Position numbers and translations under genes: made by a program
Notes under the pieces: generated by a model
Seen by the model: the letters and a program-made list of their open reading frames with translations, nothing else
Database searches by the model: none
What the model was told of the DNA's origin: nothing
Origin: Bacteroidota bacterium
GTDB lineage: Bacteria; Bacteroidota; Ignavibacteria; Ignavibacteriales; Ignavibacteriaceae
Assembly (NCBI GenBank): GCA_021815405.1
Contig: JAKAGV010000007.1
Span: 181,888 to 245,887 of the forward strand
Reading direction: 5' to 3'
Length of the DNA stretch: 64,000 nt
Shown here: piece after piece, positions 1-64,000 of the stretch
Position numbering within the stretch: the stretch's first letter is position 1
Layout: each line of letters opens with the position of its first letter

Positions 1-300
1 TTATTTCCAATTTCTGAGCTGGAAAGAAAGACTGGATACAGCCGTCGTTATCTTGAAATGCTTTTTAAAAATCACGTAGGTTTTTCCCCAAAAGTTATTG
101 CAAGCATTTTCAGGTTTCAAAAATTTTACAGCAATTGGGCAATGGGTAGATCATACGATGAATTTAAAGAAGAACTAAACAATTATTATTTCGATCAAGC
201 TCATTTTTCAAAAGAGTTTAAAAAAATGACGGGTTTCTCTCCTCTTCAATATACTAATGAAGTTTCAAATGAATTCGGACGCAAACTTACTCTTCATTAG
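1..300 (+). CDS. AraC/XylS-family transcriptional regulator, C-terminal HTH part (5' end outside window)
   Basis: Frame 1 is open from base 1 (LFPISELERKTGYSRRYLEMLFKNHVGFSPK...FDQAHFSKEFKKMTGFSPLQY). This is the typical double-HTH AraC signature. Stop at 298-300. Confidence 0.8.
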   Translation, partial: LFPISELERKTGYSRRYLEMLFKNHVGFSPKVIASIFRFQKFYSNWAMGRSYDEFKEELNNYYFDQAHFSKEFKKMTGFSPLQYTNEVSNEFGRKLTLH

Positions 301-410
301 TAGTTCGCATTTTTACAATCCTTCTTTATAAATTTTAATTTGTTTCGCAGTGTAAATGTAAAACAAATGATTAAGAATATTTAAACTGAACGACATAGGA
401 TTTAAGTTAA

Positions 411-716
411 ATGAGCAACTCTGAAAAGAAATATTATTTTCTAAAACTAATTCCTAAGCGTTCTGATTTTTCACAGACTATGTCTGAAGAGGAACGGACA
501 ATAATGCAGCAGCATGTTGCATATTGGAAAAACTATTTGGATAGAGGCATGGTGGCGGTTTATGGTCCAGTGTTGGATCCGCGGGGTGTTTATGGTATCG
601 GCGTTGTAGCTGTTGATAATGAAAATCAACTGGACGTGCTGATAAAAAATGACCCGGCAGTTAAGATTAATGATTATGAATTTTATCTGATGAAAGCTGT
701 TGTACCGGTAATATAA
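411..716 (+). CDS. YciI-family (YCII-related) small protein
   Basis: 101 aa. Pattern H..YW..L...G....GPV.DP...YGIGVV....ENQLD.LIKNDPA is typical of the YciI/DGPF-like fold. Confidence 0.65.
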   Translation: MSNSEKKYYFLKLIPKRSDFSQTMSEEERTIMQQHVAYWKNYLDRGMVAVYGPVLDPRGVYGIGVVAVDNENQLDVLIKNDPAVKINDYEFYLMKAVVPVI

Positions 717-793
717 CTGGATCTTTAAATCCAGAGCATGAATTTCTTCTGAAGCTTAGAATAATAATAGTCAAACGGAGAGATAAAGAATAA

Positions 794-1321
794 ATGTTTA
801 AAGGTAAAGAACTTCTTTTTAGAAGAGTAATTGCTTATGTGCTTGACATAGTTCTTTTGTTTATAGTTTTAGCCCCAGCTGCTTTTCTTGCTGAAGCACT
901 TTTGGGTTTACAACCAAGAACAAGCAGCCAGATTTGGTTTTCGGCTGTAATGAGTTTCTCAATTCCTGCATGGTCATATTTCCTTTTCAGCGATTTATCA
1001 GCCGGGGTAACAATTGGGAAAAAGATAATGAAGGTAAAAATTCATTCTACCAATGGAAGCAAAATTACTTTTGTACGCGCATTAGTTAGAACTTCAGTAA
1101 AACTTTTACCTTGGGAATTAGCTCATTTATTCGGGTTTGCATTGGTAAATCAAATAAACCAAATTGCTCAAGACATAGGCTTGATTTCAGCAAATCTATT
1201 AATAATTGTTTACTTGATAATTCTTATTGTTACTTCAGGCAAAAGAAGCTTGCATGATCTGATTGCCCAAACAGAAGTTAATTTTTTAGAAGCCGATTCC
1301 AACACTCTCGGAAATTATTAG
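794..1321 (+). CDS. RDD-family membrane protein
   Basis: 175 aa. N-terminal RRVIAYVLDIVLL and C-terminal RSLHDLIAQTEV frame three hydrophobic helices, as in the RDD domain. GGAGAG RBS upstream. Confidence 0.6.
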   Translation: MFKGKELLFRRVIAYVLDIVLLFIVLAPAAFLAEALLGLQPRTSSQIWFSAVMSFSIPAWSYFLFSDLSAGVTIGKKIMKVKIHSTNGSKITFVRALVRTSVKLLPWELAHLFGFALVNQINQIAQDIGLISANLLIIVYLIILIVTSGKRSLHDLIAQTEVNFLEADSNTLGNY

Positions 1322-1691
1322 AACAAAATATAAGTAGTTAATTAATAAATATGCATATTTCGCATTTTTACAATACTTCGCCCAGAGGAGATATTAGTTT
1401 TGCATTAGAAATAGAAAATTTATTGAAGATGAGTTCGGTCTAAAAAGCCAAAATATCTGGTATGTCATAGGTCGTCCAAAAAGTGGAATAGAAGTCATTG
1501 CGAGGAGTGAAACGATGAAGCAATCTTTTATTTTTAATTCAAAATTCAGATCACTTTGCTTATCTCGTGATGACAACATTACTTTTTGGACAACCCCATA
1601 TTCTAAATAATATACTCTTTATAGATTCCTGTTTTTATGGGAATGACATTTTCAGATTAGACCCGTAGATGAATAACTGAAGAGCAATATT

Positions 1692-2120
1692 ATGTCAAAA
1701 ATAATTTTCGGAAATCATTCTGCTGTTAGAGTTCCACGAACAGAAAGAGACAGAATTCGTAAATTCTATTGTGATGTTTTAGGCGGGAAAATTGTGAGAG
1801 AATTTGACGGCAAGGACGATGTCAGAATTGGTGATGACTTCTATATTTCATTTCTTTACAGTGCCGGTGACGGAAGAGGAGCCGACAAAGGTGTAAATTA
1901 TGCTGCACAAGATGCTTTGAGCGAAGATCAATTTTTAAGGGCGATATTTCTTGAATTGAAGTCTAATAATGTTGAAGAAATGAGGAAGAAAATTGTTGAA
2001 TTCGGTGTAAAGGTGCTTGATGTTCCGGATCCTCATCTTTACTTTCAAGCTCCCGGAGGTCAGGTATTCCGACTGGTTGGGATTGATGAGGACCTATCCA
2101 AATATGAACGCCACGTTTGA
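1692..2120 (+). CDS. VOC/glyoxalase-like small protein (cassette copy A)
   Basis: 142 aa. Paralog of 2664..3155, sharing IRKFY.DVLGGKIV and LYFQAPGGQVF. The fold assignment to the glyoxalase/bleomycin-resistance superfamily is tentative. Confidence 0.5.
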   Translation: MSKIIFGNHSAVRVPRTERDRIRKFYCDVLGGKIVREFDGKDDVRIGDDFYISFLYSAGDGRGADKGVNYAAQDALSEDQFLRAIFLELKSNNVEEMRKKIVEFGVKVLDVPDPHLYFQAPGGQVFRLVGIDEDLSKYERHV

Positions 2121-2165
2121 ATTAAAGTACGAGTCATTTAACGAAAGAAATTTAAGTCAAAAAAA

Positions 2166-2609
2166 ATGGAAAAGAATAATTTTCAAAGCAGCATGTCAGC
2201 AAAAATTAGCACCGTCGAAGCTGTTAAAAAGATTAGTAATGTACCAGAGTGGTGGGGAATAACCTTCAGTGGAAATTCAGAAAAACAGAATGATAAGTTT
2301 GTAGTAAGGATGGGTGGTGATTCTTTCTTCAACTTTACTGTAACAGAATTAATCCCTGGTAAAAGAGTTGTTTGGCTGGTTACAGACTGCAATATGCCAT
2401 GGTATGCAGGTAAGAAGGAATGGGTAAACACAAAATTGATTTTTGACCTTTCTGATGATAATGGATTTACCAATCTGAATTTCACGCATGAAGGTCTTAC
2501 ACCGAATGTTGAGTGTTATCGGGACTGTGAAATAGGATGGACTCACTGGATCAAGAAAAGTTTATTTTCCTATTTTACTACAGGTAAAGGTGATTTTAAA
2601 AAACCTTAA
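2166..2609 (+). CDS. SRPBCC/AHSA1-like (START-fold) protein (cassette copy A)
   Basis: 147 aa. Motifs PEWW...F.G, VVWLVTDC and ECY.DCE.GW are shared with the paralog at 3186..3626. Size and pattern are typical of Activator-of-Hsp90-ATPase-homolog-1-like SRPBCC proteins. Confidence 0.6.
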   Translation: MEKNNFQSSMSAKISTVEAVKKISNVPEWWGITFSGNSEKQNDKFVVRMGGDSFFNFTVTELIPGKRVVWLVTDCNMPWYAGKKEWVNTKLIFDLSDDNGFTNLNFTHEGLTPNVECYRDCEIGWTHWIKKSLFSYFTTGKGDFKKP

Positions 2610-2663
2610 ATAATTTATAACTCAAGTGAAATAATTTTTTAACAATTGGACTTTAAATTAGTT

Positions 2664-3155
2664 ATGGCAAAGGTAATTATTGGAAACGCTTCGGCAATAA
2701 CAGTTCCTCGAAAAGACCGTGAAAGCATTCGTAAATTTTACTCGGATGTCCTTGGCGGTAAGATTGTAAAAGAAGATAATGACAAAGACATTTTCCATCT
2801 TGATTATGAATTCTATATTCTTTTTCGTTACGCAGATGTTCCCGAAGAAACCGAATTCTTAAGTTCGCCAAGAGCTTTATGGCTGCAGATTAAATCGGAC
2901 AATGTGGAAGAATTGTCACGGAAGATTATCGATTTCGGTGCAAAGAAGCTTGATATACCATCCGGCTTACCGGAGTCGGTTCCTTATCTTTATTTTCAAG
3001 CGCCCGGAGGACAGGTATTCCAGCTCCTTCCAATCGATGAGAACCAATCATATTACAAGGGAACTTCAGAAGGTAAGAATACAGAAAAAGAAGCCGAGGT
3101 ACTCAAAGAAAATGCGTTGAGTGAATTGGCATCAAAACATCAACAGAAGAAATAA
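2664..3155 (+). CDS. VOC/glyoxalase-like small protein (cassette copy B) with Lys/Glu-rich C-terminal tail
   Basis: The ATG at 2664 (MAKVIIGNASAI...) aligns with the N-terminus of copy A. The ORF track starts at 2646 on a TTG. Confidence 0.5.
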   Translation: MAKVIIGNASAITVPRKDRESIRKFYSDVLGGKIVKEDNDKDIFHLDYEFYILFRYADVPEETEFLSSPRALWLQIKSDNVEELSRKIIDFGAKKLDIPSGLPESVPYLYFQAPGGQVFQLLPIDENQSYYKGTSEGKNTEKEAEVLKENALSELASKHQQKK

Positions 3156-3185
3156 ATTAAAACGGCAAACTATTAAGGAGTTAAA

Positions 3186-3626
3186 ATGAAGAATCAAGAT
3201 TACCAAAAAAGCTTTATTGCAGATGTTACAGCCAAAGAGGCATTTGAAAATATTATTGACGTAGGTGAATGGTGGACAAAAAGCTTTAAAGGAAGTGCAA
3301 AAAACGTAAATGACGTTTTTGATGTTACTTTCGGCAAAACTACTGTAAACTTCAAAGTGATCGAATCGATTCAGTATAAAAAATTGGTCTGGCTGGTCAC
3401 TGATTGTTATTTGGATTGGCTTAATAACAAAACTGAATGGAAGGATACCAAAATAGTCTGGAAAATTTCCGAAGAAAATAAATCCGCTAAAGTAGAAATG
3501 ACTCACATCGGGCTCGTGCCGGGCGTTGAATGCTACAATGATTGCCGCAAAGGCTGGGACTTTTATATAGAAAAAAGCTTGTACAAGTTTTTAACCGAAG
3601 GCAAAGGTCTTCCGGATCAGGGTTAA
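3186..3626 (+). CDS. SRPBCC/AHSA1-like protein (cassette copy B)
   Basis: 146 aa paralog of 2166..2609 (GEWW, LVWLVTDC, ECYNDCRKGW). AAGGAG RBS at 3175-3180. Confidence 0.6.
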   Translation: MKNQDYQKSFIADVTAKEAFENIIDVGEWWTKSFKGSAKNVNDVFDVTFGKTTVNFKVIESIQYKKLVWLVTDCYLDWLNNKTEWKDTKIVWKISEENKSAKVEMTHIGLVPGVECYNDCRKGWDFYIEKSLYKFLTEGKGLPDQG

Positions 3627-3654
3627 AGATAGCATCATTTTAAGAAATGTCTCT

Positions 3655-4347
3655 TTAAGATAGTATTGCAAAGTCAACTATCGAAGAAGCATGTATTAAC
3701 GTTGTATCAAAAATCGGAACGGAACAATCTTCTTGTTTAATGAGAATAGGAATTTCAGTGCAGCCTAATACAATACCTTCTGCTCCATTGGAAATTAGTT
3801 TTTGAATAATTTCAAGATATCTTCGCTTAGTTTCTTCTTTGAAAATATCCTTTGCCATTTCATCCAGGATGGTAGAATGAATGAACTTTCGTTGTTCAAG
3901 TTCCGGTATTAATGTTTGAATTCCGAATCCCGATAATTTCTCTTTATAAAAAGATTGCTCCATAGTAATTCTCGTTCCAAGCAAACCGACCTTTTTAAAA
4001 TTATTTTTGGAAACTACTTTTGCCGTCTCTTCTGCAATATTTATTATAGGGATTTTAATCATCATCTGAATTTCATCTGCAATAATATGCGGAGTGTTTG
4101 CACAGAAGGCAATGCATTCGGCGCCGGCTCTTTCTAAATTTTGTGCAATACCGGAGAACTTCTTTTTTAATTCTCCCCATTCATTCGGATCGATTGGCGG
4201 ATTGAATTCAGCAAAGTTTACCGAATATAAAAGGATATTTGCGGAGTTTAATCCTCCCAGCTTTTTATTTATCTGCTTATTTATTAATCTGTAATAATCA
4301 ACAGTCGATACCCATGTTGTCCCGCCGATTAATCCAATTGTTTTCAT
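3655..4347 (-). CDS. Aspartate/glutamate/hydantoin racemase-family protein (aspartate racemase-like)
   Basis: 230 aa. N-terminal MKTIGLIGGTTWVSTVDYYRLIN and a second catalytic-Cys motif LGCTEIP. Confidence 0.8.
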   Translation of the reverse strand: MKTIGLIGGTTWVSTVDYYRLINKQINKKLGGLNSANILLYSVNFAEFNPPIDPNEWGELKKKFSGIAQNLERAGAECIAFCANTPHIIADEIQMMIKIPIINIAEETAKVVSKNNFKKVGLLGTRITMEQSFYKEKLSGFGIQTLIPELEQRKFIHSTILDEMAKDIFKEETKRRYLEIIQKLISNGAEGIVLGCTEIPILIKQEDCSVPIFDTTLIHASSIVDFAILS

Positions 4348-4382
4348 TGTTCAAATCAAGATATAATTTTATTACAGAATGC

Positions 4383-6287
4383 TTAATTTACTACCAAAAT
4401 TTTCGCAGCCCAATCTCTATTAGATAAGTTTAATCCGCCAGGAAATTTTGGAATTCTAAGCGTACCTTTTCCATCCGATATTATTAGATTTTTTTTATTC
4501 CAAATTCCATTTATCGGGTTGTACCATTGAAAATAATATTTGGTGTTCGGCTTAAAATTCTTTAAAAGCGGAATCATAGATTTGTTTTCAAAATATAGTA
4601 GAGCAAAGTCTTTTGCTTCAGTTCGCATCATATAAGACCAGCCATCTAATCCTGCTTCCGGACTTCCAGGCGCTTTATTTGGCTCCACATCTTGCCGTGC
4701 AAGTTGAAGGTCTCGATATTTTATTCCTTCTGAAAGAACAAATTTTCTTAAGAGGTGCATATAATTTGCAGCTTCATATTTGAAGGCGCTCCAAATATGC
4801 GGACGTAATCCTGCGGGTTCACCGGTTGCTGTAAAATCATAACCGGCGGTTCCATAAACATGACCCGCCAATGCACCGGATAACACCGAACCATACATTT
4901 GTGCTCGCGAAAAGTAATTATCTCTTGCCGAATTAACTGGCGGTCGCTCTCCGTTTGGATTATTTATTGAAAAATCCCAGCCTACGTAATAGGGTTCCAA
5001 ATTGATTACCGGATACGGAGGCTTAAGCTTAAATATAGTTTCAATTGAATCAGCAACTCTATGGTCTCGCGGAGTATTCCCAACGCTGTGCATCGTAAGC
5101 CAAGGACAATCATTCCCGTGTCCGAATACTCCATATGTAGAACTGCTAATAAGAGTTGTCACTGGCTGTCCAAATGGCATCGGACCGTATTTTTTCAAAT
5201 GATATTTTAACGCATCATTAAATTCGGCTGCAGTAAGACTATATTCCTTCGGTATCCAGTCGAGATGAATCTCGCTGTAAATCATATTATAAGTGCTATA
5301 CCTGGAAATAAGATATTGAACATATCTTGAATATGATTCGTTGAAATTAAAATAAGCTTTCCATGTTGGGCACATGTCGCGCCTTACAGTTTCAAGAATC
5401 GGAACAAATCCTTCATCTGATAAGTACTGCATTTTCTTATCGAGGCTTTTAAAATACTCTGGATTTATTCTGTCAAAATCCGCAACTCCCGGGTGCGCTT
5501 TCGACATTTTGAAAGGTCTGTTACCATACTCGTCGCGCATGTTCTTAGCTGTTAATTGTCCACCGGTAACATAATAGCCGAATTTTTCCCACGCATTCCT
5601 TACATAAATTCCGTTTGAATCTGCGTAAGTAGCCGGATTACAATCCGAATCCCAGTTTGGAAAAGATGCAATAATACTTACCGAATTAAAACCTTGCTGC
5701 TTCCTATAATTAACTGCGTCTTCAAATCCCATTCCCGGACCGGGGACATAATTTTTTGCGGGAGCCGCACCTCTAAAAGGAAGCCGCCAAGTAGATGCAG
5801 CCAACCATGTATCTCCGACTAAGAAAAAGGGGCTGCCGTCAGCATATTGAAGTGCATGCCCGTTTGCTGTTGGTCTTATAAATCCATGCCTGTTCGGATT
5901 TTCTTCTTTTTCTTTCTTCGTCCATGGAATAGCGATAAATGTTCCTTTATGATTGTTTAGACCATTATCATCCGGCTGGTTAGAACCGCTGATCCATTCC
6001 CATTTACCCGGATTTTCAGCAATAACTCTTACAACAAAATTATTATCGCCATTCCAGAATCCGTAAATTCGCTTATCAAATCCCGGACCCTTCAATTCTA
6101 CCCAACAGGTAACGTCGGCATAATAATTCTTATATGTCTTCTCAGCTTTAAGTTTTATTTCTTTCATTTCCCAAACATGTATCTTAACAGTTTTAGCAAG
6201 TGTAATATTGCAGCTTGAGATAAATAAAGAAATTAATATTGAAAGATTTATTATAAATTTTGTTTGAACATTCATAATGGATTTCAA
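4383..6287 (-). CDS. Secreted glycoside hydrolase-like protein (DUF5060 N-domain plus DUF4038/GH140-like catalytic domain)
   Basis: 634 aa with a signal-like N-terminus. The segment YGFWNGDNNFVVRV..PGKWEW resembles DUF5060. The segment GSPFFLVGDTWLAAS resembles DUF4038/GH140. Recognised by eye only. Confidence 0.5.
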   Translation of the reverse strand: MKSIMNVQTKFIINLSILISLFISSCNITLAKTVKIHVWEMKEIKLKAEKTYKNYYADVTCWVELKGPGFDKRIYGFWNGDNNFVVRVIAENPGKWEWISGSNQPDDNGLNNHKGTFIAIPWTKKEKEENPNRHGFIRPTANGHALQYADGSPFFLVGDTWLAASTWRLPFRGAAPAKNYVPGPGMGFEDAVNYRKQQGFNSVSIIASFPNWDSDCNPATYADSNGIYVRNAWEKFGYYVTGGQLTAKNMRDEYGNRPFKMSKAHPGVADFDRINPEYFKSLDKKMQYLSDEGFVPILETVRRDMCPTWKAYFNFNESYSRYVQYLISRYSTYNMIYSEIHLDWIPKEYSLTAAEFNDALKYHLKKYGPMPFGQPVTTLISSSTYGVFGHGNDCPWLTMHSVGNTPRDHRVADSIETIFKLKPPYPVINLEPYYVGWDFSINNPNGERPPVNSARDNYFSRAQMYGSVLSGALAGHVYGTAGYDFTATGEPAGLRPHIWSAFKYEAANYMHLLRKFVLSEGIKYRDLQLARQDVEPNKAPGSPEAGLDGWSYMMRTEAKDFALLYFENKSMIPLLKNFKPNTKYYFQWYNPINGIWNKKNLIISDGKGTLRIPKFPGGLNLSNRDWAAKILVVN

Positions 6288-6369
6288 CTTTAAGTAAAAT
6301 CAAAAACTTATCCACAATGTGGATATTCTTAATTATAATTGCTCGACTTTGCGTACATCAATAATTATT

Positions 6370-7635
6370 TTAATTAAATAGCGTAAGATCAATCGCATTC
6401 GCCATTACCTGATAGCCTTTCTCGTTTGGATGAAGATGATCGCCTGAATCAAGTCCGGGAGAAAGATGTAAAGGATTTTTAGTATCGCGCATTGCAGCAT
6501 CGAAATCAATCACTGCATCAAATTTTCCGCTGTTTCTAATCCAATCATTAACAGTCTTCCACGCAAATTCATGACCCGGTTTATCATAGAATGAACCACC
6601 GAATGGTGTCATTGTAGCACCGTAAACACGAATGCCTTTTGCGTGGGCGCTGTCTATCATATTTTGATAAGCTGCAATAAGTTCGGAAGCTACTTTAGCA
6701 GAATCTTCCGGTCGTGATCCGCCTATGTCATTTATTCCTTCAAGTATAATCAGCCACCTAACTCCGTTCTGATTCAACACGTCACGGTTAAAACGGCTTA
6801 CGGCAGATGGACCAAGACATTTACGCAGTACACAGTTTCCGCCGATTCCCATATTTAAAACGGCAACATGTTTTGTATCGGAATTTTCCTGAAGCCGCTT
6901 GGCAAGATCATCAGTCCAGCGGTCTTGTTTATTTGTACCTGAGCCGCGTCCGTCTGTAATTGAATTTCCGAGCGCTACAACTGCTGCCGAAGATTTAGGC
7001 GCTAATACATCAATACCTTCAATAACATACCAGTGATCTGTCTTTACTGCATCTGAAAAATCAGCTTTGGAAACTTCATTCCCTTTCAAAAGATATGAAG
7101 TAGTGCGCGATCCCGGATGACCTGTTACGTCTGGAGAAGTTTCGCCGAAGTAAATTGTAATTGCAACATCGCTTTCAGGCATAAGATCAAATCCTAATGG
7201 ATCTGAAGTAACAGCGGTTCCCGGTGCCATTGTTACATCCGGCTTCCCGTCAAATAAAATTTCTTTGTCGGCAGCCGTATTTATTAATCCGTTTCCTTCA
7301 GAGACTGCAATATGCACCGACTTCATTGTTACCGGACTTGTACTAAATTCATTTGAGAATCTAATTCGCAGACTGTCGCCTCCAATGGAAACTCTTACTA
7401 TCTGCCTTAAAGTATTGCTGCTTAATCCAGGCTGAGGCGGCATATTGTACGGCTCAACAAGCTGTTCAGCAGTACCCCAGGTTCCAACCCAAACTTTATG
7501 CTGATCTTTTACGGCTGCTGTTGAAGATTCTTGATATAAAATAATAATGAATGTTAAAAGCAGCGCGGCATAAGTTCTTAAGGCAGAGGATATACGAAGA
7601 GATGAATTGTCTTTAGTAAGGTTATTCTTATACAT
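6370..7635 (-). CDS. Secreted SGNH/GDSL-family hydrolase (esterase/lipase-like)
   Basis: Blocks GNSITDG, GGN, GINDIG and DHLHPN. Signal peptide present. The ATG at 7635 has a GGAG 8 nt upstream. The ORF track's earlier start at 7653 is less likely. Confidence 0.75.
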   Translation of the reverse strand: MYKNNLTKDNSSLRISSALRTYAALLLTFIIILYQESSTAAVKDQHKVWVGTWGTAEQLVEPYNMPPQPGLSSNTLRQIVRVSIGGDSLRIRFSNEFSTSPVTMKSVHIAVSEGNGLINTAADKEILFDGKPDVTMAPGTAVTSDPLGFDLMPESDVAITIYFGETSPDVTGHPGSRTTSYLLKGNEVSKADFSDAVKTDHWYVIEGIDVLAPKSSAAVVALGNSITDGRGSGTNKQDRWTDDLAKRLQENSDTKHVAVLNMGIGGNCVLRKCLGPSAVSRFNRDVLNQNGVRWLIILEGINDIGGSRPEDSAKVASELIAAYQNMIDSAHAKGIRVYGATMTPFGGSFYDKPGHEFAWKTVNDWIRNSGKFDAVIDFDAAMRDTKNPLHLSPGLDSGDHLHPNEKGYQVMANAIDLTLFN

Positions 7636-7890
7636 GTTACAATCTCCAATCAAATGAATTAACCAAAGAAGATATTATAATGCAAATTACGCAAAGTACC
7701 GAAAAAAGACTACAAAATATTTTTTCATTTAATTCTAAGTATTGTTTTTTCAAGTGAAGAGGTCTCTATCACTTATTTACAAAAAACAATTAAACTTCTT
7801 TCCCGTGAAGTCGATAATACATTCAAATGCCATTTGGACAGCCCAAAAGCATATCATATCTAATTCATACCCTAAGGAGGTGATTATATT

Positions 7891-8121
7891 ATGACAGTCG
7901 GATCGATTGGTCAATCCGGTAATATAGCTGCTGCTTCAGCATCTTATTCGCCTACAACACAAAAAGGTGGGTCTGTTTCTGTAAGTTCAAATAAAGATAC
8001 GGCAATTCTTTCTCAAAAGGCTAAAGAACTTGCTGCTTCACAATCAGGCAAGTCCGCACAGGAGGAAGCTGCTGAATCGGCAAGTGAAAAGTTAACTGAA
8101 CAAGTAAACAGCGGTAATTAA
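7891..8121 (+). CDS. Small Ser/Ala/Gln-rich hypothetical protein (76 aa)
   Basis: Strong AAGGAGGTGA RBS 6-8 nt upstream of the ATG and its own hairpin terminator downstream. Low-complexity sequence with no recognisable family. Confidence 0.5.
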   Translation: MTVGSIGQSGNIAAASASYSPTTQKGGSVSVSSNKDTAILSQKAKELAASQSGKSAQEEAAESASEKLTEQVNSGN

Positions 8122-8151
8122 CAAAGAAGAATAATTCTTTCATGAGCAGGA

Positions 8152-8182
8152 GGGAAGGTATATTATTTACCTTCCTTCTCTC
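8152..8182 (+). terminator. Rho-independent terminator after the 76-aa ORF
   Basis: GGGAAGGTA - tattatt - TACCTTCC followed by TTCTCTC. Confidence 0.55.
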
Positions 8183-8222
8183 ATTATAATTTAATATTTA
8201 TTTCAAAAAAATTAATTTACTC

Positions 8223-9223
8223 GTTGTGTGAATTAAGCGAGCGCATATTTAATATTATTAAGATTTCTATTGGTAATAAACTTCTTTATAAACTGTAAGA
8301 TGGTAAGAGCAGTAATCTTACAAAGTACTCGGGTTTTAAGTCCTTGAAAAGATTTAGCATAATTTCTTCGAATCATAAATTGATTGCAAAACTAAGAGAA
8401 AAGAGTTTCGATTCTTTTCCTAACTTTTCTAATATGAAAGCTCTGCTTCTTAAAACAGTATTGATTAACTCTAGAAGGAGTTTCAAGTTTAATTCTTGAG
8501 GAAGAAAACAAATCGGCTTGTATTTCTTCCGACAGATAAGCTTTATCACCAAGAAGGAAAGAATTTTTAATTTGCTCTTTGACATCTTGTAGATAATTTA
8601 TATCATGCACAGAAGCCTTGGTCATATCAAATGAAACGAAAATTCCATTTACCGTGCAGAACCCATGCAGTTTATATCCATAGTAAAAGGTCTTTTATGC
8701 AGCACAGTATCCTTTATCAGGTGCTGTTTCAAATGACTCTCTGCAAACTCTTAATCTTCCGGCACGCGATAATTTACAAATCTCAACTGGCATTGAATCA
8801 ACAATATGAATGTATTCTTCTTGTATAATTTTTTAGCCATTAGCTTTCTGACTTCATCGATCTTATGAAAAAGTTTTCTTCGTCTGACATTATATTGGCT
8901 TCTGTCAATTAGGTTTGGAAAATCATTCATAAATTCTTTTTTCAATTTTCCAAATAAATAATTCTCACTATCTATACCAAGAGTTTCGCTAACAAGAGAA
9001 AAAGTAATTACTTCTATATCAGAGAACTTAGGTTTAACGCCGCAACGAATGAAATTACCTTCAGTGCTTATTTGATTTTGTAAAATATTTTGGACAATAC
9101 TATAAAATTTGTCGAAATTAGTTTTTATATTGTGCATGAACAGTCTCCGAAATTTGTTTCGTTGTTTTTGGGTTAAAAACACTTTACAATTTTCAGACCC
9201 TTTCCTTTTTTAATTCACACAAC
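8223..9223 (-). mobile_element. Degenerate IS982-family insertion sequence (about 1.0 kb)
   Basis: Perfect 14-bp terminal inverted repeats: GTTGTGTGAATTAA at 8223-8236 and TTAATTCACACAAC at 9210-9223. They bracket a transposase split over at least two frames. Confidence 0.7.
8392..9182 (-). pseudogene. IS982-family DDE transposase, frameshifted
   Basis: N-terminal part is 8751..9182 (...KPKFSDIEVITFSLVSETLGIDSENYLF...RSQYNVRRRKLF). C-terminal part is 8392..8625 (ASVHDINYL...GDKAYLS). The middle section lies in another frame. Confidence 0.7.
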
Positions 9224-9380
9224 TGATTAATAATTATTTTTATATACATCATCAAATTCTGTGGCTTTGAAGGATGTACTAGAAGCCTGAAGGCTGCTCT
9301 AGAATGATGCTAAATTTCACCAATAACTTCATTTTATTTATGTATATTACCGTCAAATTATTTTAAGATTTGACTGTACA

Positions 9381-10118
9381 TTGCTTATAATTAAACCTCA
9401 TATCTTTAGCAAATTCCCACAGATTATCTTCGGATTCAGTACTAAAATCGGTGCTGAAAGAAAAGCTCCATATTATTTTAATCTTTCGAATTCGGTCGGT
9501 GATGTTAAAGAAATTGTTAATGAAAACCGGAGGTTATTTTTTGAATCACTTAATTTGGAACCGGAAAACATTGCTCTTCAAAAACAAGTTCATGGTGATA
9601 CAATAACCTATGTTTCATCAGGAGGAGAAATTGGCGAAAGCGATGCAATGATTACGGATAAATTTAATATTGCTCTTGGAATAAGTTCTGCGGACTGCGC
9701 TGCAATCTTTATTCTTGATACAAAGGAAAAAGTAATTGCGGCTGTCCATTCCGGGTGGAGAGGAACTGAGAAGAAAATTCTTTTTAAAACGCTTCAAAGG
9801 CTGAAAGTTGATTACAATTCCAGCCCCGAAAATTTAATCGCATATATCGGTCCTTCGATTAGCCAAAAGAATTATGAAGTTGGTAAAGAAGTCGTTGAGC
9901 TTTTTGATGAGAAATATTCTATTGCCTTGGGCGAAAAATATATTTTAAATGTATCTCAGGCTAATTACGACATGCTGCTGAATTTCGGATTATCGAAAAA
10001 CAATATTCAAGTTTCTTCACTCTGTTCTTATGAATTGAACAATGTTCTTCATTCATACCGCAGGGACGGTCTTCATTCCGGCAGAGCTTTGGGTGTAATT
10101 GCAATGAAAAACATTTAA
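9381..10118 (+). CDS. pgeF: Peptidoglycan editing factor PgeF / YfiH (DUF152 polyphenol-oxidase-like)
   Basis: 245 aa. Motifs QVHGD, SADCAAI and HSGWRGT, plus a C-terminal SYRRDG. Confidence 0.8.
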   Translation: MLIIKPHIFSKFPQIIFGFSTKIGAERKAPYYFNLSNSVGDVKEIVNENRRLFFESLNLEPENIALQKQVHGDTITYVSSGGEIGESDAMITDKFNIALGISSADCAAIFILDTKEKVIAAVHSGWRGTEKKILFKTLQRLKVDYNSSPENLIAYIGPSISQKNYEVGKEVVELFDEKYSIALGEKYILNVSQANYDMLLNFGLSKNNIQVSSLCSYELNNVLHSYRRDGLHSGRALGVIAMKNI

Positions 10119-10171
10119 GCAAAAAATATTAAATTGTTTCCCGAATTATTTAATTTAATTTCTAGTTACAA

Positions 10172-10549
10172 ATGTTAAACATTATTCGAATTAAAAAAGC
10201 CGTTTTCTATGCATATCACGGAGTTCTTTCGGAAGAGCAAAGTGTGGGCGGAAAATTTGAAGCTGATGTTGATATTTATACCAACTTCAAAAATGCGGCT
10301 ACAAAAGACAGTTTGAAACAGACAATCGATTACGACAAAGCTTACAAGTATATGTACCAGCTTGCTCTTGAGCAGAAATATTACTTGATAGAAACACTGG
10401 CTACAAGGATTGCCGATGGACTGCTGAATCAATTCCAGCATATTGAAAAGGTTGCGGTGCGAATAAGAAAAAATAATCCTCCGCTTGGCGGCGTTGTTGA
10501 CTGCGTTGAAGTTGAAGTTGTTAAATCCCGGGAAGATCTTGGTCAGTAA
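10172..10549 (+). CDS. folB: Dihydroneopterin aldolase
   Basis: 125 aa. F.AYHGV..EE...GGKFE.DV.. is a typical FolB N-terminus. It is followed directly by folK. Confidence 0.85.
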   Translation: MLNIIRIKKAVFYAYHGVLSEEQSVGGKFEADVDIYTNFKNAATKDSLKQTIDYDKAYKYMYQLALEQKYYLIETLATRIADGLLNQFQHIEKVAVRIRKNNPPLGGVVDCVEVEVVKSREDLGQ

Positions 10550-11042
10550 CATTGCTTATATCGGGCTTGGTTCCAACAAGGGAGATAAATTAAATTATTT
10601 AAGGAAGGCAGTTATCAAATTGAATGAAGGCTCCGCTTCCAAGGTTGTAAAGTCTTCATCAGTATATGAAACAAAGCCATTCGGGTTAAAGAAACAGGAT
10701 AATTTTTTAAATGCGGTTATTAAATTATCGACCGGTAAAAATTATCTTGAATTGATTTATCTACTAAAAAATATTGAAAAAGAACTTGGCAGGAAAGAAT
10801 CGGTTAGATGGGGTCCTAGAGAAATTGATTTGGACCTTTTATTCTTTAATAATTTGATTTATTCTGATGACAAAGTTACTATTCCGCATAAAGGGATAGC
10901 AGATCGTGATTTTGTGCTTGACCCTTTATGCGAAATAGAGGGAGAATTAGTTCACCCTGCATTAAACAAAAAAATTTGTGATATTTGTTCTGGCGTTTCT
11001 GAAAAATTTATAATCAGAAAACTATCCGCAAAAATTTTATAA
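10539..11042 (+). CDS. folK: 2-amino-4-hydroxy-6-hydroxymethyldihydropterin pyrophosphokinase
   Basis: Motifs AYIGLGSN.GD, S.YETKP.G, WGPREIDLDLL and IPH. A likely TTG start at 10539 overlaps the folB stop. The ORF track's 10485 start would overlap folB by 65 nt. Confidence 0.8.
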   Translation: MVSNIAYIGLGSNKGDKLNYLRKAVIKLNEGSASKVVKSSSVYETKPFGLKKQDNFLNAVIKLSTGKNYLELIYLLKNIEKELGRKESVRWGPREIDLDLLFFNNLIYSDDKVTIPHKGIADRDFVLDPLCEIEGELVHPALNKKICDICSGVSEKFIIRKLSAKIL

Positions 11043-11059
11043 AAAAGTGTGAGATTAAA

Positions 11060-11722
11060 TTGAGCGAAAATTCGGAAGTAAAATTCATCTCGATTGAAGG
11101 TGTAATAGGCGCAGGTAAAACTTCGCTTGCACGTAAATTAAAAGAGAGGCTTAATGCACAGTTGATTCTTGAGCAATTTGAGGTCAATCCGTTCCTTGAA
11201 AAATTTTATGGCGATAGAAGGCGATATGCATTCCAGACGCAAATGTTCTTTCTGATAAACCGCTTCAAGCAGCAGGAACAATTGAACCAAGAGAATCTAT
11301 TTACCGAATATATTGTGTGCGATTACCTATTCGAGAAGGATAAAATTTTCGCTTACTTAAACTTAACCGGCGAGGAGCTGAAGCTTTACGAAGCGCTCTT
11401 TCCGCCGTTGGCGCGGAACCTCCGCAAACCTGATTTGGTTGTTTATTTGCAGTCAAGCGTTGATCGTCTAATGTACAACATAAAGAAAAGGAACAGGAAG
11501 ATAGAGAGAAACCTTACGATGAATTACATAGAAGAGTTGAGCGAGGCGTACAACCATTTCTTCTTCAGGTACAATGAAACCCCGCTGCTGATAGTGAATT
11601 CTTCAGAGATTGATTTTGTAAACAGTGATGATGATTTTAATGAATTATTTAAGCAAATATTCAGAGAAGACCGCGGCTTTACTGAGTATTTTAAACCCGA
11701 AACGAGAAGGATAGAAAATTGA
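11060..11722 (+). CDS. Deoxynucleoside kinase family protein
   Basis: 220 aa with P-loop IEGVIGAGKTS and overall dNK/dCK/dGK-like layout. TTG start as given in the track. Confidence 0.75.
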   Translation: MSENSEVKFISIEGVIGAGKTSLARKLKERLNAQLILEQFEVNPFLEKFYGDRRRYAFQTQMFFLINRFKQQEQLNQENLFTEYIVCDYLFEKDKIFAYLNLTGEELKLYEALFPPLARNLRKPDLVVYLQSSVDRLMYNIKKRNRKIERNLTMNYIEELSEAYNHFFFRYNETPLLIVNSSEIDFVNSDDDFNELFKQIFREDRGFTEYFKPETRRIEN

Positions 11723-11934
11723 TATTCGAATTCTTTTTTTGGCTAATTATATTTTACATTTTAATGAAGGCACTTGGTGTTTTTCTGCGGTTCTTTATGC
11801 CGGCTTACCGCGGCTCAGCTCCAAAGCAGTCTCAGCAAAAGCCTAAAACAAGCGAGTCCAAGTATAAGGATGCCGAAGAAGTTGATTTTATCGAGATAAA
11901 AGAGGATAAGAAAACCACGGAAAATAAAACTTAA
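11719..11934 (+). CDS. Small membrane protein (DUF4834-like)
   Basis: 71 aa with one N-terminal TM helix and a charged Lys/Glu tail. Its start overlaps the upstream stop in an ATGA-type 4-nt overlap. Confidence 0.4.
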   Translation: MIFEFFFWLIIFYILMKALGVFLRFFMPAYRGSAPKQSQQKPKTSESKYKDAEEVDFIEIKEDKKTTENKT

Positions 11935-11940
11935 GTAACT

Positions 11941-13044
11941 GTGTGCGGTGGAATGTCGAAGGTAATTTATTGGATAGTTCGGAAGCTGTTTTCGATTAAA
12001 GAAAACAAGAGCCGCGAAATCGGCAGACCTAAAAAAGTTCTTGTCGTTCGTCAGCATAACCAGCTTGGAGATTTGCTTGCAGGGGTGTCGCTTCTTCGTG
12101 CAATAAAAGAAACTTTTCCCAAATGCAGCATTACGCTTATCGTCAGTCCTTCAAACTACCACGGGGTTATAAAGAATAAATTCATCGACAGACTTTTTAC
12201 TTTTGATAAGAAAAAAATATTTAGCCCGGTCTATCTTAAAAGTTTTTTCATCTTGCTACGCGAAGAATATGATTTAGCAATTGTGCCGGTAACGGTTTCG
12301 ATTTCATTTACAAGCAACTTGATAGCAAGATTTTCAAATTGCAAGATTAGGATAGGTGCAAACAGCCTAGACGGTAAACCAAACAAGAGCGCTTTCCTTT
12401 TTGATAGAAGGGTGGATATTGATTGGAGGAAATATCCTGACTCTAACGTTGCTGAAAGAAGCCTGGACGTAGTAAGACCGTTTGGAATAACGACAAGTAC
12501 TTTTAGTACTGAAATATCTTTTGATGAGAAAGATATTTCTTATGCAGAAAAATTCATCTCGGAATTGAAATTAAGTCCGGAAGAATATCTAATCGGATTC
12601 CATGTTGGAGCAGGAAAAATTCCCAACCGATGGTCGTTAAAAAAATATATTCAGCTAATGGAAATGCTGAAGGAGAATTTTCCGCTCAAGTTCTATTTAA
12701 CCGGAAGTTCGGCTGATAAAGAGGAGATTGATTATATAAAAGCAAATTCAAAAATAGAATTTGGTCTTTTCATAAACAGGAAGATTCCGGAGGTGGCGGC
12801 ATTGGTTTCATTATCAGATTTATTCATATCAAACGACACCGGTATAATGCATGTAGCAGGTTCGACAAAAACTCCGCAAGTGTCGCTGTTTGGTCCCACA
12901 AATCCATTTAACTGGGCACCGGTTGGGGATAATAAAAAATTTATCCGTAAATCCGAATTAATTGATGATATTACTGTGGAAGAAGTTTTTGATATGTGTA
13001 CTTCATTATTGAAGAAGAAAGAAAAAGAAGAGCATGCCGCCTAA
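11941..13044 (+). CDS. Glycosyltransferase family 9 (heptosyltransferase-like)
   Basis: LVVRQHNQLGDLL..V.LLRAIKE.FP at the N-terminus and SNDTGIMHVAG near the C-terminus. Confidence 0.75.
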   Translation: MCGGMSKVIYWIVRKLFSIKENKSREIGRPKKVLVVRQHNQLGDLLAGVSLLRAIKETFPKCSITLIVSPSNYHGVIKNKFIDRLFTFDKKKIFSPVYLKSFFILLREEYDLAIVPVTVSISFTSNLIARFSNCKIRIGANSLDGKPNKSAFLFDRRVDIDWRKYPDSNVAERSLDVVRPFGITTSTFSTEISFDEKDISYAEKFISELKLSPEEYLIGFHVGAGKIPNRWSLKKYIQLMEMLKENFPLKFYLTGSSADKEEIDYIKANSKIEFGLFINRKIPEVAALVSLSDLFISNDTGIMHVAGSTKTPQVSLFGPTNPFNWAPVGDNKKFIRKSELIDDITVEEVFDMCTSLLKKKEKEEHAA

Positions 13045-13987
13045 AAACATAGCCGCAATAGATATGGGGACAAATTCTTTTCATCTTGTTATAGCGGAGT
13101 TGAAAAAGAAAGATTCATTTAAGATAATTGACAGGGAAAAGGAAATCATTAGGCTCGGCTCGCACAAAGGTGAAGCGTTAAATTTAATTTCGAAAGAGGA
13201 AACATCGAAAGCAATTGAAGTTTTAAGAAGGTTTAAACAGCTTGCAAGCTACTACAATGCACCTATTAGAGCTGTTGCGACCAGCGCTGTAAGAGAAGCT
13301 TTTAACAGGAATGATTTCATAAGTGCAGTTAAAGAAAATACCGGTCTTCAAGTCGAAGTAATTGACGGACATAAAGAAGCGAATTTAATTTACTTGGGCA
13401 CAAAGAAAGCTCTTGAAATATCCGATAAACGTGTACTTTGCATTGATATTGGCGGGGGAAGTACTGAGTTTGTTCTTGGCGATAACAGTCATCCGGCGTT
13501 TGCGGAGAGCATAAAAATAGGTGCGGTAAGATTGACAAGGAAATATTTCCCTGGGTACATTTTATTTTCTGAACATATTACTGAATGTACAAGTTATATT
13601 GAAGAAGCTATCTCTTCAAATAAAAATATTTGTTTGAATGAGCATATTGAACTTGCCGTAGGTTCATCCGGAACTGTTCAATCAATAGCTTCAATGGTTA
13701 GCTATTTAAGAGACGGATTTCAAATTAAAAATATCAATGGATTTTCTTTTACGGCAGAAGAATTTTTGCAAGTGGCAGAAATTGTGTTAAATAAAAGAAC
13801 ACCAAGAGAACGAATGACGATCGGCGGACTCGAAGCCAAGCGGGCAGATATAATCCCTGCCGGAGTCTTAATTCTTAAAAAGATATTTGAAATGTTTAAA
13901 CTGAAAAGCATGACGGTTTCTGAATACGCTCTCCGGGAAGGAATTATACTGGATATGATTGCGAACAAGGAACAATACTTGAAATAA
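13034..13987 (+). CDS. Ppx/GppA-family phosphatase (exopolyphosphatase-like)
   Basis: AAIDMGTNSFHLVIAE and DIGGGSTEF are ASKHA-fold motifs of Ppx/GppA. Confidence 0.8.
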   Translation: MPPKNIAAIDMGTNSFHLVIAELKKKDSFKIIDREKEIIRLGSHKGEALNLISKEETSKAIEVLRRFKQLASYYNAPIRAVATSAVREAFNRNDFISAVKENTGLQVEVIDGHKEANLIYLGTKKALEISDKRVLCIDIGGGSTEFVLGDNSHPAFAESIKIGAVRLTRKYFPGYILFSEHITECTSYIEEAISSNKNICLNEHIELAVGSSGTVQSIASMVSYLRDGFQIKNINGFSFTAEEFLQVAEIVLNKRTPRERMTIGGLEAKRADIIPAGVLILKKIFEMFKLKSMTVSEYALREGIILDMIANKEQYLK

Positions 13988-14095
13988 AAATTTATTGTTG
14001 ATTTTGATACTAGATTCTGAATTCTAGGTGTAATTCCAACATCAAGTATTTGCTATACAAGTAAGTTTAATTTGTATTATTATTGAAAGCGGTTC

Positions 14096-15652
14096 CTATC
14101 TTGATTTAAGCTTAAATATTGAATCCAGCACGGTACCGTCAACCCACTTTACAATTGCAACAACTTTTTTAAAATCAAACTGCGGTTTTGCCGGCTTGCC
14201 GCAAATTGAATAAACTTCATCTTTAATTTCTCTAATTGATCTGATAGGAAGTGAAGATTTTGACATAGCTTTAATCAAATCTTTTCTTCGTGGATTTATT
14301 GCAATACCTCTTTCAGTGATTACGACGTCGATGAGTTCACCCGGTCCGCAAAGAGTTGTAACTTCATCGATAATAACAGGAATTCTATCGCGAAACGAAG
14401 GCACAGCCAGTATTGAGCACTTAGAGTAAAGGCAGTTTTGCCAACCTCCTATTCCATGAAGTAAGTAACCATCCGAATGGCTGACTACATTTGCATTAAA
14501 GTGCACATCAACTTCAGTAGCGCCAAGAACAGCTACATCAACTATAGATGCAAAATTACCTTTGCCGTGAAAGTTATAACTTGTAAACGGACTTGTGTTA
14601 ACATGGTTAGGATTATCATGCATGCTTCTCACGCCTTCAAGGTCGAAAGTTTGTCCGTCAAGAATGTAATCGGTTAAACCTTCTTCAAGAAGCTGCACTA
14701 AATATTTTGTTGAGCCGCCTCTAACAAAACGTGCTTTAACTCCCTTTGCTTTCATTCTTTCTTTTAAGTAAAGAACGAAAGCGAGATTCGTTCCACCAGA
14801 GCCTGCCTGGAATGAAAATCCATTTTTCATAATGCCGGCTTCATCAATAAACTGGGCGACGTATTCTGCAATCAAAAGTCTGTCCGGAGATTTAGTAACT
14901 TGAGTAGTTCCGGAAACGATTTTAGATGAGTCTCCAAGCGAATCAACTTGGACAACATAATCGACATTGTTGCCCTGGATCTGCCACGGGATACAAGGGA
15001 AAGGAACAAGGTTATCGGTAACAACAATGACTTTATCTGCATACTCGGAATCTACAAGAGCAAAGCCGATAAGTCCGGATGCAGATTTTCCGTTTACACC
15101 ATTTGCATTTCCAAAAGTGTCTGCTGTTGGGGCTGCGATTACTGCTATATCAATGTGCACTTCACCGTCTTGAACTGCCTGGTATCTTCCTCCATGAGAA
15201 CGCAAAACTCCAATGCCTTTCATCTTTCCTTCTGAAGTATATCTGCCAAGCGGTCCATTCATGCTTCCTTCGATATGATGGATTGTTCCGTCCTCAAGAT
15301 ATTTTATCAAGTGTTCGTGTATAGGAAAAGAAGCACTTGGAAACCAGCGGATGTTTTTTATTCCTAACTCATGTATTACATCAAATAAATAATTTGTCAG
15401 CGCATCACCATCTCTCAAATGATGATGAGTCGAAATTGTCATTCCGTTTTTTATTCCGGCTTTCTTTAAAGCTTCTTTTAAATTTCTGACAATTTTGTTT
15501 CCGTCTTCAGGATAATTTACGCAGGATTTTATAGATGGTTTAGCTTTGGTGCCTTCCGGTTCGTACTTGTTTACTCCTTTGAAAGGGATTTGCTTATGGC
15601 CGTTGACTTCCGAAGGTACCAATCTGCCTGCTGCGTTCTTTATTAATTTCAT
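14096..15652 (-). CDS. citF: Citrate lyase alpha subunit (citrate CoA-transferase)
   Basis: 518 aa, the CitF length. STHHHLRDGD motif. The start codon abuts the stop of the CitE-like gene. Confidence 0.8.
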   Translation of the reverse strand: MKLIKNAAGRLVPSEVNGHKQIPFKGVNKYEPEGTKAKPSIKSCVNYPEDGNKIVRNLKEALKKAGIKNGMTISTHHHLRDGDALTNYLFDVIHELGIKNIRWFPSASFPIHEHLIKYLEDGTIHHIEGSMNGPLGRYTSEGKMKGIGVLRSHGGRYQAVQDGEVHIDIAVIAAPTADTFGNANGVNGKSASGLIGFALVDSEYADKVIVVTDNLVPFPCIPWQIQGNNVDYVVQVDSLGDSSKIVSGTTQVTKSPDRLLIAEYVAQFIDEAGIMKNGFSFQAGSGGTNLAFVLYLKERMKAKGVKARFVRGGSTKYLVQLLEEGLTDYILDGQTFDLEGVRSMHDNPNHVNTSPFTSYNFHGKGNFASIVDVAVLGATEVDVHFNANVVSHSDGYLLHGIGGWQNCLYSKCSILAVPSFRDRIPVIIDEVTTLCGPGELIDVVITERGIAINPRRKDLIKAMSKSSLPIRSIREIKDEVYSICGKPAKPQFDFKKVVAIVKWVDGTVLDSIFKLKSR

Positions 15653-16879
15653 TTATTTTTCTTTCCAGTCTTCATCCAACAAATTATTTAAGACAGCTAA
15701 ATGAATTGTCCTCTGTGCTCGTTTAACAACCGGTGCGTCGATCATTTTTGTTCCAATTGAAACAACGCCTATTCCTTTACGTTCTGCCTCTTCAAAGGCG
15801 AGAACAATCTTTTTAGCTTTTTCTATTTCTTCCGCAGCCGGTTCAAAATATTTATGAACAACCGGAATTTGTCTTGGGTGAATGCAGCCCTTTCCTTCAA
15901 AGCCAAGTGACTTAGCTTCAATTACACTCTGTTTCAATCCTTCTATATCACCAACATCAGAAAAGACTGTATCTATGGCTTGAATACCAGCCGCCTTTGC
16001 TGCATTAACAATCATTGAACGAGCAAAGAAACTTTCTTTTCCTTCCAAAGTTCTTTGCGTTCCAATGTCGGCGGTATAATCTTCAAGTCCAATTGTAAGT
16101 GCACAGTTACTTTTAACTGCGGAGGCAATTTCATAAGCTTTAACGATTCCAAGTGCACTTTCGATAATCGGCATCAAGAATACTTCGCTCTTAATATTAT
16201 TTTCATGCCGAATTCTTTTTATTTGATCATCGACTTCAATTACCTGCTCGGCGTTTTCGCACTTTGGAATAAGTATAACATGAACATTATGAGGAACGAC
16301 GAATTCCAAATCTTCCAAGCCAAGCGGCAACTGGTTTATTCTTACCATTCTTTCTGAACTGTAAAAATCAACGCTGCGCAACGCATTCCTAACGAGAACT
16401 CTTGCAGCGTCTTTTTCAGAAGGAGCCACGCTATCTTCTAAGTCCAGAATTATTCCATCCGGTTTATGTAGACCGGCATTTAGAAAAAATTTTGGTTCAT
16501 TACCCGGAAGATAAAGCCTGCTTCTTCGAAGCTTATCTTTGGAGGAGGTGTATAAATTATTTTTATTGAATGGAAGTAAAAATTCTTTTTCGTTTTCCGG
16601 GAACAATTTTTTTACGGCAAGTTCAAACCTTGAAGCAATAACAAATGGGAGAGCACCGTAATCTTCGAAAAAGACCTTTGCATTTTTTATTTCAAAGAAC
16701 CTGCACATTTCATCTACTTGTTCTTTGATTGATCCCCCATAAAGAGAAGCAACTTTGCTCTTTAACTCTAATTTTATTCCGCCGGAGTTGGTTAGTTCAA
16801 TTTCGAAATAACAATCGGAACGAATATTTTCCCCGCGATGCCCGGCTGAGGATTTTTGGTTCTGTGTTTTCATAATCAT
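15653..16879 (-). CDS. Fused citrate lyase acyl-carrier (gamma, CitD-like) and beta (CitE, citryl-CoA lyase) subunits
   Basis: 408 aa. The first ~95 aa resemble CitD (SAGHRGENIRSD... and ...DYGALPFVIASRFELAVKK). The remaining ~300 aa are HpcH/HpaI-CitE-like (RSRLYLPGNEPKF, DLEDSV, GLEDYTADIG). Confidence 0.7.
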   Translation of the reverse strand: MIMKTQNQKSSAGHRGENIRSDCYFEIELTNSGGIKLELKSKVASLYGGSIKEQVDEMCRFFEIKNAKVFFEDYGALPFVIASRFELAVKKLFPENEKEFLLPFNKNNLYTSSKDKLRRSRLYLPGNEPKFFLNAGLHKPDGIILDLEDSVAPSEKDAARVLVRNALRSVDFYSSERMVRINQLPLGLEDLEFVVPHNVHVILIPKCENAEQVIEVDDQIKRIRHENNIKSEVFLMPIIESALGIVKAYEIASAVKSNCALTIGLEDYTADIGTQRTLEGKESFFARSMIVNAAKAAGIQAIDTVFSDVGDIEGLKQSVIEAKSLGFEGKGCIHPRQIPVVHKYFEPAAEEIEKAKKIVLAFEEAERKGIGVVSIGTKMIDAPVVKRAQRTIHLAVLNNLLDEDWKEK

Positions 16880-16883
16880 TTAT

Positions 16884-18335
16884 CTAGAAGATTAATTTAT
16901 CCATGAAATCTTTTGCTGTCTTCTTTTCACATTTGAAAATCAAGTTTTTGATTTCTTTTTGTCTTTGTTTGGAAATTAAGCCATCAGACAATGAGATAAA
17001 TTTATTTTCTAGATCTTCAATAGTCATCGGCTCCCTGGGATCGCCTTTTGGAAATTCAATATATTCCGAAAATTCTTTCCCGTCTTTTGTTTTGATAGTT
17101 ACTTTTGACGGCTGTTTGGCGGGGAACATTTTTTCAAATTCCGTTGATGCTTCTCCTTTAATTTTCTTAATCACTTCCCAGATTCTGGGATCTTTCAATT
17201 TTTCTTCTGAAAAAGATTGAGTTGTTATTTTATGATCAACAATTGCGGCGGCAATGCAGTAGGGAAGTGAATGATCTGCAGTCTCTCTTGATTCAGGATG
17301 ATACTTATGAGGATCGAAGAGAATGTCGCAAGCTCGTGCAATTGTAGCTACTTTTATCGAATCAATTTGATCATAAGTAATATCATTGTTAATCACGGTT
17401 TTTAATGCAGCAGTAATGTGAGTATGTGTCAGAGCTTCTGTTGGAAATGCTTTCATGCTGCATTCAAGAATTTTAAAATCATTTCCAAGATTTCCAATTA
17501 ATTTTTCAATATTCCATTTCCATTCTTCAGACATATCTCTTCCGTGCATCGTAATTGGATTTACTTTTTCGTTCTTAGTATCCCAGCCAAAAAAACAATC
17601 CATAAATCCTTCTTTACCTTCGAAGACTGCTTCTGTCCCGGTGTATCCTTGCTTAGCCATTAGAGCAGCGAAAACACCGGATTGAACAGCCATTGGATCG
17701 ACAGTATTTTTCATCATCGTCAATTTACCCGCAGTTGGAGCGCCAATTGTGTAATTGTGGCTTCCGCTAATTCCAATTGCGTTTACCATTTGGTCTACGG
17801 TTAATCCTAGAAGTTTTCCTGCAACAACAGGAGAAACAAACTGAGTTAATGTAGCGTGATGCCATTTCCTTTCGCGGATTCCTGGAACGGCGAACTCGCA
17901 AAGCCTTTGTTCAAATTCATAACCAAGTACAATTGCGGTGATAACATCTTTCATTGAGGCATCAACAAGCTCACCAACCGCAAGGGCTGCAGGTATTAAA
18001 TCCGAAGGATGTGAAGGATCTTCTTTCCAATAAACATCATTATAATCGAGAGCCCGAATCATTAAAGAATTTATTAAAGCAACGTTGACAGCCGGCAGCT
18101 TATCTCCAAAGCCAATTAATGTTGCTTCTTTACTCCCTCGTATTTTTTTATAAATATCTTTGAGGATTTTTACATCCTTAGTTTGACTGCCGCCGAAAGC
18201 ACAGCCTATTGAATCATACAGAAATTTTTTTGCAGTCTCAACCACCTCTAAGGGCAGATCAATGTATTTCAGATTTACTGCGAATTCTGAAATTGTTCGA
18301 GAAATTGATTTATTCATAATCTGGATTTTATCCAT
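16884..18335 (-). CDS. MmgE/PrpD-family protein (2-methylcitrate dehydratase-like)
   Basis: 483 aa, the typical PrpD-family length, with N-terminal F..NL.Y.DLP.EVV...K....DSIGCAFGG. Confidence 0.8.
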   Translation of the reverse strand: MDKIQIMNKSISRTISEFAVNLKYIDLPLEVVETAKKFLYDSIGCAFGGSQTKDVKILKDIYKKIRGSKEATLIGFGDKLPAVNVALINSLMIRALDYNDVYWKEDPSHPSDLIPAALAVGELVDASMKDVITAIVLGYEFEQRLCEFAVPGIRERKWHHATLTQFVSPVVAGKLLGLTVDQMVNAIGISGSHNYTIGAPTAGKLTMMKNTVDPMAVQSGVFAALMAKQGYTGTEAVFEGKEGFMDCFFGWDTKNEKVNPITMHGRDMSEEWKWNIEKLIGNLGNDFKILECSMKAFPTEALTHTHITAALKTVINNDITYDQIDSIKVATIARACDILFDPHKYHPESRETADHSLPYCIAAAIVDHKITTQSFSEEKLKDPRIWEVIKKIKGEASTEFEKMFPAKQPSKVTIKTKDGKEFSEYIEFPKGDPREPMTIEDLENKFISLSDGLISKQRQKEIKNLIFKCEKKTAKDFMDKLIF

Positions 18336-20299
18336 CCTTCCAAACCACCCGCAACAATTAATTCCTGCGCGGCTTTGCCAACCGGATCAAAGTAATATTT
18401 TGAAGCGTTGCCATTTTTTAGCGGTTTATTCATTTTTATTTCTGAATTCTTAAAATTAATTGAAACATTAAAATTTGTTTTAACGGTAAGTTTTTCCTTT
18501 CCAAATTTTAATTTCAAATCCATAATCAATTGGGGACACTCAATCAACATAAATCCGTTATTAAATGCATTCCGCTTGTAGGTTTCATTGAATGATCCGG
18601 CAATGACAAGTTTAATTCCTTTATACTTTAATGCAGTTGCAGCTTGTTCGCGTGAACTTCCCGTCCCGAAATTAAAGCCTCCGGCAAGAACATTTCCTTC
18701 CTGAGCAATATTTACAAACTGCGGATCATAATTTTCCATTACAACTTGCGCTTGTTGTTCAGGTGAGATGTCATCAACATATGTATATTTTCCGGGATAA
18801 ATTCCATCTGTGTTTAAGTTGTCCTGATGACAAAAGATAATTTCTCCTTCAATCGTTTCGGGGAATCCATTTATAATTTCAGTTTTAGAAATTTTCCCGT
18901 TCGTTTTTTTGTTTGATTTTATATCCGCAAAGATTTTTCCCGGACTGTATTCCCATGAGTAATCAATCTTACCTGAAATTGCCGAAGCAGCAACAACAGC
19001 CGGAGAAGCTAAATAAGTTGTTGCCATAGGCGATCCCATTCTACCCTTGAAATTTCTATTGGTTGCTGAAATACCTACTTCACCATCTTTCAGCAATCCT
19101 TCGCCTAATCCGATGCAAGGTCCGCAGCCTGGAGGCAAAGGAATAGCGCCTGCATGGATTAAAGCCTGCCAATCACCGCGTCTTTCACTCTCAGCCTGAA
19201 CTTCGCTTGATGCTGCGGCAACATACAATTTTACATGGGATGCAATTTTCTTTCCTCTTACAACTGCGGCAGCTTCTGCTAAATCATTGACTCTGCTGTT
19301 TACACAGGAGAGTAGAAATGCCTTATCAATTCTAATTTCTTTTGATTTTAATTCTGACAAAGAAAATACATTTTTAACAGAATCAGGTCCGGCTACCGTA
19401 GGCTGTACAGAAGATAAATCAACAATTATTTCTTTATGATAAAATGCATCGTTATCTGCTTTGCAGATATTTTGTTCCAGTTTTGAGATCCTCTGTAAAT
19501 TTAATCTTGGATGAACTACTTTATTATTTTCATTTGATGAAATAGGAAATTTCTTATTTGAAAGCTTTGCAGCTCTTTCCTTAAGCCATTGAATTGTTAA
19601 TTCATCAATAGAGAAAACACCAGCAAGAGCGCCCCACTCCGTCGTCATGTTTGCAATTGTAAGGCGGTTCTCAATCGACAAAGATTTTACACCATCGCCG
19701 GTAAATTCAATTCCGCAGTTAAGAACTTCATCGTTATTGAAATGTCCGCAAAGGGAAATTATTAAATCTTTTCCAGATACGCCTTCTCTCAGTTTCCCTT
19801 TAAGAATTACGTTTACAATTGGAGGGACCTGCCACCATGTTTTTCCTGTAGCCCAAATAGCAGCAGCATCTGTTCTAACAACCGGAGTTCCGAGGCAGCC
19901 TAATCCTCCGTACATATTTGAGTGGCTATCTGATGCTACAACCATTTTACCCGGAAAAGCATAGCCTTCTTCGCATAGTATCTGATGTCCTATTCCTCTG
20001 CCTGCGGAATAAAAATCAGCTCCCATTGACTTGGCAAACTCTTCAATCTTTTTATACTTGTCCAGGTTCTTATCGCTTTTATTTTGAATATCATGATCAA
20101 GTGCGATAACTACTTGTTTTGGATCTGCCAATTTTTTTGCCCCAATACTTTTGAATTTTGGAATAACAGCACCGGTATTGTCGTGTGTCATTACATAAGC
20201 AGGTTTTATTGTTAAATAATCTCCGCTTCGGACTTCATGATTTTTATCTAAACCTGTAGCAAATCGTTGTGCGATTTTTTCAATCAATGTTTGTGACAT
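18314..20299 (-). CDS. Aconitase-family hydro-lyase, fused large+small (swivel) domains (homoaconitase/aconitase-like)
   Basis: Contains ASDSHSNMYGG and the Fe-S cluster Cys region CGPCIGLG, plus a C-terminal LeuD-like GSSREQAA. The likely ATG is at 20299 (MSQTLIEKI) with a GGGAGA upstream. The track start at 20329 is a GTG. Confidence 0.75.
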   Translation of the reverse strand: MSQTLIEKIAQRFATGLDKNHEVRSGDYLTIKPAYVMTHDNTGAVIPKFKSIGAKKLADPKQVVIALDHDIQNKSDKNLDKYKKIEEFAKSMGADFYSAGRGIGHQILCEEGYAFPGKMVVASDSHSNMYGGLGCLGTPVVRTDAAAIWATGKTWWQVPPIVNVILKGKLREGVSGKDLIISLCGHFNNDEVLNCGIEFTGDGVKSLSIENRLTIANMTTEWGALAGVFSIDELTIQWLKERAAKLSNKKFPISSNENNKVVHPRLNLQRISKLEQNICKADNDAFYHKEIIVDLSSVQPTVAGPDSVKNVFSLSELKSKEIRIDKAFLLSCVNSRVNDLAEAAAVVRGKKIASHVKLYVAAASSEVQAESERRGDWQALIHAGAIPLPPGCGPCIGLGEGLLKDGEVGISATNRNFKGRMGSPMATTYLASPAVVAASAISGKIDYSWEYSPGKIFADIKSNKKTNGKISKTEIINGFPETIEGEIIFCHQDNLNTDGIYPGKYTYVDDISPEQQAQVVMENYDPQFVNIAQEGNVLAGGFNFGTGSSREQAATALKYKGIKLVIAGSFNETYKRNAFNNGFMLIECPQLIMDLKLKFGKEKLTVKTNFNVSINFKNSEIKMNKPLKNGNASKYYFDPVGKAAQELIVAGGLEGWIKSRL

Positions 20300-20324
20300 A
20301 TTCATTCTCCCATTGTCATTATGA

Positions 20325-20342
20325 ATCACGATTTATCGTGAT
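20325..20342. promoter_or_regulatory. Perfect 8-2-8 palindrome ATCACGAT-TT-ATCGTGAT upstream of the aconitase-family gene
   Basis: Read directly from the sequence. It lies 26-43 nt upstream of the 20299 start, inside the 137-nt HD-to-aconitase gap. The 2-nt loop is too tight for an RNA hairpin, so a protein operator is more likely. Confidence 0.3.
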
Positions 20343-20436
20343 GTAACAATCTATAATTTTATTTGAATTTTAAAGTTCTCTTTATTCCTTGCTTAATGAA
20401 TTTATCAAATCTTTATTATTTGAATAATCTGTAATT

Positions 20437-20967
20437 CTATTTGAACGATTCGAAACTGACAAAGTCTGCGTGATGAACAATTAAAGATTCTACGGTACGT
20501 TTTCCCAAATCTCCTTCATGTGAATGTGTTGCAATAATATGTTGAACCTCCGGCGGAATGCCGAATCTATCTGCAACAGCTAATCCGCTGAATGGATGAC
20601 GAACTAGTTTACCAGCTTCACTTGTAGTGAGTTTTCCGTTTCTTATTTCGTATTCAAGAAGCTTCCCAATGTCAATTAAGATTGCGCCGGCAATCAGAAC
20701 ATCCATATCGATTTTCATTTCATCTCCAAAATTTTGTTTCATCACTTTTGCCATTTCCGCAGCTAGTTGAACAGTCGTCCGCTTATGGATAATAAATGAA
20801 ATCTTACAATCTTTAACCAGTAAGGAAAAAGGAATCGTTTTCAAGTCATCAATAGTAAGGACGCTATTGTCTAATGCATAAATCCAGCAATTTAAAACTT
20901 TTTCCTTTAAGTCATTATTTTGAATCCAGTTTATTTCCGGCCAGATTTCTAATATTTCTTTTTTCAT
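20437..20967 (-). CDS. HD-domain metal-dependent phosphohydrolase-like protein
   Basis: 176 aa with H...HD-type residues (IIHKRT..., LIDIGK, RHPFSG, ATHSHEGD). Confidence 0.55.
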   Translation of the reverse strand: MKKEILEIWPEINWIQNNDLKEKVLNCWIYALDNSVLTIDDLKTIPFSLLVKDCKISFIIHKRTTVQLAAEMAKVMKQNFGDEMKIDMDVLIAGAILIDIGKLLEYEIRNGKLTTSEAGKLVRHPFSGLAVADRFGIPPEVQHIIATHSHEGDLGKRTVESLIVHHADFVSFESFK

Positions 20968-21064
20968 ATTTAGCTCAAGAGATTAAATTTGCATTATTAC
21001 CAATATGAAGTTTCAGATTGCTAAATTGCTTCATAATTAAAAGAACAATTTAACAATTGATCGG

Positions 21065-22243
21065 CTAAACAATTTTCTTAATAATTTCGTCCGTTATCTG
21101 TTGTGTTGTTGAAGCTCCTTTTGAAAAAACATCCGGACCTCCTTTTAACTTCATCATGTCGTAAGTTTTAACTTTTCCTTCTTCTATTACCTTTGCAACA
21201 GCGTTTCTTATTTTCTCCGCTTTTAAATTTTCTCCCAGATGATCAAGCATCATGCAGGCGCTGAGTATCATTGCAATTGGATTTACAATTGATGGATGAA
21301 GTTCCTGATATTTTGGTGCTGATCCGTGTGTAGGTTCAAATATTGCAACATCTTTGCCGATGTTTGCACTGCATGCAAATCCAAGTCCGCCTACAAGACC
21401 GGCGAAGCCGTCACTTATGATGTCGCCAAACATATTTTCTGCAACAATTACTCCGTAAATTTCAGGATTCTTTGTCAACCACATCATTTGTGCATCGATG
21501 TTGGTATCCCAGAGATCGATGTTGGGATATTCTTTAGATATTATTTTTGCTTCATTCAGCATCATACCAGAGGTTTCACGCAAGACGTTCGGCTTTTCAC
21601 AGACTGTTACATTTTTATAGCCAAATCGTTTTGCATAATCAAAAGCTTCTCTTAGTATTCTTCTGCATGCTGGTCTGGATACTATTCTTGTGGATATTGC
21701 CAGGTCTTCACCGGGTACATCTTTAAATGCTTTCATCTTCGGATGAGTTTCCAACGCATCCCGAACAGTTTTCGGTGGATTTGTCCATTCCACGCCGGAG
21801 TAAAGACCTTCGGTATTCTGTCTGAAGATAACGACATTCACATCAGGTTCTTCGAAACTTTCATCTTTTCTTCTAATAAAATTAAGTGGGTTGCCTTTAA
21901 AGGATTTGCATGGACGAATACAAATATCAAGGTTGAAGTGCTGTCTCAGTCCCACTATCGGGCTGAAATAATTATATCCTTTTCCTTGCAGCGAAGCATC
22001 AAGCTCCTGACCTGCAGCATCTTTCGGCTTACTGGTTATTGCACCAAACAAACCGACTTTATGTTTTTCAAGAAGGTCAATCGTTCTTTGTGGAAGCGCA
22101 TTTCCTTCTTTACACCAAAACTCCCAGCCGATATCAGCATGAACATATTCTGCTTCAAAACCAACTGCGGCTAGGATCTTCAATGCTTCCGGTAGAACAG
22201 TTTTTCCTATTCCATCACCGGGCATAGTAACAATAGTTTTCAT
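21065..22243 (-). CDS. Isocitrate/isopropylmalate dehydrogenase-family oxidative decarboxylase
   Basis: N-terminal MPGDGIGKTV, then NLDICIRPC, FRQNTEGLYSG, GDIISD and EPTHGSAPK motifs. The ATG at 22243 (MKTIV) is preferred over 22258. Confidence 0.8.
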   Translation of the reverse strand: MKTIVTMPGDGIGKTVLPEALKILAAVGFEAEYVHADIGWEFWCKEGNALPQRTIDLLEKHKVGLFGAITSKPKDAAGQELDASLQGKGYNYFSPIVGLRQHFNLDICIRPCKSFKGNPLNFIRRKDESFEEPDVNVVIFRQNTEGLYSGVEWTNPPKTVRDALETHPKMKAFKDVPGEDLAISTRIVSRPACRRILREAFDYAKRFGYKNVTVCEKPNVLRETSGMMLNEAKIISKEYPNIDLWDTNIDAQMMWLTKNPEIYGVIVAENMFGDIISDGFAGLVGGLGFACSANIGKDVAIFEPTHGSAPKYQELHPSIVNPIAMILSACMMLDHLGENLKAEKIRNAVAKVIEEGKVKTYDMMKLKGGPDVFSKGASTTQQITDEIIKKIV

Positions 22244-22306
22244 GAGGTAGATCCCCAATGATTATGAACAAATAATTATTTGACTCAAACTTATGCTAAA
22301 AAGAAA

Positions 22307-22347
22307 TTGAATTCAACAATAATTATGTTATTGAATTTAGATTCAAT
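22307..22347. promoter_or_regulatory. Two palindromic sites sharing a TTGAAT half-site, in the divergent promoter region
   Basis: TTGAATTCAA at 22307-22316 and ATTGAAT-TTAG-ATTCAAT at 22330-22347. They lie between the IDH-family operon and the hybrid kinase gene. Confidence 0.25.
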
Positions 22348-22442
22348 TTTTATAAATTAGCGAAAAAAATTTTGTGAATTATATTAACTTTCAAGTATTA
22401 TATTCTATTGACTCATAATTTACTATCAGCTGTATTATTCAA

Positions 22443-25400
22443 TTGAAAAAAAATATCAGCAACAATCAAAAATATAACGAGCGGGAGCTAGAAGAATTCG
22501 AAGGTCTTCTAAAAAAACTCATTGCCGAAAACAAGATTCCTGAAAGTTTTAACAGTATTGCTGAAAACCTTTCATCAATTGTTTCTTCATATAAAAAAGA
22601 ATTTGAAACTCATAAACTAATTCTTGAAACTTCGGTTGATGTTATCTTTAAGATTACTCAAGCCGGCGAAATTATATCTATCGGAGAAAAGTGTAAGGAT
22701 ATTTTCGGATACGGTCCGGATGAATTAACAAACAAATTTATTACCAGTTTTATTCCTTCAACAGAATTAAAAAAAGCTTTAAAAATTTTCACAAAGCTTT
22801 TTAAGGAAAAGAAAGTAAAGAATGAGGTCGTTTCTTTAAAACATAAAAACGGGCAGTTAATTCCTATTGAACTGACTGCAATGGTAATTAAGCAGGACGG
22901 GAAATATATTGCCCAGGGAATATTGCATGAGCTAAGCGAGCGTTATAAAGTTGAAGCCAACACAGATATTTCGGATAGTATTTTCAAAAATGTTTGGGAA
23001 AAATCTTCAAACGGAATGTGCCTTGCCGATGAAAACGGTTATGTTTTTATGTGCAACACTGCTTATTCCAAAATCTTCAGTAAAGACAAAATTGAAATTG
23101 AACATCAACTTATTACAAATGTTTTATCCGATAGTACGGCTGATACTGTCTTAAGCGATTACACTAAAAATTTCAATGATCATTCTTTCCCAAGCAGTAT
23201 TGAAAAAAAATATGAGTTGTGGAACGGCACTGCAGTAGATTTTGAAGTAAGCTATTCTTTTATTGAAGGTGTAGGAGATAAAACACTTTTACTTATAATT
23301 TTTAAAGATATTTCTCTCAGAAAAGCAAGCGAAATTCATGCAAAGAAGAGGGACAACTTGCTTCAAGGAATTGCAGCGGCTACACAAAGACTTATTTCTA
23401 CAAATGATCCGGAAATCGGATTCTCTTCTGCCTTAAAAATACTTGGCGAAGCTGTCAAAGTAAACCGGGCTTACATTTATAAACATAAATCCGTAGAAGA
23501 TACCGGCGAAATGTACGTTAGTTTGCTTTATGAATGGACGTCTGAAGATACGGAACATCAAATTGAAAATATTGAACTGCAGAAACTATCTTACTCCCGA
23601 TTCGAATCTTTGAGATTCTACGATGCATTCTCCAACGGCAAGCCTCTTAGTTTTGTAATGAAAAATTTGTCCGAAGAAGAACGCCTTCTATTCATCGATA
23701 AAAATATTAAATCGATTATACTTGCACCGATCATGGTTGACGGACTTTATTGGGGCTTTCTTGGATTCGACGATTGTGAAACTGACAGGGAATGGACACC
23801 GAATGAAGGATCACTTTTGGTAACTATGGCTTCAATGCTTGGTGCTGTAATCAAGAGGAATAATATTCAGGACGAGCTAATAAAAAAGAATGCCGAACTT
23901 GACGCAGCAATAGTTAAAGCAGAAGCTGGAACTAAGGCTAAAAGCGAATTCCTTGCTTTGATGAGCCACGAAATTAGAACTCCAATGAACGGAGTAATCG
24001 GAATGACGGGGCTCCTTTTAGATACTGATTTAAGTGATGAGCAAAGAGAATATGTTGAAACAATCCGTCTCAGCGGTGATCATCTTTTAGTAATAATAAA
24101 TGATATATTGGACTTCTCTAAGATCGAATCAGAAAAATTAGAACTTGAAATGCAGCCTTTCGATCTGAAAGATTGTGTCGAAGACTGCCTTGATTTATTG
24201 GCTTCAAAAGCGGGCGACAAAGGTCTTGATCTTGCTTACTTGATTGAAAATAATACTCCTCAAACTATTTTTGGCGATGTTACAAGGCTTAAACAAATTA
24301 TTACCAATCTTCTTAACAATGCAATCAAGTTTACCGAAAAAGGCGAAGTCTTTCTTTCTGTTTCTTCCAAAGAGATTAACAATAATAAATTCGAAATTCA
24401 ATTCTTTGTTAAAGATACCGGCATAGGAATTCCAGAGGATAGGATTGACAGATTATTCAAGGCGTTCAATCAGGTAGATGTTTCTACAACAAGAACACAT
24501 GGCGGTACGGGACTTGGATTAGTAATTAGCAAACGACTTTCCGAGATGATGAGCGGAAAAATGTGGTTCGAAAGCAAGTACGGTGCAGGTTCTACTTTTT
24601 ATTTTACAATTATTGCTGAGCAAGCTCCTTCCAAATCAAAAATATATTTGAAAGGTAAAGCAATCGAGCTTGAAGGCAAGAAAGCTTTAATAGTGGATGA
24701 TAATGCTACGAACAGAAGAATCTTAAAAATGCAGACAGGCAACTGGGGTATGCAGCCCTATGTTGTTGAATCTCCGCTTGATGCAATTAGACTGATGAAT
24801 AACGGAGAAGACTTTGACATAGCTATTTTAGATTATCATATGCCGGTTATGAACGGCGTGGAGCTTACAAAAGAAATCCGTAACACTCCAAAGGGAAAAA
24901 ATCTTCCTGTTGTAATTTTAACATCGATAGGTAAAAGAGAAGCCGACGGAGATTTTAACAATTTGAATTTAGCCGCATTTATTACTAAGCCTGTTAAACA
25001 AGTTCAGCTTTATGATTGTCTTACTTCAATCTTATCCGGTAAAGAAAAAGTACAGTCCAATATTCCTAAGAATGAAGTAAAACTAGATACGGAATTGGGG
25101 CATCGAATGCCACTCAGAATTCTTTTAGCAGAAGACAATGTTGTAAATCAAAAGGTTGCTACTAGAATTTTGGAAAGGCTGGGATTCAGAGCAGATGTTG
25201 CTGCAAACGGGTTTGAGGTAATTGAGGCAATCAAAAGAATAAATTATGATATTATCTTTATGGATATTTTTATGCCCGAAATGGACGGCTATGAAGCTAC
25301 AAAATATATCCTGGATAATTATAAAAATGATGAGAGACCAAAAATAATTGCAATGACGGCGAATGCTATGCAGGGTGATAAAGAAAAATGCCTTGAAGCC

Positions 25401-25904
25401 GGAATGGATGATTACATCGGTAAACCTGTGCGTGTTGAAGAGCTTCAGGCATCACTGCAGAAGTGGGGATTAATTATTTACGACGATAAAAATTCCAGGC
25501 TTGCTGTAGATGAAAGTAAGCAAACGTCTTTCAAATATGTTGATGAAGGTAAAATTGATTTAATCCAGGATATAAAATCCTCCGAAGATTTAAATTTCTT
25601 TATAGAGCTGCTCGATATTTATATTAAAGATTTGCCATTAAGCATTGCAAGAATTAAAAATGCTGTGGTTCAAAGAGATAAGAATCAGATCAGATTTTAT
25701 GCACACAAACTGAAAGGAAGCAGTCTTACCTTTGGAATACGCGCAATATCAGATAAATGTATCAAGATAGAAGAAGCAGTTAAACAAGATATTGATAATC
25801 CTCGTACGGCTGATTTAGTTGAAGAGCTTATAGTAAAATTTGAAGTAGTTATAAAAGAACTGGAACAACTGAAAGAAAAATATAGTCACATGTCCTTCTC
25901 ATAA
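22443..25904 (+). CDS. Hybrid sensor histidine kinase (PAS-PAS-GAF-HisKA-HATPase-REC-REC-HPt)
   Basis: 1153 aa. H-box [12 protein letters not shown] and G-box GGTGLGL. Two receiver domains ([11 protein letters not shown] and [11 protein letters not shown]) and a C-terminal HPt (AHKLKGSS). Confidence 0.85.
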
Positions 25905-25995
25905 TTCTTCCTGCATTGTAACCTGAATGTTTGTTTTGTAATTTTGTTATTATTGTTTTTAACCTTATAGTTATCCCCGAGAAGATAGGAGTAAA

Positions 25996-27099
25996 ATGTT
26001 CGAGAATGCAATAAAAAATAATGTGCTTCATTCATATTTTGAAAGGTTAGGCTACAAACCTGAAGAATCAAGCGGAAGTAAAAAGTTTAAAATATTTGAT
26101 TCTTTTGAGGATGAATTAAATTCGCTAAATAACGGAGTTGGTCTAAGAGATATTTCCGACAGTGGTATATTTGAATTAAGCGGCAAAGATGTGTTGGACT
26201 ATCTCCACCGCATCTCAACAAACTCTCTTAAAGATTTGGGAAAGGATTATGTAACTGAAACAATTTTTACTACTGAAAAAGGAAGAATTATTGATACTGC
26301 TACTATTTTAAATTTTGATGATCATCAGCTTTTAATTTGCAGTAATGCCTTTAAAGATAAAGTTAAAAGCTGGATAGAAAAGTATATCATTATGGATGAT
26401 GTAAAAATAAGTGATACAAAAGGTAAATATTCTTTATTGGAATTATTAGGACCTCAAGCTGAATCATTCATGATGCTGGTTTGCGGCAATACTATAAATG
26501 AAATTGAACCAAATAAATTTAAATCAATTATGGGGGAAGGGATACTGTTTAATCTTATCAGAATAGTTGATAAATCCGGTAACCAAAAATTCTGGATTTT
26601 GTGCAGCCCCGAAAATTCAATTAGACTTGTTGATTATATGATAAACAACAAAGGGATATTTGATTTTAACCTTGTAGGAGAGGATGCCTACAATTGCTAC
26701 CGTATAATTAAAGGAATACCTTCAGCTCCAAGCGAGCTTAACGACCAATTTAATCCGCATGAAGCTAATCTTTTAGATCTTGTTTGTTCTACTAAAGGCT
26801 GCTACATTGGTCAGGAAGTAATTGCAAGGCTTGAAACTTATGACAAAGTACAAAAGCATTTGAAAGGAATTTCATTTAATGAACCGATCAGTCGCAATGG
26901 TCAATTAAATTTGTTTGACAAAGACGGGAATGAAGCGGGTGTGGTAACTTCAACCGGTTATTCTATGAAATGCGGTAAACATGTTGGTTTGGCTTATGTT
27001 AAAAAATCTGTTGCTGAAAGCGGCAGTATATTGTTTGTAAAAGATGGCAATGGAAATAATTATCAGGCAATGGTAGAGAATTTACCTTTTAGAAAATGA
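25996..27099 (+). CDS. ygfZ: Folate-binding YgfZ/GcvT-like protein
   Basis: 367 aa with the KGCYIGQEVIARL signature of the YgfZ family and an aminomethyltransferase-like fold pattern. Confidence 0.65.
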   Translation: MFENAIKNNVLHSYFERLGYKPEESSGSKKFKIFDSFEDELNSLNNGVGLRDISDSGIFELSGKDVLDYLHRISTNSLKDLGKDYVTETIFTTEKGRIIDTATILNFDDHQLLICSNAFKDKVKSWIEKYIIMDDVKISDTKGKYSLLELLGPQAESFMMLVCGNTINEIEPNKFKSIMGEGILFNLIRIVDKSGNQKFWILCSPENSIRLVDYMINNKGIFDFNLVGEDAYNCYRIIKGIPSAPSELNDQFNPHEANLLDLVCSTKGCYIGQEVIARLETYDKVQKHLKGISFNEPISRNGQLNLFDKDGNEAGVVTSTGYSMKCGKHVGLAYVKKSVAESGSILFVKDGNGNNYQAMVENLPFRK

Positions 27100-27659
27100 C
27101 AAAGATTTATACTAAAACCGGCGATAAAGGTGAAACCGGGCTTTTCGGCGGCGATAGAGTATCAAAAGATTCGATTCGAATTGAAGCTTATGGTACAGTT
27201 GACGAACTGAACTCATTTATCGGATTAGCAGTCGTAGAGGTAAAAGATATTGAGGTAAAGAATCTTCTAGTTAAAATTCAGAATGAATTATTTGTCGTTG
27301 GTTCAAACTTAGCAATTCCTGATAATCAAAAGGATAAGAAAAATATTATTCCAAAAATATCGGAAGATTTTTTCAATGAAGCTGAAAATGCAATCGACCA
27401 TTATGAAGAGAAGCTTGAGCCGCTGAAAAATTTTATCCTTCCCGGAGGTACCAAAAGCAGTAGTATTTTAAACATTTGCAGAACAGTGTGCCGCCGGGCT
27501 GAAAGAAGAGTTGTGGCATTAAATAATGCAGAGAAAATTGACGAGAAAATAATTATTTTTCTTAACAGGTTATCGGATTTGTTTTTTGTGCTAGCAAGAT
27601 ATGAAAATCATGTTGCCGGTACCCAAGATATTATTTGGAAAGGCAATAGCCTCAAATAA
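27096..27659 (+). CDS. PduO-type ATP:cob(I)alamin adenosyltransferase
   Basis: N-terminal MTKIYTKTGDKGETGLFGG.RVSKDS.R.EAYGTVDELNS. 4-nt ATGA overlap with the upstream gene. Confidence 0.85.
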   Translation: MTKIYTKTGDKGETGLFGGDRVSKDSIRIEAYGTVDELNSFIGLAVVEVKDIEVKNLLVKIQNELFVVGSNLAIPDNQKDKKNIIPKISEDFFNEAENAIDHYEEKLEPLKNFILPGGTKSSSILNICRTVCRRAERRVVALNNAEKIDEKIIIFLNRLSDLFFVLARYENHVAGTQDIIWKGNSLK

Positions 27660-27776
27660 TTCGTTAAAATAAATTTTATATTTAAATTGCTCTTATAAAA
27701 ATTATTGATCGATTAAACATATTATTTGTGTTTTAAATTCCATAGTCATTACTTCGTTCAATGTACCTAAAATTAA

Positions 27777-28133
<357 letters not shown>

Positions 28134-28383
28134 GGCTTCGTATTAAGCGAGCTAACAGAATAGAAATTGCGGTTGCTTAGCAAAGCGAAACTGAATTAAA
28201 TTGTATTGGGAATTTTATCTCCTTCCGTGCATTTTGCTTTTAAATTTAATTGAAAAAAGTGCAGTACAAAAAATGCGCCGGTTTTGTTGAAACGCATAAG
28301 TGATTTATTTTTCTTCAATTATTGAAAGATTCCTGTAAATTTTTATTGAAATCCAATTCATATTAAGTTAAATTTGAACTGTA

Positions 28384-29250
28384 ATGGAAAAAGTTTTTTT
28401 TTACAAGATGAGCGGAGCGGGTAACGATTTTATCTTAATCGATAAAAATTCGAATCCCAGTTTTACTCTGGAATCGAAATCAATAAAAAAAATGTGCGAC
28501 AGGCGCAACGGAATTGGTGCGGATGGAGTTATTACTATTACAAATTCAAAAACTTATGATTTTGAAATGCAATATTTTAACGCTGACGGCTCTACAGGCA
28601 GCCTTTGCGGCAATGGTGCAAGATGTGCAATAAGATTTGCCGAAATAAGCGGAAGAATTAAGAATAGGAATACAAATTTTCTTTCTAACGGGCTTACGTA
28701 TTCCGGCGAGGTGTTGAACGGCAGTGAAATAAAGTTCTTTTTTAATTCTCCAAAAGGATTAAAGTACAACTTTAAAATTTTAGCTGCTAAGCAATTAATA
28801 AATGCATGCTTTGCAGATACCGGTTCGCCGCACGTAGTGATTAAGGTGGAAGATATTTTAAAAGATTCTGAGAATCCTTTATCTAAATATGAAACCCTCG
28901 ATGAAGTTCCAGTATTTGAACTTGGCAGGGAAATCAGATATCATAAAGATTTTGCACCAGGTGGTACTAACGTGAATTTTATTAAACTTGTGGATAATAA
29001 AATTCACATTCGAACTTATGAACGAGGTGTTGAAGATGAAACTTTTGCTTGCGGCACCGGCGCAACTGCCTCAGCAATAATTGGCTATTACATTTTCGGA
29101 TTAAAGCCTCCTATAAAGTTAATTACACGCGGCGGCGATGAATTAATTGTTGATTTTGAAATTGAAAATCAAAATGTAAAGGATCTATCTCTAACAGGTC
29201 CGGCTAAAGTGACCTTTACCGGTGAATTATTATTAAACCAGTATTTCTAA
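28384..29250 (+). CDS. dapF: Diaminopimelate epimerase
   Basis: 288 aa with GAGNDFILID and both catalytic Cys motifs (CGNGARC and ACGTGATAS). Confidence 0.9.
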   Translation: MEKVFFYKMSGAGNDFILIDKNSNPSFTLESKSIKKMCDRRNGIGADGVITITNSKTYDFEMQYFNADGSTGSLCGNGARCAIRFAEISGRIKNRNTNFLSNGLTYSGEVLNGSEIKFFFNSPKGLKYNFKILAAKQLINACFADTGSPHVVIKVEDILKDSENPLSKYETLDEVPVFELGREIRYHKDFAPGGTNVNFIKLVDNKIHIRTYERGVEDETFACGTGATASAIIGYYIFGLKPPIKLITRGGDELIVDFEIENQNVKDLSLTGPAKVTFTGELLLNQYF

Positions 29251-29266
29251 AATATTCGGAGAAAAA

Positions 29267-29572
29267 ATGTCTAAAGTAATTTTTACAGTTCAATACGAGT
29301 TAAAACCTGATAAGAAAGAAGAATATCTTAGTGTTGTTAAGGAATTAAAGAATTTACTTAAGACCGACTTGCTTGAAAGCTATGCGGTTTATGAAGTAAA
29401 AGGAAAACCTAATCATTTTCAGGAAGTTTATACCTTCATCTCAGAAGAAGCTTATGATTCTTTTGACGACGACCAAAATGAAAGAATGAACATCTTAATA
29501 AGCAAACTTACCGAGATGACGGTTGAGAACTCGACCAAATATACTGTCCTAAATGAACTTCAGGTTAGTTAA
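29267..29572 (+). CDS. Hypothetical small protein (possibly ABM/Dabb ferredoxin-like fold)
   Basis: 101 aa with a GGAGAAAAA RBS-like sequence upstream. No family recognised with certainty. Confidence 0.4.
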   Translation: MSKVIFTVQYELKPDKKEEYLSVVKELKNLLKTDLLESYAVYEVKGKPNHFQEVYTFISEEAYDSFDDDQNERMNILISKLTEMTVENSTKYTVLNELQVS

Positions 29573-29622
29573 TTCCTTTACCTAAGTTTTAATTAGCCTG
29601 ACTTATCTTATTAGTCATTGGA

Positions 29623-29655
29623 ATAATTATTGAAGCGATTAGTCAAATAATCGCT
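29623..29655 (+). terminator. Rho-independent terminator
   Basis: AAGCGATTA - gtcaaa - TAATCGCTT followed by TCTTTTTTT. It separates the dapF unit from the cytochrome cluster. Confidence 0.75.
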
Positions 29656-29703
29656 TTCTTTTTTTAAAGCAATTACTTTTAATCATCATTAAAAAAAGAT
29701 CCA

Positions 29704-30582
29704 ATGACGAAAACTGTACATAGATTTTATATCGCTTCCTTTTTCCTAATAACAATTACAGCAACTCTAGTCCTTTCTATTGAAGGATTCAATTATTATA
29801 AAACTCCTCTTGTTGATAGATTCTTTTCACCTCTCGATACATTACTTAAGCCAAGCGGATTAATCGGGCACGGTCTCGGCATTATAGGCAGTCTGATGAT
29901 GATTTTTGGGGTTGCAATCTATATGATACGAAAGCGAGTTAGATATTTCCATAAGTTCGGTTATCTTAAACATTGGCTGGAATTTCACATTTTCCTTTGC
30001 ACACTGGGTCCAATCTTAATTTTATTTCACACCGCATTTAAGTTTGGCGGAATTGTAGCAGTAAGTTTTTGGAGCATGGTAGCAGTAGTAATTAGTGGTG
30101 CAATAGGAAAATTTATCTATACTCAAGTACCGCATACAATTCAAGGGCAAATGATTAGCTTGCACGAATTAAATTCGCTAAGTGAAAATCTTTCGCAAGA
30201 GCTCAAAAATGATTATGGACTGTCTGACAAAATTATATCTAAAATAGAGCAAATTTCTTCCTTAGACCGCTACAAAAGATTAAAATTTGGAGCGAGTATG
30301 GCACTTGTAATACAGGATTATTTTGGTACAAAAAATGTATTGAACATGCTGAAAAAAGAATTACGCGTTGCCAATGTTCATAAAATTCAAAGGAAGAAAA
30401 TTTTAAAGACTGCTAAAGAAAAACTAGTTATTTCTAGGCGTATAGGATTATTAAATACAACGCAGAAGATACTAAAATACTGGCATGTAATTCATCTTCC
30501 TTTTGCGATCATAATGTTTATCATAATGTTCGTTCACATTGCGGTAGAAATTATATTCGGCTATACGTGGATCTTTAAGTGA
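29704..30582 (+). CDS. Polytopic membrane protein with two H-x13-H pairs (putative di-heme b-type transmembrane cytochrome)
   Basis: 292 aa with about 5 TM helices. H95-x13-H109 (EFH IFLCTLGPILILF H) and H264-x13-H278 (VIH LPFAIIMFIIMFV H) sit in two separate helices. A ~110-aa basic loop lies between TM4 and TM5. Confidence 0.5.
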   Translation: MTKTVHRFYIASFFLITITATLVLSIEGFNYYKTPLVDRFFSPLDTLLKPSGLIGHGLGIIGSLMMIFGVAIYMIRKRVRYFHKFGYLKHWLEFHIFLCTLGPILILFHTAFKFGGIVAVSFWSMVAVVISGAIGKFIYTQVPHTIQGQMISLHELNSLSENLSQELKNDYGLSDKIISKIEQISSLDRYKRLKFGASMALVIQDYFGTKNVLNMLKKELRVANVHKIQRKKILKTAKEKLVISRRIGLLNTTQKILKYWHVIHLPFAIIMFIIMFVHIAVEIIFGYTWIFK

Positions 30583-30670
30583 TTATTGGGATTTTATGGT
30601 GAGAAATAAAATGGGGAATTTTAGGGAGGGCAATTTAGATTACATATTTCATAAGTAAAGTGTGAGATAG

Positions 30671-32008
30671 ATGGAAATATTATTGGAAAATCTCGCTACC
30701 TATCTGGTAGTCTTTATTGCCGCAACTGCTGTTTTGATATTATATATTAAAAAGCTTAGAAGAAATACTCGGGAAACCAAATCAAAGATTGAAGAGTCAA
30801 TCCAATTTGGTCTTCATGAACCGGTTTCTTTGCATCCTGTAATAAATCATGATTTATGCTTTGGCTGCGGATCTTGCATTGAAGCTTGCCCCGAACAGGA
30901 TGTGCTTGGTCTTATGGAAGCACAAGCTCATATAATACACGCTTCCAGGTGCGTTGGACATGGTGCATGCTTTAGGGCATGTCCGGTTGATGCAATAACA
31001 TTATGTATAGGTACAGATCAGCGCGGTGTAGATCTTCCGCATGTTACACCTGAATATGAATCAAACATTCCCGGTTTATTTATTGCCGGCGAACTTGGAG
31101 GAATGGGATTAATTAAGAATGCAGTTGAGCAGGGGAAAATGGCTATAAATTTTCTTTCTAATAAAATTCCTTCGTCATCAAAAGCACAATATGACGTCAT
31201 CATTGTCGGAGCTGGTCCTGCCGGCATAGCTGCATCTCTTGCTGCTGAAAAAAAGAAAATGAAATATCTAACCCTGGAACAGGATAGTCTTGGTGGAACA
31301 GTTTTCAATTTTCCACGTGCAAAAATTATTATGACTGCACCAATGGATTTACCTTTACATGGAAAAGTTAAGCTTAGAGAAACTTCAAAGAGTGCGCTTA
31401 TTGAGTTATGGCGTGAGGTTTTAAGTAAGAATCGGATAGTCATTCATGAAAGTGAAAAAGTTGAATCAATAGAAAGAAAGGGGGATTATTTTTTTGAAGT
31501 CAAAACGAATAAAAGACAATATACTTCGCAAGGAATAATACTTGCAATCGGAAGAAGAGGAACACCGCGTAAACTAGGTGTCCCAGGTGAACAAAAAGAA
31601 AAAGTGGCTTATCGTTTAATTGAACCTGAATTAATATCTAATCAATCTATATTAATTGTCGGCGGAGGAGATTCTGCTGTAGAATCCGCAATGTTACTTA
31701 TGAACAATAATAAAGTTACTATTTCTTACCGGAGTGAAAATTTCTCTCGCTTGAAGCCGAAGAATCTTGAATTAATTCAGAATTCGGAAAAAAGCGGTAA
31801 GGTCAAGATTTATTTCAATTCAAACGTTAAAGAAATTTTAGATGATAAAGTTATTCTTGTCGTTTCCGGTTTAGAAAATAATGTAACTATAAAGAATGAC
31901 TTAGTATATATTTTCGCAGGCGGCTTACTGCCGACTGACTTTCTTCAGAAGATAGGCATACAAGTAATGAAGAAACACGGCGAAGCTGTTATAAAACCTG
32001 GACAATAA
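30671..32008 (+). CDS. Membrane-anchored 2x[4Fe-4S] ferredoxin-domain / FAD-NAD(P)-binding oxidoreductase (thioredoxin-reductase-like fold)
   Basis: N-terminal TM helix followed by KKLRRNTRETK. Cluster motifs CFGCGSCIEACP and CVGHGACFRACP. Rossmann motifs DVIIVGAGPAGIAAS and ILIVGGGDSAVE. Confidence 0.7.
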   Translation: MEILLENLATYLVVFIAATAVLILYIKKLRRNTRETKSKIEESIQFGLHEPVSLHPVINHDLCFGCGSCIEACPEQDVLGLMEAQAHIIHASRCVGHGACFRACPVDAITLCIGTDQRGVDLPHVTPEYESNIPGLFIAGELGGMGLIKNAVEQGKMAINFLSNKIPSSSKAQYDVIIVGAGPAGIAASLAAEKKKMKYLTLEQDSLGGTVFNFPRAKIIMTAPMDLPLHGKVKLRETSKSALIELWREVLSKNRIVIHESEKVESIERKGDYFFEVKTNKRQYTSQGIILAIGRRGTPRKLGVPGEQKEKVAYRLIEPELISNQSILIVGGGDSAVESAMLLMNNNKVTISYRSENFSRLKPKNLELIQNSEKSGKVKIYFNSNVKEILDDKVILVVSGLENNVTIKNDLVYIFAGGLLPTDFLQKIGIQVMKKHGEAVIKPGQ

Positions 32009-32111
32009 TTTGTCGTTGATTCATAAGCGGTTGAAAGGAACAGAAATTTTTAAAGCGGTTTTTTTATTGAGGCATATTAAGTGCCGGGGTAATGTCTCGG
32101 CTTATTTTGTT

Positions 32112-33725
32112 ATGAAGAAATTGACGAGCCTGTTTAGTCTTTCAATCATTATTATGATTATGGTGTCGATGAGAACAAATGCGCAAATATCACCTGGTAA
32201 TCTTACTTTGGCGCATGCAAAGTTAGAAGGCTTAAGCAATTGTACAAAATGTCATGTTCTCGGAAAGCAGGTAGAAAATTTTAAGTGCCTCGATTGCCAT
32301 ACCGAGATTAAACAGCTTATAGATGAGGGTAAGGGATACCACGCAAGCAGCGATGTTAAAAATCAAAAGTGTTATAAGTGCCATAGTGAGCATCATGGAA
32401 GAAATTTTAGAATAATCAATTTCGATCCTAATAAATTTGACCATAACAAAACCGGATTTAGATTGGACGGCAAGCATACGCAGATAAAATGCGAAGACTG
32501 CCATCAAACCAAATTTATTATTAACACTACTCTATTTGATAAAAGAAGTGGAACTTATTTAGGTTTAAGTACAAAATGCGTTTCATGTCATGAAGATGTT
32601 CATCAAAATACTCTTGGAACCAACTGCTCTTCCTGCCACAACACAGTAAAATTTAATCCTGCTGTTTTCTTCAACCATAATAATGCAAAGTTTAAACTGA
32701 CAGGCGCACACACCAAGGTTGAATGTATTAAGTGCCATGTTAAAGAAACTTTTAACGGTAAGACATTTCAGAAATTTGTAGGATTGGATTTTAAGAATTG
32801 CATGCCGTGTCATGCAGATGTTCATAAAGGGCAGTTAGGAAATAACTGCGTTAAATGCCATAATGATGAATCCTTCCTAGTAGTCAACCGTAACTCATTT
32901 GATCATGATAAGACGAGATATCCATTAAGAGGTGCCCACGTAGAAGTTTCTTGTAAAAGCTGCCACGGTAATATTCCTCTTTCTAAACCGAAGTTTGCAA
33001 AATGTACCGACTGCCATAAGGACGAACACTTCGGTGAATTTACTGTAAATCATGTTGTTGAAGACTGCAAGAACTGCCACACGGTAGAAAGTTTTAAGTC
33101 AACAATATTTACTATTCAAGAACATAATAAAGGTAATTTTGAATTAACCGACGCTCATTTAGCAGTGCCGTGTCAGTCATGTCATTATAAATCAAATGAA
33201 AAGCAATGGCACTTTAAAAATACAGGGACTAGATGCATCGACTGCCATAATAATGTTCATGGTTCGGAATTAACGGCAAAGTTTTTACCGGATAACAAAT
33301 GTCAGTCTTGTCATGTAACCGATGATTGGAATAAAATTAATTTCAATCACGATCTGACGAGCTTCAAGTTAGAAGGTAAGCATGCAGAAATATCATGCGC
33401 CGACTGCCACGAACAGAAAAGTGCCGGTGGAAAAATAATTTTCAAATTTGCGTCAACGAAATCTGATTGCGTAACATGTCATAATGATGTTCACTTCGGA
33501 CAGTTCAATTCCGAAAAAACAGACGATATCCCGGTCTGCGAAAAATGTCACGGCTTTGATAATTGGAAGCCGGTGAAGTTTGATCATGAAAAGACAGCAT
33601 TCGCGTTAAAGGGTGCTCACGAAAAAGTGAAATGTTCAGATTGTCATAAGAAAGTTACTGTAGATGGAAATGAATTTATACAATATAAGCTGAAAGATTT
33701 TAAATGCGCTGCGTGTCATTCATAA
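32112..33725 (+). CDS. Multiheme c-type cytochrome, 20 CXXCH motifs
   Basis: ATG at 32112 (MKKLTSLFSLSIIIMIMVSMRTNAQ signal/anchor). I counted 20 CXXCH motifs. The pattern F.H..(T/K).F.L.G.H....C..CH recurs throughout. Confidence 0.85.
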   Translation: MKKLTSLFSLSIIIMIMVSMRTNAQISPGNLTLAHAKLEGLSNCTKCHVLGKQVENFKCLDCHTEIKQLIDEGKGYHASSDVKNQKCYKCHSEHHGRNFRIINFDPNKFDHNKTGFRLDGKHTQIKCEDCHQTKFIINTTLFDKRSGTYLGLSTKCVSCHEDVHQNTLGTNCSSCHNTVKFNPAVFFNHNNAKFKLTGAHTKVECIKCHVKETFNGKTFQKFVGLDFKNCMPCHADVHKGQLGNNCVKCHNDESFLVVNRNSFDHDKTRYPLRGAHVEVSCKSCHGNIPLSKPKFAKCTDCHKDEHFGEFTVNHVVEDCKNCHTVESFKSTIFTIQEHNKGNFELTDAHLAVPCQSCHYKSNEKQWHFKNTGTRCIDCHNNVHGSELTAKFLPDNKCQSCHVTDDWNKINFNHDLTSFKLEGKHAEISCADCHEQKSAGGKIIFKFASTKSDCVTCHNDVHFGQFNSEKTDDIPVCEKCHGFDNWKPVKFDHEKTAFALKGAHEKVKCSDCHKKVTVDGNEFIQYKLKDFKCAACHS

Positions 33726-36664
33726 TTGTTTTATTACTGGGGGTAGTGAATGTCTTTGCACAATCACCTCATGGCAAAGATTTGAAGATGGATTGTTCGG
33801 ACTGTCATATGTCTACAAACTGGAATATTGTTCCGGCTAAGATAAAATTTAATCATAATACTATGACTTCATTTAAATTGACTGGACAGCATACAACGGT
33901 AAGCTGTCAGTCGTGTCATAAAAGTCTAATTTTTTCTGAGGCAAAATCGAATTGTATATCTTGCCACAAAGATATTCATAAAAATTCTTTAGGACCTAAT
34001 TGCGTTGAATGCCACAATACTCAGTCTTGGATTGCAGTTAATATTTTAAAATTGCATCAGGACAGCAGGTTTTCGCTGGTTGGTGTTCATCAAAATGTTG
34101 ATTGTCAAAGTTGCCACTCAGGTTTTGCTGATTTATATTTTCCGACTCAAAGTACATCGTGTTATAGCTGCCATAAAACGCAATTCGCCGCAGCCACCGC
34201 ACCAAATCATGTTCAAGCAAATTTTTCCACCGACTGCCGGCAATGCCACAGTGTAACAGATTTTTCATGGGGGACAAGCAATTTTAATCATAATTTCTTC
34301 CCGCTTGTAGGCGGGCATAATATTCAGAACTGTTTTGCCTGCCATGCAGCGGGAAGTAATTTCCAGGGATTGACAACTGCTTGCTATCCATGTCATAAAC
34401 AGGATTATGCAAATGCAAAAAATCCCGATCATGTTGCGGCTAAGTTTCCAATTGAATGTCAGGATTGCCATACTTCTACAGCTACAAGTTTTGCTCAGGC
34501 ATCAACTTTTAATCATAGTACTACCGGTTTTCCATTGACCGGTGCACACACTACTGTTTTATGCCAGTCTTGCCATAATGGAAATTATACAAGCACGCCA
34601 TCGGATTGCAACTCATGCCATAATAAAGATTATGCAGGTACAACAAATCCGAATCATGCTGCTATTGGATTGGCGACTACGTGTCAAGATTGTCATAATA
34701 CAACAACCTTTACTACAACCACTTTTAATCATTCTACAACTTCATTTGGGCTAACAGGTGCACACACAACTATTTCATGTCAATCATGCCATAAGGGAAA
34801 TGTTGCCTCAACACCGACAGATTGTTATAGCTGCCATGCAACCCAATATAATAACACAACAGATCCGAACCATGCACAGCAAGGTTTCTCGCATGATTGT
34901 TCTCAGTGTCATAGTACAACTAGTTTTGGTGATGCAAATTTCAATCATAGCAATACCGGTTTCCCATTGACTGGAGCACACACTACCGTCTCCTGCCAGT
35001 CTTGTCATAATGGAAATTATACAAGCACGCCGTCTGATTGCAACTCGTGCCATAATAAAGATTATACGGCAACTACTAATCCAAATCATTCTGCGATTGG
35101 TCTGCCGACGACATGTCAGGATTGTCATACAACAACAGACTTTACAACATCGACATTTAATCACTCGACAACACCATTCCCATTAACTGGTGCGCATACA
35201 TCTGTAACCTGTCAGTCATGTCATACAGGTAATGTAGCTTCAACACCGACAGATTGTTATAGCTGCCATGCAACCCAATATAACAACACAACAGATCCGA
35301 ACCATGCACAGCAGGGATTCTCACATGATTGTTCTCAGTGCCATAGTACAACAAGTTTCGGCGATTCAAATTTCAATCATAGTACTACCGGTTTTCCTTT
35401 GACTGGTGCACATACAACAGTTTCATGTCAGTCATGCCATAATGGAAATTATACAAGCACGCCGTCTGATTGCAACTCGTGCCATAATAAAGATTATACG
35501 GCAACTACTAATCCAAATCATTCTGCGATTGGTCTGCCGACGACATGTCAGGATTGTCATACAACAACAGACTTTACAACATCGACATTTAATCACTCGA
35601 CAACACCATTCCCATTAACTGGTGCGCATACATCTGTAACCTGTCAGTCATGTCATACAGGTAATGTAGCTTCAACACCGACAGATTGTTATAGCTGCCA
35701 TGCAACCCAATATAACAACACAACAGATCCGAACCATGCACAGCAGGGATTCTCACATGATTGTTCTCAGTGCCATAGTACAACAAGTTTCGGCGATGCA
35801 AATTTCAATCATAGCAATACCGGTTTCCCATTGACTGGAGCACATACTACCGTCTCCTGCCAGTCTTGTCATAATGGAAATTATACAAGCACGCCTTCTG
35901 ATTGCAACTCATGCCATAATAAAGATTATGTTGCAACTACAAATCCTAATCATGCTGCAATAGGATTGGCAACAACCTGTCAGGATTGCCACACAACAAC
36001 AGACTTTACAACATCGACATTTAATCACTCGACAACACCATTCCCATTAACTGGTGCGCATACGTCTGTAACCTGTCAGTCATGTCATACAGGTAATGTA
36101 GCTTCAACACCTACTGATTGCTATAGCTGTCATGCAACCCAATATAACAACACAACAGATCCAAACCATGTACAGCAAGGATTCTCGCATGACTGCTCTC
36201 AGTGTCATTCAACGACAAGTTTCGGCGATGCATCATTCAATCATAATAATACCGGATTTCCATTGACAGGTGCGCATACAACTGTCTCCTGCCAGTCATG
36301 CCATAATGGGAATTATACAAGCATACCTACTACTTGTTATTCATGCCATCAAACAGATTATAATAATACAACAAATCCTGCTCATCAAACTGCAGGGTTT
36401 CCCACGGACTGCACCCCTTGCCATACGACAACCGGTTGGACACCGTCGACTTTTAATCATACAACATATTTCCCATTGACGGGCAACCATGATATTTCTA
36501 CTTGCAATACATGCCATATAAATGCTTCAAACTTCGGAACATTTTCTTGCACTAATACATGTCACAGTCAGGCAAGTACAGATCCGCATCATACCGGGGT
36601 AAATGGATATGTTTACAGCCCAACATCATGCTACAGTTGCCATCCAACAGGGCAGGGAGATTAG
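33704..36664 (+). CDS. Giant multiheme c-type cytochrome, 39 CXXCH plus one CX3CH, built of c7-like triheme modules
   Basis: 986 aa with signal peptide MRCVSFIIVLLLGVVNVFA/QS. I counted 39 CXXCH motifs and one CTNTCH. The start overlaps the end of the upstream cytochrome gene by 22 nt. Very Thr/Ser/Asn-rich. Confidence 0.85.
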   Translation: MRCVSFIIVLLLGVVNVFAQSPHGKDLKMDCSDCHMSTNWNIVPAKIKFNHNTMTSFKLTGQHTTVSCQSCHKSLIFSEAKSNCISCHKDIHKNSLGPNCVECHNTQSWIAVNILKLHQDSRFSLVGVHQNVDCQSCHSGFADLYFPTQSTSCYSCHKTQFAAATAPNHVQANFSTDCRQCHSVTDFSWGTSNFNHNFFPLVGGHNIQNCFACHAAGSNFQGLTTACYPCHKQDYANAKNPDHVAAKFPIECQDCHTSTATSFAQASTFNHSTTGFPLTGAHTTVLCQSCHNGNYTSTPSDCNSCHNKDYAGTTNPNHAAIGLATTCQDCHNTTTFTTTTFNHSTTSFGLTGAHTTISCQSCHKGNVASTPTDCYSCHATQYNNTTDPNHAQQGFSHDCSQCHSTTSFGDANFNHSNTGFPLTGAHTTVSCQSCHNGNYTSTPSDCNSCHNKDYTATTNPNHSAIGLPTTCQDCHTTTDFTTSTFNHSTTPFPLTGAHTSVTCQSCHTGNVASTPTDCYSCHATQYNNTTDPNHAQQGFSHDCSQCHSTTSFGDSNFNHSTTGFPLTGAHTTVSCQSCHNGNYTSTPSDCNSCHNKDYTATTNPNHSAIGLPTTCQDCHTTTDFTTSTFNHSTTPFPLTGAHTSVTCQSCHTGNVASTPTDCYSCHATQYNNTTDPNHAQQGFSHDCSQCHSTTSFGDANFNHSNTGFPLTGAHTTVSCQSCHNGNYTSTPSDCNSCHNKDYVATTNPNHAAIGLATTCQDCHTTTDFTTSTFNHSTTPFPLTGAHTSVTCQSCHTGNVASTPTDCYSCHATQYNNTTDPNHVQQGFSHDCSQCHSTTSFGDASFNHNNTGFPLTGAHTTVSCQSCHNGNYTSIPTTCYSCHQTDYNNTTNPAHQTAGFPTDCTPCHTTTGWTPSTFNHTTYFPLTGNHDISTCNTCHINASNFGTFSCTNTCHSQASTDPHHTGVNGYVYSPTSCYSCHPTGQGD
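34508..36235 (+). repeat. Four in-frame tandem copies of a 432-bp (144-aa, 6-heme) unit with a 216-bp sub-period
   Basis: Units start at 34508, 34940, 35372 and 35804. Segment 35006-35365 is identical base-for-base to 35438-35797 (360 bp). A degenerate fifth unit follows to about 36470. Confidence 0.9.
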
Positions 36665-36669
36665 TATTT

Positions 36670-38346
36670 ATGAATTATGATAGGTATGAGATGAAATTGT
36701 ATCGGAGAATATTAAATAACCAATTGAAAAAGTTGTTTGAAATATTTTTGCTAATTATATTATTTTTTGGTGCTGCCTTAGCTCAAGAATCAAATACCGT
36801 TAGAAAAAGCGGAACTGTATCATTCGTTACTCCGCAAAATATTTATGTTAAGTTCGAGAATACAGAAGGAATATCCGCCGGCGATACTCTTTATTTTCAA
36901 ATAAGAAATAAAGTACTGCCTGCAATGATTGTAAAATTTATTTCTTCTATTTCAGTTGCCGGACAGAAGATAACCGATATCAATATTAAAGTTGGGGACC
37001 GGCTTTTTACAACGATAAAGAATAGCAAATCCGAAGTAGCCCAAATATCAAAAGCCGGAACTGAAAAGGACACTAATCTTGTTAATGACCATAGTAAGAT
37101 TGTAAAAGCCGATAAGTTCAATATCCCCGAATACAGATCAAATTTTTATGGAAGCATAAGTGCAAATTCGTTTTCTAATTACGCCAACTATGTTAACAGT
37201 GTAGGCATCCAGCGCTGGAATTACACTTTAAATCTTAATGCAAGAAATATAGGCGGCGGTCCGTTTTATTTTACAAATTATATGAACTTAAATTACATGA
37301 GCTCAGAATGGACGGATGTAAAAGCAAACGTATTTAATAATTTAAGAGTGTATGATTTTTCACTCGGTTATAAAGTGCATGGATTTAATGCCTGGATAGG
37401 CAGACACACAAATTATAATATTTCAAGTCTTGGTCCGGTTGACGGGATTGAATTGGAAAAATCTTTCTTGAATAACTTTGCTGTAGGTGGAGTAATTGGC
37501 TCAAGGCCGGATTTTTATAACATGGGAATTAACGGAAAGCTGTTTGAGTACGGCGGTTATTTAACAAGAAAGGATTCTGCAAACAATGGAGTTATGCAAA
37601 ATACAGTTGCCTTATTCCAGCAAACCAATTCAGGTATGACTGACAGAAGATATTTATACTTCCAGCATACAAATACTATTATTCCGAATGTATATCTATT
37701 TGCTTCCACGGAAGTTGATTTATATAAGGAACAAAACAACGTTCCGCAGAATACATTTTCTCTTACAAGCCTTTTTGTCAATACTCAGTATTCGCCTGTA
37801 AACTTTCTTTCAATTAACCTTTCATACGACGCCAGAAAGAATGTTGTTTATTATCAAACATTTAAAAGCTTCCTAGATAGTCTGTTTACAAATGAAATGA
37901 GACAAGGCGTTCAAGGCGGATTTTTTATAAGACCCGGCGGCGGGTTGTTCTTTAATATTTCAGGCGGTTACAGCTATCAGAAAGGCGACGTTAAGCCAGC
38001 GCGTAATTTAAATTTTGCTGTTACTGAAGCCGAGCTTCCTTTTATTGATATTTCTGCTACGGTAAATTATAATAAGATTTTTGGAAGCTACCAGAGCGGA
38101 ACAATGTATGGGCTGCTGCTTACCAAATTTATTAACTTTAATGTTACTACTCTTTCTTTAGGATTTTCAAATATTAATTACAATTTTGGCAATGCATTAG
38201 CCGATTTTATACAGAAGTCAGTTACCGCCGAAATTGATACAAGAATATTCGGTCCGCTCTTCTTCAATTTTTATTATGAAGGAGATTTTGACGGTGTAAC
38301 CACATATAACCGTTTTATGACGGGCTTCAATTACAGATTTAGATAA
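36670..38346 (+). CDS. Putative outer-membrane beta-barrel protein with an N-terminal soluble domain
   Basis: The ATG at 36670 (or 36691) gives the signal-like LFEIFLLIILFFGAALA/QE. The body is aromatic/Gly/Asn-rich with alternating hydrophobicity. It ends with the OMP-type C-terminus ...GFNYRF. Starts 5 nt after the cytochrome stop. Confidence 0.55.
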   Translation: MNYDRYEMKLYRRILNNQLKKLFEIFLLIILFFGAALAQESNTVRKSGTVSFVTPQNIYVKFENTEGISAGDTLYFQIRNKVLPAMIVKFISSISVAGQKITDINIKVGDRLFTTIKNSKSEVAQISKAGTEKDTNLVNDHSKIVKADKFNIPEYRSNFYGSISANSFSNYANYVNSVGIQRWNYTLNLNARNIGGGPFYFTNYMNLNYMSSEWTDVKANVFNNLRVYDFSLGYKVHGFNAWIGRHTNYNISSLGPVDGIELEKSFLNNFAVGGVIGSRPDFYNMGINGKLFEYGGYLTRKDSANNGVMQNTVALFQQTNSGMTDRRYLYFQHTNTIIPNVYLFASTEVDLYKEQNNVPQNTFSLTSLFVNTQYSPVNFLSINLSYDARKNVVYYQTFKSFLDSLFTNEMRQGVQGGFFIRPGGGLFFNISGGYSYQKGDVKPARNLNFAVTEAELPFIDISATVNYNKIFGSYQSGTMYGLLLTKFINFNVTTLSLGFSNINYNFGNALADFIQKSVTAEIDTRIFGPLFFNFYYEGDFDGVTTYNRFMTGFNYRFR

Positions 38347-38379
38347 TTAACTAAATTATAACTAAAAATTTCTTTAACT

Positions 38380-39000
38380 ATGTTTGGAAAAATAAAACCC
38401 TTATATATTTATTTGGTCGCAATATTTTTAGGTATAGTAGGACTTTTCATCTTTAATAAAATTCATAATAAAACCTCTGCGGAGATGAATGCACCGCCTA
38501 TTGATGTAAACGGTCAAGCCGTTCCTAATGATGCAATTCATAAAGGATTGGTAAATCCAGTTGCACAAAAGCCGAACAAGAACAACGTAATGCCGAGCAT
38601 TATGCAGCATATGGAAACATTAAAGAAGGCGGTTATTGATCATCCGAGAGATACTTTAAAGTTAAGAGAATATGCCGACTTTCTTGCTGAAGCTCAAATG
38701 AATGATAAAGCTTTGAATTATTATCAGAAGATTCTTCGCATAAATCCCAGAAGAACCGACGTCATGACTTCAATGGTTTACATTTATTTTGCTGAAAAAA
38801 ATTTTAAAGAAGCCGAGAGATACTTGAATAAAATTTTATTTGTAAATAGAAACGACGTTAATGCTTTGTACAACCTTGGCGCAGTTTCGGCTAATGAGGG
38901 AAACAGAGTGAAAGCTAAACAGTTGTGGACAAAAATTGTTAAGGAGTTTCCAAACTCACCTCTTGCAAAAGAAGCAAGGGCTTCATTAAGCCAACTATAG
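38380..39000 (+). CDS. Membrane-anchored TPR-repeat protein (paralog 1)
   Basis: 206 aa with an N-terminal TM helix and TPR-like repeats (A..YY.KIL..NP....). Clear paralog of 39294..39899. Confidence 0.6.
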   Translation: MFGKIKPLYIYLVAIFLGIVGLFIFNKIHNKTSAEMNAPPIDVNGQAVPNDAIHKGLVNPVAQKPNKNNVMPSIMQHMETLKKAVIDHPRDTLKLREYADFLAEAQMNDKALNYYQKILRINPRRTDVMTSMVYIYFAEKNFKEAERYLNKILFVNRNDVNALYNLGAVSANEGNRVKAKQLWTKIVKEFPNSPLAKEARASLSQL

Positions 39001-39244
39001 ATTTTTTTTCTGTGCAAATTTGTTATAGTTAATAAACATCAAAATGATCGATTCTATTTACGTCATATCAAAATTCGAATAAACATTCGCTAACGGGTAA
39101 ATCTTAATCTCTTCTTATACTTCTTCTTTCCTATTGATGAGAAAAATACAATCATATTTTATCAATTCAGAAACGAAAACTTTTCTTATCAATTTATTTC
39201 AATCAAAAATCAAGATTTTTTCATCTTCATCAGTTCTTAAAAAA

Positions 39245-39261
39245 TTGGTATAGAAACTGCC
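39245..39261 (+). promoter_or_regulatory. Possible sigma-54 (-24/-12) promoter TTGGTATAGAAACTGCC
   Basis: GG at 39247-48 and GC at 39259-60 with the exact 10-nt spacing, 33 nt upstream of the 39294 ATG. Several consensus mismatches (TGGTAT vs TGGCAC, CTGC vs TTGC). Confidence 0.25.
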
Positions 39262-39293
39262 AATTACGGCAACTGAAATTTAGGAATCTGAAG

Positions 39294-39899
39294 ATGAAAA
39301 ACATTAAACCTATTTACATATACGGAATCGGTGTAATATTAAGTGCACTGGTATTTATTTTCCTTTCACAAAAAGATGAGACAAGCTATCCTGGTAAGAC
39401 AGGAAACATGACTAACGAGCAAATGCCGAATGATAATATCCATAAAGGATTAACAAATCCGTTGCAGCTTCCAAATAAAAATAATGTTGCTGAAGCTATT
39501 ATGCAGCGGATGCAAATGCTTAAGCAGGCTGCTGAATCTAATCCGAAAGACACTGCAAAACTTAAAGCCTATGCGGATTTTCTTTCAGCGGCGCATCAGC
39601 CTGACGAAGCATTGGTTTACTACAACAAAATATTAAGTATGTATCCAAGGCGGATCGATGTTCTTTTCTCGGTTGCTTATCTAAATTATACAAAAAGAAA
39701 TTTTACCGAAGCGGAAAAGATTCTGAAAAAAGTTATTTCTTATGATAGGAATAATCTTCAGGCATATTATAATTTAGGTGCAATTGCTGCAAGCGAAGGT
39801 AACAAGGAAAAAGCAAAAGAAATCTGGACAAAATTGATTAAAGATCATCCAACTGCACAGATTGCTGCTACAGCTAGAAAATCTTTAGGTGAGATTTAA
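39294..39899 (+). CDS. Membrane-anchored TPR-repeat protein (paralog 2)
   Basis: 201 aa. Shares PND.IHKGL.NP, NKNNV, YADFL, YYN.GA..A.EGN..KAK..WTK with paralog 1. Confidence 0.6.
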   Translation: MKNIKPIYIYGIGVILSALVFIFLSQKDETSYPGKTGNMTNEQMPNDNIHKGLTNPLQLPNKNNVAEAIMQRMQMLKQAAESNPKDTAKLKAYADFLSAAHQPDEALVYYNKILSMYPRRIDVLFSVAYLNYTKRNFTEAEKILKKVISYDRNNLQAYYNLGAIAASEGNKEKAKEIWTKLIKDHPTAQIAATARKSLGEI

Positions 39900-40813
39900 A
39901 CATCATTTTTATTTATATCGTGCTTGATGTTGATTAGGCTGGTTTGTTCCTCGCTTAAATCAGCTTCAAGCTGGATTGTAGGATGATCGATATTAAATTT
40001 TTCTTTTAGTTCTCTTTCAAGCTTGGCGATTATTAAATAGCCTTTGCTTAATAGCTGATCTTCCACAACCACATGTACCGAAAGCGCATACATCTTTGAT
40101 GACAGTGACCAGATATGGAGGTGATGAATTTCTTTTACTTCAGGAAATGAAGAAATATAATTTGAGACTTGATTCAAATCTATTTTCCTCGGTGTACCTT
40201 CACTTAAAATATTTACCGTCTCAAGAATTACATCCCAGCCGCTCTTAATGATGAATAATCCTATGACGATTGAAAATATTGGGTCAAGTATAACCCAATT
40301 GAAAAAGTAGATGAAGATTCCCGCAAGTATTACAAGCAATGAATTGAGTGCATCATAAAACATATGAAGGTAAGCAGATTTCATGTTAAGGTCTTCATGT
40401 GAATTTTTATGAAGCAGGTAAGATGATAAAGCGTTTGTGGCAAATCCGAGAGCGGCAACTATTATTATCCACGGTGCTTTTATATGTTCCGGTGTAATCA
40501 ATCGTTGAGCGGCTTCATAAATAATATAAACGCCGATAATTACCAGCGCGGATGAATTTATAAAAGCTACAATTATTTCAGCCCTGATATAACCGAAAGA
40601 TTTATCAGGTGTAGCTTTCCACTTAGACATTCTTACCGCGGCAAGGCTAAGAATAAGCGACAGTAAATCTCCGAAATTATGTAGTGCATCGGAAATAAGA
40701 GCAAGGCTGTTGCTTATTATACCAGCTATAAGTTCACCAGCCACGATCAAAGAATTTAACAGGATAGAAACAATTAAATTCCTTTGAGCTGTCGGTTTAT
40801 GCTGATGCGCCAT
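39896..40813 (-). CDS. Cation diffusion facilitator (CDF) family metal efflux transporter
   Basis: 305 aa with six TM helices, SDALHNFGD and HMFYDALNS metal-site motifs, and a C-terminal cytoplasmic domain. Confidence 0.85.
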   Translation of the reverse strand: MAHQHKPTAQRNLIVSILLNSLIVAGELIAGIISNSLALISDALHNFGDLLSLILSLAAVRMSKWKATPDKSFGYIRAEIIVAFINSSALVIIGVYIIYEAAQRLITPEHIKAPWIIIVAALGFATNALSSYLLHKNSHEDLNMKSAYLHMFYDALNSLLVILAGIFIYFFNWVILDPIFSIVIGLFIIKSGWDVILETVNILSEGTPRKIDLNQVSNYISSFPEVKEIHHLHIWSLSSKMYALSVHVVVEDQLLSKGYLIIAKLERELKEKFNIDHPTIQLEADLSEEQTSLINIKHDINKNDV

Positions 40814-40883
40814 GATTTACGCCTTGTTTTTCGCTTTTCAATTTTTCTTCTGGTGAAATAATTTTAATTTTGAAATTCAAATT

Positions 40884-42275
40884 ATGATTTTGTTTTATCA
40901 TCACGACAAATTTAAACTTATTTTCAGAAATATTATGTTCAGATTGGCTAGCTATGGATTGTTACTTGTTCTTATAGTAATATTGTTTCCCAATACAATT
41001 AAGGCTCAAAACAATTCAAATGTGGAAGTTAAAAAGACATTTTATCCGAATGGTGCGTTAAAGACTCAAGGCGATTATGTTAACGGTAAGCTGAATGGCG
41101 AGTATATAGAATATTATCCCGATGGTCATCTTTGGAAAGTATGGAATTTTTCAAACGGCAAGGAAGAAGGAAAATCAAACTGGTATTTTGAAAATGGTCT
41201 TTTAAGTATTGAATGGAATTACCACAATGGAGTGAAGCAGGGAATCTCTAAATGGTATTATGAAACAGGTGAACTCTGGGCGGTTCAAAATTATGTAAAT
41301 GGAAAACTCGAAGATACAACACATACTTATTATAAAACCGGTGAGCTTGAAGGTGATTGGGTTTATGTGAACGGCAAATTAAACGGAGTATGCAAAACTT
41401 ATTTCAAAAACGGCAAAGTGGAAGTACTTAGAACTTATGTAAACGGCTTGAGAGAAGGTCCGGCTATTGTTTACAATGATAATAATACTATGGCGCTACA
41501 GGCAAATTATAAGGATGATAAATTAGATGGTGAAGTGAAGATTTTTGATCTTGCCGGTGATCTGCGTGTAAAAGATTTTTATGTTAATGGCGAGTTGAAA
41601 AATAGAATTAAATATTCTTTACTTGGTAAACTGGAATCCGAAGAAAGAAACGATAGAAGCTATCACTCCGATGGTTCAATAAAGAATGAAATACATTACA
41701 AGAACGGCATAAAGAACGGACTAGTTAGAGATTATTACGAAGATGGTTTTCTGAAAGATGAGTGGAAATACCGGAATGATACTCTGCACGGGACTTCGAA
41801 TTCCTACTATGAAGGTGGTATTTTAAAATCTTCTATTGATTATATAAATGGCGTTCAACAAGGAATAACACGTACTTATTACCCTGATGGTACGCTTGAA
41901 TCAGAGACGAACTACGAGAACAATAAAAAAAACGGGATTGAAATTATTTATTATAAAAACCATAATCTAAAAGATTATTTTTACAATAGAAATAATCTTC
42001 CTAATGGCGATTATAAAACATTCTATGACGATGGCATGCTTGAATCCGAGGCGAAATATGAAAACGGAAAAATTAGAGGGACTAAAAAATATTATTACAA
42101 ATATGGGCAACTAAAGAAGATAGAACCATATTGGGACGGCAAAGTTGACGGATATGTGAAAACTTATTTTGTAGATGGGAAATTAAAGAAAGAAGAATAT
42201 TTTGTCTCAGGCAAAATGTTTACTAGTAAAGAATACAATGAGGATGGAAAGATAATTTCGACAGTCGGATATTAA
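40884..42275 (+). CDS. MORN-variant (YwqK-type) repeat protein, secreted
   Basis: At least 15 repeats of the Y..G.L......Y.NGK..G type. The likely true start is the ATG at 40935 (MFRLASYGLLLVLIVILF signal). Confidence 0.7.
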   Translation: MILFYHHDKFKLIFRNIMFRLASYGLLLVLIVILFPNTIKAQNNSNVEVKKTFYPNGALKTQGDYVNGKLNGEYIEYYPDGHLWKVWNFSNGKEEGKSNWYFENGLLSIEWNYHNGVKQGISKWYYETGELWAVQNYVNGKLEDTTHTYYKTGELEGDWVYVNGKLNGVCKTYFKNGKVEVLRTYVNGLREGPAIVYNDNNTMALQANYKDDKLDGEVKIFDLAGDLRVKDFYVNGELKNRIKYSLLGKLESEERNDRSYHSDGSIKNEIHYKNGIKNGLVRDYYEDGFLKDEWKYRNDTLHGTSNSYYEGGILKSSIDYINGVQQGITRTYYPDGTLESETNYENNKKNGIEIIYYKNHNLKDYFYNRNNLPNGDYKTFYDDGMLESEAKYENGKIRGTKKYYYKYGQLKKIEPYWDGKVDGYVKTYFVDGKLKKEEYFVSGKMFTSKEYNEDGKIISTVGY

Positions 42276-42316
42276 TCTAATAAATAAAAATTGCATATAA
42301 ATTTCTATTAAGTAAA

Positions 42317-43210
42317 ATGAAGAATAAAAAATTTGTAGTGGGATTGGTTCAGATGTCTATGGGGAAAAATCCTAATGATAATTTGAAAAAAGCGGTATCG
42401 TGGATAGACAAAGCCTCAAAAAAGCGTGCAGATGTAATTTGTCTGCCTGAGTTGTTCCGCTCGCAGTATTTCTGCCAGGTGGAAGATATAAAAAACTTTG
42501 AATTAGCTGAGACAATTCCAGGCGAGACTACAGAAGTAATAGGCAAGACAGCCAAGAAAAACGGAGTAGTTGTAATTGTTCCATTATTTGAAAAACGTGC
42601 TGCTGGTGTTTATCATAACAGTTCTGTTATAATTGATGACAAAGGGAAGATAACAGGACTTTATCGTAAGATGCACATTCCTGATGATCCAGCTTATTAT
42701 GAAAAATTTTATTTTACTCCAGGTGATCTTGGTTTTAAATCTTTTAAGACACGCTTTGGAAATATCGGGACACTTATCTGCTGGGATCAATGGTATCCGG
42801 AAGGCGCAAGAATTACGGCTTTGCAAGGTGCTGAAGTATTATTTTACCCGACTGCTATCGGCTGGCATCCTCATGAAAAAAAAGAACACGGTAAAGCCCA
42901 ATTTGAATCCTGGATGACGGTACAGAGAGGTCACGCAATCGCAAACGGAGTTTATGTAGCGGCTGTGAACCGTGTCGGCACAGAAAAACAAATTAAAGAT
43001 TCGGCAGGCATTCAGTTCTGGGGCTCATCTTTTATTGCTGATCCGCAAGGCGTAATATTAGCTCAGGCTTCGGTTGATAAAGAAGAAATTTTGCTTGCAG
43101 AAATAAACTCATCAAGAGTTGAATATATAAGACAGAATTGGCCGTTCTTACGTGACAGACGAGTTGATGCATACAGCGGTATAGAAGAAAGATTTTTAGA
43201 CGGGAAGTAA
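42317..43210 (+). CDS. aguB: N-carbamoylputrescine amidase (carbon-nitrogen hydrolase family)
   Basis: 297 aa with CLPELF, YRKMHIP and LICWDQWYPE (catalytic Cys). Adjacent to agmatine deiminase. Confidence 0.8.
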   Translation: MKNKKFVVGLVQMSMGKNPNDNLKKAVSWIDKASKKRADVICLPELFRSQYFCQVEDIKNFELAETIPGETTEVIGKTAKKNGVVVIVPLFEKRAAGVYHNSSVIIDDKGKITGLYRKMHIPDDPAYYEKFYFTPGDLGFKSFKTRFGNIGTLICWDQWYPEGARITALQGAEVLFYPTAIGWHPHEKKEHGKAQFESWMTVQRGHAIANGVYVAAVNRVGTEKQIKDSAGIQFWGSSFIADPQGVILAQASVDKEEILLAEINSSRVEYIRQNWPFLRDRRVDAYSGIEERFLDGK

Positions 43211-44281
43211 ATGGCAAAAGAATCTACTGCTTCAAACATTTCGACAAATAAAGATTTTCGTTTACCGGCAGAGTGGGAAAAGCATGAAGCCACATGGCTT
43301 GGCTGGGCGCATAATAAAGAAGATTGGCCCGGCAAGTTTACTCCGATTCCCTGGGTATATGCAGAAATAGTTAAGAATCTTTATCCCGGTGAGATTGTTC
43401 GCATTGTTTCTGAATCAAAAGAACACGTAAAAAAAATAAAAAGCGTTTTAGCTGCCGCTAATGTTGAATCTAAAAATGTTGAGTTCTTTATTCTTAAGAC
43501 TGACCGGGGATGGATGCGGGATTCTGGTCCTGCTTTTGTTAAGGAAGGTGAAGATACTATTCTTATAAATTTTAGATTTAACGGCTGGGCAAAATATTCT
43601 AATTATAAGAAGGATGAGAAGTTTCCGAAGTTTGTAGCAGATAAGCTTGGATTAAAAAGAATAAAAGCAGAACATAATGGAAGAGATGTCGTTCTCGAAG
43701 GCGGCTCAATTGATATCAACGGCTGCGGAACTTTAATTACAACTGAAGAATGTCTGCTTGATGAGAAAATTCAGACAAGGAACCTGGGATTTTCTAAAAA
43801 AGATTATGGAGAAGTTTTTAAGAAATATCTCGGCATTACAAATACGATCTGGCTAGGGAAGGGGATCGCCGGCGACGATACACACGGTCATGTTGATGAC
43901 CTTTGCAGGTTTGTAAACAAAAATACTGTTGTGCTTGTGCAGGAAAAAAAACAAGCAGATGAAAATTATAAACCATTGAAAGAGAATAAAGAACGCCTTC
44001 AGGATGTTATTCTTGAAGATGGTTCTTCAATCGAAGTGGTCGACTTTCCAATGCCAAAGCCAGTAATATTTAAAGGACAAAGACTTCCCGCAAGCTATGC
44101 AAATTTTTATATTTCAAATGCTGCCGTTCTTGTTCCAACTTTCAACGATGCCAATGACAGAATTGCTCTAGGCATCCTTTCAGAACTGATAACTGATAGA
44201 CCGGTAATAGGTATTCATGCTGTAGATTTAGTATGGGGGTTAGGAACTCTGCATTGTCTTACGCATGAACAGCCAGCTTGA
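43211..44281 (+). CDS. aguA: Agmatine deiminase
   Basis: 356 aa with LPAEWEKHEATWLGWAH, GHVDD and the C-terminal GTLHCLTHEQP. Confidence 0.85.
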   Translation: MAKESTASNISTNKDFRLPAEWEKHEATWLGWAHNKEDWPGKFTPIPWVYAEIVKNLYPGEIVRIVSESKEHVKKIKSVLAAANVESKNVEFFILKTDRGWMRDSGPAFVKEGEDTILINFRFNGWAKYSNYKKDEKFPKFVADKLGLKRIKAEHNGRDVVLEGGSIDINGCGTLITTEECLLDEKIQTRNLGFSKKDYGEVFKKYLGITNTIWLGKGIAGDDTHGHVDDLCRFVNKNTVVLVQEKKQADENYKPLKENKERLQDVILEDGSSIEVVDFPMPKPVIFKGQRLPASYANFYISNAAVLVPTFNDANDRIALGILSELITDRPVIGIHAVDLVWGLGTLHCLTHEQPA

Positions 44282-44282
44282 A

Positions 44283-44681
44283 TTATTTTTTCTTTGATAC
44301 CCATGCATCCACACTCCAAGGTCCGGAACCGTATGCAATTGTATATAAGAAGAAAAGAAAATAAAGCACTGCCAGTTCACCTCCGTTCTCAATCGGCCAT
44401 GTACCGCGCGGAAAGTGAACTGTCAAATAAGCATAGATCATTTCACATGCAGTAACAATTGCAGCATATCTTGCACGAATTCCCAACGCTATTGCTATTC
44501 CGCCTATGACTTCGATTATGCCAGCCAATAACATTTCGCTGCTTCCCATTGTACCGTGTCCGCCAAAAGCCCCGAATAACTTTTGCGCACCATGACTAAA
44601 AAATAGAAATCCGAAAAAAAATCTAATGATAGAAAATATTATATGAGATTGTTTGCTCAAGAACCGTTCGAATGTATTCAC
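44283..44681 (-). CDS. DoxX-family membrane protein
   Basis: 132 aa with 4 TM helices. RFFFGFLFFSHGAQKLFG is typical of DoxX. Confidence 0.75.
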   Translation of the reverse strand: MNTFERFLSKQSHIIFSIIRFFFGFLFFSHGAQKLFGAFGGHGTMGSSEMLLAGIIEVIGGIAIALGIRARYAAIVTACEMIYAYLTVHFPRGTWPIENGGELAVLYFLFFLYTIAYGSGPWSVDAWVSKKK

Positions 44682-44752
44682 TGTTATATCTCCGTAATAG
44701 TTTTTCTGATTGTAAAGCTAAAGATAAGAATAGGAATAGATTTGAAGAAGAC

Positions 44753-44782
44753 ATAAAAGCCGGCTTATGATGCAGCCGGCTT
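44753..44782 (-). terminator. Hairpin terminator after the 281-aa gene
   Basis: AAGCCGGCT - 8 nt - AGCCGGCTT. On the minus strand it is followed by TTTTAT. Confidence 0.55.
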
Positions 44783-44884
44783 AATAAATTAATTGTGATA
44801 TACCTAAAAAATCATTTTTCTTTTTTGTGCTAAGTAAATCAAAGAATATTTCGTCTCTTCAATTTTAGTAGCAACATGATAAGA

Positions 44885-45730
44885 TCATTGTTGAATCAGG
44901 GACTGAGTCGCTATAACTGACTGTGTAATCGGGATAACCATACTTTGAGCACCTGAAGTTGCCATAGTCATATTATTATCCATATTTGATTCTTGATAGA
45001 CAAGTAAACCGTCCTCAGCATCGAAATAAATTGTCCCGGTAGCCTTTCCGGTTCCATTAATATATAATTCCATTCCTTGCATATTTCCATTCCCAGATAA
45101 CTTAAGGTTTGAAGTGAATGGGATTTTTACGCAGCTATGACCAAGTTTATTTTCTTTACCAGCGATAGTATAGACATAATCTGTAGTATCAATTATAGCG
45201 CCGCCGAAGTTTTTTATAGTATCGATGACTGTACCGTTCCAGGAATCTCCGGTCTTTATTTCTTTTCCTGCAAGCCTTGCAAAAAAGCTGTTTACTACCT
45301 GTGAGATAGAAACAAATCTATTTTGAACAGAAACAGAATCTACCTCTTCAAAATTTTTAACTTCACCTAATGGTGTAATAGTTGCTTTTACTCTTTTGCC
45401 TAAGAGTGCTGAAACGTCTAGAGTAGTGTCTCTTCCCATCATTGAAGTTTTTACAACCGCTGAATCAAGTGAGAAGGTTAAATCAGCATCGCCGTTTGAG
45501 GCGACATCATTTACTAAGAAACGAACAACGTCATTTGAAATGTTGTCAAATTTCATTTCTCTTCCCATTACCTCCTGTGTCATGTTGGAAGTAGTTTCAT
45601 TCTTATAAAGATATGTTTTTCCTTTTGTGAACTTATAATTTAAGTTAAAGGATTCCTGTGCGAACAGACTGGAAGCAGATAGAAAAGCAACTGTAAATAC
45701 GGCAGCTAAAAAGTAAATATATTTTTTCAT
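44885..45730 (-). CDS. Secreted hypothetical protein
   Basis: 281 aa with signal peptide MKKYIYFLAAVFTVAFLSASSLFA/QE. AAGGAAGAAC RBS upstream. No family recognised. Confidence 0.45.
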   Translation of the reverse strand: MKKYIYFLAAVFTVAFLSASSLFAQESFNLNYKFTKGKTYLYKNETTSNMTQEVMGREMKFDNISNDVVRFLVNDVASNGDADLTFSLDSAVVKTSMMGRDTTLDVSALLGKRVKATITPLGEVKNFEEVDSVSVQNRFVSISQVVNSFFARLAGKEIKTGDSWNGTVIDTIKNFGGAIIDTTDYVYTIAGKENKLGHSCVKIPFTSNLKLSGNGNMQGMELYINGTGKATGTIYFDAEDGLLVYQESNMDNNMTMATSGAQSMVIPITQSVIATQSLIQQ

Positions 45731-46094
45731 GTTCTTCCTTTTAATTATTTATGTTATTTATTAATTGAAAAATAATTATAACCATTTCGACGGCTATATT
45801 AAGAATAATACTTTAACTTTCATGAGGCAGCCCCAAAACTATAATTATTGTATTATAAAGTTAGAGATAAATTTAGTTATATACCAGAAGAAAATGTAGA
45901 CAAGACTAAGTTCTCATTTTTTTGAATTCCTCTTCCTTATTATACTATTATGGAATGGTGCAGGCTGATTTATGTATCTCCAACTAAAGTTACCATCCTT
46001 GCAGATACTGCTTAGAAAACCGAAAATATTATAGAAGAATTATAAAAAGATAAAGCGTATTATGCTTGATTTTCTCCCTGAGATAAGATTTTTT

Positions 46095-46388
46095 TTTGAT
46101 GTTACACGTATATACTGCGAAGTTATAAGCTGCATTTACGAAGTTGTTATAACTAGCTTAGGACTTGATCGCAATCATTTAGGAGTTGGTCGCTGTTACT
46201 TCAGGGTTAGTCGCAGTCATTTCGGAGTTAGTCGAATGTGCTGCGGACTCATACATTTCAACTTCTCTGTTATGAAACTTAATTCCGGAGTTGATCGTAA
46301 AGATTTCGGAATCGTTAGGATGTGCTTCGGACTCATAAAAATCAATTTTTCTCGAGCAAAAAGCGATTTCGAAATTCAAGGGTTGAAT
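46095..46388. repeat. Degenerate tandem array, 21-bp period (about 14 units) with 84-bp higher-order structure
   Basis: The register holds from 46095. Example units: ttaggagttggtcgctgttac, ttcagggttagtcgcagtcat, ttcggagttagtcgaatgtgc, tgcggactcatacatttcaac ... tccggagttgatcgtaaagat, ttcggaatcgttaggatgtgc, ttcggactcataaaaatcaat. Units 46221-46304 resemble units 46305-46388 one-for-one. Confidence 0.7.
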
Positions 46389-46595
46389 TAGCATAAATAA
46401 ATAGGTACTTAACCTAGCCGCGCATTCATATTATTAAATACATTAAAAATATATTAAAGACCCCAATCTTATAATTATTATGTATCGCATCAAGGACTAG
46501 TTTTATTTTCTACAAATTTTTTTGATTCGAAACGGCTTCTTGCTTCCTTAAAATTTTTTCCATAAGTTTCTGTCAACAACTTCATAAGGGATAAA

Positions 46596-47879
46596 TTGGT
46601 GCTCAGATTTTCTTTCCTTGTATTGTTTTTTTCTCTCCTCGCATTGCAGGCTTTCAGCCAGACTCCGAAAGTTGTTATCATTACCTTAAACGGCGCAATA
46701 AACCCAGCAGCGGCAGATTATATTCATTACGGAATTGAGCAGGCAGTTAAGCAAAATGCAGAGTGCCTTATTCTTCGATTAAATACTCCCGGCGGATTGC
46801 TTGAATCCACCAGATCAATAGTATCAAATATTCTTCAATCTCCGGTACCGGTTGTTGTTTATGTTTCACCTCCAGGTTCAAGAGCCGCTTCGGCAGGAGT
46901 GTTTGTTACAATGTCTGCGAATATAGCTGCTATGGCTCCGGGAACAAACATAGGTGCTGCTCACCCGGTTTCACTTCAAGGACAAATGGATTCAACAATG
47001 ACTGAAAAAGTTACTAATGATGCTGCCGCATTCATTAGGTCAATCAGCGAGAAACGAAATAGAAATGTAAAATGGGCTGAGGAAGCAGTCAGGAAAAGTT
47101 TTTCAATAACTGAAACAGAAGCATTAAAAGATAGTGTTATTGATTTAATAGCTTCCAATATGCAGGATCTTCTAAATAAAATAAATGATAGAAAAGTTCA
47201 GACTATAAGCGGGGAATTTGTTTTATCAACAAAAAATGCTAAAGTAATTTATTTAGATATGAGCTTCCAGCAAAAGCTTCTTAGTTTACTTAGCGATCCA
47301 AATATTGCTTATATCTTGATGATGCTTGGATTTTACGGATTGCTATTTGAACTTTATAATCCCGGCTCTATCTTCCCCGGAGTAATTGGCGTAATTAGTC
47401 TTGTACTTGCTTTTTATTCAATGCAGACTCTTCCAATAAATTACGCGGGCTTAGCACTCATTATTTTCGGAGTTGTTCTTTTCGTAATAGAACTTAAAGT
47501 ACCAAGCCACGGGCTGCTCACAGTTGGAGGAATTGTTTCTCTTTTATTGGGCTCGCTGATGTTAATTAAAACCGATTCAGGATTTAATGTGTTAAGAGTA
47601 TCCTGGGGTGTAATAGCAACTGTGGTAATTCTAACTGTTTTGTTCTTTTCATTTGCCATCGGACTTGGAATAAAAGCACAGACACGAAAGCCTACAACAG
47701 GCTCGGAAGGTTTGGTAAATGAAACCGGAGAAGCAATTACAGATCTGAATCCTAACGGATCGGTTAAAGTTCACGGTGAAATATGGAAAGCCGAAAGCAT
47801 TGAAGGCGAAATACCAAGCGGAAGTAAAATTATTGTTACGGGAGTTTCTAATTTAAAACTAAAAATAAAGAAAGCTTAA
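46596..47879 (+). CDS. NfeD-family membrane-bound ClpP-class serine protease
   Basis: 427 aa with an N-terminal ClpP-like domain (LNTPGGLL, SRAASAG), central TM helices and a C-terminal OB-fold (VKVHGEIWKA). Precedes the stomatin gene. Confidence 0.8.
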   Translation: MVLRFSFLVLFFSLLALQAFSQTPKVVIITLNGAINPAAADYIHYGIEQAVKQNAECLILRLNTPGGLLESTRSIVSNILQSPVPVVVYVSPPGSRAASAGVFVTMSANIAAMAPGTNIGAAHPVSLQGQMDSTMTEKVTNDAAAFIRSISEKRNRNVKWAEEAVRKSFSITETEALKDSVIDLIASNMQDLLNKINDRKVQTISGEFVLSTKNAKVIYLDMSFQQKLLSLLSDPNIAYILMMLGFYGLLFELYNPGSIFPGVIGVISLVLAFYSMQTLPINYAGLALIIFGVVLFVIELKVPSHGLLTVGGIVSLLLGSLMLIKTDSGFNVLRVSWGVIATVVILTVLFFSFAIGLGIKAQTRKPTTGSEGLVNETGEAITDLNPNGSVKVHGEIWKAESIEGEIPSGSKIIVTGVSNLKLKIKKA

Positions 47880-47906
47880 TTCATCTTAATCTCAAAGGAA
47901 AAAGTT

Positions 47907-48668
47907 ATGCAAGAAGTATCTGTTTACATTTTCATTCTTGTTCTGTTTGTAATTTTTATCTTAGCTAATGCCATAAAGATTTTGCGGGAATACGAGCGCG
48001 GAGTTATTTTCCGACTTGGAAGGCTCATAAGTACAAAGGGCCCGGGCATCATCTTTTTAATTCCGATTGTTGATCGGATGATTAAGATAAGTCTCCGTAC
48101 AGTTGTAATGGATGTTCCGCCGCAGGACATCATTACAAAAGATAACGTTTCGTTAAAAGTTAACGCGGTAGTTTATTTTAGAGTTGTCCAGGCTGAGAAA
48201 GCAGTTGTTGAGGTTGCAGATTACTTGTTTGCCACTTCGCAGATTTCGCAGACAACTTTGAGAAGCATTCTCGGTCAGTCTCAGTTGGATGAAATACTTG
48301 CCGAGCGAGAAAAGATAAACCGTGAGCTTCAAAAAATTATTGATGAACAGACCGAACCATGGGGAGTTAAAGTTACTGCCGTAGAAGTAAAGCAGGTTGA
48401 TCTTCCGATTGAGATGCAGCGTGCCATTGCTATTCAAGCCCAGGCAGAACGAGAGAGACGTGCAAAGATTATAAATGCTGAAGGCGAGTTCCAGGCAAGC
48501 CAGAAGCTTTCTGAAGCTGCGGCAGTTATTCAAAAATATCCGGTTGCAATTCAGTTAAGGTTCTTACAAACTTTAACCGAAATTTCATCTGATAAAAATT
48601 CAACCATCTTATTCCCGATTCCGATTGATTTGATAACACCATTTATCGAAAAGATGAAGAAGGAGTAA
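47907..48668 (+). CDS. SPFH/Band-7 (stomatin-like) protein
   Basis: 253 aa with [15 protein letters not shown] and an [10 protein letters not shown] coiled region. This is the classic NfeD-stomatin pairing. Confidence 0.85.
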
Positions 48669-48690
48669 ACTCTGCTAAAAGCTCGATACT

Positions 48691-48724
48691 GGATACTCGA
48701 TACCGGATGGGGAATCGAGTATCC
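48691..48724 (+). terminator. Possible hairpin terminator after the stomatin gene
   Basis: GGATACTCGAT - 12 nt - ATCGAGTATCC (11-bp stem). No strong T-tract follows. Confidence 0.35.
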
Positions 48725-48871
48725 ATATTCTTAAAATAGCTAGTAAGAATTTAATAATTACATCTTTAGTTTTAACAAAATAATCAGCGTGATTTTATCT
48801 TAGCAGAATTAACTGCTTCAACTTTATTGAATTAAATTTCAAATTTTTAAAGCAACCGCTTAAAAATATAA

Positions 48872-49114
48872 GGTACTTTTATAAAGTATATTTCAGATAG
48901 AATTACTATTGACGATAAATTACTTAATGGTAAACCGGCAATAAGAGGGAAAAGGATTGCAGTATCTACAATCCTGGAGTTTTTAAGTGCAGGAGATCCC
49001 AAAGAGGATATACTTAAAGCATATCATTTTTTAGAAATAGAAGATATAAACACATGCTTAAAATATGCTGCTGAAATTATGAATAGAGACCATACCTTTA
49101 ATGGCGCAGCTTAG
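48872..49114 (+). pseudogene. DUF433-family (antitoxin-like) ORF lacking a canonical start codon
   Basis: My translation: GTFIKYISDRITIDDKLLNGKPAIRGKRIAVSTILEFLSAGDPKEDILKAYHFLEIEDINTCLKYAAEIMNRDHTFNGAA*. The DUF433 core (GKP.IRG.RI.V..IL) is intact, but there is no ATG/GTG/TTG between the upstream stop (48869-71) and the domain. Confidence 0.55.
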
Positions 49115-49290
49115 TGCTTAAGTTTTAAATCGATGTCAATCTTCCATAATATTTTCCTTTATGGAATAATGAGAAGTGTGTTCATCTTAAAGATATAAAT
49201 CAAGATTGGTCGGACGAAGAAGTTTGGAAGTATGCTGCAAAAAATAATTTAACTAAAATATTCAAGGACATTTATCTCATACTATTATCA
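49114..49290 (+). pseudogene. DUF5615/PIN-like (Mut7-C type) toxin remnant with in-frame stops
   Basis: The GTG overlaps the DUF433 stop (TAGTG). Translation: VLKF*IDVNLP*YFPLWNNEKCVHLKDINQDWSDEEVWKYAAKNNLTKIFKD.... It is truncated by the 3' end of the sigma-54 regulator gene. Confidence 0.45.
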
Positions 49291-49291
49291 A

Positions 49292-50665
49292 TTAAATACT
49301 GTTCTCCATCTTAATCGAAAGCTTCATCATCTTTCTGTAGAGAGTTGAAGTATCAATTCCCAGCACCTTAGCGGCTTCGGCTCGGTTCCAGTTTACTTTA
49401 TTTAGAACATTAGTGATATGCTGCTTTTCAAAAGATTCAAGAGCATCCGATAAATTACCGGGAAAATTTTCCGGCTGTTTTATAGAATCATCTTCAGTTT
49501 TAAAATAGGAAGGCAGATCGTTAATTGAAATGTAATCAGATGTGCATAGAAGAATGGCGCGCTCAATAATATTTTCAAGCTCGCGAAGGTTGCCTTTCCA
49601 ACTGTAATTAAGCAAAGCCTTCATTGCAATGTTGTCCACGCCTTTGATCTTCCGCTTCAAGTCCTCATTATATTTTTGGATGAAGAAATTTACGAGCAGC
49701 GGAATATCATCTTTCCTTTCAGAAAGTGGAGGCAGCTTCAACTCAACAACATTCAAGCGGTAGTATAGATCTTCCCTAAACCGTCCTTCATTAACTTCTT
49801 CTAAAAGGTTCTTGTTTGTAGCAGCAAGAACTCTGACATCAACTTTTATTGATGAGGTTGAACCAACCGGACGAATTTCTTTTTCCTGTAGAACACGAAG
49901 AAGTTTTACCTGAACATGCTCGGGAAGGTCGGCAATCTCATCTAAGAATAGTGTACCTGTGTTAGCAGCTTTGAACAATCCATCGTGGTCTGAGTTTGCA
50001 CCTGTGAAAGCTCCTTTTTTGTAACCGAAGAATTCCGATTCATAAAGATTTTCCGGTATAGCTCCGCAGTTAACAGGAATGAAAGGTTTGTCAGCTCTAT
50101 CGCTGTTTGAATGAATTGCACGTGCAATTAATTCCTTGCCGGTTCCTGATGGACCGGTGATAAGAACGTTAGTTGGTGCAGAGCTAATTTGTTTTACCAT
50201 ATCGTAAATGCTCTGCATTGATTTGCTCTGTCCGATTATATTATTAAAATTGTACCTCTTGTCAATCTGCTGACGAAGGAGTTTGTTTTCAAGCAGCAGT
50301 TGTTTCTGATTTAAAAGATGTTTGATACGGATAAGAACTTCATCGAATTCTATCGGCTTTAGAATATAATCTGATGCACCTTTTCTTAATGCACTTACTG
50401 CGGTTTCAATTGAAGCAAATGCAGTCATTATGATAACAAGTGTTTGCGGTGAAAATTGAATTGTCGTTTCCAGAAGCTTCATGCCGTCCATTTTCGGCAT
50501 GAGTATGTCTGTAATCAGAAGGTCGAAGTTGCTGTTTTTTAATTGATCAACAGCCTCAATTCCGTTTTGGACGATTGTAACATTGTATCCTTCGCTTTCT
50601 AGTATAAAAGAAAGCGACTCGCGGATATCCTTTTCATCCTCAGCAATTAATATGTGTTCGTGCAT
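49292..50665 (-). CDS. Sigma-54-dependent response regulator (NtrC family: REC-AAA+-Fis HTH)
   Basis: 457 aa with receiver Asp in DLLITDILMPKMDG, Walker A GPSGTGKE, GAFTGA loop (KKGAFTGA) and a C-terminal HTH (RAEAAKVLGIDTSTLYRKM). Confidence 0.85.
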   Translation of the reverse strand: MHEHILIAEDEKDIRESLSFILESEGYNVTIVQNGIEAVDQLKNSNFDLLITDILMPKMDGMKLLETTIQFSPQTLVIIMTAFASIETAVSALRKGASDYILKPIEFDEVLIRIKHLLNQKQLLLENKLLRQQIDKRYNFNNIIGQSKSMQSIYDMVKQISSAPTNVLITGPSGTGKELIARAIHSNSDRADKPFIPVNCGAIPENLYESEFFGYKKGAFTGANSDHDGLFKAANTGTLFLDEIADLPEHVQVKLLRVLQEKEIRPVGSTSSIKVDVRVLAATNKNLLEEVNEGRFREDLYYRLNVVELKLPPLSERKDDIPLLVNFFIQKYNEDLKRKIKGVDNIAMKALLNYSWKGNLRELENIIERAILLCTSDYISINDLPSYFKTEDDSIKQPENFPGNLSDALESFEKQHITNVLNKVNWNRAEAAKVLGIDTSTLYRKMMKLSIKMENSI

Positions 50666-50692
50666 TACTCATAAAGATTTTGAAAAATAAAA

Positions 50693-52303
50693 TTAATATC
50701 CTTTATCAAAATCTTTAATGATCTTATTCACTTCATCTTCGGTTAATCCGCTTCCGTAAACAATTGATTTTTTTTGTTTGAATGGATTTTCTGCCGATAC
50801 CGTTGTTTTCTTAGGCAGATAAGAATCTTTTAATGGGAAGTTTCCTGCTCTCGCTTTTAGCCGTTCTTCAATCTCCAACATAAAATTGCCTTTTTCAGAT
50901 GGAGAAGAAATATTGGCTGAAGGCTTAAACGAGGATACCGTTTGACCATGATTTATCGGATTGGTCTCGAATGCAAGACTTTTAATATTCATCAAATGTT
51001 TAGCAGTAACGTTATCAGAAATAATTGAGCCTCCGATTGTTCCCGGACCCAAAGTCATTGATGGCGATAATGCAGTTGTATATCCGACTGCACCGACCGA
51101 CGCAACTGTGTTTACCAAAATTCTAAATGCAGGTTTCTCAAGTGCAAACTTCATAATTATGTCGGGATCGTTGGAGTGAATTACCATTGTATGTCCGATG
51201 CCCCCGAACTGTAGAAGCTCTATGCTACGGTGGCATCCTTCCAGCCAGCCGTCAACAGTATAAAATGCCAATACCGGAGAAAGCTTTTCCATAGACAGCG
51301 GCTCTTGTCTGCCGACAAGATTGCATTCAGCAATAAGTACTTTTGTTTCTTCGGGAACGTTGAAACCTGCATACTTTGCGATAAACAATGCAGGCTGTCC
51401 GACGATATCCGGATTTATTCTGAAGTCTTTTTGAATAGCACCGGAAAGTTTTTTCTTTTCTTCTTCATTTAAGAAATAACAACCGCGGGTTTTAGCTTCG
51501 TCAATTACTTTTTCCCGAAGAGGTCGATCAACAATCATTGCTTGCTCTGAGGAACATAAAGTTCCGTTGTCGAAAGTAGTTCCGTAAATTATATCTGCGA
51601 CCGCTTTCTTGTAATCGGCAGTTTTCTCGATGAAAGCCGGAACGTTACCTGACCCGACACCGTATGCTGGTTTGCCCGCGCTGTAAGCTGCTTTAACCAT
51701 AGGATTGCTTCCGGTTGCAAGTATGATGGCAATGTTTTTGTCCTTCATTAAAGTATCTGTACCTTCAATTGTAGATGTGCTCATACATTGGATTAAGCCT
51801 TTAGGAGCGCCTGCTTTCTCTGCTGCATCAGAAAGAATGCGAAGTGCTTCAGCAGTACACTTTGGCGTACGTGGGTGAGGGCTTGCGACAATTCCATTTC
51901 GGCATTTAAGTGAAATCAATGCTTTAAACATTGCGGTTGATGTAGGATTGGTTGAAGGGATCAGTGCACAGACTACTCCCATCGGAACTGCAATCTTTAT
52001 TACTTTCCCGTTGGCTTCAGATGCTATTACTCCAACCGTTTTCAAATCTTTAATTGATTCGTAAACATTTTTAGTTGCAAACTGATTCTTGATTACTTTA
52101 TCCTGCCATTTACCGAAGCCGCTCTCTTCGCAAGCCATTTTAGCCAGATGTTCAGATTCGCTGTAACCTGCTTCCGCCATTGCTTTAATAATGCGGTCGA
52201 CTTGTCCCTGATTGAAATGCTGGAATTCAAGCTGTGCTTCCTTAGCCGCTTTTGCTAAGTTGCGGGCTTCCTGCATCGATTGAAGATCTTTATCCAAATT
52301 CAT
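50693..52303 (-). CDS. CoA-acylating aldehyde dehydrogenase (EutE/PduP/AdhE-N-like) with ~95-aa C-terminal extension
   Basis: The ATG at 52303 (MNLDKDLQSMQEARNLAKAAKEAQ) is a typical N-terminus. Catalytic Cys region FDNGTLCSSEQ. Sequence after ...AKHLMNIKSLAF extends beyond the usual family end. Confidence 0.75.
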   Translation of the reverse strand: MNLDKDLQSMQEARNLAKAAKEAQLEFQHFNQGQVDRIIKAMAEAGYSESEHLAKMACEESGFGKWQDKVIKNQFATKNVYESIKDLKTVGVIASEANGKVIKIAVPMGVVCALIPSTNPTSTAMFKALISLKCRNGIVASPHPRTPKCTAEALRILSDAAEKAGAPKGLIQCMSTSTIEGTDTLMKDKNIAIILATGSNPMVKAAYSAGKPAYGVGSGNVPAFIEKTADYKKAVADIIYGTTFDNGTLCSSEQAMIVDRPLREKVIDEAKTRGCYFLNEEEKKKLSGAIQKDFRINPDIVGQPALFIAKYAGFNVPEETKVLIAECNLVGRQEPLSMEKLSPVLAFYTVDGWLEGCHRSIELLQFGGIGHTMVIHSNDPDIIMKFALEKPAFRILVNTVASVGAVGYTTALSPSMTLGPGTIGGSIISDNVTAKHLMNIKSLAFETNPINHGQTVSSFKPSANISSPSEKGNFMLEIEERLKARAGNFPLKDSYLPKKTTVSAENPFKQKKSIVYGSGLTEDEVNKIIKDFDKGY

Positions 52304-52411
52304 TCTGATCCCTTTGTTAAGAATTATTGGGCAAATATATTCTTTGACATGATAAGTTTCAAACAAAATTTAAAATTACTTGTAGTTCGTCAGCCATGCA
52401 AGGGATATACA

Positions 52412-52490
52412 GTATAAAGATATAAGGGTATAAAGATATAAGTTATATAGTGAAAATTCATATACCATATACCTCTATACCTTTATACCA
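52412..52490. promoter_or_regulatory. Direct and inverted repeat array in a divergent intergenic region
   Basis: Perfect 15-bp direct repeat GTATAAAGATATAAG at 52412-52426 and 52428-52442. Four TATACC copies at 52461, 52468, 52476 and 52484, which are the reverse complement of the GGTATA in the left repeats. Confidence 0.3.
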
Positions 52491-52521
52491 GGTATTATTG
52501 AAGTAATGCAATTATATCTGA

Positions 52522-54108
52522 TCAGATGCTTTCTTTCTTAATTTTCTTCGGAATCAAATATGCAGCGATTACTCCCAGAACCACAATGGCAAGTAGAAAA
52601 TAATAAGAATTATGAACTGCACCAGCCAAAATATCTCTAAGCTCTTCAATATAAGATGGAGATAACTCTGCACGCTGTACAGGATCAATCAACATTTTAA
52701 TTATATCCAAATTTTTCTTAGACTGCGGCAGGTTGCTTTTCATATAATCATTTAAAAGACCTCCGAATAAAGTAGCTCCAAAAGTACCTCCTATCATTCG
52801 CATAAATGCATTTGAACTTGTGGCTACTCCTCGTTTGGACCATGATACCGCGCGTTGAACAGCAACAATTGAAGTGGTAGATGTTAGCCCTAATCCAAGT
52901 CCAATAATAAAAATAAACACAGCCGCTGAAAAATAATTTGAATTCTTAGTTACAAGCAAAAGAAGAACAGAACCAATAATAAGTATGAGAGCGCCTGCAA
53001 CCCCGGTAAACCTAAAGCCTTTTTTTAGAATCAACTTGCCGGACTGGCTTGAAGCTATGGGCCAGCCAATTGACATCGCGGCAAGAAGAAATCCTGCAGC
53101 CATTGGAGTAGCACCTAACACTCCTTGAGCAAACATTGGAATAATGGAACTAATTGATATTGTGGTTATTCCGACAATCATCGATAAAATATCCGGGAAT
53201 AATATTACTGGCATCTTCAACAGATCGAAATGTATTACCGGATCTTCAGCACGCTTTTCAACAAATCCTAATATTATGAATAGTATGATAGAGGAGATGA
53301 TCATCCCGATAAATTTTATATCCGTTAATTTCCATTGACTGCCAACTTCAAGAAGAGCTACAAGCAGAAAAGAAATTGCCAGCATCATAAGAATTGAACC
53401 GGCATAATCAATCCTGATTTGATTTTGCCGATCTGAAAATTCACTTTTTAATTTGAAGCGGACTGTTTCTTTCAGCTTTATTAAATCTTCATGTAAATAA
53501 AAGGAAGTCATGAAAGCAGCAATAATACCGATAGGTATGTTGATAAAGAATATCCATGCCCAAGCGAAGTTTTGAACAATTATTCCGCCGATAGCCGGAC
53601 CTATGACCGCAGAAATTCCCCAGACACTACTTAAGTAGCCTTGAATTTTGGCTTGTTCCTCAAGGTTATAAATATCTCCAATAATCGTTTGACTCACAGG
53701 CAGAACTGCACCAGCGCCTAATCCCTGGATAGCGCGAAATAAAATTAGAATGTACATATTACCGGCAAAACCGCATAATGCAGAACCAAGTATAAAAAGT
53801 ACTGTACCGAATGCAAAAATTTTTTTTCTTCCGTATATGTCAGATAATTTTCCGTATATTGGAATAGTAATCCCCTGAGTAAGAAGGAAAGCGGAGAATA
53901 CCCAGCTAAAAAGTCTAAAACCGCCAAGATCACTTACTATAGTAGGAATTGCGGTTGCTACTATAGTCACTTCCACTGCAGACATAAAATTTGCAAGCAT
54001 CATAGCGGACAAGATAAACTGTCTTTTGGATTTAACGGATGATTTATTTAATGATGCGAATAAAGCTTTCCCCATTATGTTTCCTTTTGTTTTTAATAAT
54101 CTTTTCAA
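52522..54108 (-). CDS. MFS transporter, DHA2 (14-TM EmrB/QacA-like) family
   Basis: 528 aa, about 14 TM helices, with motif A-like GKLSDIYGRKK. Confidence 0.8.
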   Translation of the reverse strand: MKRLLKTKGNIMGKALFASLNKSSVKSKRQFILSAMMLANFMSAVEVTIVATAIPTIVSDLGGFRLFSWVFSAFLLTQGITIPIYGKLSDIYGRKKIFAFGTVLFILGSALCGFAGNMYILILFRAIQGLGAGAVLPVSQTIIGDIYNLEEQAKIQGYLSSVWGISAVIGPAIGGIIVQNFAWAWIFFINIPIGIIAAFMTSFYLHEDLIKLKETVRFKLKSEFSDRQNQIRIDYAGSILMMLAISFLLVALLEVGSQWKLTDIKFIGMIISSIILFIILGFVEKRAEDPVIHFDLLKMPVILFPDILSMIVGITTISISSIIPMFAQGVLGATPMAAGFLLAAMSIGWPIASSQSGKLILKKGFRFTGVAGALILIIGSVLLLLVTKNSNYFSAAVFIFIIGLGLGLTSTTSIVAVQRAVSWSKRGVATSSNAFMRMIGGTFGATLFGGLLNDYMKSNLPQSKKNLDIIKMLIDPVQRAELSPSYIEELRDILAGAVHNSYYFLLAIVVLGVIAAYLIPKKIKKESI

Positions 54109-54218
54109 AGATAAAAAAGAAAATTTTTAAGAAGAAATATTCTTAATCTGATTTTAATCAGAAATTATTCTTGCCAGCATTGTTATCTTTGTAAAACTGA
54201 AAATATAAATGTTGAGTA

Positions 54219-55661
54219 ATGAACAGACCTTCAGAAATTTTAGAAAAGTATTTTGGATTCGATTCCTTCCGCGGTAAGCAGGAAGAAATAATAAACCGTA
54301 TTGTAAACGAAAGAAAGCATGCGCTTGTTCTGATGCCTACCGGTGGGGGAAAGTCGCTGTGCTATCAAGTTCCAGCTCTCTGTTTTGACGGCGGAACGAT
54401 TGTAATCAGTCCGCTTATTGCTTTAATGCAGGATCAGGTAGATGCGCTGAGAAAGAAAAATATTCCAGCGGGATTTGTCAATTCTACTTTGAGTAAGCAG
54501 GAACGTGAAAGCCGTCTTGAAAATTTTCTTAAAGGAAAGTTAAAGCTGCTTTATGTAACACCGGAGAGATTCAGAAAACCGGAGTTTATTGAGAAGATAA
54601 GAGAAATGAAAATAGATTTGCTTGCAGTGGATGAAGCTCACTGTATCTCGGAATGGGGGCATGATTTCCGTCCGGATTATTCACGCCTTGCTGAGTTTAG
54701 AAACCTAATGGGAAACCCATTGACAATTGCGTTAACGGCAACAGCAGCGTCCGAAGTGCAGAAGGATATAATCAGCAAGCTGAATATACCGAATGATGAA
54801 ATAAAAATATTTCATGAAGGTATCAATCGTCCCAACCTGCGGCTTGAAGCGTTAGATATATTTGATAATAAGGAAAAATATGCCGCTATAATTTCGGTAC
54901 TTAAAAATTATGAAGGCTCCGGTATAATTTATTTTGCTTTAATTCAAACGCTTGAAAAGTTTTCTCAGATTCTTTCCGATAACGGTTTTAGTCACGGCGT
55001 TTATCACGGTAAGCTTGAAGATAAGCAGCGTAAGCAAATGCAACGGGACTTCTTAAACGGAAAACAAAAACTCATCCTTGCAACTAATGCCTTCGGTATG
55101 GGAATAGATAAGCCGGACATAAGGTTTGTCATTCATGCTGAAGTTCCGTCTTCAATTGAGGCTTATTACCAGGAGATTGGAAGAGCGGGAAGAGATGGAA
55201 AAGATTCTTTATGCCTCCTTCTATATAACCAGGAGGATTTGTATACGCAGATGGAATTTATTAAGTGGTCTAATCCCGGTGCCGATTTTTATTCCGCACT
55301 CTTTGATTTGTTGAAGAGAGATATTCATGCGGTAAATTCAGTTGACGGTATTGAGTATCTCCGTGAACAGATGAATTTTAAGAACCGTAAAGATTTCAGA
55401 ATTGAAACTGCGCTGGGGATGCTCGACAGATACGGAGTTACTGAAGGCTCAATCGACAGCCGCGATTTAAAAATAGTTGATGAACTTTCAGATATTCTAC
55501 TTGACGAGGATTATCTAAAAGAAAAATTAATGAACGATAATAAAAAGCTTCTTTCGGTTGTAAATTATTTTAGAGGCGAGAAGTGCCGGAGAGTTTTTAT
55601 CTCTGAATATTTTGGTTTTAAAGATGAGAAGCCATGCGGGAACTGTGATAATTGTATATAG
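54219..55661 (+). CDS. recQ: RecQ-family ATP-dependent DNA helicase (short form, no HRDC)
   Basis: Walker A MPTGGGKSLCYQ, DEAH box VDEAHCISEWGHDFRPDY, and a C-terminal Cys cluster (CRRV...CGNCDNC). Confidence 0.85.
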   Translation: MNRPSEILEKYFGFDSFRGKQEEIINRIVNERKHALVLMPTGGGKSLCYQVPALCFDGGTIVISPLIALMQDQVDALRKKNIPAGFVNSTLSKQERESRLENFLKGKLKLLYVTPERFRKPEFIEKIREMKIDLLAVDEAHCISEWGHDFRPDYSRLAEFRNLMGNPLTIALTATAASEVQKDIISKLNIPNDEIKIFHEGINRPNLRLEALDIFDNKEKYAAIISVLKNYEGSGIIYFALIQTLEKFSQILSDNGFSHGVYHGKLEDKQRKQMQRDFLNGKQKLILATNAFGMGIDKPDIRFVIHAEVPSSIEAYYQEIGRAGRDGKDSLCLLLYNQEDLYTQMEFIKWSNPGADFYSALFDLLKRDIHAVNSVDGIEYLREQMNFKNRKDFRIETALGMLDRYGVTEGSIDSRDLKIVDELSDILLDEDYLKEKLMNDNKKLLSVVNYFRGEKCRRVFISEYFGFKDEKPCGNCDNCI

Positions 55662-55815
55662 TTTGTAGTTTGTTGTTGGTTGGATGGTAAGTGGTCAATT
55701 TTGCTTTGCCCATCATTCATGGTCATTCAATCATTTAAAATAAAAGATAATTATAAAGTTATGAATGACACGAAGTGAATGACCTTTGAATGATGCTCCA
55801 ATTTCTTAAAGAAAA

Positions 55816-56766
55816 TTATTTCTTACTTTTTGATGACTTCAAGAATTGTTTTTTACTGACAAATATTCTTTTCCAGAAGTCAGCTTTCTTACCGTCGAAA
55901 TATGTATTATTAAATTGAGTTGATGTAATTGCCATGTCGGAAGTATCAGCAAAGGCGGAGACGTTAATTGCACCAAGAGATGAAGTCTGGATGGTCAATG
56001 TATAAAGCGACTTCCTGAACATTGACTGGTTGGGATTATCCAGGAAGTTCGGGTCTTCAATTTGCGATAGAGTTGAAAGATAATTTACAACATTTGCGGA
56101 ATCGGCTTGGATTCCATTTAACTCCCAGCGGTTATTTTCCTTTATCAATTGGAATGAACTATCAGCCGGGTAAGTAAAAGTAAGCTTGTTCCAATTATGG
56201 TAATCATCATTTATAACATGATCATCGCGAAAATAATCAGCGTCGTGGTTAAAAGAATAAGTTAGGAAGCCGTTGGTTTGATAAACATTCGGGTCATCTT
56301 CAACACGAACGTAGGTACTCATTGTTCTTGGCTGCTGGTAAGTAAATTTACCGATTGTTATATCGAGTGTCTTGTTATTGCCTTGATAAACTTTCACTCT
56401 TGTTCCCGTGGAATCAACTTGAAATTCTTTCCACTGACTTTCATTCTGTCCAGCAACACTTTCAGGTTTAATATTTAAAAGCTGAACAAACAAATCCTGA
56501 ACTTTAGAATAAGGAACTGAAGCCGTCTTTCCGTTAGACAGATTAACGTTCCAGTAATTTCCTTCCTTGAAAATTTTTACTTCCTTATGCCCAGTAGCCT
56601 GGGGATAGAGGCTAATGGAAGTAACCTTTGCCGTATCAATCGAAACAAGAGTACTCCTGAATGAGCGCTCATTCTTGCCAGCATTGAAAATATAACGCCA
56701 GGCAACGATGATTAAAAGTAATACAAAAATAATTCCGAGAATCTTAATCGAAAATTTATTAACCAT
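55816..56766 (-). CDS. DUF4340-domain protein (GldG-associated)
   Basis: 316 aa with an N-terminal anchor. It sits immediately downstream of gldG, overlapping it by 8 nt, as is usual for DUF4340 genes. Confidence 0.55.
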   Translation of the reverse strand: MVNKFSIKILGIIFVLLLIIVAWRYIFNAGKNERSFRSTLVSIDTAKVTSISLYPQATGHKEVKIFKEGNYWNVNLSNGKTASVPYSKVQDLFVQLLNIKPESVAGQNESQWKEFQVDSTGTRVKVYQGNNKTLDITIGKFTYQQPRTMSTYVRVEDDPNVYQTNGFLTYSFNHDADYFRDDHVINDDYHNWNKLTFTYPADSSFQLIKENNRWELNGIQADSANVVNYLSTLSQIEDPNFLDNPNQSMFRKSLYTLTIQTSSLGAINVSAFADTSDMAITSTQFNNTYFDGKKADFWKRIFVSKKQFLKSSKSKK

Positions 56767-58282
56767 AAGTTTCGTTCATCCATTTGTTTCTTATTGTTCT
56801 TCTTCTCTTATAACGGAAAATTCCATAGCCGATAATCAGAAGTATTGGAAGAAGGAAGTTCAAATACTTCACAAGAGTTTTAGTGTTTTCAGAGATATTT
56901 GCATTCAAAGGTCTGGAAGTAATACCTTTTGTCCGCAGAGCAATTAAGCCGGTATCATCGGAAAGCCAGTCAATCGCATTAGCCATTAAGTTGATATTAT
57001 CCGGATTCAGTCTCTGAGCATTTTGCCCTGAGCCGTTTGTAGCAAAGTCTCCGCTGCCGAATACAACCATCTTTGAAAAAGTGTTGTTGACAATTTTTCC
57101 GTCCACAGCAACTGCAACCGGAAGAGAAGAAACAGGAAAATCATTTTTTGTCCACTGCTGTGCTGCGTTAAAATACACTGGTGGCTTTTGAATACCAGCT
57201 CTGTCAGAAGTTGTTGCCAGGGTAACAATTTGAACCGAAGGATTTTTTGCAGAGTATTTAATCGGGCTGGCGAACGGAAACATAACTTGCTCGATTCCTT
57301 TTGTAATTGGGTGGTCAGCAAAGTTTGTAATCATAGGCAGGTAAGGAAATCTTACCGGTGTATTCATTACAAACATTCCCTCCTGCTGACGCACCATAAT
57401 ACTTCCGCAACTTGCATCGACAATAAAAGCATCTTCAACATCAATCCCTTTTTGCTTCAGCCAGCTATCAAGTCCGGTATTAAGACTTTCACCGGTTGCA
57501 TTTGATAAGTTGCCTTTCACACGATCGAGTGCAATTAAAATTCTTCCGCCGTTCGAAAGGTAATTATCAAGCTGAGTTAAGTATTCAGGTTTAATAGTAT
57601 CCTGCGGAGAGATAATTATTAGAGTTTTGTAGTCACTTGGGATTGTAGTTGAATCAGTTAAAGTAACTGTGTTAATATCATAAAGAACTGAAAGCTGACC
57701 TTCAAGCTGCTGCAATTCAGAAAGAGCCGGTTCTCCGTTTCCCTGGAGAAAAGCAATCTTGGTTTTATTCTTCAAGGATAATTTTTTAATCGTCGAAGAA
57801 AGAGCATATTCCATTGCAGAGCCTGGCTGAATCAACGGTATAATTTCTTTCTTTCCTTCGTAGGATAATACGGCGCCTAAGTAGGCACGCTGCTGTTTCA
57901 TCTGGTCACGCTCACGGACGTTAATCATCACCGGCTGAATTCCAGCTTGCTGTGCCTTCATTTCCGATTCCTGGTTCTTATTCGGATTAATAAAATCATA
58001 AACTACTTTACCGTTGGAATTATCGTTGTATTCGATCAGCATATCTTTAAAATCATTTCTTACCTGCGCAATGTCCGGCGGAAGATTTTCGGAAAAGTAT
58101 GCTGTAACAGTTACCGGTGCATCAAGCGAATTCAAAATATTTTTGGTGGCTTGACTTAGTGTGTATTGATGACCTTGGGTAAAATCCAGGCGAACGAAAA
58201 AATTATCGGATACAATATTCAGAAGAACTATTATTCCGAAAATCAAGAGGATTGAATAAAGTACTTTTTGTTTTGTCAGCAT
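56759..58282 (-). CDS. gldG: GldG-family ABC-transporter auxiliary component
   Basis: 507 aa with N- and C-terminal TM anchors around a large periplasmic domain. Operonic with the gldA- and gldF-like genes. Confidence 0.7.
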   Translation of the reverse strand: MLTKQKVLYSILLIFGIIVLLNIVSDNFFVRLDFTQGHQYTLSQATKNILNSLDAPVTVTAYFSENLPPDIAQVRNDFKDMLIEYNDNSNGKVVYDFINPNKNQESEMKAQQAGIQPVMINVRERDQMKQQRAYLGAVLSYEGKKEIIPLIQPGSAMEYALSSTIKKLSLKNKTKIAFLQGNGEPALSELQQLEGQLSVLYDINTVTLTDSTTIPSDYKTLIIISPQDTIKPEYLTQLDNYLSNGGRILIALDRVKGNLSNATGESLNTGLDSWLKQKGIDVEDAFIVDASCGSIMVRQQEGMFVMNTPVRFPYLPMITNFADHPITKGIEQVMFPFASPIKYSAKNPSVQIVTLATTSDRAGIQKPPVYFNAAQQWTKNDFPVSSLPVAVAVDGKIVNNTFSKMVVFGSGDFATNGSGQNAQRLNPDNINLMANAIDWLSDDTGLIALRTKGITSRPLNANISENTKTLVKYLNFLLPILLIIGYGIFRYKRRRTIRNKWMNETYG

Positions 58283-58287
58283 AATTT

Positions 58288-59013
58288 TTATTCTACAATA
58301 TTTCTTTTAGATAAAGAAGCTTCGGCTAAAATTAATCCTAACACGGTAATGCTTAGGAAAAAGATTACGTCTCTCGAATCAACAACACCGCGTGAGATGG
58401 AATCGAAATGTGTCGAGAGGCTGAGGAAACTTAAAAGCTCGCCTAAGAAGCCGGTTAAGTTCGAAGCAAGTACATTAAATATTATTAAGAAGAAAACTCC
58501 AATGAACAATGAAAGCAAGAAAGCAACAATCTGGTTATTTGTAATACTGCTTGCAAACAAGCCAATGCCGATGAAAGACATACTCATCAATATCAAGCCG
58601 AGATAACCGCACCAGACTGCGCCGTGGTCAACCGGTCCCATAGCCCAGACACTAATGTAGTAGGGAAGTGTAAGAAGCAGTGCAATACCAATTAGCTCTA
58701 GGCAAGCGAGAAATTTTCCTAAGATGACATCCCAGTCAGTAACTGCTTTGGTTAGCAGAAGCTCAATCGTTCCGGTTTTATTTTCTTCAGCAAGCATTCG
58801 CATAGTAAGTGCCGGAGTGAAGAAAAATAAAGTCCAGTATGCAACCGAGAAAAACGGCTGGAGGCTTGCTTGCCCAATGAAGAAAATGTCTGAACCGGAA
58901 AGCCATGTAAAAAATCCGCTCAATCCTAAGAATGCTATAATAAGAATGTAAGCGGTAAGTGAATCGAAAAATGATCTAAGTTCACGTAAAGAAATAATCC
59001 AAATTTTTCTCAT
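58288..59013 (-). CDS. gldF: ABC-2-type permease, GldF-like
   Basis: 241 aa with six TM helices. N-terminus MRKIWIISLRELRSFFDSLTAYI is typical of GldF. Confidence 0.7.
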   Translation of the reverse strand: MRKIWIISLRELRSFFDSLTAYILIIAFLGLSGFFTWLSGSDIFFIGQASLQPFFSVAYWTLFFFTPALTMRMLAEENKTGTIELLLTKAVTDWDVILGKFLACLELIGIALLLTLPYYISVWAMGPVDHGAVWCGYLGLILMSMSFIGIGLFASSITNNQIVAFLLSLFIGVFFLIIFNVLASNLTGFLGELLSFLSLSTHFDSISRGVVDSRDVIFFLSITVLGLILAEASLSKRNIVE

Positions 59014-59015
59014 GA

Positions 59016-59948
59016 TTATTCTGTAGTTAGTTCTCTAAAAATATCTTCAAGTTTAGTCTCTATTGGAGTCATCTCCGAAAGGAACCATTTGTTTTGAACA
59101 CAAAGATTAAAAACATTTCGCCTTGATGAAGCGCCGGGTTTACTCTGCAGCATAAAAATTCCATTATTATCTTTAGCTGGATCAACCATCTGGATTGTCT
59201 CGATCTTCTGAAGCTCCGAAATAACGTAGTCTTTGCTGTCGTAATCCTGGATTTCTATCCGCAGCATTTCGTTTCCTTGAGCTTGCTTGCGTAAAGTTTC
59301 TGAAGTTCCGTCCGCAACAATCTTTCCATTATTTATGATTAAGATGCGGTCGCAAGTTGCTTCAACTTCCGGCAGGATATGAGTGCTTAGGATAACAGTC
59401 TTCTCTTTTCCAATATGCCTGATGAGTTTCCTAATTTCTATTATTTGGTTCGGATCAAGACCGGTTGTAGGTTCATCAAGAATTAAAATTTCCGGATCGT
59501 GAATCATTGCCTGTGCCAATCCGACTCTCTGCCTGTAGCCTTTTGAAAGCTCACCAATCTTTTTATGCTTCTCTGCATTTAAACCGCAGACATGCACCAT
59601 CTCAACAATTCTATTCTGAATTTTATTTTTCTCAATACCCTGAAGCTCTCCGACAAAATCGAGATATTCAAGTACCGGCATGTCTAAATATAATGGATTA
59701 TTTTCCGGCAGGTATCCGATTTTCTTTTTAATTTCTTCTTGGTTTGAATGGATTGAAACATCATTTACCTTTACATCCCCGTTTGTAGGCGCCATAAAAC
59801 AAGTAATGATTTTCATTGTGGTCGTTTTTCCTGCACCGTTAGGACCTAGAAATCCTAAAATCTCGCCGGTGTTTACTTTAAATGATATGTCGTCGACAGC
59901 TTTTTGCAGTCCGTATTGCTTGGTAAGATTCTCAACAATAATGCTCAT
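59016..59948 (-). CDS. gldA: ABC transporter ATP-binding protein, GldA-like
   Basis: Walker A GPNGAGKTT, signature LSKGYRQR and Walker B ILILDEP. Confidence 0.8.
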   Translation of the reverse strand: MSIIVENLTKQYGLQKAVDDISFKVNTGEILGFLGPNGAGKTTTMKIITCFMAPTNGDVKVNDVSIHSNQEEIKKKIGYLPENNPLYLDMPVLEYLDFVGELQGIEKNKIQNRIVEMVHVCGLNAEKHKKIGELSKGYRQRVGLAQAMIHDPEILILDEPTTGLDPNQIIEIRKLIRHIGKEKTVILSTHILPEVEATCDRILIINNGKIVADGTSETLRKQAQGNEMLRIEIQDYDSKDYVISELQKIETIQMVDPAKDNNGIFMLQSKPGASSRRNVFNLCVQNKWFLSEMTPIETKLEDIFRELTTE

Positions 59949-60116
59949 TTTTCCTTGTGGTAGTTTAAATGAAAAATGTTCGTACCAAAATTATTCATCT
60001 TACAATTTTGATAATTCTAAATGAAATACTTTTCTAAAAAGAATTTTTTTAGACGGAGGCGGAATTAAAAGGTTCCGTACTAAAAAAAATTTTTAATTTT
60101 CCATTAAAATAGTAAG

Positions 60117-61529
60117 ATGAATCGGAGAATGTTATATTCTCCGGAACAATTTTTAAATTTTCGAAATTCGATGAAAATAAAGTCTGATTCCCTTGAGCGA
60201 AGTCTTGGACTGCTTCACGCAACTGCTTCCAACATGGCGACAATGGTCGGTATTGGTCCGTTTATTACGATCCCTTTAATAATTTCTGCGATGGGCGGAC
60301 CGCAGGCAATGCTTGGCTGGGCGGCAGGCGCTATCATTGCAATCTCGGACGGGCAGGTCTGGGCGGAACTTAGTACTTCTCTTCCAGGCGAAGGCGGTTC
60401 ATACATCTATCTTCGTGAAGCTTATAAAAAATATTTCGGCAAGCTGATTGCCTTTCTCTTTATCTGGTCATTTCTTTTAAGCGGTCCATTTGAAATTGCT
60501 TCCGGTTTTGTTGGAATGATGGAATATCTTTCATTTATTTTTCCGTGGATGACAGGAATAAACCTGCGGCTTATTGCTTTTGCTGCCGGGGTCGTTACTA
60601 TAATTCTTCATTATAATAAGATTAAGTTTGTCGGAGTGGTGACAGTCGTTCTTTGGGTAGTAATGCTTTTGACTGTCGGGATTACAATTGTTGTTGGTGT
60701 AATTCATTTCAAACCTGAAATTGCTTTTAATTTTCCTAAAGGCTGGTTTACTTTTTCATGGGGATTTATTTTTGGATTAGGCAGCGCTACAATGATTGCA
60801 ATGTATGATTTGATGGGCTATTACAATATCTGCTATGTTGAAGAGGAGGTAAGAAATCCCGGCTACGTTTTTCCCCGAGCAATACTTTGGTCGGTTATCG
60901 GCGTAACAATTTTGTATGCCGTGATGAACTTTTCCATTATTGGTGTTTTGCCATGGCATGAAGTAGCAAAGTCAAAGCATATCGTCTCTGATATTTTTGA
61001 AAATTTTTACGGAAGGACTCCGGCAGTTCTAATAACAATTCTTGTCGCAGTTACCGCTTATGGTTCAATCTATTCGCTTATGATGAGCTACTCGCGGCTT
61101 CCGTTTGCAGCGGCTCGCGACGGTTTTTTCTTTGACTGGCTTAAAGCTGTTCATCCGACAAAACATTTCCCGAATTATTCTCTCCTTTTGGTCGGCGGAA
61201 TAACCTGCATTGCAAGTCTCTTCAATCTTGATTTTATTATAGCAGCAACTTTATCCAGCCGGATTTTAATTCAATTTTTAGGACAGATTATCGGTTTAAC
61301 AGTCTTGAGAAAAACACAACCGGAATTGAAACGACCATTTAAAATGTGGCTGTATCCAATTCCTTCAATCGTGGCTTTTATAGGCTTCACTTATATTTTT
61401 ATCAGTTCGGGAGTCGAAGCCATCAGTCTTGGGCTTGTATGGCTGATTGTAGGTGCAATTTTCTTTTTTTCCTGGGCAAAGAAAATGCATGAGTGGCCGT
61501 TCAGACTAAATGAATTTGCTGCAAAATAA
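60117..61529 (+). CDS. APC-superfamily amino acid/polyamine permease
   Basis: 470 aa, about 12 TM helices, with N-terminal motif ASNMATMVGIGPFI. Confidence 0.8.
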   Translation: MNRRMLYSPEQFLNFRNSMKIKSDSLERSLGLLHATASNMATMVGIGPFITIPLIISAMGGPQAMLGWAAGAIIAISDGQVWAELSTSLPGEGGSYIYLREAYKKYFGKLIAFLFIWSFLLSGPFEIASGFVGMMEYLSFIFPWMTGINLRLIAFAAGVVTIILHYNKIKFVGVVTVVLWVVMLLTVGITIVVGVIHFKPEIAFNFPKGWFTFSWGFIFGLGSATMIAMYDLMGYYNICYVEEEVRNPGYVFPRAILWSVIGVTILYAVMNFSIIGVLPWHEVAKSKHIVSDIFENFYGRTPAVLITILVAVTAYGSIYSLMMSYSRLPFAAARDGFFFDWLKAVHPTKHFPNYSLLLVGGITCIASLFNLDFIIAATLSSRILIQFLGQIIGLTVLRKTQPELKRPFKMWLYPIPSIVAFIGFTYIFISSGVEAISLGLVWLIVGAIFFFSWAKKMHEWPFRLNEFAAK

Positions 61530-61531
61530 AA

Positions 61532-61879
61532 TTACTGGTGAGCTTTCAAGCTATCTTTTGTAATATCAAAGTGGCTGGCTGTCCATTTTACTTTTGAGTT
61601 TCCGTCAATCCAAATTAACTGCGGCGATTGATGCAGTACTTTCAGGTCAGCAGCAATTTTAAGGCTTACTTCTCGTTTGTCGATAACATTTACCTTAGCA
61701 AGTTTCAAATTAGAATTTTCTTCTAAGTTTGAACGCCATGAAGAGAAGTCTTCCTCAACCATCGCGCTGATTGAACAGACCGGGCTGAACTTGAAAATTA
61801 CAAGCTCTTCTTTTTCGGTTAGATTATTTCTTAGTTTCTCCCACTGATCAATATTTTTTAATTCGATTATATCTTGCAT
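61532..61879 (-). CDS. ytxJ: YtxJ-family thioredoxin-like monothiol protein (bacillithiol-system associated)
   Basis: 115 aa. VIFKFSPVCSIS matches the single-Cys T/S-C-P/S-IS motif of YtxJ (DUF2847). Confidence 0.65.
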   Translation of the reverse strand: MQDIIELKNIDQWEKLRNNLTEKEELVIFKFSPVCSISAMVEEDFSSWRSNLEENSNLKLAKVNVIDKREVSLKIAADLKVLHQSPQLIWIDGNSKVKWTASHFDITKDSLKAHQ

Positions 61880-62340
61880 TATTTTCTTTTGTCGCTAAAA
61901 AGTTTCTTAAAATATTCTTGATTGTTTATTGATTCAATTCTTTTGTCTTCCTCATTGGAATCATCCTTGCTTTTAATATGCGAAGCAAACTCTTCACTCA
62001 GAATTGTTTCGCATCCGCATTTCTTTGCAAACTCTTTCAAAGCATCGTCAGAAGAAACAACAATTAGATTCCGCCGGTTCTTTACGGATTCAATTTCATT
62101 TCGAATATTTTCGTCAGCAGTTTTTTGATTGCTGTAAAAGATTTTAATCTTTTCTGTTTGAATCGGCAAGTTTTGAAAGCCGTCAAAGTGAAGAGAAACT
62201 TTTATATCCTTACCGCCGGAAAATCGCTCGATCATAAATGAAAGCTTTTCTCGCGGAGCCTGTTTATCCTTTTTCAACATCGCTTCAAGATTTCTGATTT
62301 TATGAAGTAAATTATTTCCGTCGATGATGTAATGTTTCAT
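61879..62340 (-). CDS. NYN/PIN-like YacP-family RNA-binding (ribonuclease-like) protein
   Basis: 153 aa with N-terminus MKHYIIDGNNLLHKI. The stop overlaps the ytxJ start. Confidence 0.65.
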   Translation of the reverse strand: MKHYIIDGNNLLHKIRNLEAMLKKDKQAPREKLSFMIERFSGGKDIKVSLHFDGFQNLPIQTEKIKIFYSNQKTADENIRNEIESVKNRRNLIVVSSDDALKEFAKKCGCETILSEEFASHIKSKDDSNEEDKRIESINNQEYFKKLFSDKRK

Positions 62341-62346
62341 GTTAAT

Positions 62347-64000
62347 TTACTTTCCGTTGTAAAATTCTCCGCGCTTTTCAACTTTTAAGTCCTGAAGCTG
62401 CGGTGCCTTAACTCTGATTTCAAAATAATAACCGGCAAATGTACCAACCGGATTCCACGTAAAATCCATTAGCCAGCACTCGAGGTCGCGTGAAATTCTT
62501 ATTTGCGGCGCTGCAAATTCTTTATGAGTAAAATCATAACTGCCCGTCATAGAAATTTTCCACTTAGGAGTTAAATTAAAATTCAAGCTTGCACTCATGT
62601 TAGACGAAATAGATTTATTAAAAGGATCAGTCTGAGAATAAGAATAATTGTAACTAAGTGACAGGCTCCACGGTATACTGAAGTCCGCTTCCTGATTGTT
62701 GTAAATTCCCTGGTAATTATTCCGGTTAGGCATAAAAGCCTCACTTTGAATTCTATTTGTATCCTTCTTGCTTTCGGCGGATTTTAATTTTTCACCTGAG
62801 AGACTTGTGGAAATTGAAAAGTTAAAATTCTGCAGCCGTAACAATCCTTTGCCTTCATTAATTAAAAATTTATTTATTACTCCTTTGTAAGTCGAATTGG
62901 GATCGTAATTATAATCATATAAAGTAAATCCGGAAGAACCTGAAAAGTTGAACCAATCTCCAACTTGGGTTCTATAGCTAAGATTAAGATTTGAAAATCT
63001 TAAACTATCGGCAGCAAAATTATAGCTGATTCCGGCGTTCAAATTAAGAAGCTGAATTTTATGTTCCTTGGATGTTGTGTCGGTCGGATCGGCGGCGGTC
63101 TTCATTTCAAAAACATTTCCTACATTAAAAGAAAGACTTTGCTGTTCTCCTGAAGGAGTACCGCTGAAAGGCTCAACTGCTTGACTGAATTTGTCGTACT
63201 TTATTTTGTTTCCCAGATAATCTGTGTAAGAAGAATAATAGCCCCAACTGGGTTTGGAAAAATCAGGAGTAAAATTGTATGAAACAGAAGGTGTAACAAT
63301 ATGTCTGATTGCGCTAATGCCAAACATATTCGGCTGGAACATTCCGAAAAATTTGGTTGATGCAGAAATTCCAAGATTAAAAGTCCTAACTGCAGCCAGC
63401 TTATGAATAATATCCGTAACAACAGAGTCTCCGGTACCTTCCGAATTTATTCCTACCGAATGCAATGCAGCTTGTTTGTTGTACCAATCTTCCGTGTAAG
63501 AAAAACTTGGAGAAATATTAAAGTACCCAATCTTTGGCGAAGCGCTGACATTGAAATTATGCTGGATTCCACCTTTGATTGTTAATTGTCCTCCGGCTTT
63601 ATTCCTGTCATTTAAAAAATAACCGGTATAATTATAACCTATCAACTCATACCACTTCTGGTCGGTATAATTTCCTTGCCGTCTGAACGGATACTGCTGA
63701 GGAATATTAAATGTTAAACTTGGCAGTACTTCGGAAATGTCTCCTGATTCAAGATTTTGACTTCTAATATAACCGAGTGAAAGACTGTTGCCGGATTCAT
63801 CCCAGGTTTTTGTAAGAGTAGCATTCGAATAGATATTATTAGTTAGCGCTTCATTTAAATTTGTTGTAGTTGACTGAATATAATTCTTGCCGGAAAGGAA
63901 TTGGAGGTTTGCATCAAGTCTTAAAGTCGGAGTAAAATCTTCATGGTGATTTAAAGAGAGGCTCCAATTTTTTGAAAGAGAAAATCCAGTAATTGGGTTA
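62347..64000 (-). CDS. Large outer-membrane beta-barrel protein, C-terminal part (LptD-like); 5' end outside window
   Basis: The frame stays open upstream of the track's ATG at 63645 (...QQYPFRRQGNYTDQKWYEL-MIGYNY...). Beta-strand-like alternating pattern. C-terminal WLMDFTWNPVGTFAGYYFEIRVKAPQLQDLK resembles Bacteroidota LptD-like proteins, from memory only. Confidence 0.45.
   Translation of the reverse strand, partial: NPITGFSLSKNWSLSLNHHEDFTPTLRLDANLQFLSGKNYIQSTTTNLNEALTNNIYSNATLTKTWDESGNSLSLGYIRSQNLESGDISEVLPSLTFNIPQQYPFRRQGNYTDQKWYELIGYNYTGYFLNDRNKAGGQLTIKGGIQHNFNVSASPKIGYFNISPSFSYTEDWYNKQAALHSVGINSEGTGDSVVTDIIHKLAAVRTFNLGISASTKFFGMFQPNMFGISAIRHIVTPSVSYNFTPDFSKPSWGYYSSYTDYLGNKIKYDKFSQAVEPFSGTPSGEQQSLSFNVGNVFEMKTAADPTDTTSKEHKIQLLNLNAGISYNFAADSLRFSNLNLSYRTQVGDWFNFSGSSGFTLYDYNYDPNSTYKGVINKFLINEGKGLLRLQNFNFSISTSLSGEKLKSAESKKDTNRIQSEAFMPNRNNYQGIYNNQEADFSIPWSLSLSYNYSYSQTDPFNKSISSNMSASLNFNLTPKWKISMTGSYDFTHKEFAAPQIRISRDLECWLMDFTWNPVGTFAGYYFEIRVKAPQLQDLKVEKRGEFYNGK

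Follow-up and report, generated by a model that had tools for sequence, protein, structure and literature searches.

A conserved six-gene cluster of an Ignavibacteriaceae bacterium and a proposed homocitrate-level route between 2-oxoadipate and 2-oxoglutarate plus acetate

Introduction

The stretch of DNA analyzed here (64,000 nucleotides, hereafter the window) carries six adjacent genes that bring together isocitrate dehydrogenase (IDH)-, aconitase-, PrpD- and citrate lyase-family enzymes with an HD-fold protein, which raises the question of which tricarboxylic acid such an assembly would handle and whether its products act in one pathway. A preliminary description of the locus had offered two answers, a branch leading from 2-oxoglutarate through citrate to oxaloacetate plus acetate, or a catabolic route for a citrate analogue.

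Organization of the cluster

The listing of open reading frames (ORFs) bore out the six minus-strand genes of the preliminary description, which occupy positions 14096-22258 when the upstream-extended ORF ends are included:

14096..15652, minus strand: CitF-type alpha subunit (acyl-carrier/CoA transferase), 518 aa ORF, PF04223
15653..16879, minus strand: citrate-lyase-type fusion of CitD (acyl carrier) and CitE (lyase beta), 408 aa ORF, PF06857 + PF03328
16884..18317, minus strand: MmgE/PrpD-family protein, 477 aa from the probable start, PF03972 + PF19305 (ORF 16884-18335, 483 aa)
18314..20299, minus strand: aconitase-family hydratase with large and small domains fused, resembling the fungal Lys4-type homoaconitase, 661 aa counted from Met11
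20437..20967, minus strand: protein of HD fold whose HD dyad is degenerate, putative accessory factor, 176 aa, TIGR00277
21065..22243, minus strand: beta-decarboxylating dehydrogenase of the IDH/IPMDH family, resembling homoisocitrate dehydrogenase, 392 aa with ATG 22243 as start, PF00180
22244..22442, no strand: AT-rich intergenic region, probably the promoter region, between the operon and a hybrid histidine-kinase gene in divergent orientation

The junctions of 97, 137, −22, 4 and 0 nt were recovered with the starts used previously, namely ATG 22243 for the dehydrogenase (ORF 21065-22258, 397 aa, extending to TTG 22258) and, for the hydratase, Met11 at 20299, a residue invariant among the aligned homologues (ORF 18314-20329, 671 aa, extending to GTG 20329). 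Since the PrpD-like homologues are 477 aa long, the true start of this gene is probably 18317, which would reduce its overlap with the hydratase gene from 22 to 4 nt. No terminator-like site was found on the minus strand within the cluster, all four sites detected being on the plus strand. The intergenic region 22244..22442, the probable promoter region of the operon, presented only generic promoter-like matches, not above those of shuffled sequence.

Conservation of the arrangement and the HD protein

All six genes were present in 24 of 80 genome loci, 21 of the 80 also preserving the order and strand of the window, and in 15 of 80 metagenome loci, 14 of them in the same order and strand; many of the loci without the full set in both samples were short contigs. 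This arrangement is far beyond chance, and the gene order was retained in the 21 and 14 loci across phyla. Among 41 relatives, the PrpD-like protein and CitF were both present in 28, both absent from nine and discordant in four, these last being genomes of 61-89% completeness, while in high-quality relatives the HD, PrpD-like, CitD-CitE and CitF genes co-occurred without exception. In genomes of other phyla carrying a PrpD-like locus without CitF, the latter was found elsewhere in five out of five.

Of the 36 loci with both an HD and a hydratase gene, 30 have the HD gene directly upstream of the other, and among the relatives the presence of the HD gene tracked the PrpD-like and CitF genes rather than the hydratase/dehydrogenase pair. 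It is thus a conserved component of the module, so that its earlier characterization as an unusual partner holds for the known pathways and fails for this one. The protein matched TIGR00277 (HDIG, 35.6 bits; NCBIfam) and nothing in Pfam. Its AlphaFold model (pLDDT 91.5) retrieved HD-superfamily folds in Foldseek, the best being YhaM (E 5.7e-5). H61, D99, H124, H143, H148, H165, H166 and D168 were invariant in 28 sequences; the HD dyad itself is degenerate (L-I-D-I-G-K), with Ile or Ala replacing the dyad His in all 38 homologues listed. A putative accessory role is suggested for this protein.

Family assignment of the enzymes

The hydratase carries the Aconitase and Aconitase_C domains (Pfam) and scored 844.3 bits with TIGR00139, the NCBIfam model of fungal-type homoaconitase (cut-off 529.9), which was above cut-off in none of 14 control genomes, Thermus, Deinococcus and Methanocaldococcus jannaschii included. 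Its best PDB match was the M. jannaschii homoaconitase large subunit (260 bits; isopropylmalate isomerase, 233), and C342, C402, C405 and the GSSRE motif were invariant in 24 sequences. Judging by sequence, the enzyme is on the homoaconitase/LeuCD side of the family and not among the aconitases. The specificity loop of its small domain (Y-T-Y-V) is devoid of the Arg of methanogen homoaconitase (Y-L-R-T). This absence constitutes weak counter-evidence because, according to PMC7308503, an isopropylmalate-type small subunit of Pyrococcus can substitute for the Thermus one.

The dehydrogenase (PF00180, 272 bits) found its best NCBIfam models in the AksF/AksF2 homoisocitrate dehydrogenases (HICDHs), at 283-284 bits, and remained under every NCBIfam HICDH cut-off (284 bits vs 500-540). 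Its PDB matches were NAD-IDH (6lky, 207 bits), Thermus HICDH (184) and IPMDH (147). The substrate-loop motif F-S-P-I-V-G-L-R is conserved, with hydrophobic loop residues I-V. Ile replaces the isocitrate-binding Asn of IDH (Asn115-equivalent), a sign that the pocket is not of the isocitrate type. Val stands in the place of Arg85 of Thermus HICDH; together with the failed HICDH cut-offs, this substitution is a counterpoint to a homocitrate-level assignment.

The PrpD-like protein has the N- and C-terminal MmgE/PrpD domains and is 60-85% identical across FCB phyla. It failed all NCBIfam PrpD equivalogs (71-97 bits vs cut-offs of 458-950; 97 vs 575), and its PDB matches placed it closer to cis-aconitate decarboxylase (105 bits) than to PrpD (56), with iminodisuccinate (IDS) epimerase at 86. 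It retains six of the eight active-site residues of cis-aconitate decarboxylase and may have decarboxylase activity; it is proposed here as a candidate homocitrate ↔ cis-homoaconitate (de)hydratase.

CitF was found in 29 of the 41 relatives and above cut-off in only one of the 14 control genomes; the window's protein scored 464 bits with PF04223 and 516.7 with TIGR01584 (cut-off 501.45). In the fusion protein, the carrier domain (PF06857) spans residues 21-91 and the lyase domain (PF03328) residues 119-335, both parts being under their equivalog cut-offs (CitE, TIGR01588, 298 bits vs 443; CitD, TIGR01608, 42.8 vs 63.5). The carrier motif A-G...R-S-D-C with Ser21 was present in 35 of 37 sequences. 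This serine is conserved although CitC, CitG and CitX are missing: neither these nor MdcG were found in the own genome (99.98% complete), and CitG was found in none of the 41 relatives.

Relatives with LysW operons

LysX (TIGR02144) was above cut-off in five of the 41 relatives (G031, G033, G035, G037 and G039), the genomes with a LysW-type aminoadipate lysine operon. G031 and G033 have all six module genes, ordered as in the window, and, separately, an operon with LysW, a homocitrate-synthase-like gene, LysX, LysY, [LysW]-aminoadipate kinase and a LysJ-like gene; neither of these two operons, the ones that were read, contains an aconitase-family or Iso_dh gene. In G033 (99% complete), PF00330 is represented only by the module hydratase and one canonical aconitase, and PF00180 only by the module dehydrogenase, which leaves the module orthologues as the sole candidates for homoaconitase and HICDH in this genome. 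The joint presence of a homocitrate-synthase-like gene and the lyase in G031 and G033 would amount to a futile cycle unless the two are regulated or stereochemically separated.

G035 and G037 retained the hydratase and dehydrogenase, and no PrpD-like, CitF or HD orthologue was found in either. In G037, the hydratase shares 67% and the dehydrogenase 77% identity with its counterpart in the window, and the dehydrogenase fell within a clade of Melioribacter-type orthologues from genomes with the module, supported at 100/99. Since this pair provides the sole candidates in one LysW-operon relative and is all that two others retain, the cluster is divided into two sub-modules: A, the hydratase and dehydrogenase, and B, the HD, PrpD-like, CitD-CitE and CitF genes. 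Sub-module B was never found without A among the relatives examined. A published parallel is the genome paper of Caldithrix abyssi (PMC5317091), which describes a LysWXZYJ+Hcs locus, the other pathway homologues being scattered and some of them lying in TCA loci.

Proposed pathway

From the observed gene families, their conservation and co-occurrence, and the genome context, we infer the substrates, the direction and the role of the HD protein. The six genes are proposed to form one pathway at the level of homocitrate, a C7 tricarboxylate, a reading to which we give an even chance. The IDH-family enzyme would interconvert 2-oxoadipate + CO2 + NAD(P)H and homoisocitrate; the Lys4-type fused hydratase, homoisocitrate and cis-homoaconitate; and the PrpD-family enzyme would perform the other half-reaction, between cis-homoaconitate and homocitrate, which CitF as transferase, CitE as lyase and CitD as carrier would cleave into 2-oxoglutarate and acetate. 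The net reaction, 2-oxoadipate + CO2 + NAD(P)H ↔ 2-oxoglutarate + acetate + NAD(P)+, would neither use ATP nor consume a free CoA ester. In the own genome, which has the DAP lysine route and neither LysW nor LysX, the pathway would operate mainly as cleavage, disposing of 2-oxoadipate. As a counterpoint, a search of this genome yielded no source of 2-oxoadipate and no match to PF16653, the C-domain of saccharopine dehydrogenase. In this way, the earlier suggestion of a citrate-analogue route is supported and, by the TIGR00139 result and the LysW relatives, narrowed to the homocitrate level.

In the upper alpha-aminoadipate pathway, fungi employ homocitrate synthase (Lys20/21), aconitase, homoaconitase (Lys4) and homoisocitrate dehydrogenase (Lys12), and Thermus employs Hcs, HacAB and Hicdh. 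The window shares with this pathway a fused Lys4-type hydratase and a beta-decarboxylating dehydrogenase of the same family, and its orthologues in relatives are the only candidates for the corresponding LysW-type lysine steps. As in fungi, where Lys4 only hydrates cis-homoaconitate, the isomerization would be divided between two enzymes, and no Lys4-type enzyme is known to act on the cis-homoaconitate ↔ homocitrate half-reaction. Unlike that pathway, the cluster has a citrate-lyase-type complex instead of homocitrate synthase, a PrpD-family protein at the place of the fungal aconitase, an additional HD protein and a dehydrogenase without the Arg85-equivalent of Thermus. The enzymes belong to the homoaconitase/HICDH group, as a purely biosynthetic origin would have it; however, the cluster is not merely a lysine-biosynthesis fragment here, because the remaining aminoadipate pathway, LysW/LysX included, is absent from the own genome.

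The cluster shares the CitF, CitE and CitD domains and the carrier serine motif with the citrate lyase CitDEF of Klebsiella and E. coli (EC 4.1.3.6) and with the citramalate lyase of Clostridium tetanomorphum, also of three subunits. CitDEF differs in that its CitD is separate from CitE, CitC, CitG, CitX and MdcG have no counterpart in the own genome, and its neighbors are citrate transport/oxaloacetate decarboxylase genes rather than homocitrate-type enzymes. The methylcitrate cycle (PrpC, PrpD, aconitase, PrpB) likewise combines a PrpD-family and an aconitase-family hydratase in a two-step isomerization of a substituted citrate, PrpD performing a dehydration that is impossible for aconitase on the adduct of a si-type synthase; citrate lyase, being (pro-3S)-specific, is also si-type. 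Unlike that cycle, the window has a PrpD-like protein nearer to cis-aconitate decarboxylase and would end in a decarboxylating dehydrogenase, not a methylisocitrate lyase.

Alternative readings

The same enzymes could run in the synthetic direction, from acetate (as acetyl-carrier) and 2-oxoglutarate through homocitrate to 2-oxoadipate, without homocitrate synthase or acetyl-CoA. In the LysW-type relatives, the formation of 2-oxoadipate is clearly a task of sub-module A, and the pull of oxidative decarboxylation favors this product; however, lyase equilibria at millimolar concentrations favor cleavage, the LysW-operon relatives already own a homocitrate-synthase-like gene, and the LysX-positive G035 and G037 manage without sub-module B. 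The own genome carries DapA and LysA of the DAP lysine route, and neither LysW, LysX nor a close homocitrate synthase outside the leucine operon was found in it; it therefore has no known consumer of 2-oxoadipate, and synthesis seems unlikely.

Of small probability is another 2-oxoacid pair, (S)-citramalate (pyruvate + acetate ↔ 2-oxobutyrate + CO2) or an isopropylmalate-type one. The hydrophobic substrate-loop residues of the dehydrogenase, the Arg-less loop of the hydratase and the three-subunit design shared with clostridial citramalate lyase are compatible with it, against the TIGR00139 result, the status of the orthologues as sole homoaconitase/HICDH candidates in G033 and the overall similarity of both enzymes, nearer to homo(iso)citrate than to isopropylmalate enzymes. 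The own genome also has a leucine operon (leuB, leuC), in which two HMGL-like synthase genes might encode LeuA and a citramalate synthase. A CstA-family transporter gene within the operon in seven of the 80 genome loci, and also in G037, speaks for such a pair; its best NCBIfam match was a pyruvate/proton symporter model, far under cut-off. As a counterpoint to the homocitrate reading, this transporter could hint at a monocarboxylic 2-oxoacid substrate.

A true ATP-independent citrate lyase, serving an unconventional reductive TCA cycle or the fermentation of citrate, is quite improbable. A citrate-level idea was put forward by Liu et al. 2012, who noted IALB_1146/1147 (PMC3362086). It is favored by CitF passing the citF equivalog cut-off, by the PrpD-like gene following sdhCDAB in Marinimicrobia, and by the pairing of CitF with a citryl-CoA-lyase gene in Calditrichota loci (NCBIfam 281.7 vs cut-off 245). 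These last variants, with their short citrate-synthase-fold protein, resemble the citryl-CoA synthetase/citryl-CoA lyase system (CcsAB, Ccl) of Hydrogenobacter, unlike the window, which has the carrier-protein form (CitD-CitE) and, within the cluster, no ATP-dependent ligase. Nevertheless, the verification of a second enzyme set, as advised beforehand, revealed two citrate synthases, a canonical aconitase (C29) and an NADP-type IDH (C17) outside the cluster; with these and the leucine operon in the own genome, the cluster represents a third set. The dehydrogenase without the Asn115-equivalent, the hydratase on the homoaconitase/LeuCD side, a PrpD-type step superfluous for citrate and the absence of CitC, CitG and CitX also disagree with the citrate-level branch of the preliminary description, which finds no support here.

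Two unrelated functions, with A acting on homocitrate intermediates and B as a lyase for another acid with the PrpD-like protein as decarboxylase or epimerase, would accommodate A without B in G035 and G037 and the six retained decarboxylase residues, but are very unlikely given that no relative examined has B without A, that their genes are interleaved (IDH, HD, hydratase, PrpD, CitDE, CitF) with junctions of −22 to 137 nt and in the same order in the 21 + 14 loci across phyla, and that the HD gene of B so regularly precedes the hydratase gene of A.

Implications

No paper on this six-gene module was found in the literature search, and the homocitrate-level interconversion of 2-oxoadipate with 2-oxoglutarate and acetate, as read from the sequences, is probably an undescribed route. 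In the relatives, sub-module A would also serve lysine synthesis by the aminoadipate pathway, with sub-module B as an add-on to it.

Organization of the six-gene cluster

Six open reading frames, all on the minus strand from 14096 to 22258, were found to encode an Iso_dh-family dehydrogenase, an HD protein, a fused aconitase-family hydratase, a PrpD-like protein, a CitD-CitE fusion and CitF. The operon reported in the preliminary description was real, and its junctions of 97, 137, –22, 4 and 0 nt were reproduced with the gene starts adopted there. The evident start of the dehydrogenase gene was the ATG at 22243, and the hydratase start was placed at Met11, at 20299, which was invariant in 24 hydratase sequences. 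Considering that PrpD-like homologues were 477 aa long, the real overlap between the PrpD-like and hydratase genes is probably 4 nt. No terminator-like sites were detected on the minus strand inside the cluster.

The genome carrying the window (G000), which is 99.98% complete, presented a canonical aconitase on contig C29 (774-aa frame), an NADP-type isocitrate dehydrogenase (IDH) on C17, two citrate synthases, and, on C12, a leucine operon comprising leuB, leuC and genes for two HMGL-like synthases. Since separate enzyme sets for both the TCA cycle and leucine synthesis were present, the cluster constitutes a third set that belongs to neither.

One gene for a possible regulator was located next to the operon:
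22443-25904, plus strand, hybrid histidine kinase of 1153 aa (PAS, GAF, HisKA, HATPase, two receiver stretches and Hpt)
This gene was divergent from the upstream region of the operon, and members of its kinase family were found near the operon in four other loci. A multihaem cytochrome and porin-type cluster with c7-type repeats was located downstream, at 29704-39899 of the window. Among sequencing runs, the window was present in four DNA runs, all from one study, and in no listed RNA run.

Enzyme assignments

The hydratase, a fusion of the Aconitase and Aconitase_C domains, matched the fungal-type homoaconitase model TIGR00139 with 844.3 bits against a cut-off of 529.9, a score that no genome reached in a control set of 14, which included Thermus, Deinococcus and M. 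jannaschii. Among solved structures, the best match was the large subunit of the M. jannaschii homoaconitase (260 bits), with isopropylmalate isomerase at 233 bits. In all 24 sequences, C342, C402 and C405 and the G557-S-S-R-E561 motif (GSSRE) were invariant, and from family knowledge we take them to be the cluster-binding ligands and the substrate motif, respectively. The specificity loop of the small domain, Y-T-Y-V, was equally invariant and did not have the Arg of the methanogen homoaconitase. The argument from this loop is weak, because the small subunit of the Thermus homoaconitase can be replaced by the isopropylmalate-type one of Pyrococcus, as stated in the accessible part of PMC7308503. 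The prediction that the hydratase turns cis-homoaconitate into homoisocitrate is supported only by context, namely by the gene content of the relative G033 described below.

The top NCBIfam models for the dehydrogenase were those of methanogen homoisocitrate dehydrogenases (284 bits), with scores below the cut-offs of these HICDH models (AksF2, 284.4 vs 540 bits; AksF, 282.7 vs 500 bits). Against solved structures it reached 207 bits with NAD-IDH, 184 with Thermus HICDH and 147 with IPMDH. Its substrate loop was F-S-P-I-V-G-L-R, with the S-P-I-V motif conserved in homologues, where the IDH of the same genome reads S-L-N-V. From the two IDH residues that presumably bind the gamma-carboxylate of isocitrate, the Ser113 equivalent was kept and the Asn115 equivalent was replaced by Ile, and the latter makes an isocitrate enzyme unlikely. 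The preliminary description had offered either a citrate-level branch or a route for a citrate analogue, and the citrate-level reading became unlikely in view of this replacement and of the separate TCA set in the genome. As to the characterised Thermus HICDH, the equivalents of R88, R98 and S72 were kept, and Val occupied the position of Arg85, which we assume to be the specificity determinant of that enzyme. Nor do the residues of this loop establish that the dehydrogenase acts on homoisocitrate.

The PrpD-like protein, a member of the MmgE/PrpD family, failed all equivalog models of the 2-methylcitrate dehydratase PrpD (NF006943, 97.3 vs 575 bits; TIGR02330, 71.2 vs 458 bits), and its nearest PDB entries were cis-aconitate decarboxylase (CAD), with 105 bits, and IDS epimerase, with PrpD entries scoring 34-56 bits. 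Six of what we take to be the eight active-site residues of human CAD (CAD/IRG1) were kept, Val standing at the T97 equivalent and Glu at the H277 equivalent, and the protein could be a decarboxylase instead.

In the comparison with the citrate lyase complex CitDEF (EC 4.1.3.6), CitF, of the alpha-subunit family of acetyl-carrier:citrate transferases, scored over the cut-off of TIGR01584 (516.7 vs 501.45 bits) and matched PF04223 with 464 bits. The CitD-CitE fusion comprised an ACP domain (residues 21-91) and an HpcH_HpaI domain (residues 119-335). Its CitE part failed the citE model TIGR01588 (298.2 vs 443.4 bits), meeting just the broad HpcH_HpaI family, and its CitD part was over the cut-off of PF06857 (47 bits) and under that of TIGR01608 (42.8 vs 63.5 bits). 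The carrier motif read A-G...R-S-D-C, and Ser21, which we infer to be equivalent to the prosthetic-group serine Ser14 of Klebsiella CitD, was kept in 35 of 37 sequences. Searches of the 99.98%-complete genome gave zero matches to PF01874, PF03802 and PF10620 and a single 21.6-bit match to PF08218, in a 161-aa ORF; CitG, CitX, MdcG and a real CitC were not found there, and CitG was found in none of the 41 relatives. The CitD serine was conserved, yet the genome was without known prosthetic-group machinery.

The HD protein (176 aa, HDIG-type) had no Pfam match, and the protein atlas returned just clusters named HD-domain protein. Its predicted model (pLDDT 91.5) presented an HD fold, and structural matching by Foldseek retrieved generic HD folds alone, with YhaM as the best one. 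The HD dyad was degenerate, reading Ile-Asp, or Ala-Asp in distant homologues, while other His, Asp and Glu residues were conserved. This protein might take part in priming the CitD carrier.

Conservation, variants and insertions

Alignment of the PrpD-like protein was used to fetch 80 genome loci and 80 metagenome loci, many of those without all six genes being short contigs. The full set of six genes was carried by 24 genome loci, with the order and strand of the window kept in 21 of them, and by 15 metagenome loci, with this arrangement kept in 14. By their record titles, the genome loci spanned Ignavibacteria, Melioribacteraceae, Calditrichota, Marinimicrobia/Fidelibacterota, Zixibacteria, KSB1, Eisenbacteria and Acidobacteriota, with PrpD-like identities of 60-85% across most of these groups; the metagenome set, meant for distant lineages, yielded mostly the same FCB family. 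Where the PrpD-like locus was without CitF in genomes of other phyla (five cases), this gene was found elsewhere in the genome each time, and on one Marinimicrobia contig a distance of about 10 kb separated the CitDE, CitF, HD and hydratase genes from those for the dehydrogenase and the PrpD-like protein. In the Marinimicrobia genome G046 (locus L058, 2.5 Mb), no PF00180-family gene was found besides the module dehydrogenase; either this genome is incompletely assembled or the isocitrate dehydrogenase of its TCA cycle is of a different family.

In Calditrichota, CitD-CitE was replaced by a short protein of the citrate-synthase fold, which scored 281.7 bits against a cut-off of 245 for the citryl-CoA-lyase model. 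For example, the loci L057, L089 and L095 carried an opposite-strand CitF gene, a TrmB-family regulator and the citryl-CoA-lyase-type protein, followed by HD, dehydrogenase and PrpD-like genes. The occurrence of the HD protein with this carrier-free form argues against a role limited to CitD.

Seven of the 80 genome loci, from a subset of Ignavibacteria (L022, L026, L028, L030, L038, L048 and L086), had a gene for a CstA-family transporter inside the operon, between the dehydrogenase and HD genes. The best NCBIfam match of this transporter was a pyruvate/proton symporter model, far under its cut-off. A further gene of the family was recorded in one fetched locus:
L202:9364-10998, CstA-family transporter

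Repeated insertions were observed in the operon gaps of L021, L023, L024, L026, L047, L048, L069, L086, L030 and others, the operon of the window being free of them. The inserted genes coded for Phd/YoeB, HEPN/nucleotidyltransferase pairs, 23S-rRNA-intervening-sequence (bAvd-like) and PD-(D/E)XK proteins, and these toxin-antitoxin, intervening-sequence and PD-(D/E)XK genes were treated as selfish insertions.

In one FCB-group contig (L067), a fused 2-oxoacid dehydrogenase E1 gene (296-2290) preceded CitDE with a gap of 6 nt, and the PrpD-like gene was followed by one for an acyl-CoA dehydrogenase (10592-11818), which scored 231 bits against the cut-off of 470 for the glutaryl-CoA dehydrogenase model. 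These neighbours may link the 2-oxoacid of the module to an acyl-CoA route; they were dropped as pathway evidence, since both were generic, the E1 gene was at the contig edge and the glutaryl-CoA model was under its cut-off.

Lysine-pathway context in relatives

Among the 41 relatives, DapA was over its cut-off in 28 and LysA in 35, and the genome of the window had both. LysX (TIGR02144) was over its cut-off in five genomes of one family (G031, G033, G035, G037 and G039), none of which had DapA over its cut-off. In two of them, LysW-type lysine operons were located:
L197 (G031:C38:52500-72499), about 8500-14800, LysW-type lysine operon
L198 (G033:C18:55000-74999), about 8500-14500, LysW-type lysine operon
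These loci coded for LysW, a homocitrate-synthase-like HMGL protein (TIGR02146, 342-350 bits, under the cut-off of 413), LysX, LysY, an [LysW]-aminoadipate kinase (249 vs cut-off 223 bits) and a LysJ-like transaminase, and neither operon contained an aconitase-family or Iso_dh gene. Their neighbours were the nuo operon and a gene for a fused 2-oxoglutarate dehydrogenase.

Both genomes carried the full six-gene module in the order of the window. In G033, which is 99% complete, the aconitase family had only two members, a canonical aconitase and a protein orthologous to the hydratase of the window, and the Iso_dh family had only one, orthologous to the dehydrogenase of the window. Therefore, if the lysine pathway of G033 works, these two orthologues would be its homoaconitase and homoisocitrate dehydrogenase. 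A similar picture was described for Caldithrix abyssi, whose genome, in the accessible part of PMC5317091, is reported to carry a LysWXZYJ+Hcs locus, while homologues of the remaining pathway enzymes lie dispersed, in part within TCA loci, and are said to need further analysis.

The hydratase and dehydrogenase pair was also present in G035 and G037, with no PrpD-like, CitF or HD orthologue in either genome (generic HD matches of 22-33 bits alone). In G037 the pair was arranged as dehydrogenase-CstA-hydratase and was 67% and 77% identical to the window's hydratase and dehydrogenase, respectively. The G037 dehydrogenase nested in a 100/99-supported clade of module-bearing Melioribacter-type orthologues, and by this placement it is taken as an orthologue, not a separate paralogue. 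PrpD-like and CitF genes were both present in 28 of the 41 relatives and both absent from 9, the four discordant genomes being 61-89% complete. All three module-bearing genomes tested had an HD orthologue (at least 296 bits), and none was found in eight genomes without PrpD-like and CitF genes, including the two with the hydratase-dehydrogenase pair. The HD gene was directly upstream of the hydratase gene in 30 of 36 loci, yet its distribution followed that of PrpD-like and CitF. Because PrpD-like, CitF and HD co-occur while the pair can stand alone, the module was divided into sub-module A (hydratase and dehydrogenase) and sub-module B (HD, PrpD-like, CitD-CitE and CitF).

A replacement of lysine biosynthesis by the module in the genome of the window was rejected: DapA was over its cut-off with 305 bits and LysA reached 492 bits, no LysX was over the cut-off, and tblastn searches with the G033 and G031 operon proteins found no LysW and no LysX, the synthase matching just genes of the leucine operon (28-31%).

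Proposed pathway and its alternatives

The operon is real and conserved, and the module is a variant built from known enzyme families. A pathway at the homocitrate level is its best-supported reading, to which we give even credence; when a variant running in the synthetic direction is included, a homocitrate-level pathway becomes rather probable. In such a pathway, the dehydrogenase would interconvert 2-oxoadipate, CO2 and NAD(P)H with homoisocitrate, the hydratase would interconvert homoisocitrate and cis-homoaconitate, the PrpD-like enzyme would act between cis-homoaconitate and homocitrate, and the lyase complex of CitF and CitD-CitE would interconvert homocitrate with 2-oxoglutarate and acetate.

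Fungal Lys4 is known to perform the hydration of cis-homoaconitate alone, the other half being done by aconitase, and in the methylcitrate cycle PrpD dehydrates the product of a si-type synthase, which aconitase is not known to do. Citrate lyase has the (pro-3S) specificity of the si-type, and biosynthetic homocitrate is the (R)-enantiomer. Consequently, the homocitrate analogue handled by a citrate lyase would be (S), the opposite of the biosynthetic one, and this would account for the association of a PrpD-type enzyme with the lyase. At millimolar concentrations, lyase equilibria favour cleavage, and in the genome of the window this direction is favoured by the absence of LysW, LysX and a close homocitrate synthase; cleavage was thus judged clearly more probable than synthesis there.

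Several points argue against the homocitrate-level pathway. The dehydrogenase, CitE and CitD were under curated cut-offs, the specificity positions of the dehydrogenase and hydratase differed from those of characterised homo-enzymes, and a decarboxylase activity of the PrpD-like protein would not fit it. Moreover, a source of 2-oxoadipate was not found in the genome, where PF16653 (the saccharopine link) had no match; among the 41 relatives this family was present in 17, in a pattern unrelated to the module. The presence of CstA in some operons might hint at a monocarboxylic 2-oxoacid, and G031 and G033 hold the synthase-like gene together with the lyase.

A more detailed version of the homocitrate-level pathway is put forward only tentatively, namely an undescribed disposal of 2-oxoadipate independent of O2, ATP and free CoA esters. 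The 2-oxoadipate would come from lysine or aminoadipate and would undergo reductive carboxylation, followed by homocitrate cleavage into 2-oxoglutarate and acetate. Two activities without EC numbers would be involved, a PrpD-family homocitrate/cis-homoaconitate hydro-lyase and a homocitrate lyase that depends on a carrier protein and possibly uses the (S)-enantiomer, and the variant HD protein would prime or maintain the lyase in place of the missing CitC, CitG and CitX.

Implications

A description of the module was not found in the open-access literature. In Ignavibacterium album, CitF and CitE-CitD genes were noted by Liu et al. 2012 (PMC3362086), who suggested either citrate fermentation or an unconventional reverse TCA cycle and also stated that genes of the DAP pathway were missing; in the accessible part of that paper, the genes neighbouring CitF and CitE-CitD were left undiscussed.

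If the homocitrate-level pathway is correct, the operon would represent a module of central metabolism outside textbooks and pathway databases, common to widespread sediment, soil and subsurface bacteria and shared by Ignavibacteria, Melioribacteraceae, Calditrichota, Marinimicrobia, Zixibacteria and some Acidobacteriota. It would also pose a biochemical puzzle, a citrate-lyase-type carrier with a conserved serine and no known machinery for loading the prosthetic group. Moreover, the "citrate lyase" from which genome papers have argued that Ignavibacterium has an unconventional reverse TCA cycle would obtain a function, and the use of this enzyme as evidence of CO2 fixation would then be unsafe. 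A bacterial relative of fungal Lys4 would be added, and the homoaconitase and homoisocitrate dehydrogenase that are missing from the LysW-type lysine pathway in Melioribacter-like and Caldithrix-like bacteria would be identified. The LysW-type operons in Ignavibacteriales without DapA over its cut-off bear on published claims that such bacteria have no lysine synthesis.

Follow-up and report, generated by a model that had tools for sequence, protein, structure and literature searches.

What system do seven adjacent genes of an Ignavibacteriaceae bacterium encode, and where would its electrons come from? The genes lie in a 64-kb stretch of DNA (the window), and a first-pass annotation had read them as a trans-envelope porin-cytochrome conduit that receives electrons from a cytoplasmic NAD(P)H-linked flavoprotein through a di-heme b protein. 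On balance, we lean toward the view that the cluster is a trans-envelope electron conduit of the PCC3 type, equipped with a cytoplasmic enzyme dedicated to electron input.

Cytochromes, predicted barrel and TPR proteins of the cluster

We checked the open reading frames and junctions of the cluster and found seven co-directional genes (g1 to g7, Table 1) separated by 88, 103, -22, 5, 33 and 293 nt, in agreement with the first-pass annotation, as was the terminator ahead of them. The terminator-like hairpin closes the upstream unit of dapF and a small ORF and is the 5' boundary of the cluster.

Table 1. Coordinates of the cluster features in the window.
Feature	Position	Strand	Basis or details
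Intrinsic-terminator-like hairpin and T-run	29632..29665	+	Stem of 10 bp (29632-29657), 6-nt loop, CTTTTTTTAA tail
g1, 292 aa, 5-TM inner-membrane protein	29704..30582	+	Motifs, hydropathy, K/R counts
g2, 445 aa, anchored FeS-flavoprotein	30671..32008	+	Pfam/NCBIfam matches, motifs
g3, 537 aa, multiheme cytochrome c	32112..33725	+	Sec signal peptide, 20 CXXCH
g4, 986 aa, multiheme cytochrome c	33704..36664	+	Signal peptide, 39 CXXCH and 1 CX3CH
432-bp tandem repeat within g4	34503..36323	+	4.2 copies
g5, 558 aa, predicted outer-membrane barrel	36670..38346	+	AF2 model, Foldseek
g6, 206 aa, N-terminally anchored TPR protein	38380..39000	+	TPR family matches
g7, 201 aa, g6 paralog	39294..39899	+	46% identity to g6

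The cluster appears to encode a conduit of about 60 hemes that would connect the inner membrane with the cell surface. The two cytochromes have about 2 His per heme (43 His in g3 and 85 in g4) and 25-27 aa per heme (27 in g3), as expected for bis-His electron wires. g3 is a candidate periplasm-spanning wire, and its heme count is conserved, with 20 CXXCH motifs in 39 of the 44 complete Ignavibacteria loci and also in Krumholzibacteriia. g4, in which Thr (17%), Ser (11%) and Asn (9%) are abundant, is a candidate outer or extracellular wire that would be exposed at the surface; no lipobox and no T9SS C-terminal domain were found in it, which counts against the conduit reading. Each unit of its tandem repeat encodes 144 aa and 6 heme motifs, and because the copy number of this repeat varies, so does the number of hemes in g4 of relatives, from 22 to 49 and reaching 83 at one locus (L035). 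In a public assembly with an identical g1, g4 has two repeat units fewer and is only 698 aa with 27 CXXCH motifs.

The product of g5 is predicted to be a large outer-membrane barrel. The AF2 model (pLDDT 82) has approximately 22 beta-strands (residues 158-557) and an N-terminal beta domain (43-117), and the protein also has a signal peptide, a disordered linker between the beta domain and the barrel, and the ending ...NYRF. The small beta domain is predicted to lie in the periplasm. Foldseek returned only outer-membrane barrels, including FimD/PapC ushers, porins and MtrB (6r2q_B at 1e-6), and there was no match to Pfam or NCBIfam. Homologs of g5 are found 3' of cytochromes in Krumholzibacteriia (E 7e-18) and on a soil contig (1e-7).

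g6 matched TPR families, with TPR_CcmH_CycH at 3e-6 (under the cutoff), and could act as a chaperone for apocytochromes or as a g1 partner. Most relatives have a TPR copy between g1 and g2.

The inner-membrane protein and its putative flavoprotein partner

g1 has the features of a di-heme b protein. A hydropathy scan gave five TM segments, and positive-inside K/R counts placed the N-terminus and a loop of approximately 120 aa (135-255) in the cytoplasm. There are two HX13H pairs, His95/His109 and His264/His278, within the signature W91x3H95x13H109 (TM3), S131GxxG135 (TM4) and W260x3H264x13H278 (TM5); across 50 homologs (26-47% identity) there is no variation at H95, H109, H264, H278, G132, G135 and W260. 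Both His-bearing helices run from inside to outside, so that the pairs 95/264 and 109/278 would be at matched depths. We propose that g1 binds two b hemes, one ligated by His95 and His264 on the cytoplasmic side and one by His109 and His278 on the periplasmic side.

Members of the g1 family gave weak matches to several Pfam families (DUF4405 in 33/50, Ferric_reduct in 21/50 and Ni_hydr_CYTB in 10/50). The g1 of the window reached no Pfam threshold, matching DUF4405 only at E = 2.6, and an hhalign comparison with E. coli MsrQ was not significant. Its structure model was poor (pLDDT 65), and neither its fold nor its sequence had a match in the PDB. Judged by its motifs, g1 belongs to a family of probable di-heme b type and not to a characterized non-redox family. 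One g1 homolog has been named 'PepSY domain-containing protein' by NCBI.

The neighboring gene, g2, encodes a protein with a single N-terminal TM segment (8-26) followed by the basic stretch KKLRR, and the catalytic part is therefore predicted to be cytoplasmic. A dicluster ferredoxin domain (55-112; Fer4 dicluster matches) with the motifs CxxCxxCxxxCP and CxxHxxCxxxCP is followed by FAD and NAD(P)H Rossmann domains of the thioredoxin-reductase/YpdA type. The latter matched Pyr_redox_3 (Pfam, 4e-45) and TIGR04018 (166 bits, under the 340-bit cutoff), and the best PDB matches were YpdA/Bdr 7a76 (6e-32) and TrxR-type FNRs. All 8 Cys of g2 are inside the FeS domain and there is no redox-active disulfide or Cys pair, which rules out a disulfide reductase. 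No description of g2 was found in the papers searched.

In an alignment of homologs, the GxGxxG and GGGDSA motifs of g2 were invariant, as was the His of the second FeS motif (C-x2-H-x2-C-x3-CP; 79/79 homologs). In the first FeS motif, Ser replaces the second Cys in 70/79 homologs, and the copy in the window has Cys. The two FeS motifs of the first-pass annotation are thus present, but its label of 2x[4Fe-4S] is only approximate because of the invariant His in one motif and the Ser that most homologs have in the other. From these motifs we infer the nucleotide specificity and the FeS cluster types of g2. The N-terminal TM segment with its basic residues and the FeS, FAD and NAD(P)H motifs are all conserved across phyla.

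Conservation, partner swapping and relation to known systems

Synteny of the cluster was strong in relatives. g2 adjoins g1 in 68/70 Ignavibacteria loci, and g3, g4 and g5 follow in 44-46 of the 49 loci with enough DNA. The two genes are also side by side in Krumholzibacteriia, on a plasmid of Emticicia and on three unassigned metagenome contigs, with the gene order shuffled. g2 may overlap g1 from upstream (L085, Krumholzibacteriia), be located 3' of the barrel gene (L086), be divergent (L087, L090), or be downstream (L088, the Emticicia plasmid), and it adjoined g1 in all of the distant contexts we looked at. A few Ignavibacteria have at this locus only g1-TPR-g2 (L034, L048) or only g1-TPR (L038, L062), and therefore the inner-membrane module may serve other acceptors.

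The partner of g1 can be swapped. Plasmids of Sphingobium, Spirosoma and Methylophaga have, in copper and mercury resistance islands, g1 homologs of shorter length (profile E 1e-35 to 4e-23) that adjoin a 7-heme cytochrome c on one side and a reductase on the other. In Methylophaga the reductase has FAD_binding_6, NAD_binding_1 and Fer2 domains (Pfam), and in Sphingobium and Spirosoma its annotation, for a protein of 636-688 aa, is 2Fe-2S or FAD-binding oxidoreductase. That an unrelated NAD(P)H reductase occupies the place of g2 suggests that the function conserved here is electron exchange linked to NAD(P)H. No quinol-dehydrogenase-type multiheme cytochrome was found in the window, and a scan of 84 related loci found no other ORF with at least 4 CXXCH motifs (CymA, ImcH or CbcL type) within 10 kb of g1, in line with the first-pass annotation, which had seen no quinol dehydrogenase gene in the cluster.

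The first-pass annotation had not recognized the gene combination as a described system, but four of its components match PCC3, which was defined by bioinformatic prediction in Proteobacteria as a set of four genes (He et al. 2017, Front Microbiol 8:1584, PMC5566968) and is also covered by a Gallionellaceae pangenome (PMC9900912). The PCC3 parts are a porin, a periplasmic cytochrome of approximately 21 hemes, a repeat-rich extracellular cytochrome that is Thr/Ser-rich (median 34 hemes, up to 85), and an inner-membrane protein of approximately 300 aa (PMC5566968). In PCC3 and PCC4, the protein of the inner membrane has five TM segments, SGXXG on TM4 and WX3HX13H on TM3 and TM5; He et al. likened that of PCC3 to ferric-reductase domains, the HX13H spacing being that of these domains and of cytochrome b, and proposed that it is a quinone-active cytochrome b (PMC5566968). 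All four component types are present here, and g1 bears the exact signature of the inner-membrane protein. The match is by published signature and descriptions of the parts. The cluster differs from PCC3 in its host (Ignavibacteriaceae, of the FCB group), in the anchored FeS/FAD/NAD(P)H oxidoreductase that is a conserved fifth core gene, and in the added anchored TPR proteins; the published context of PCC3 is a quinone-pool model and iron oxidation, with no flavoprotein.

Two other described groups share part of this layout. The porin-less clusters in Supplementary Table 6 of He et al. 2017 (PMC5566968) combine a multiheme cytochrome, an HX13H inner-membrane protein and a redox protein, and share with the present cluster a g1-family protein along with a redox partner in the cytoplasm and a c-type cytochrome in the periplasm. 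However, they consist of three genes with a 7-10-heme cytochrome, have neither a barrel nor giant cytochromes, and their partner is an FNR-type FAD/NAD/2Fe-2S reductase and not a TrxR-type 4Fe-4S protein. The DUF4405, PepSY-like and MsrQ-like transmembrane cytochromes of extracytosolic electron transfer, among which a DUF4405 protein binds heme b experimentally (PMC11334425), resemble g1 as membrane proteins with four central His and through the weak DUF4405 matches, but they have six TM segments and a link to ApbE flavinylation, with no multiheme cytochromes or barrel.

As in MtrCAB of Shewanella and the OmbB-OmaB-OmcB Pcc of Geobacter, a barrel gene lies beside genes for periplasmic and outer multiheme cytochromes. 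Those systems differ in having 8-12-heme cytochromes, lipoprotein outer cytochromes and input through CymA, ImcH or CbcL, and scores with the DmsE/MtrA and OmcA/MtrC NCBIfam models were far under the cutoffs here. The Pcc reported earlier in Ignavibacterium album (IALB_1837-1840) has a periplasmic cytochrome of 400 aa with 14 hemes and is therefore a different cluster.

Ferric-reductase-domain systems include NOX/FRE in eukaryotes and the two-component MsrQ and Fre in bacteria. The g1-g2 pair resembles them in its cytoplasmic NAD(P)H and flavin and in two putative b hemes whose His-pair ligands lie on TM3 and TM5, from which electrons would reach the outer face. It differs in that g1 has five TM segments and not six and is under the Pfam Ferric_reduct threshold, that the flavoprotein is of a different fold and has FeS clusters, and that the acceptor would be a multiheme cytochrome chain instead of O2, Fe(III) or MsrP.

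Source and direction of the electrons

A conduit coupled to quinones, as He et al. proposed, is a serious alternative but in our judgment an unlikely one. g1 would be a quinone-reactive cytochrome b that exchanges electrons with the menaquinone pool on one side and the periplasmic cytochrome on the other. g2 would be either an alternative NAD(P)H:quinone oxidoreductase, whose NAD(P)H electrons reach the quinone pool by way of g1, or an accessory. He et al. read the same signature in this way (PMC5566968), and proteobacterial PCC3 is reported without a flavoprotein. The Ignavibacteria with g1-TPR-g2 and no nearby cytochromes have what an NAD(P)H:quinone enzyme might look like, di-heme b proteins of related families often react with quinones, and Ni_hydr_CYTB, weakly matched in the g1 family, includes the characterized cytochrome b subunits of [NiFe]-hydrogenases that exchange electrons with quinones. 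However, a cytoplasmic FeS-flavoprotein would be superfluous for a quinol oxidase, and g1 almost always has g2 or an unrelated NAD(P)H reductase as its neighbor. Two stacked hemes with an anchored cytoplasmic donor are the export layout of NOX/FRE and MsrQ-Fre, and no quinone-site motif was identified in g1.

Electron uptake, in which Fe(II) outside the cell, a cathode or a partner cell would be oxidized by the conduit and the electrons carried inward, seems improbable to us. PCC3 is found in genomes of Fe(II) oxidizers and has been hypothesized to serve uptake in them, the PCC3 inner-membrane gene of Sideroxydans went up during iron oxidation, and multiheme wires are in principle reversible. 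Yet the reduction of NAD(P)+ (about -320 mV) with electrons of Fe(II)-type donors would be strongly uphill and opposed by the inside-negative membrane potential, and the cluster has no energy-coupling subunit. Cultured Ignavibacteria are described as organoheterotrophs, Melioribacter reduces Fe(III), and the cluster is also on a plasmid of Emticicia oligotrophica, isolated from warm spring water. We give still less weight to a role of g1, g2 and the TPR proteins in maturation or maintenance, for example in supplying periplasmic reducing power that keeps heme and apocytochrome cysteines reduced during assembly of the giant cytochromes, or in periplasmic metal reduction, as the small plasmid modules may do. 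The sub-threshold likeness of the TPR proteins to the CcmH/CycH chaperone domain would fit such a role, as would the cytochrome c biogenesis genes that flank the cluster in Emticicia (a long CcsA of 1028 aa) and Krumholzibacteriia (ResB) and the small g1 modules in metal-resistance islands. Known cytochrome c maturation systems need no such module, however, the g1-g2-g3-g4-g5 core stays together through many rearrangements without biogenesis genes, and a g1-type protein is the sole inner-membrane component of proteobacterial PCC3, which fits a place in the electron path (PMC5566968).

The locus is best read as a trans-envelope porin-cytochrome conduit, given the predicted barrel, the strong synteny and the di-heme-b type of g1; none of the refuting tests named in the first-pass annotation and run here went against it. 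Input through an NAD(P)H flavoprotein and a di-heme b protein has gained real comparative support from the conservation of g1 with g2 across phyla and the FNR-type replacement. The FAD of anchored g2 would oxidize NAD(P)H, and electrons would pass through the two FeS clusters, one with the invariant His ligand, to the cytoplasmic-side b heme of g1 and across the membrane to the periplasmic-side heme. They would then enter the 20-heme g3, which is long enough to span much of the periplasm, cross the outer membrane via the g5 barrel, presumably occupied by one of the cytochromes, and exit via the 39-40-heme g4. The final acceptor would be insoluble or extracellular, for example Fe(III) or Mn(IV) minerals, humic substances, electrodes or partner cells. 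In its logic, the input module would be a two-component system like NADPH oxidase (ferric-reductase-like), and a quinone would not be needed.

Because negative charge would be moved outward, the input module would conserve no energy itself. What is new relative to PCC3 is the extra conserved enzyme, g2, which suggests a direct entry of electrons from NAD(P)H in the cytoplasm. If so, the use of the input module would be the re-oxidation of pyridine nucleotides when a cell ferments or is short of electron acceptors.

Gene content and predicted proteins

The cluster consisted of seven co-directional open reading frames (g1 to g7, 29704-39899), with junctions of 88, 103, -22, 5, 33 and 293 nt, in a window with a G+C content of ~36%. 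The open reading frames, junctions and domain content agreed with the first-pass annotation, which had described a di-heme membrane protein (g1), an FeS-flavoprotein (g2), two multiheme cytochromes (g3 and g4), an outer-membrane protein (g5) and two TPR proteins (g6 and g7). A terminator-like hairpin with a 10-pair stem and a T-run separated the cluster from dapF and a 101-aa open reading frame, and a convergent cation-efflux gene bounded it on the 3' side; the flanking genes were housekeeping genes. Scanning with Rfam revealed no regulatory RNA in the cluster. The 103-nt gap between g2 and g3 contained a G+C-rich 8-pair hairpin followed by TTATTTTGTT, ending 10 nt before the start of g3; it could serve attenuation or mRNA stability, or have arisen by chance.

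Most Ignavibacteria loci also had the 101-aa open reading frame, which had no Pfam match, between dapF and g1. We rejected it as a member of the cluster because the terminator separates it from g1 and because it was missing from the versions of the cluster outside Ignavibacteria (Krumholzibacteriia, Emticicia and soil). It probably belongs with dapF. A full-length tmRNA gene (RF00023, 182.7 bits) was located between a cobalamin adenosyltransferase gene and dapF, and a gene for a 1153-aa hybrid sensor kinase (PAS-PAS-GAF-HisKA-HATPase-REC-Hpt) was 4 kb upstream of the cluster.

Positions of the genes, sequence elements and related loci
Sequence	Feature	Positions	Strand
Window	hybrid sensor kinase gene	22443-25904	+
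Window	tmRNA gene	27777-28133	+
Window	101-aa open reading frame	29267-29572	+
Window	terminator-like hairpin	29632-29657	
Window	g1, five-TM inner-membrane protein	29704-30582	+
Window	g2, anchored FeS/FAD/NAD(P) oxidoreductase	30671-32008	+
Window	hairpin in the g2-g3 gap	32083-32101	+
Window	g3, 20-CXXCH cytochrome	32112-33725	+
Window	g4, 39-CXXCH cytochrome	33704-36664	+
Window	g4 tandem repeat, 432 bp, 4.2 copies (unit of 144 aa with 6 hemes)	34503-36323	
Window	g5, predicted outer-membrane barrel	36670-38346	+
Window	g6, TPR protein	38380-39000	+
Window	g7, TPR protein	39294-39899	+
GCA_027391775.1 (L001)	g4 homolog	14001-16097	
Emticicia oligotrophica pEMTOL02 (L088)	cluster	8899-21483	
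Methylophaga pinxianii plasmid (L089)	small module	12007-15784	
Metagenome contig (L091)	fused open reading frame	1853-3109	
Sphingobium sp. SYK-6 pSLPG (L092)	small module	2246-6033	
Spirosoma linguale pSLIN01 (L093)	small module	3066-7157	

The inner-membrane protein g1 has motifs that could hold two transmembrane hemes. A hydropathy scan of the 292-aa protein gave five TM segments, and positive-inside counts gave an N-in, C-out orientation. K/R counts placed the N-terminus, the loop at residues 76-93 and the long loop at residues 135-255 in the cytoplasm, and therefore TM3 and TM5 both run from inside to outside. We found the motifs W91x3H95x13H109 on TM3, S131GAIG135 on TM4 and W260x3H264x13H278 on TM5. 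With this topology, His95 and His264 would be positioned toward the cytoplasmic side of the membrane and His109 and His278 toward the periplasmic side, the geometry needed for two stacked transmembrane hemes. The residues of these signature motifs were invariant or nearly so across 50 diverse homologs (26-47% identity), with H95, H109, H264, H278, G59, Y73, G132, G135 and W260 invariant.

The homologs of g1 had weak matches to heme-b membrane families: DUF4405 in 33 of the 50 (best 5.7e-6), Ferric_reduct in 21 (best 2.6e-4) and Ni_hydr_CYTB in 10. Heme b binding by a DUF4405 protein has been demonstrated experimentally (PMC11334425). g1 itself had no Pfam match at E<=0.1 and no NCBIfam model. 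Comparison of the g1 family profile with E. coli MsrQ (hhalign) gave a probability of 0.4%, which is not significant, and because of this we left g1 out of the ferric-reductase family (PF01794); the likeness is one of layout rather than of established membership. The layout resembles that of NOX enzymes in its bis-His pairs with 13-residue spacing on the parallel TM3 and TM5, in its conserved neighbor g2, an NAD(P)H-type flavoprotein, and in the FNR-type reductase that adjoins small g1 homologs. The AlphaFold2 model of g1, based on 44 aligned sequences, was of low quality (pLDDT 65, pTM 0.45) and had no Foldseek match in the PDB below E = 0.5; a profile search of PDB sequences likewise gave nothing at E<=10, and no fold could be assigned.

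g2 combines an N-terminal TM helix with Fer4 dicluster matches and a flavin domain (Pyr_redox_3, 4e-45). A hydrophobic N-terminal helix with basic residues was found in the window copy and in the four distant homologs inspected. Fer4, Fer4_10 and Fer4_21 were all above Pfam cutoffs for residues 55-112, and the FeS motifs span residues 63-104. The second motif is CxxHxxCxxxCP, with His at its second position in all 79 of 79 homologs; the second position of the first motif is Ser in 70 of the 79 and Cys in five, including the window copy. This pattern points to His ligation of one cluster and, for most relatives, to a cluster that is 3Fe or has a Ser ligand. His-ligated [4Fe-4S] clusters are typically found at points of electron entry or exit, such as the distal cluster of [NiFe] hydrogenases, a parallel that we take as a lead only.

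The flavin part of g2 was nearest to YpdA/Bdr and to the thioredoxin-reductase-type ferredoxin-NADP reductases (7a76 at 6e-32). The scores fell far below the curated cutoffs (166.5 bits versus 339.9 for TIGR04018, YpdA/Bdr; 86.7 versus 343 for TIGR01292). There was no Cys outside the FeS domain, and hence no redox-active CxxC in the NADPH domain. Because every Cys sits in the FeS domain, we conclude that g2 is not a disulfide reductase and shares only the fold with YpdA/Bdr and thioredoxin reductase. The dinucleotide-binding motifs GxGxxG and GGGDSA were conserved across the 79 homologs, as was a YR...F.R stretch that, by analogy, would be placed where thioredoxin reductases bind the 2'-phosphate of NADPH.

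The cytochrome g3 has a signal peptide and 20 CXXCH motifs, a number found in 39 of 44 complete loci; we infer that it is periplasmic. The larger cytochrome g4 has 39 CXXCH and one CX3CH, is rich in Thr (17%) and Ser (11%), and had no detectable lipobox or T9SS domain. Relatives of g4 had 22 to 49 CXXCH, and 83 in one locus, because the copy number of the 432-bp tandem repeat varies. Among the assemblies with an identical g1 and the same neighbor genes was GCA_027391775.1, an Ignavibacteriaceae MAG, in which g4 was two units shorter than in the window (698 aa and 27 CXXCH versus 986 aa and 39 CXXCH). Either the strains truly differ, or the repeat collapsed during short-read assembly.

g5 had no Pfam or NCBIfam match. 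Its AlphaFold2 model, built from 45 homologs (pLDDT 82), had a signal-anchor helix, a small beta domain (43-117), a disordered linker and ~22 antiparallel strands (158-557). Foldseek against the PDB returned outer-membrane barrels only (the usher pores FimD and PapC, porins, and MtrB 6r2q_B at E 1e-6). We had considered a non-barrel alternative to the proposed outer-membrane protein; the model and the Foldseek matches both indicate a barrel.

Comparison with PCC3 and other known systems

PCC3 is a putative cluster of a porin, two cytochromes and an inner-membrane protein, found in iron-oxidising and other Proteobacteria (PMC5566968). Its periplasmic cytochrome has a median of 21 hemes; its extracellular cytochrome has a median of 34 and up to 85, is rich in Thr, Ser, Ala and Gly, and has many repeats (PMC5566968). 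The inner-membrane protein is conserved and ~300 aa long, with five TM segments, a WX3HX13H motif on each of TM3 and TM5 and SGXXG on TM4; He et al. likened it to ferric-reductase domains and cytochrome b and proposed that it is quinone-active (PMC5566968).

All of the inner-membrane features of PCC3 (size, five TM segments, both WX3HX13H motifs and SGXXG) were present in g1. g3, with its signal peptide and 20 CXXCH, corresponds to the periplasmic cytochrome (~21 hemes). In its sequence features (39-40 heme motifs, 432-bp repeats and high Thr and Ser), g4 resembles the large repeat-rich cytochrome, which in PCC3 is predicted to be extracellular. The adjacent g5, a predicted ~22-strand barrel, corresponds to the porin. 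The agreement with proteobacterial PCC3 (e.g. Sideroxydans lithotrophicus ES-1) is at the level of motifs and architecture. Based on the g1 signature and the fit of g3, g4 and g5 to the other components, we believe that the cluster is very probably a PCC3-type trans-envelope conduit.

The cluster did not correspond to other porin-cytochrome systems. MtrCAB and MtoAB have an MtrA/DmsE decaheme cytochrome, an MtrB barrel and, in MtrC, a lipoprotein; scores for the models were far below the cutoffs (59.6 versus 192 for TIGR03508; 38 versus 209 for TIGR03507), g5 had no match to the MtrB model, and its structural likeness to MtrB is that of a generic barrel. In the literature searched, the porin-cytochromes of Ignavibacteria were limited to Geobacter-like Pcc (IALB_1837-1840) and OmbB-like or MtrB-like clusters, and identity with these was rejected by heme counts and sizes. 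The periplasmic cytochrome of the Ignavibacterium album Pcc cluster, for example, has 400 aa and 14 hemes.

The quinol dehydrogenases CymA/NapC-NirT, ImcH and CbcL are membrane-bound multiheme c-type cytochromes (4, 7 or 9 hemes). The earlier reading that the cluster has no such gene was borne out: g3 and g4 were the only CXXCH-rich open reading frames in the 64-kb window, and the 84 loci scanned had no other open reading frame with >=4 CXXCH at a distance of up to 10 kb from g1.

The first-pass annotation had also taken the gene combination for an undescribed system. Its interpretation as a conduit with an NAD(P)H-type input is partly supported; the claim of an undescribed system holds only in part, as the four other components match PCC3 (PMC5566968). 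What we did not find described is the conserved NAD(P)H-type FeS-flavoprotein, along with the distribution in the FCB group, the plasmid copy and the NOX-like reading of the input. No FAD, NAD or 4Fe-4S protein is mentioned for PCC3 in He et al. 2017 or its supplements (PMC5566968), and later papers keep PCC3 as four genes of hypothetical function. In the literature searched, nothing linked PCC3 with Ignavibacteria or Bacteroidota, there was no "quinone-independent" EET and no Ignavibacteria system with ferredoxin and a beta-barrel, and the papers on Melioribacter roseus did not describe the cluster.

Conservation, gene order and partner replacement

The g1 family is large: there were >7,000 clusters when sequences were grouped at 90% identity, and grouping at 50% left 3,126 representatives (E<=1e-3). 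When one genome per species was scanned, at least 570 had a g1 relative, and the best 80 of these were all Ignavibacteria or Melioribacteraceae MAGs, some deposited as Bacteroidetes. In a homolog search aimed at the type strains M. roseus and I. album, the matches listed were MAG-derived or unnamed proteins, some of them under the names Melioribacter sp. and Ignavibacterium sp.

We called open reading frames in related loci and labeled them by the window proteins. g2 was present in 68 of the 70 loci with >=2.5 kb downstream of g1. Among the 49 loci with >=9.5 kb downstream, 48 had g2, 46 a cytochrome with >=10 hemes, 44 g5 and 41 a TPR gene. We had checked for a lack of synteny and found that the five-gene core was kept, also outside Ignavibacteria, in different orders: g2-g1-g3[20 hemes]-g4[22 hemes]-g5 followed by ResB in a Krumholzibacteriia MAG (L085), g1-g3-g4-g5-g2 in a soil contig (L086, 63% G+C), and g1-g3-g4-g5 with g2 divergent in another contig (L090). 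In contig L087, g2 was divergent from g1 and a g3-like gene began at the contig end. The retention of the same genes through these rearrangements is strong evidence of joint function.

A complete g1-g2-cytochrome-cytochrome-barrel cluster is carried by plasmid pEMTOL02 of Emticicia oligotrophica DSM 17448, a cultured Cytophagales isolate from warm spring water. The order was CcsA-g1-g2-cytochrome[23]-cytochrome[40]-538-aa protein, the last being the putative barrel; the CcsA is long (1028 aa, cytochrome c biogenesis), and a gene for a GW-domain protein follows the cluster.

The TPR proteins may work with the inner-membrane module and not as chaperones of cytochromes. g6 and g7 were 46% identical, and in Ignavibacteria loci a TPR gene usually sits between g1 and g2. 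Two reduced Ignavibacteria loci had g1-TPR-g2 only and no cytochromes (L034, L048), and two had g1-TPR only (L038, L062); housekeeping genes followed directly, and the TPR gene stayed with g1 in each, which is the basis for this suggestion. On a metagenome contig (L091), a 418-aa open reading frame fused the first two-thirds of a g1 homolog to a short piece of a CXXCH cytochrome and the C-terminal portion of a g2 homolog, with no cytochrome or barrel gene after it; it resembles what a deletion within the cluster would leave behind.

Small g1 homologs had a different reductase as neighbor. Plasmids of Sphingobium, Spirosoma and Methylophaga carried homologs of 242-253 aa (profile E 1e-35 to 4e-23). 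Each was flanked on one side by a cytochrome c, with 7 hemes by CXXCH count in Sphingobium and Spirosoma and c7-type multiheme by Pfam in Methylophaga (254 aa). On the other was a 612-688-aa reductase with a fold unlike that of g2 (FAD_binding_6, NAD_binding_1 and 2Fe-2S Fer2 by Pfam in Methylophaga; annotated as 2Fe-2S or FAD-binding oxidoreductase in Sphingobium and Spirosoma). The Sphingobium and Methylophaga modules also had a DUF1622 protein. Copper or mercury resistance genes surrounded the module in all three contexts inspected, and a cytochrome with a match to the N-terminal third of g3 is encoded on 24 sphingomonad plasmids, most of them typed as conjugative. The plasmid module may reduce metals in the periplasm. 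These modules are of the type "MHC + HX13H inner-membrane protein + redox protein" in Supplementary Table 6 of He et al. (PMC5566968). The occurrence of two unrelated NAD(P)H-type flavo-FeS enzymes beside g1 family members points to a conserved role of the family in exchanging electrons with the pyridine nucleotides of the cytoplasm.

Proposed electron path and its consequences

We propose that electrons would pass from NAD(P)H to the FAD and then the FeS clusters of g2, from there to the cytoplasmic-side and then the periplasmic-side heme b of g1, and on to g3, through g5 to g4 and an external acceptor. Drawn from the gene content, conserved motifs, predicted barrel, synteny and partner swapping that we observed, this full path has, in our judgment, a somewhat better than even chance of being correct. 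Outward flow is favored on thermodynamic grounds because the donor, NAD(P)H, has a low potential and because a membrane potential that is negative inside helps electrons to exit; flow in the reverse direction is disfavored because it would be strongly uphill and there is no coupling subunit present. Outward flow would dissipate proton-motive force rather than build it, making the system a redox valve and not a coupling site.

More tentatively, and with some doubt, we suggest a single hard-wired chain from cytoplasmic NAD(P)H to the cell exterior that bypasses the quinone pool. Such a chain would lead from FAD to two FeS clusters of unusual type, then over two b hemes within the membrane and 20 c hemes in the periplasm to the outer-membrane barrel and ~40 external c hemes, acting as a trans-envelope "NAD(P)H:extracellular-acceptor oxidoreductase" and a non-energy-conserving redox valve. 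On the same tentative reading, this quinone-free chain would be common in Ignavibacteria, would extend to other members of the FCB group and could be carried on plasmids; at least 570 species-level genomes have relatives.

Quinol dehydrogenases are the starting point of extracellular electron transfer in Shewanella and Geobacter, the model Gram-negative systems. A direct feed from NAD(P)H, if true, would be a different wiring of metabolism to minerals, electrodes and partner cells. The orphan inner-membrane protein of PCC3/PCC4 would gain a testable partner and mechanism, and its proteobacterial versions might also use a cytoplasmic partner and not quinones. The pEMTOL02 cluster in a cultured strain is a practical experimental system, and the small plasmid-borne modules, which combine an NAD(P)H reductase and a di-heme b protein with a 7-heme cytochrome, are a minimal version for reconstitution. 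For the Ignavibacteria themselves, often encountered on anodes and in iron-rich sediments, a chain of this kind would explain how fermentative members could dispose of reducing equivalents.

Follow-up and report, generated by a model that had tools for sequence, protein, structure and literature searches.

Two adjacent genes in the 64,000-nt stretch of Ignavibacteria DNA analysed here (the window) encode what we consider, with more confidence than doubt, to be the inner-membrane entry point of a PCC3-like porin-cytochrome module for extracellular electron transfer (EET), one that would bypass the quinone pool. The first, gene A (29704..30582; all features given here are on the forward strand), encodes a 292-aa inner-membrane protein with two conserved histidine pairs, and the second, gene B (30671..32008), a 445-aa transmembrane (TM)-anchored ferredoxin and flavoprotein. 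A preliminary description of the same DNA had read the pair as a non-fused analogue of the NOX enzymes, and this reading is supported in that it survived all the in silico refutation checks that we ran.

Gene A: a five-helix protein with two invariant histidine pairs

Gene A was characterised from its ORF, its hydrophobic segments, an AlphaFold (AF2) model and the residues invariant among its relatives. The five hydrophobic segments are matched by five TM helices in the model (pLDDT 83.8), and the number of Lys and Arg residues per loop (2, 6 and 22 inside versus 3, 1 and 1 outside) predicts an N-in, five-helix, C-out topology, which means that TM3 and TM5 both run from inside to outside; the link from TM4 to TM5 is an insert of ~115 aa that is helical and cytoplasmic. 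The histidines of the protein (residues 6, 56, 83, 90, 95, 109, 144, 154, 226, 261, 264 and 278) include the two pairs described earlier as spaced by 13 residues with each pair in one TM helix, and ORF, codons, hydrophobic segments and model all agree with that description. His95 and His109 (codons 29986-88 and 30028-30, both CAC) are within hydrophobic segment 91–112, corresponding to AlphaFold helix 88–109 (TM3), while His264 and His278 are within the last hydrophobic segment (260–285), at the end of AlphaFold helix 227–284 (TM5). The resulting sequence motifs are W91-x3-H95-x13-H109 on TM3 (29974..30030) and W260-x3-H264-x13-H278 on TM5 (30481..30537), and TM4 carries S131-G132-x-x-G135 (S131-G132-A-I-G135, 30094..30108).

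Conservation, rather than the chance of the spacing alone, is the real evidence for the two pairs at the sequence level. In shuffled sequences with the composition of gene A, two H-x13-H pairs were obtained with P = 0.064, and two such pairs each inside a single TM segment with P = 0.002. In an alignment of 140 gene A relatives (about 28–86% identity, mean column identity 35%), His95, His109, His264 and His278 were among only 17 invariant columns, and they were also invariant in 33 representatives with 25–52% identity. Trp91, Trp260 and S131-G132-x2-G135 were invariant or nearly so over the 140 relatives, with Trp260 and the three TM4 residues belonging to the invariant set. Beyond the proposed haem ligands, the best-conserved patches are the basic cytoplasmic-face R76-K77-R78 and the Gly-rich G132-x2-G135-R136-x2-Y139-x3-P143. 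The loop charges and the model both place His95 and His264 near the cytoplasmic face and His109 and His278 near the periplasmic face, at compatible depths, so that the haem proposal of the preliminary description stood on both the conservation and the membrane depth of these residues. We propose His95 as an axial ligand of a cytoplasmic-side haem and His109 as that of a periplasmic-side haem, with His264 and His278 as the respective second axial ligands, and regard gene A as a candidate transmembrane electron carrier with two b-type haems, of the PCC3/PCC4 'IMP' type.

The gene A protein had no match in Pfam, NCBIfam or PDB, its model had no Foldseek match in PDB, and it stayed below the Pfam threshold for every di-haem family. 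A Pfam scan of the 140 relatives gave DUF4405 (120/140), Ferric_reduct (76/140) and Ni_hydr_CYTB (58/140) as the most frequent matches, all of them sub-threshold and located on the His-bearing helices. Gene A itself did not match PF01794 (Ferric_reduct, gathering threshold 28 bits), for which the top score in ten relatives scanned individually was 20 bits, with a best E-value of 6.8e-5. Similarity to E. coli MsrQ and YodB was not detected either, with MsrQ missed by the family HMM and given a probability of 0.5% by hhalign. The histidines might accordingly bind another metal or be purely structural, gene A being a scaffold or sensor of the cluster, as would be allowed by the absence of significant similarity to known haem protein families and structures and by the only marginally unexpected occurrence of two pairs in a single sequence; however, four invariant histidines, preceded by Trp on both helices and matched in membrane depth and helical register, argue against this, as does the fact that the sole recurrent weak family matches are to di-haem b families, and we regard it as the least probable of the alternatives discussed here.

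Relation to PCC3/PCC4 proteins and to ferric reductases

Inner-membrane proteins of this kind were described in putative "PCC3/PCC4" clusters by He et al. 2017 (PMC5566968), who noted their resemblance to ferric reductases and NOX (the twin HX13H/FRD analogy) and proposed that they are quinone-active cytochromes b. In that paper the proteins are annotated as hypothetical, are some 300 aa long and have five TM helices, with W-x3-H-x13-H in both TM3 and TM5 and an SGxxG motif in TM4; their genes are clustered with those for a porin-like protein, a periplasmic cytochrome with about 21 haems and an outer cytochrome that is much larger (PMC5566968). Compared by this published description, gene A fits in length, number of TM helices, both W-x3-H-x13-H motifs and an SGxxG on TM4, and the window likewise has 20- and 39(+1)-haem cytochromes followed by a 595-aa porin-like protein with a signal peptide, including the low-complexity repeats of the large cytochrome. 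The published clusters are proteobacterial, linked to Fe(II) oxidation or quinones, and have four genes without a flavoprotein, whereas the module in the Ignavibacteria window adds a conserved TM-anchored FeS flavoprotein and TPR chaperones. Part of the present reading is thus already published, namely the type of inner-membrane protein and the NOX analogy, while our literature search found no paper on a flavoprotein link to a PCC3-type inner-membrane protein. PCC3 was still called functionally unverified in 2025.

In common with NOX, FRE, STEAP and MsrQ, gene A has two bis-His pairs, on TM3 and TM5, whose members are 13 residues apart, within the 12–14 of the ferric-reductase domain, as well as the N-in topology and a basic cytoplasmic TM2-TM3 loop, and electrons are likewise proposed to enter from a cytoplasmic NAD(P)H/FAD module and to leave on the other side. 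It differs from the six-TM ferric-reductase core by its five TM helices, the outside C-terminus and the long TM4-TM5 insert, and from NOX by a spacing of 13/13 instead of 13/12 and by a dehydrogenase that is a polypeptide of its own, whose Fe-S clusters would lie between the flavin and the haem. The proposed acceptor is a multihaem cytochrome c, rather than the O2, Fe3+ or MsrP of NOX, FRE and MsrQ. A precedent for the non-fused arrangement is the NOX-like pair MsrQ-Fre of E. coli: its membrane component, MsrQ, is a bona fide FRD member with two b haems that receives electrons from a distinct NAD(P)H flavin reductase, Fre, and hands them to a molybdoenzyme in the periplasm. Fre is a soluble enzyme that contains no Fe-S clusters and whose gene is not adjacent to msrQ, whereas the two genes in the window are adjacent and the gene B protein is TM-anchored with Fe-S clusters.

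Gene B: a tethered iron-sulphur flavoprotein

Gene B was assigned from its ORF and from Pfam and PDB profile matches. As stated in the preliminary description, the protein has one TM helix (residues ~3–30) followed by the basic stretch KKLRRNTRETK. Its N-terminus is acidic, and downstream of the anchor are a Fer4 dicluster domain and GxGxxG-type folds, found as GAGPAG (180–185) and GGGDSA (331–336). A Tat or Sec signal was not found, and together with the acidic N-terminus, the single TM helix and the basic stretch behind it this predicts that the cofactor domains are cytoplasmic, as had been argued. The ferredoxin domain (residues 56–112, 30836..31006) had been credited with two CxxCxxCxxxCP motifs, which is correct for the first (C63xxC66xxC69xxxC73P) and not for the second, which is CxxHxxCxxxCP (C94xxH97xxC100xxxC104P) with the His invariant in 59/59 sequences (58 orthologues and the window protein). 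The canonical first motif is itself the exception, since position 66 is Ser in 47/59 sequences (CxxSxxCxxxCP) and only the window protein and one other have the canonical form. The two CxxCxxCxxxCP motifs of a 2x[4Fe-4S] ferredoxin are therefore not both present, yet the Fer4 Pfam thresholds are passed; of the two clusters, one probably has a His ligand, and the other, in most orthologues, is probably a 3Fe-4S cluster or has a Ser ligand.

The flavoprotein part (residues ~126–440) matched Pyr_redox_3 (4e-45), Pyr_redox_2 and PDB entry 7a76 (5.7e-32), as well as the TrxR-type ferredoxin-NADP reductases (FNRs) 3ab1, 3lzw, 2zbw and 8c16. Alignment to TrxB and 7a7b, together with the model, located the equivalent of the FAD 'GD' strand and helix at residues 126–165 (…ESNIPGLFIAGELGG…, 31046..31165): residues 130–142 align with E. 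coli TrxB 276–288 and residues 176–394 with TrxB 9–216, so that the C-terminal GD segment of thioredoxin reductases is placed before the first Rossmann motif and gene B is predicted to be circularly permuted. A second aligned stretch versus 7a7b agrees with this, and the AlphaFold model, which is poor (pLDDT 64.6, <50 in the ferredoxin domain), has a strand (136–140) and a helix (148–165) in this segment. All eight cysteines are located in the ferredoxin domain (residues 63–112), with no Cys aligned to TrxB C135/C138 and no CxxC in the flavoprotein part, and thus the protein cannot be a disulfide reductase. It resembles a TrxR-type FNR fused to its own ferredoxin, having the two-Rossmann fold with motifs for FAD and NAD(P)H and lacking CxxC, although in permuted order. 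Its nearest sequence relatives in the flavoprotein part are YpdA/Bdr and the TrxR-type FNRs (7a76, 7a7b, 3ab1, 3lzw and 2zbw); it is like the latter in lacking the CxxC disulfide, and differs from both by the permutation, the TM anchor and the fused ferredoxin domain with CxxHxxCxxxCP. The conserved Arg354 and Arg360 make NADPH more likely than NADH as the nucleotide used. An annotation as YpdA/Bdr bacillithiol disulfide reductase (TIGR04018) was considered and rejected, as gene B scored 166.5 bits versus a cut-off of 339.9 bits and lacks a Cys in the flavoprotein, where YpdA/Bdr reductases have a conserved active-site cysteine.

The downstream cytochrome module

A consensus scan found a terminator-like hairpin with T-run in the gap that separates gene A from the 101-aa gene upstream of it (29632..29657), which suggests that gene A starts a new transcription unit; the scan gave 11 sites versus 6.7 ± 2.5 expected and is weak evidence. 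Genes A and B head a conserved module that continues with a 20-haem cytochrome, a 39-haem cytochrome, a porin-like protein and CcmI-like TPR proteins. The first of these is a periplasmic multihaem cytochrome c with 20 CxxCH (32010..33725, from motif count and family matches), for which the true start is probably the ATG at 32112, giving the signal peptide MKKLTSLFSLSIIIMIMVSMRTNAQ; its orthologues also have 20 CxxCH in most loci. The second (33704..36664, from motif count) has 39 CxxCH and one CxxxCH, a signal peptide and an internal tandem repeat (432 bp x 4.2 at 34503–36323), and is presumably an outer or extracellular cytochrome. The porin-like outer-membrane protein (36559..38346) was recognised by its conserved position after the two cytochromes, without a family match; it probably starts at ATG 36691 with a signal peptide, and we infer a beta-barrel from the context and the PCC3 precedent. 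Family matches identified a TM-anchored, CcmH/CcmI/NrfG-like TPR protein (38380..39000), likely to be an apocytochrome chaperone belonging to the module, and, with locus comparison, a second TM-anchored TPR paralogue (39294..39899).

The presence of these TPR genes, located between genes A and B in most Ignavibacteria, could indicate that A and B serve the maturation of the giant cytochromes, as a dedicated transmembrane reductant or haem-handling device that would keep haem or the apocytochrome in the reduced state while the ~60 haems are attached, together with the CcmI/NrfG-like proteins. The haem-handling proteins CcmF and CcsBA also use conserved TM histidines, a fused CcsBA precedes the copy of the module on a plasmid of the cultured Emticicia oligotrophica, and gene B belongs to the thioredoxin-reductase superfamily. 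We nevertheless hold this role to be improbable: no WWD or comparable haem-handling domain is seen on the periplasmic side of gene A, where the loops are short, neither A nor B has redox cysteines, and the clade 2 and Methylophaga loci described below keep the flavoprotein and cytochrome neighbours with no TPR or Ccs genes in the module.

Distribution and replacement of the flavoprotein partner

The order A-(TPR)-B-MHC (20 haem)-MHC (16–67 haem)-OMP was found in Ignavibacteria, Bacteroidales, Prolixibacteraceae, Saprospiraceae, Flavobacteriales and Chlorobiota, and it stays the same while the genes upstream of gene A vary between loci; the module is also present in Marinimicrobia and on a plasmid of Emticicia oligotrophica, whose gene A protein is WP_015031196. 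Among the species-representative genomes of GTDB, at least 596 places matched, and the gene A family comprises >3,000 clusters at 50% identity. Co-occurrence of the pair with multihaem cytochromes, which had been suggested as a check, was borne out: gene B was present together with such cytochromes in 70/71 clade 1 loci with at least 2.5 kb of downstream flank; in one of them (L016) it has been relocated to the cluster's end. In clade 2, which includes Vicinamibacterales and other Acidobacteria, a cytochrome was present at 39/39 loci, and the gene A homologue was paired with an unrelated flavoprotein in all 23 loci with flanks, with the YpdA-type flavoprotein in none of these 23. The clade 2 gene is directly upstream of A and encodes a membrane-anchored FAD_binding_6 + NAD_binding_1 + Fer2 (2Fe-2S) protein, which also passes NAD_binding_6 'ferric reductase NAD binding' (31.1 versus a cut-off of 22.2 bits), so that this partner even has the FNR-type FAD/NAD fold and matches the NAD-binding domain of ferric reductases. 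A gammaproteobacterial member (108 bits versus the family HMM built here) is found on a Methylophaga plasmid with an FNR-type flavoprotein and a 7-haem cytochrome. Exchange for a non-homologous FeS flavoprotein is expected if the partner delivers NAD(P)H electrons to the gene A protein, and this apparent non-orthologous displacement is the best support for the "split NOX" reading.

The main competitor, to which we assign a minor but substantial chance, is that gene A is a quinone-active di-haem cytochrome b connecting the menaquinone pool and the periplasmic cytochrome, with gene B not as the obligatory donor but as an accessory or alternative input, such as an NAD(P)H:quinone reductase acting locally. 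Quinone reactivity is found in most of the di-haem b subunits of bacteria (FdnI, NarI, HybB, cytochrome b), some gene A relatives lack an adjacent flavoprotein (at locus L087 there is none within 9 kb), and so do the described proteobacterial PCC3 clusters, for which this function was proposed by He et al. 2017; gene A can thus evidently work with another partner, possibly quinones. However, the presence of two unrelated NAD(P)H-type FeS flavoproteins beside A is hard to explain if its cytoplasmic face meets quinone only, the conserved patches outside the haem ligands are the cytoplasmic-face R76-K77-R78 and G132…P143, and a search for a quinone-site signature in gene A identified none. We give an even chance to the broader proposal of a widespread quinone-independent EET, in which a five-helix di-haem b family, fed by a tethered NAD(P)H FeS flavoprotein recruited at least twice from unrelated folds, passes electrons directly to periplasm-spanning 20-haem and outer 40-haem cytochromes.

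Proposed electron route and its direction

In the favoured reading of A and B as a quinone-bypassing entry point, the gene B protein would be anchored at the cytoplasmic face, use its TrxR/YpdA-type FAD domain to oxidise NAD(P)H and pass single electrons via two atypical Fe-S clusters to the gene A protein. The latter would carry two b-type haems stacked across the membrane, the inner one ligated by His95 and His264 and the outer by His109 and His278, about 21 Å apart along the helices, and would release electrons on the periplasmic side to the 20-haem cytochrome. From there they may cross the porin-like protein, reach the 39-haem cytochrome and finally be delivered to external acceptors, for example Fe(III), humics or a partner cell. 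CymA, ImcH, CbcL and CbcBA occupy the same pathway position, between the inner membrane and periplasmic multihaem cytochromes with a porin-cytochrome conduit; these are quinol dehydrogenases with c-type haems, with or without b-type haems, whereas the window module lacks a c-haem inner-membrane subunit and NAD(P)H is proposed as its direct source.

The reverse direction, from extracellular Fe(II) or a cathode via the cytochromes, A and B to NAD(P)H, seems very unlikely to us. Electrons bound for NAD(P)+ would have to climb in redox potential and, in addition, move against an inside-negative membrane potential, and it is not evident how a passive wire of two haems could meet that cost. Moreover, the hosts, Ignavibacteria and Bacteroidota, are known organotroph groups with Fe(III)-reducing members. 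In its favour, PCC3 is usually discussed in iron oxidisers and is common in those of the Gallionellaceae, where the inner-membrane component of one copy was up-regulated during active iron oxidation. The outward route preferred here would bypass the quinone pool and be aided by the membrane potential that it dissipates, so that it would function as an electron sink regenerating NAD(P)+ and not as a coupling site. As a separate observation, no energy is conserved when NAD(P)H electrons flow outward; for so costly a haem-rich machine this is unusual, and it speaks against an exporter.

PCC3-type clusters contain some of the largest multihaem cytochromes known and are used as markers of iron cycling, and we know of no characterisation of their inner-membrane protein. 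Its consistent pairing with NAD(P)H-type FeS flavoproteins offers a concrete and testable mechanism, in which NAD(P)H electrons would be exported directly and independently of quinones. Should this hold, it would provide PCC3-type clusters with the inner-membrane mechanism that has been missing, as a prokaryotic 'split NOX' with a cytochrome wire as acceptor, extend NOX-like transmembrane electron transfer to a new protein family, and add a new entry to the bacterial ways of wiring metabolism to minerals, humics and partners. The clusters of fermentative Ignavibacteria, Bacteroidota and Acidobacteria would then represent a redox-balancing sink instead of energy-conserving respiration, and genes A and B a compact two-gene inner-membrane module for synthetic electroactive strains. 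Experiments are feasible in the cultured Emticicia oligotrophica DSM 17448, which carries the module on a plasmid.

Organisation of the gene module

The window has a low GC content (about 36%) and is most closely related to Ignavibacteriaceae MAGs; among species representatives, the best locus is L003, with 84% amino-acid identity in the gene A product. Gene A (29704–30582, + strand, 292 aa) lies next to gene B (30671–32008, +, 445 aa), and the pair is followed without real gaps by five genes, encoding a 571-aa cytochrome c with 20 CxxCH motifs (32010–33725, +, probable start 32112), a second cytochrome c of 986 aa with 39 CxxCH motifs and one CxxxCH motif (33704–36664, +), a 595-aa protein that has a signal peptide but matches no family (36559–38346, +, probable start 36691), and two CcmH/CcmI/NrfG-like TPR proteins, each with a TM anchor (38380–39000 and 39294–39899, both +). 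A possible terminator-like hairpin (29632–29657, +) sets gene A apart from dapF and the 101-aa gene upstream of it. The 986-aa cytochrome contains a tandem repeat of 432 bp (144 aa) in 4.2 copies with 89% identity (34503–36323, +), and since its orthologues span 16–67 CxxCH motifs, haem number seems to evolve via gain and loss of repeat units. A full-length tmRNA gene (27777–28133, +; Rfam RF00023, 182.7 bits) is located in the 720-bp 'intergenic' gap between a cobalamin adenosyltransferase-like gene and dapF, and a large hybrid sensor kinase with PAS/GAF, HisKA/HATPase, two receiver and Hpt domains is encoded about 4 kb upstream of the module (22443–25904, +).

Histidine pattern and topology of the membrane protein

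The four histidines of A are at the positions given in the preliminary description, with CAC for both codons quoted there; His95 and His109 are located in the third hydrophobic segment and His264 and His278 in the last. The AlphaFold2 model of A, based on 140 homologues, is confident (pLDDT 83.8, pTM 0.72) and has TM helices at residues 3–27, 53–78, 88–109 and 117–141, a helical cytoplasmic insert (153–222) and a single long helix (227–284) which ends as TM5. The loops contain 2, 6 and 22 Lys and Arg residues on one side versus 3, 1 and 1 on the other, indicating an N-in, C-out topology, and thus TM3 and TM5 both running from inside to outside. Loop charges and model together place H95 and H264 a few residues from the predicted cytoplasmic face and H109 and H278 near the periplasmic face, at depths that suit the proposed pairing. 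Fourteen helical positions correspond to about 21 Å and a nearly identical helical face.

Two H-x13-H pairs in one sequence are only modestly unlikely by chance (P = 0.064, or P = 0.002 with each pair within one TM segment), and the decisive evidence for the pattern is its conservation across aligned relatives. Among the candidates scored, the A family numbers >7,000 clusters at the 90% identity level; at 50% identity and E ≤ 1e-3 it has 3,166. The cluster members of the ten most divergent representatives are recorded almost exclusively as 'hypothetical protein'. In 107 full-length representatives (25–52% identity), the histidine is present in 106 (H95), 107 (H109), 100 (H264) or 101 (H278) sequences, and most exceptions are gaps. 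Curated alignments of 33 and 140 sequences have 10 and 17 invariant columns, which include all four histidines alongside W260, G59, Y73, G132, G135 and P143. We consider it very unlikely that the histidines do not bind haem.

Relationship to known proteins and clusters

This membrane protein and its twin-HX13H/NOX analogy are already known, as He et al. 2017 (PMC5566968) defined the putative porin-cytochrome clusters PCC3 and PCC4, in which the inner-membrane protein is about 300 aa long, with five TM helices, SGxxG on TM4, and W-x3-H-x13-H twice, on TM3 and TM5. They likened it to the ferric-reductase domain of FRE/NOX and to cytochrome b, and proposed that it is a quinone-active di-haem cytochrome b. 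Gene A has the same features (W91-x3-H95-x13-H109, S131-G132-x2-G135 and W260-x3-H264-x13-H278), and its neighbours match those of PCC3, with a ~21-haem periplasmic cytochrome, a larger low-complexity outer cytochrome, which the 432-bp × 4.2 repeat fits, and a porin. In later papers, PCC3 still counts as functionally unverified and is listed with four genes; the flavoprotein is absent from these proteobacterial descriptions, whereas the window module contains gene B. A non-exhaustive literature search yielded no flavoprotein partner of PCC3 and no such module in Ignavibacteria or Bacteroidota, and within the searchable literature the partner appears to be new.

Gene A has no sequence match in Pfam, NCBIfam or the PDB, where the family profile only matched a meaningless coiled-coil (E = 5), and Foldseek comparison of the model with the PDB gave nothing at E ≤ 1e-3, with generic helical bundles as best matches. 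Even without filtering, the family HMM fails to detect MsrQ or YodB of E. coli, and hhalign of the family profile against these two single sequences was not significant. A permissive Pfam scan of 140 A relatives most often matched DUF4405 (120/140), Ferric_reduct (76/140) and Ni_hydr_CYTB (58/140), always below the cut-off and on the histidine-bearing helices. These three families are members of one Pfam di-haem cytochrome clan, and the matches point to remote kinship or convergence with di-haem b proteins, not to membership.

A permuted ferredoxin-flavoprotein

The TM anchor, basic stretch and two dinucleotide motifs of B are as originally reported, and the initial observation of the module was real except in one ferredoxin motif: of the two CxxCxxCxxxCP motifs claimed, the second reads CxxHxxCxxxCP. 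In this motif (residues 94–97; 30950–30961), the His is invariant in the 58 orthologues and the window protein (59/59), and in the first motif (residues 63–66; 30857–30868) Ser replaces the second Cys in 47/59, with Cys at this position in the window protein and one other. The non-canonical position 2 in both motifs suggests 3Fe-4S or Ser- and His-ligated clusters. His-ligated clusters are frequent at electron entry and exit points, as in hydrogenases (the distal clusters) and complex I (cluster N5).

The C-terminal 270 residues of B form a Pyr_redox_3 flavoprotein (4e-45), the closest solved relatives of which are YpdA/Bdr (7a76, 5.7e-32); thioredoxin reductases and ferredoxin-NADP+ reductases of the TrxR type come next. 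B was rejected as a YpdA (166 bits versus the NCBI threshold of 340) and as a bacillithiol or thioredoxin reductase, as the flavoprotein part lacks Cys; all eight cysteines are within the ferredoxin domain, which excludes a thiol-disulfide mechanism. Residues 176–394 align with E. coli TrxB 9–216, and residues 130–142 (ESNIPGLFIAGEL) with the C-terminal FAD motif of TrxB (276–288, QTSIPGVFAAGDV). The 'PGxFAAGD' FAD segment, C-terminal in thioredoxin reductase and YpdA, precedes the first GxGxxG in B, directly behind the ferredoxin domain (residues 126–165; 31046–31165). This order indicates a circular permutation of the FAD domain, whose new N-terminus is attached to the ferredoxin domain. The invariant Arg354 and Arg360 align with TrxB Arg176 and Arg181, which we take to bind the 2′-phosphate of NADPH, making NADPH the more likely substrate. 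The AlphaFold2 model of B is poor (pLDDT 64.6, <50 in the ferredoxin domain); from its domain content, B looks like a membrane-tied fusion of a ferredoxin with a TrxR-type ferredoxin:NAD(P)H oxidoreductase.

Conservation of the module

In a scan of GTDB species representatives, A relatives were encoded at 596 or more places, and the best 80 of these loci were annotated by BLAST against the window proteins. Among these 80, the order A-(TPR)-B-cytochrome-cytochrome-porin-like protein is kept in Ignavibacteria, Bacteroidales, Prolixibacteraceae, Saprospiraceae, Flavobacteriales and a Chlorobiota MAG, with 20 CxxCH motifs in the first cytochrome of most loci and 16–67 in the second, and with the upstream dapF and 101-aa genes kept only in Ignavibacteria. 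The anticipated co-occurrence of the A-B pair with multihaem cytochromes was borne out, as B is present at 70/71 of the loci with ≥2.5 kb downstream. One locus (L016) retains B in the cluster though relocated behind the porin, another (L079) has two copies, the second inverted, and the single locus without B (L041) has also lost the cytochromes. The A and TPR genes that alone remain in L041 (8001–9515) look like a remnant.

The same gene set was found at a Marinimicrobia locus and on plasmid pEMTOL02 of Emticicia oligotrophica DSM 17448, a cultured Cytophagales isolate, where a fused CcsBA precedes A, B, two cytochromes and a porin-like protein (L090; NC_018749.1, record 78197–89995). Here A is annotated as 'hypothetical protein' and B as 'NAD(P)-binding domain-containing protein'. 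The plasmid location hints at horizontal mobility, and this strain provides an experimental host for the module. The predicted protein P0162 (418 aa) resembles an A-B fusion but is stitched together from the first 226 residues of an A homologue, a brief cytochrome-like segment and the C-terminal portion of a flavoprotein of the B type; this patchwork is probably an artefact of assembly or decay, and hence was not counted as Rosetta-stone evidence for A and B.

At a further locus, L087, a TPR gene, A, four cytochrome genes and a porin gene follow one another and no flavoprotein is encoded within 9 kb, and together with the proteobacterial PCC3 descriptions this gene content counts against a universal pairing with flavoproteins. 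Such clusters in particular would suit the published model, in which A is a quinone-active cytochrome b, an explanation we consider possible but doubtful.

Partner exchange in a second clade

The most informative result concerns a distantly related clade, whose A proteins share about 30% identity with that of the window and to which Vicinamibacterales and other Acidobacteria belong. In this clade, A is immediately preceded by a gene for a protein of about 450 aa, which has TM helices at the N-terminus, FAD_binding_6 and NAD_binding_1 domains and a plant-type 2Fe-2S domain at the C-terminus, and scores 31.1 bits against the ferric-reductase NAD-binding domain (cut-off 22.2). Downstream of A are a giant cytochrome of 1,330–1,614 aa (51 CxxCH in one) and a 437–455-aa signal-peptide protein. 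In a metagenome scan, all 23 loci of this clade with ≥2 kb on both sides had the FNR-type gene and none (0/23) the YpdA-type flavoprotein, and a multihaem cytochrome was present at 39/39 loci with ≥1.5 kb downstream. The two N-terminal TM helices of the partner in two Acidobacteria loci (L083, 7649–8998; L085, 7653–8999) carry conserved-looking His residues.

A third, minimal version of the module is present on a plasmid of Methylophaga pinxianii (L091; NZ_CP095734.1, record 25047–28401), with a 612-aa FAD_binding_6/NAD_binding_1/Fer2 protein, an FNR-type 2Fe-2S flavoprotein with a long N-terminal extension, followed by a 252-aa A-like protein, which keeps both H-x13-H pairs and SGxxG (108 bits against the family HMM), and a 7-haem cytochrome; it also includes a DUF1622 gene and has no porin gene adjacent. 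It is flanked by copper and heavy-metal resistance genes on one side and a complete ccm operon on the other.

Two unrelated, predicted membrane-tethered NAD(P)H-type FeS flavoproteins, each fixed beside A in its own clade, represent a classic case of non-orthologous displacement, and this speaks for a conserved role in supplying A with electrons from cytoplasmic pyridine nucleotides. The interpretation of A and B as a split NOX-like module passed every computational check proposed for it, and the exchange of partners supports it independently.

Proposed electron path

Given the 2017 description of PCC3/PCC4, the A-B finding is not categorically new; new elements, as read from the genomes compared, are the flavoprotein coupling, the permuted ferredoxin-flavoprotein with His/Ser variants, the breadth of the coupling across Ignavibacteria, Bacteroidota, Marinimicrobia and Acidobacteria, and the resulting quinone-independent 'split NOX' model. 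We propose that NAD(P)H would reduce the FAD of B, from which electrons would pass via its two atypical Fe-S clusters to A, first to the inner haem b (H95/H264) and then to the outer one (H109/H278). From A they would reach the 20-haem periplasmic cytochrome and then, via the porin-like protein, the 39-haem cytochrome and an external acceptor. Haem b, A-B contact, nucleotide preference and direction of flow are proposals that reach beyond sequence. Candidate docking surfaces are the helical insert and the conserved cytoplasmic-face motifs R76-K77-R78, after TM2, and G132-x2-G135-R136-x2-Y139-x3-P143, at the end of TM4, which may recall the basic B-loop of NOX.

Outward transfer would be favoured by the membrane potential and leave the NAD(P)H proton in the cytoplasm, so that the path would dissipate proton-motive force and may function as a redox-balancing sink instead of building this force. 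The logic is comparable to flavin-based extracellular electron transfer of fermentative Gram-positives; CymA, ImcH and CbcL, by contrast, are quinol-dehydrogenase entry points. Inward electron uptake generating NAD(P)H through the same proteins is very improbable, since a passive haem wire makes it energetically implausible.

The TPR and Ccs neighbours would also fit a role of A and B in cytochrome maturation or haem handling, which we consider improbable, as A lacks a periplasmic haem-handling domain, redox cysteines are absent from both proteins, and the second clade keeps A, flavoprotein and cytochrome without TPR or Ccs genes. The simplest reading of the TPR proteins, as of CcsBA in Emticicia, is that they are maturation factors for the ~60 haem attachment sites.
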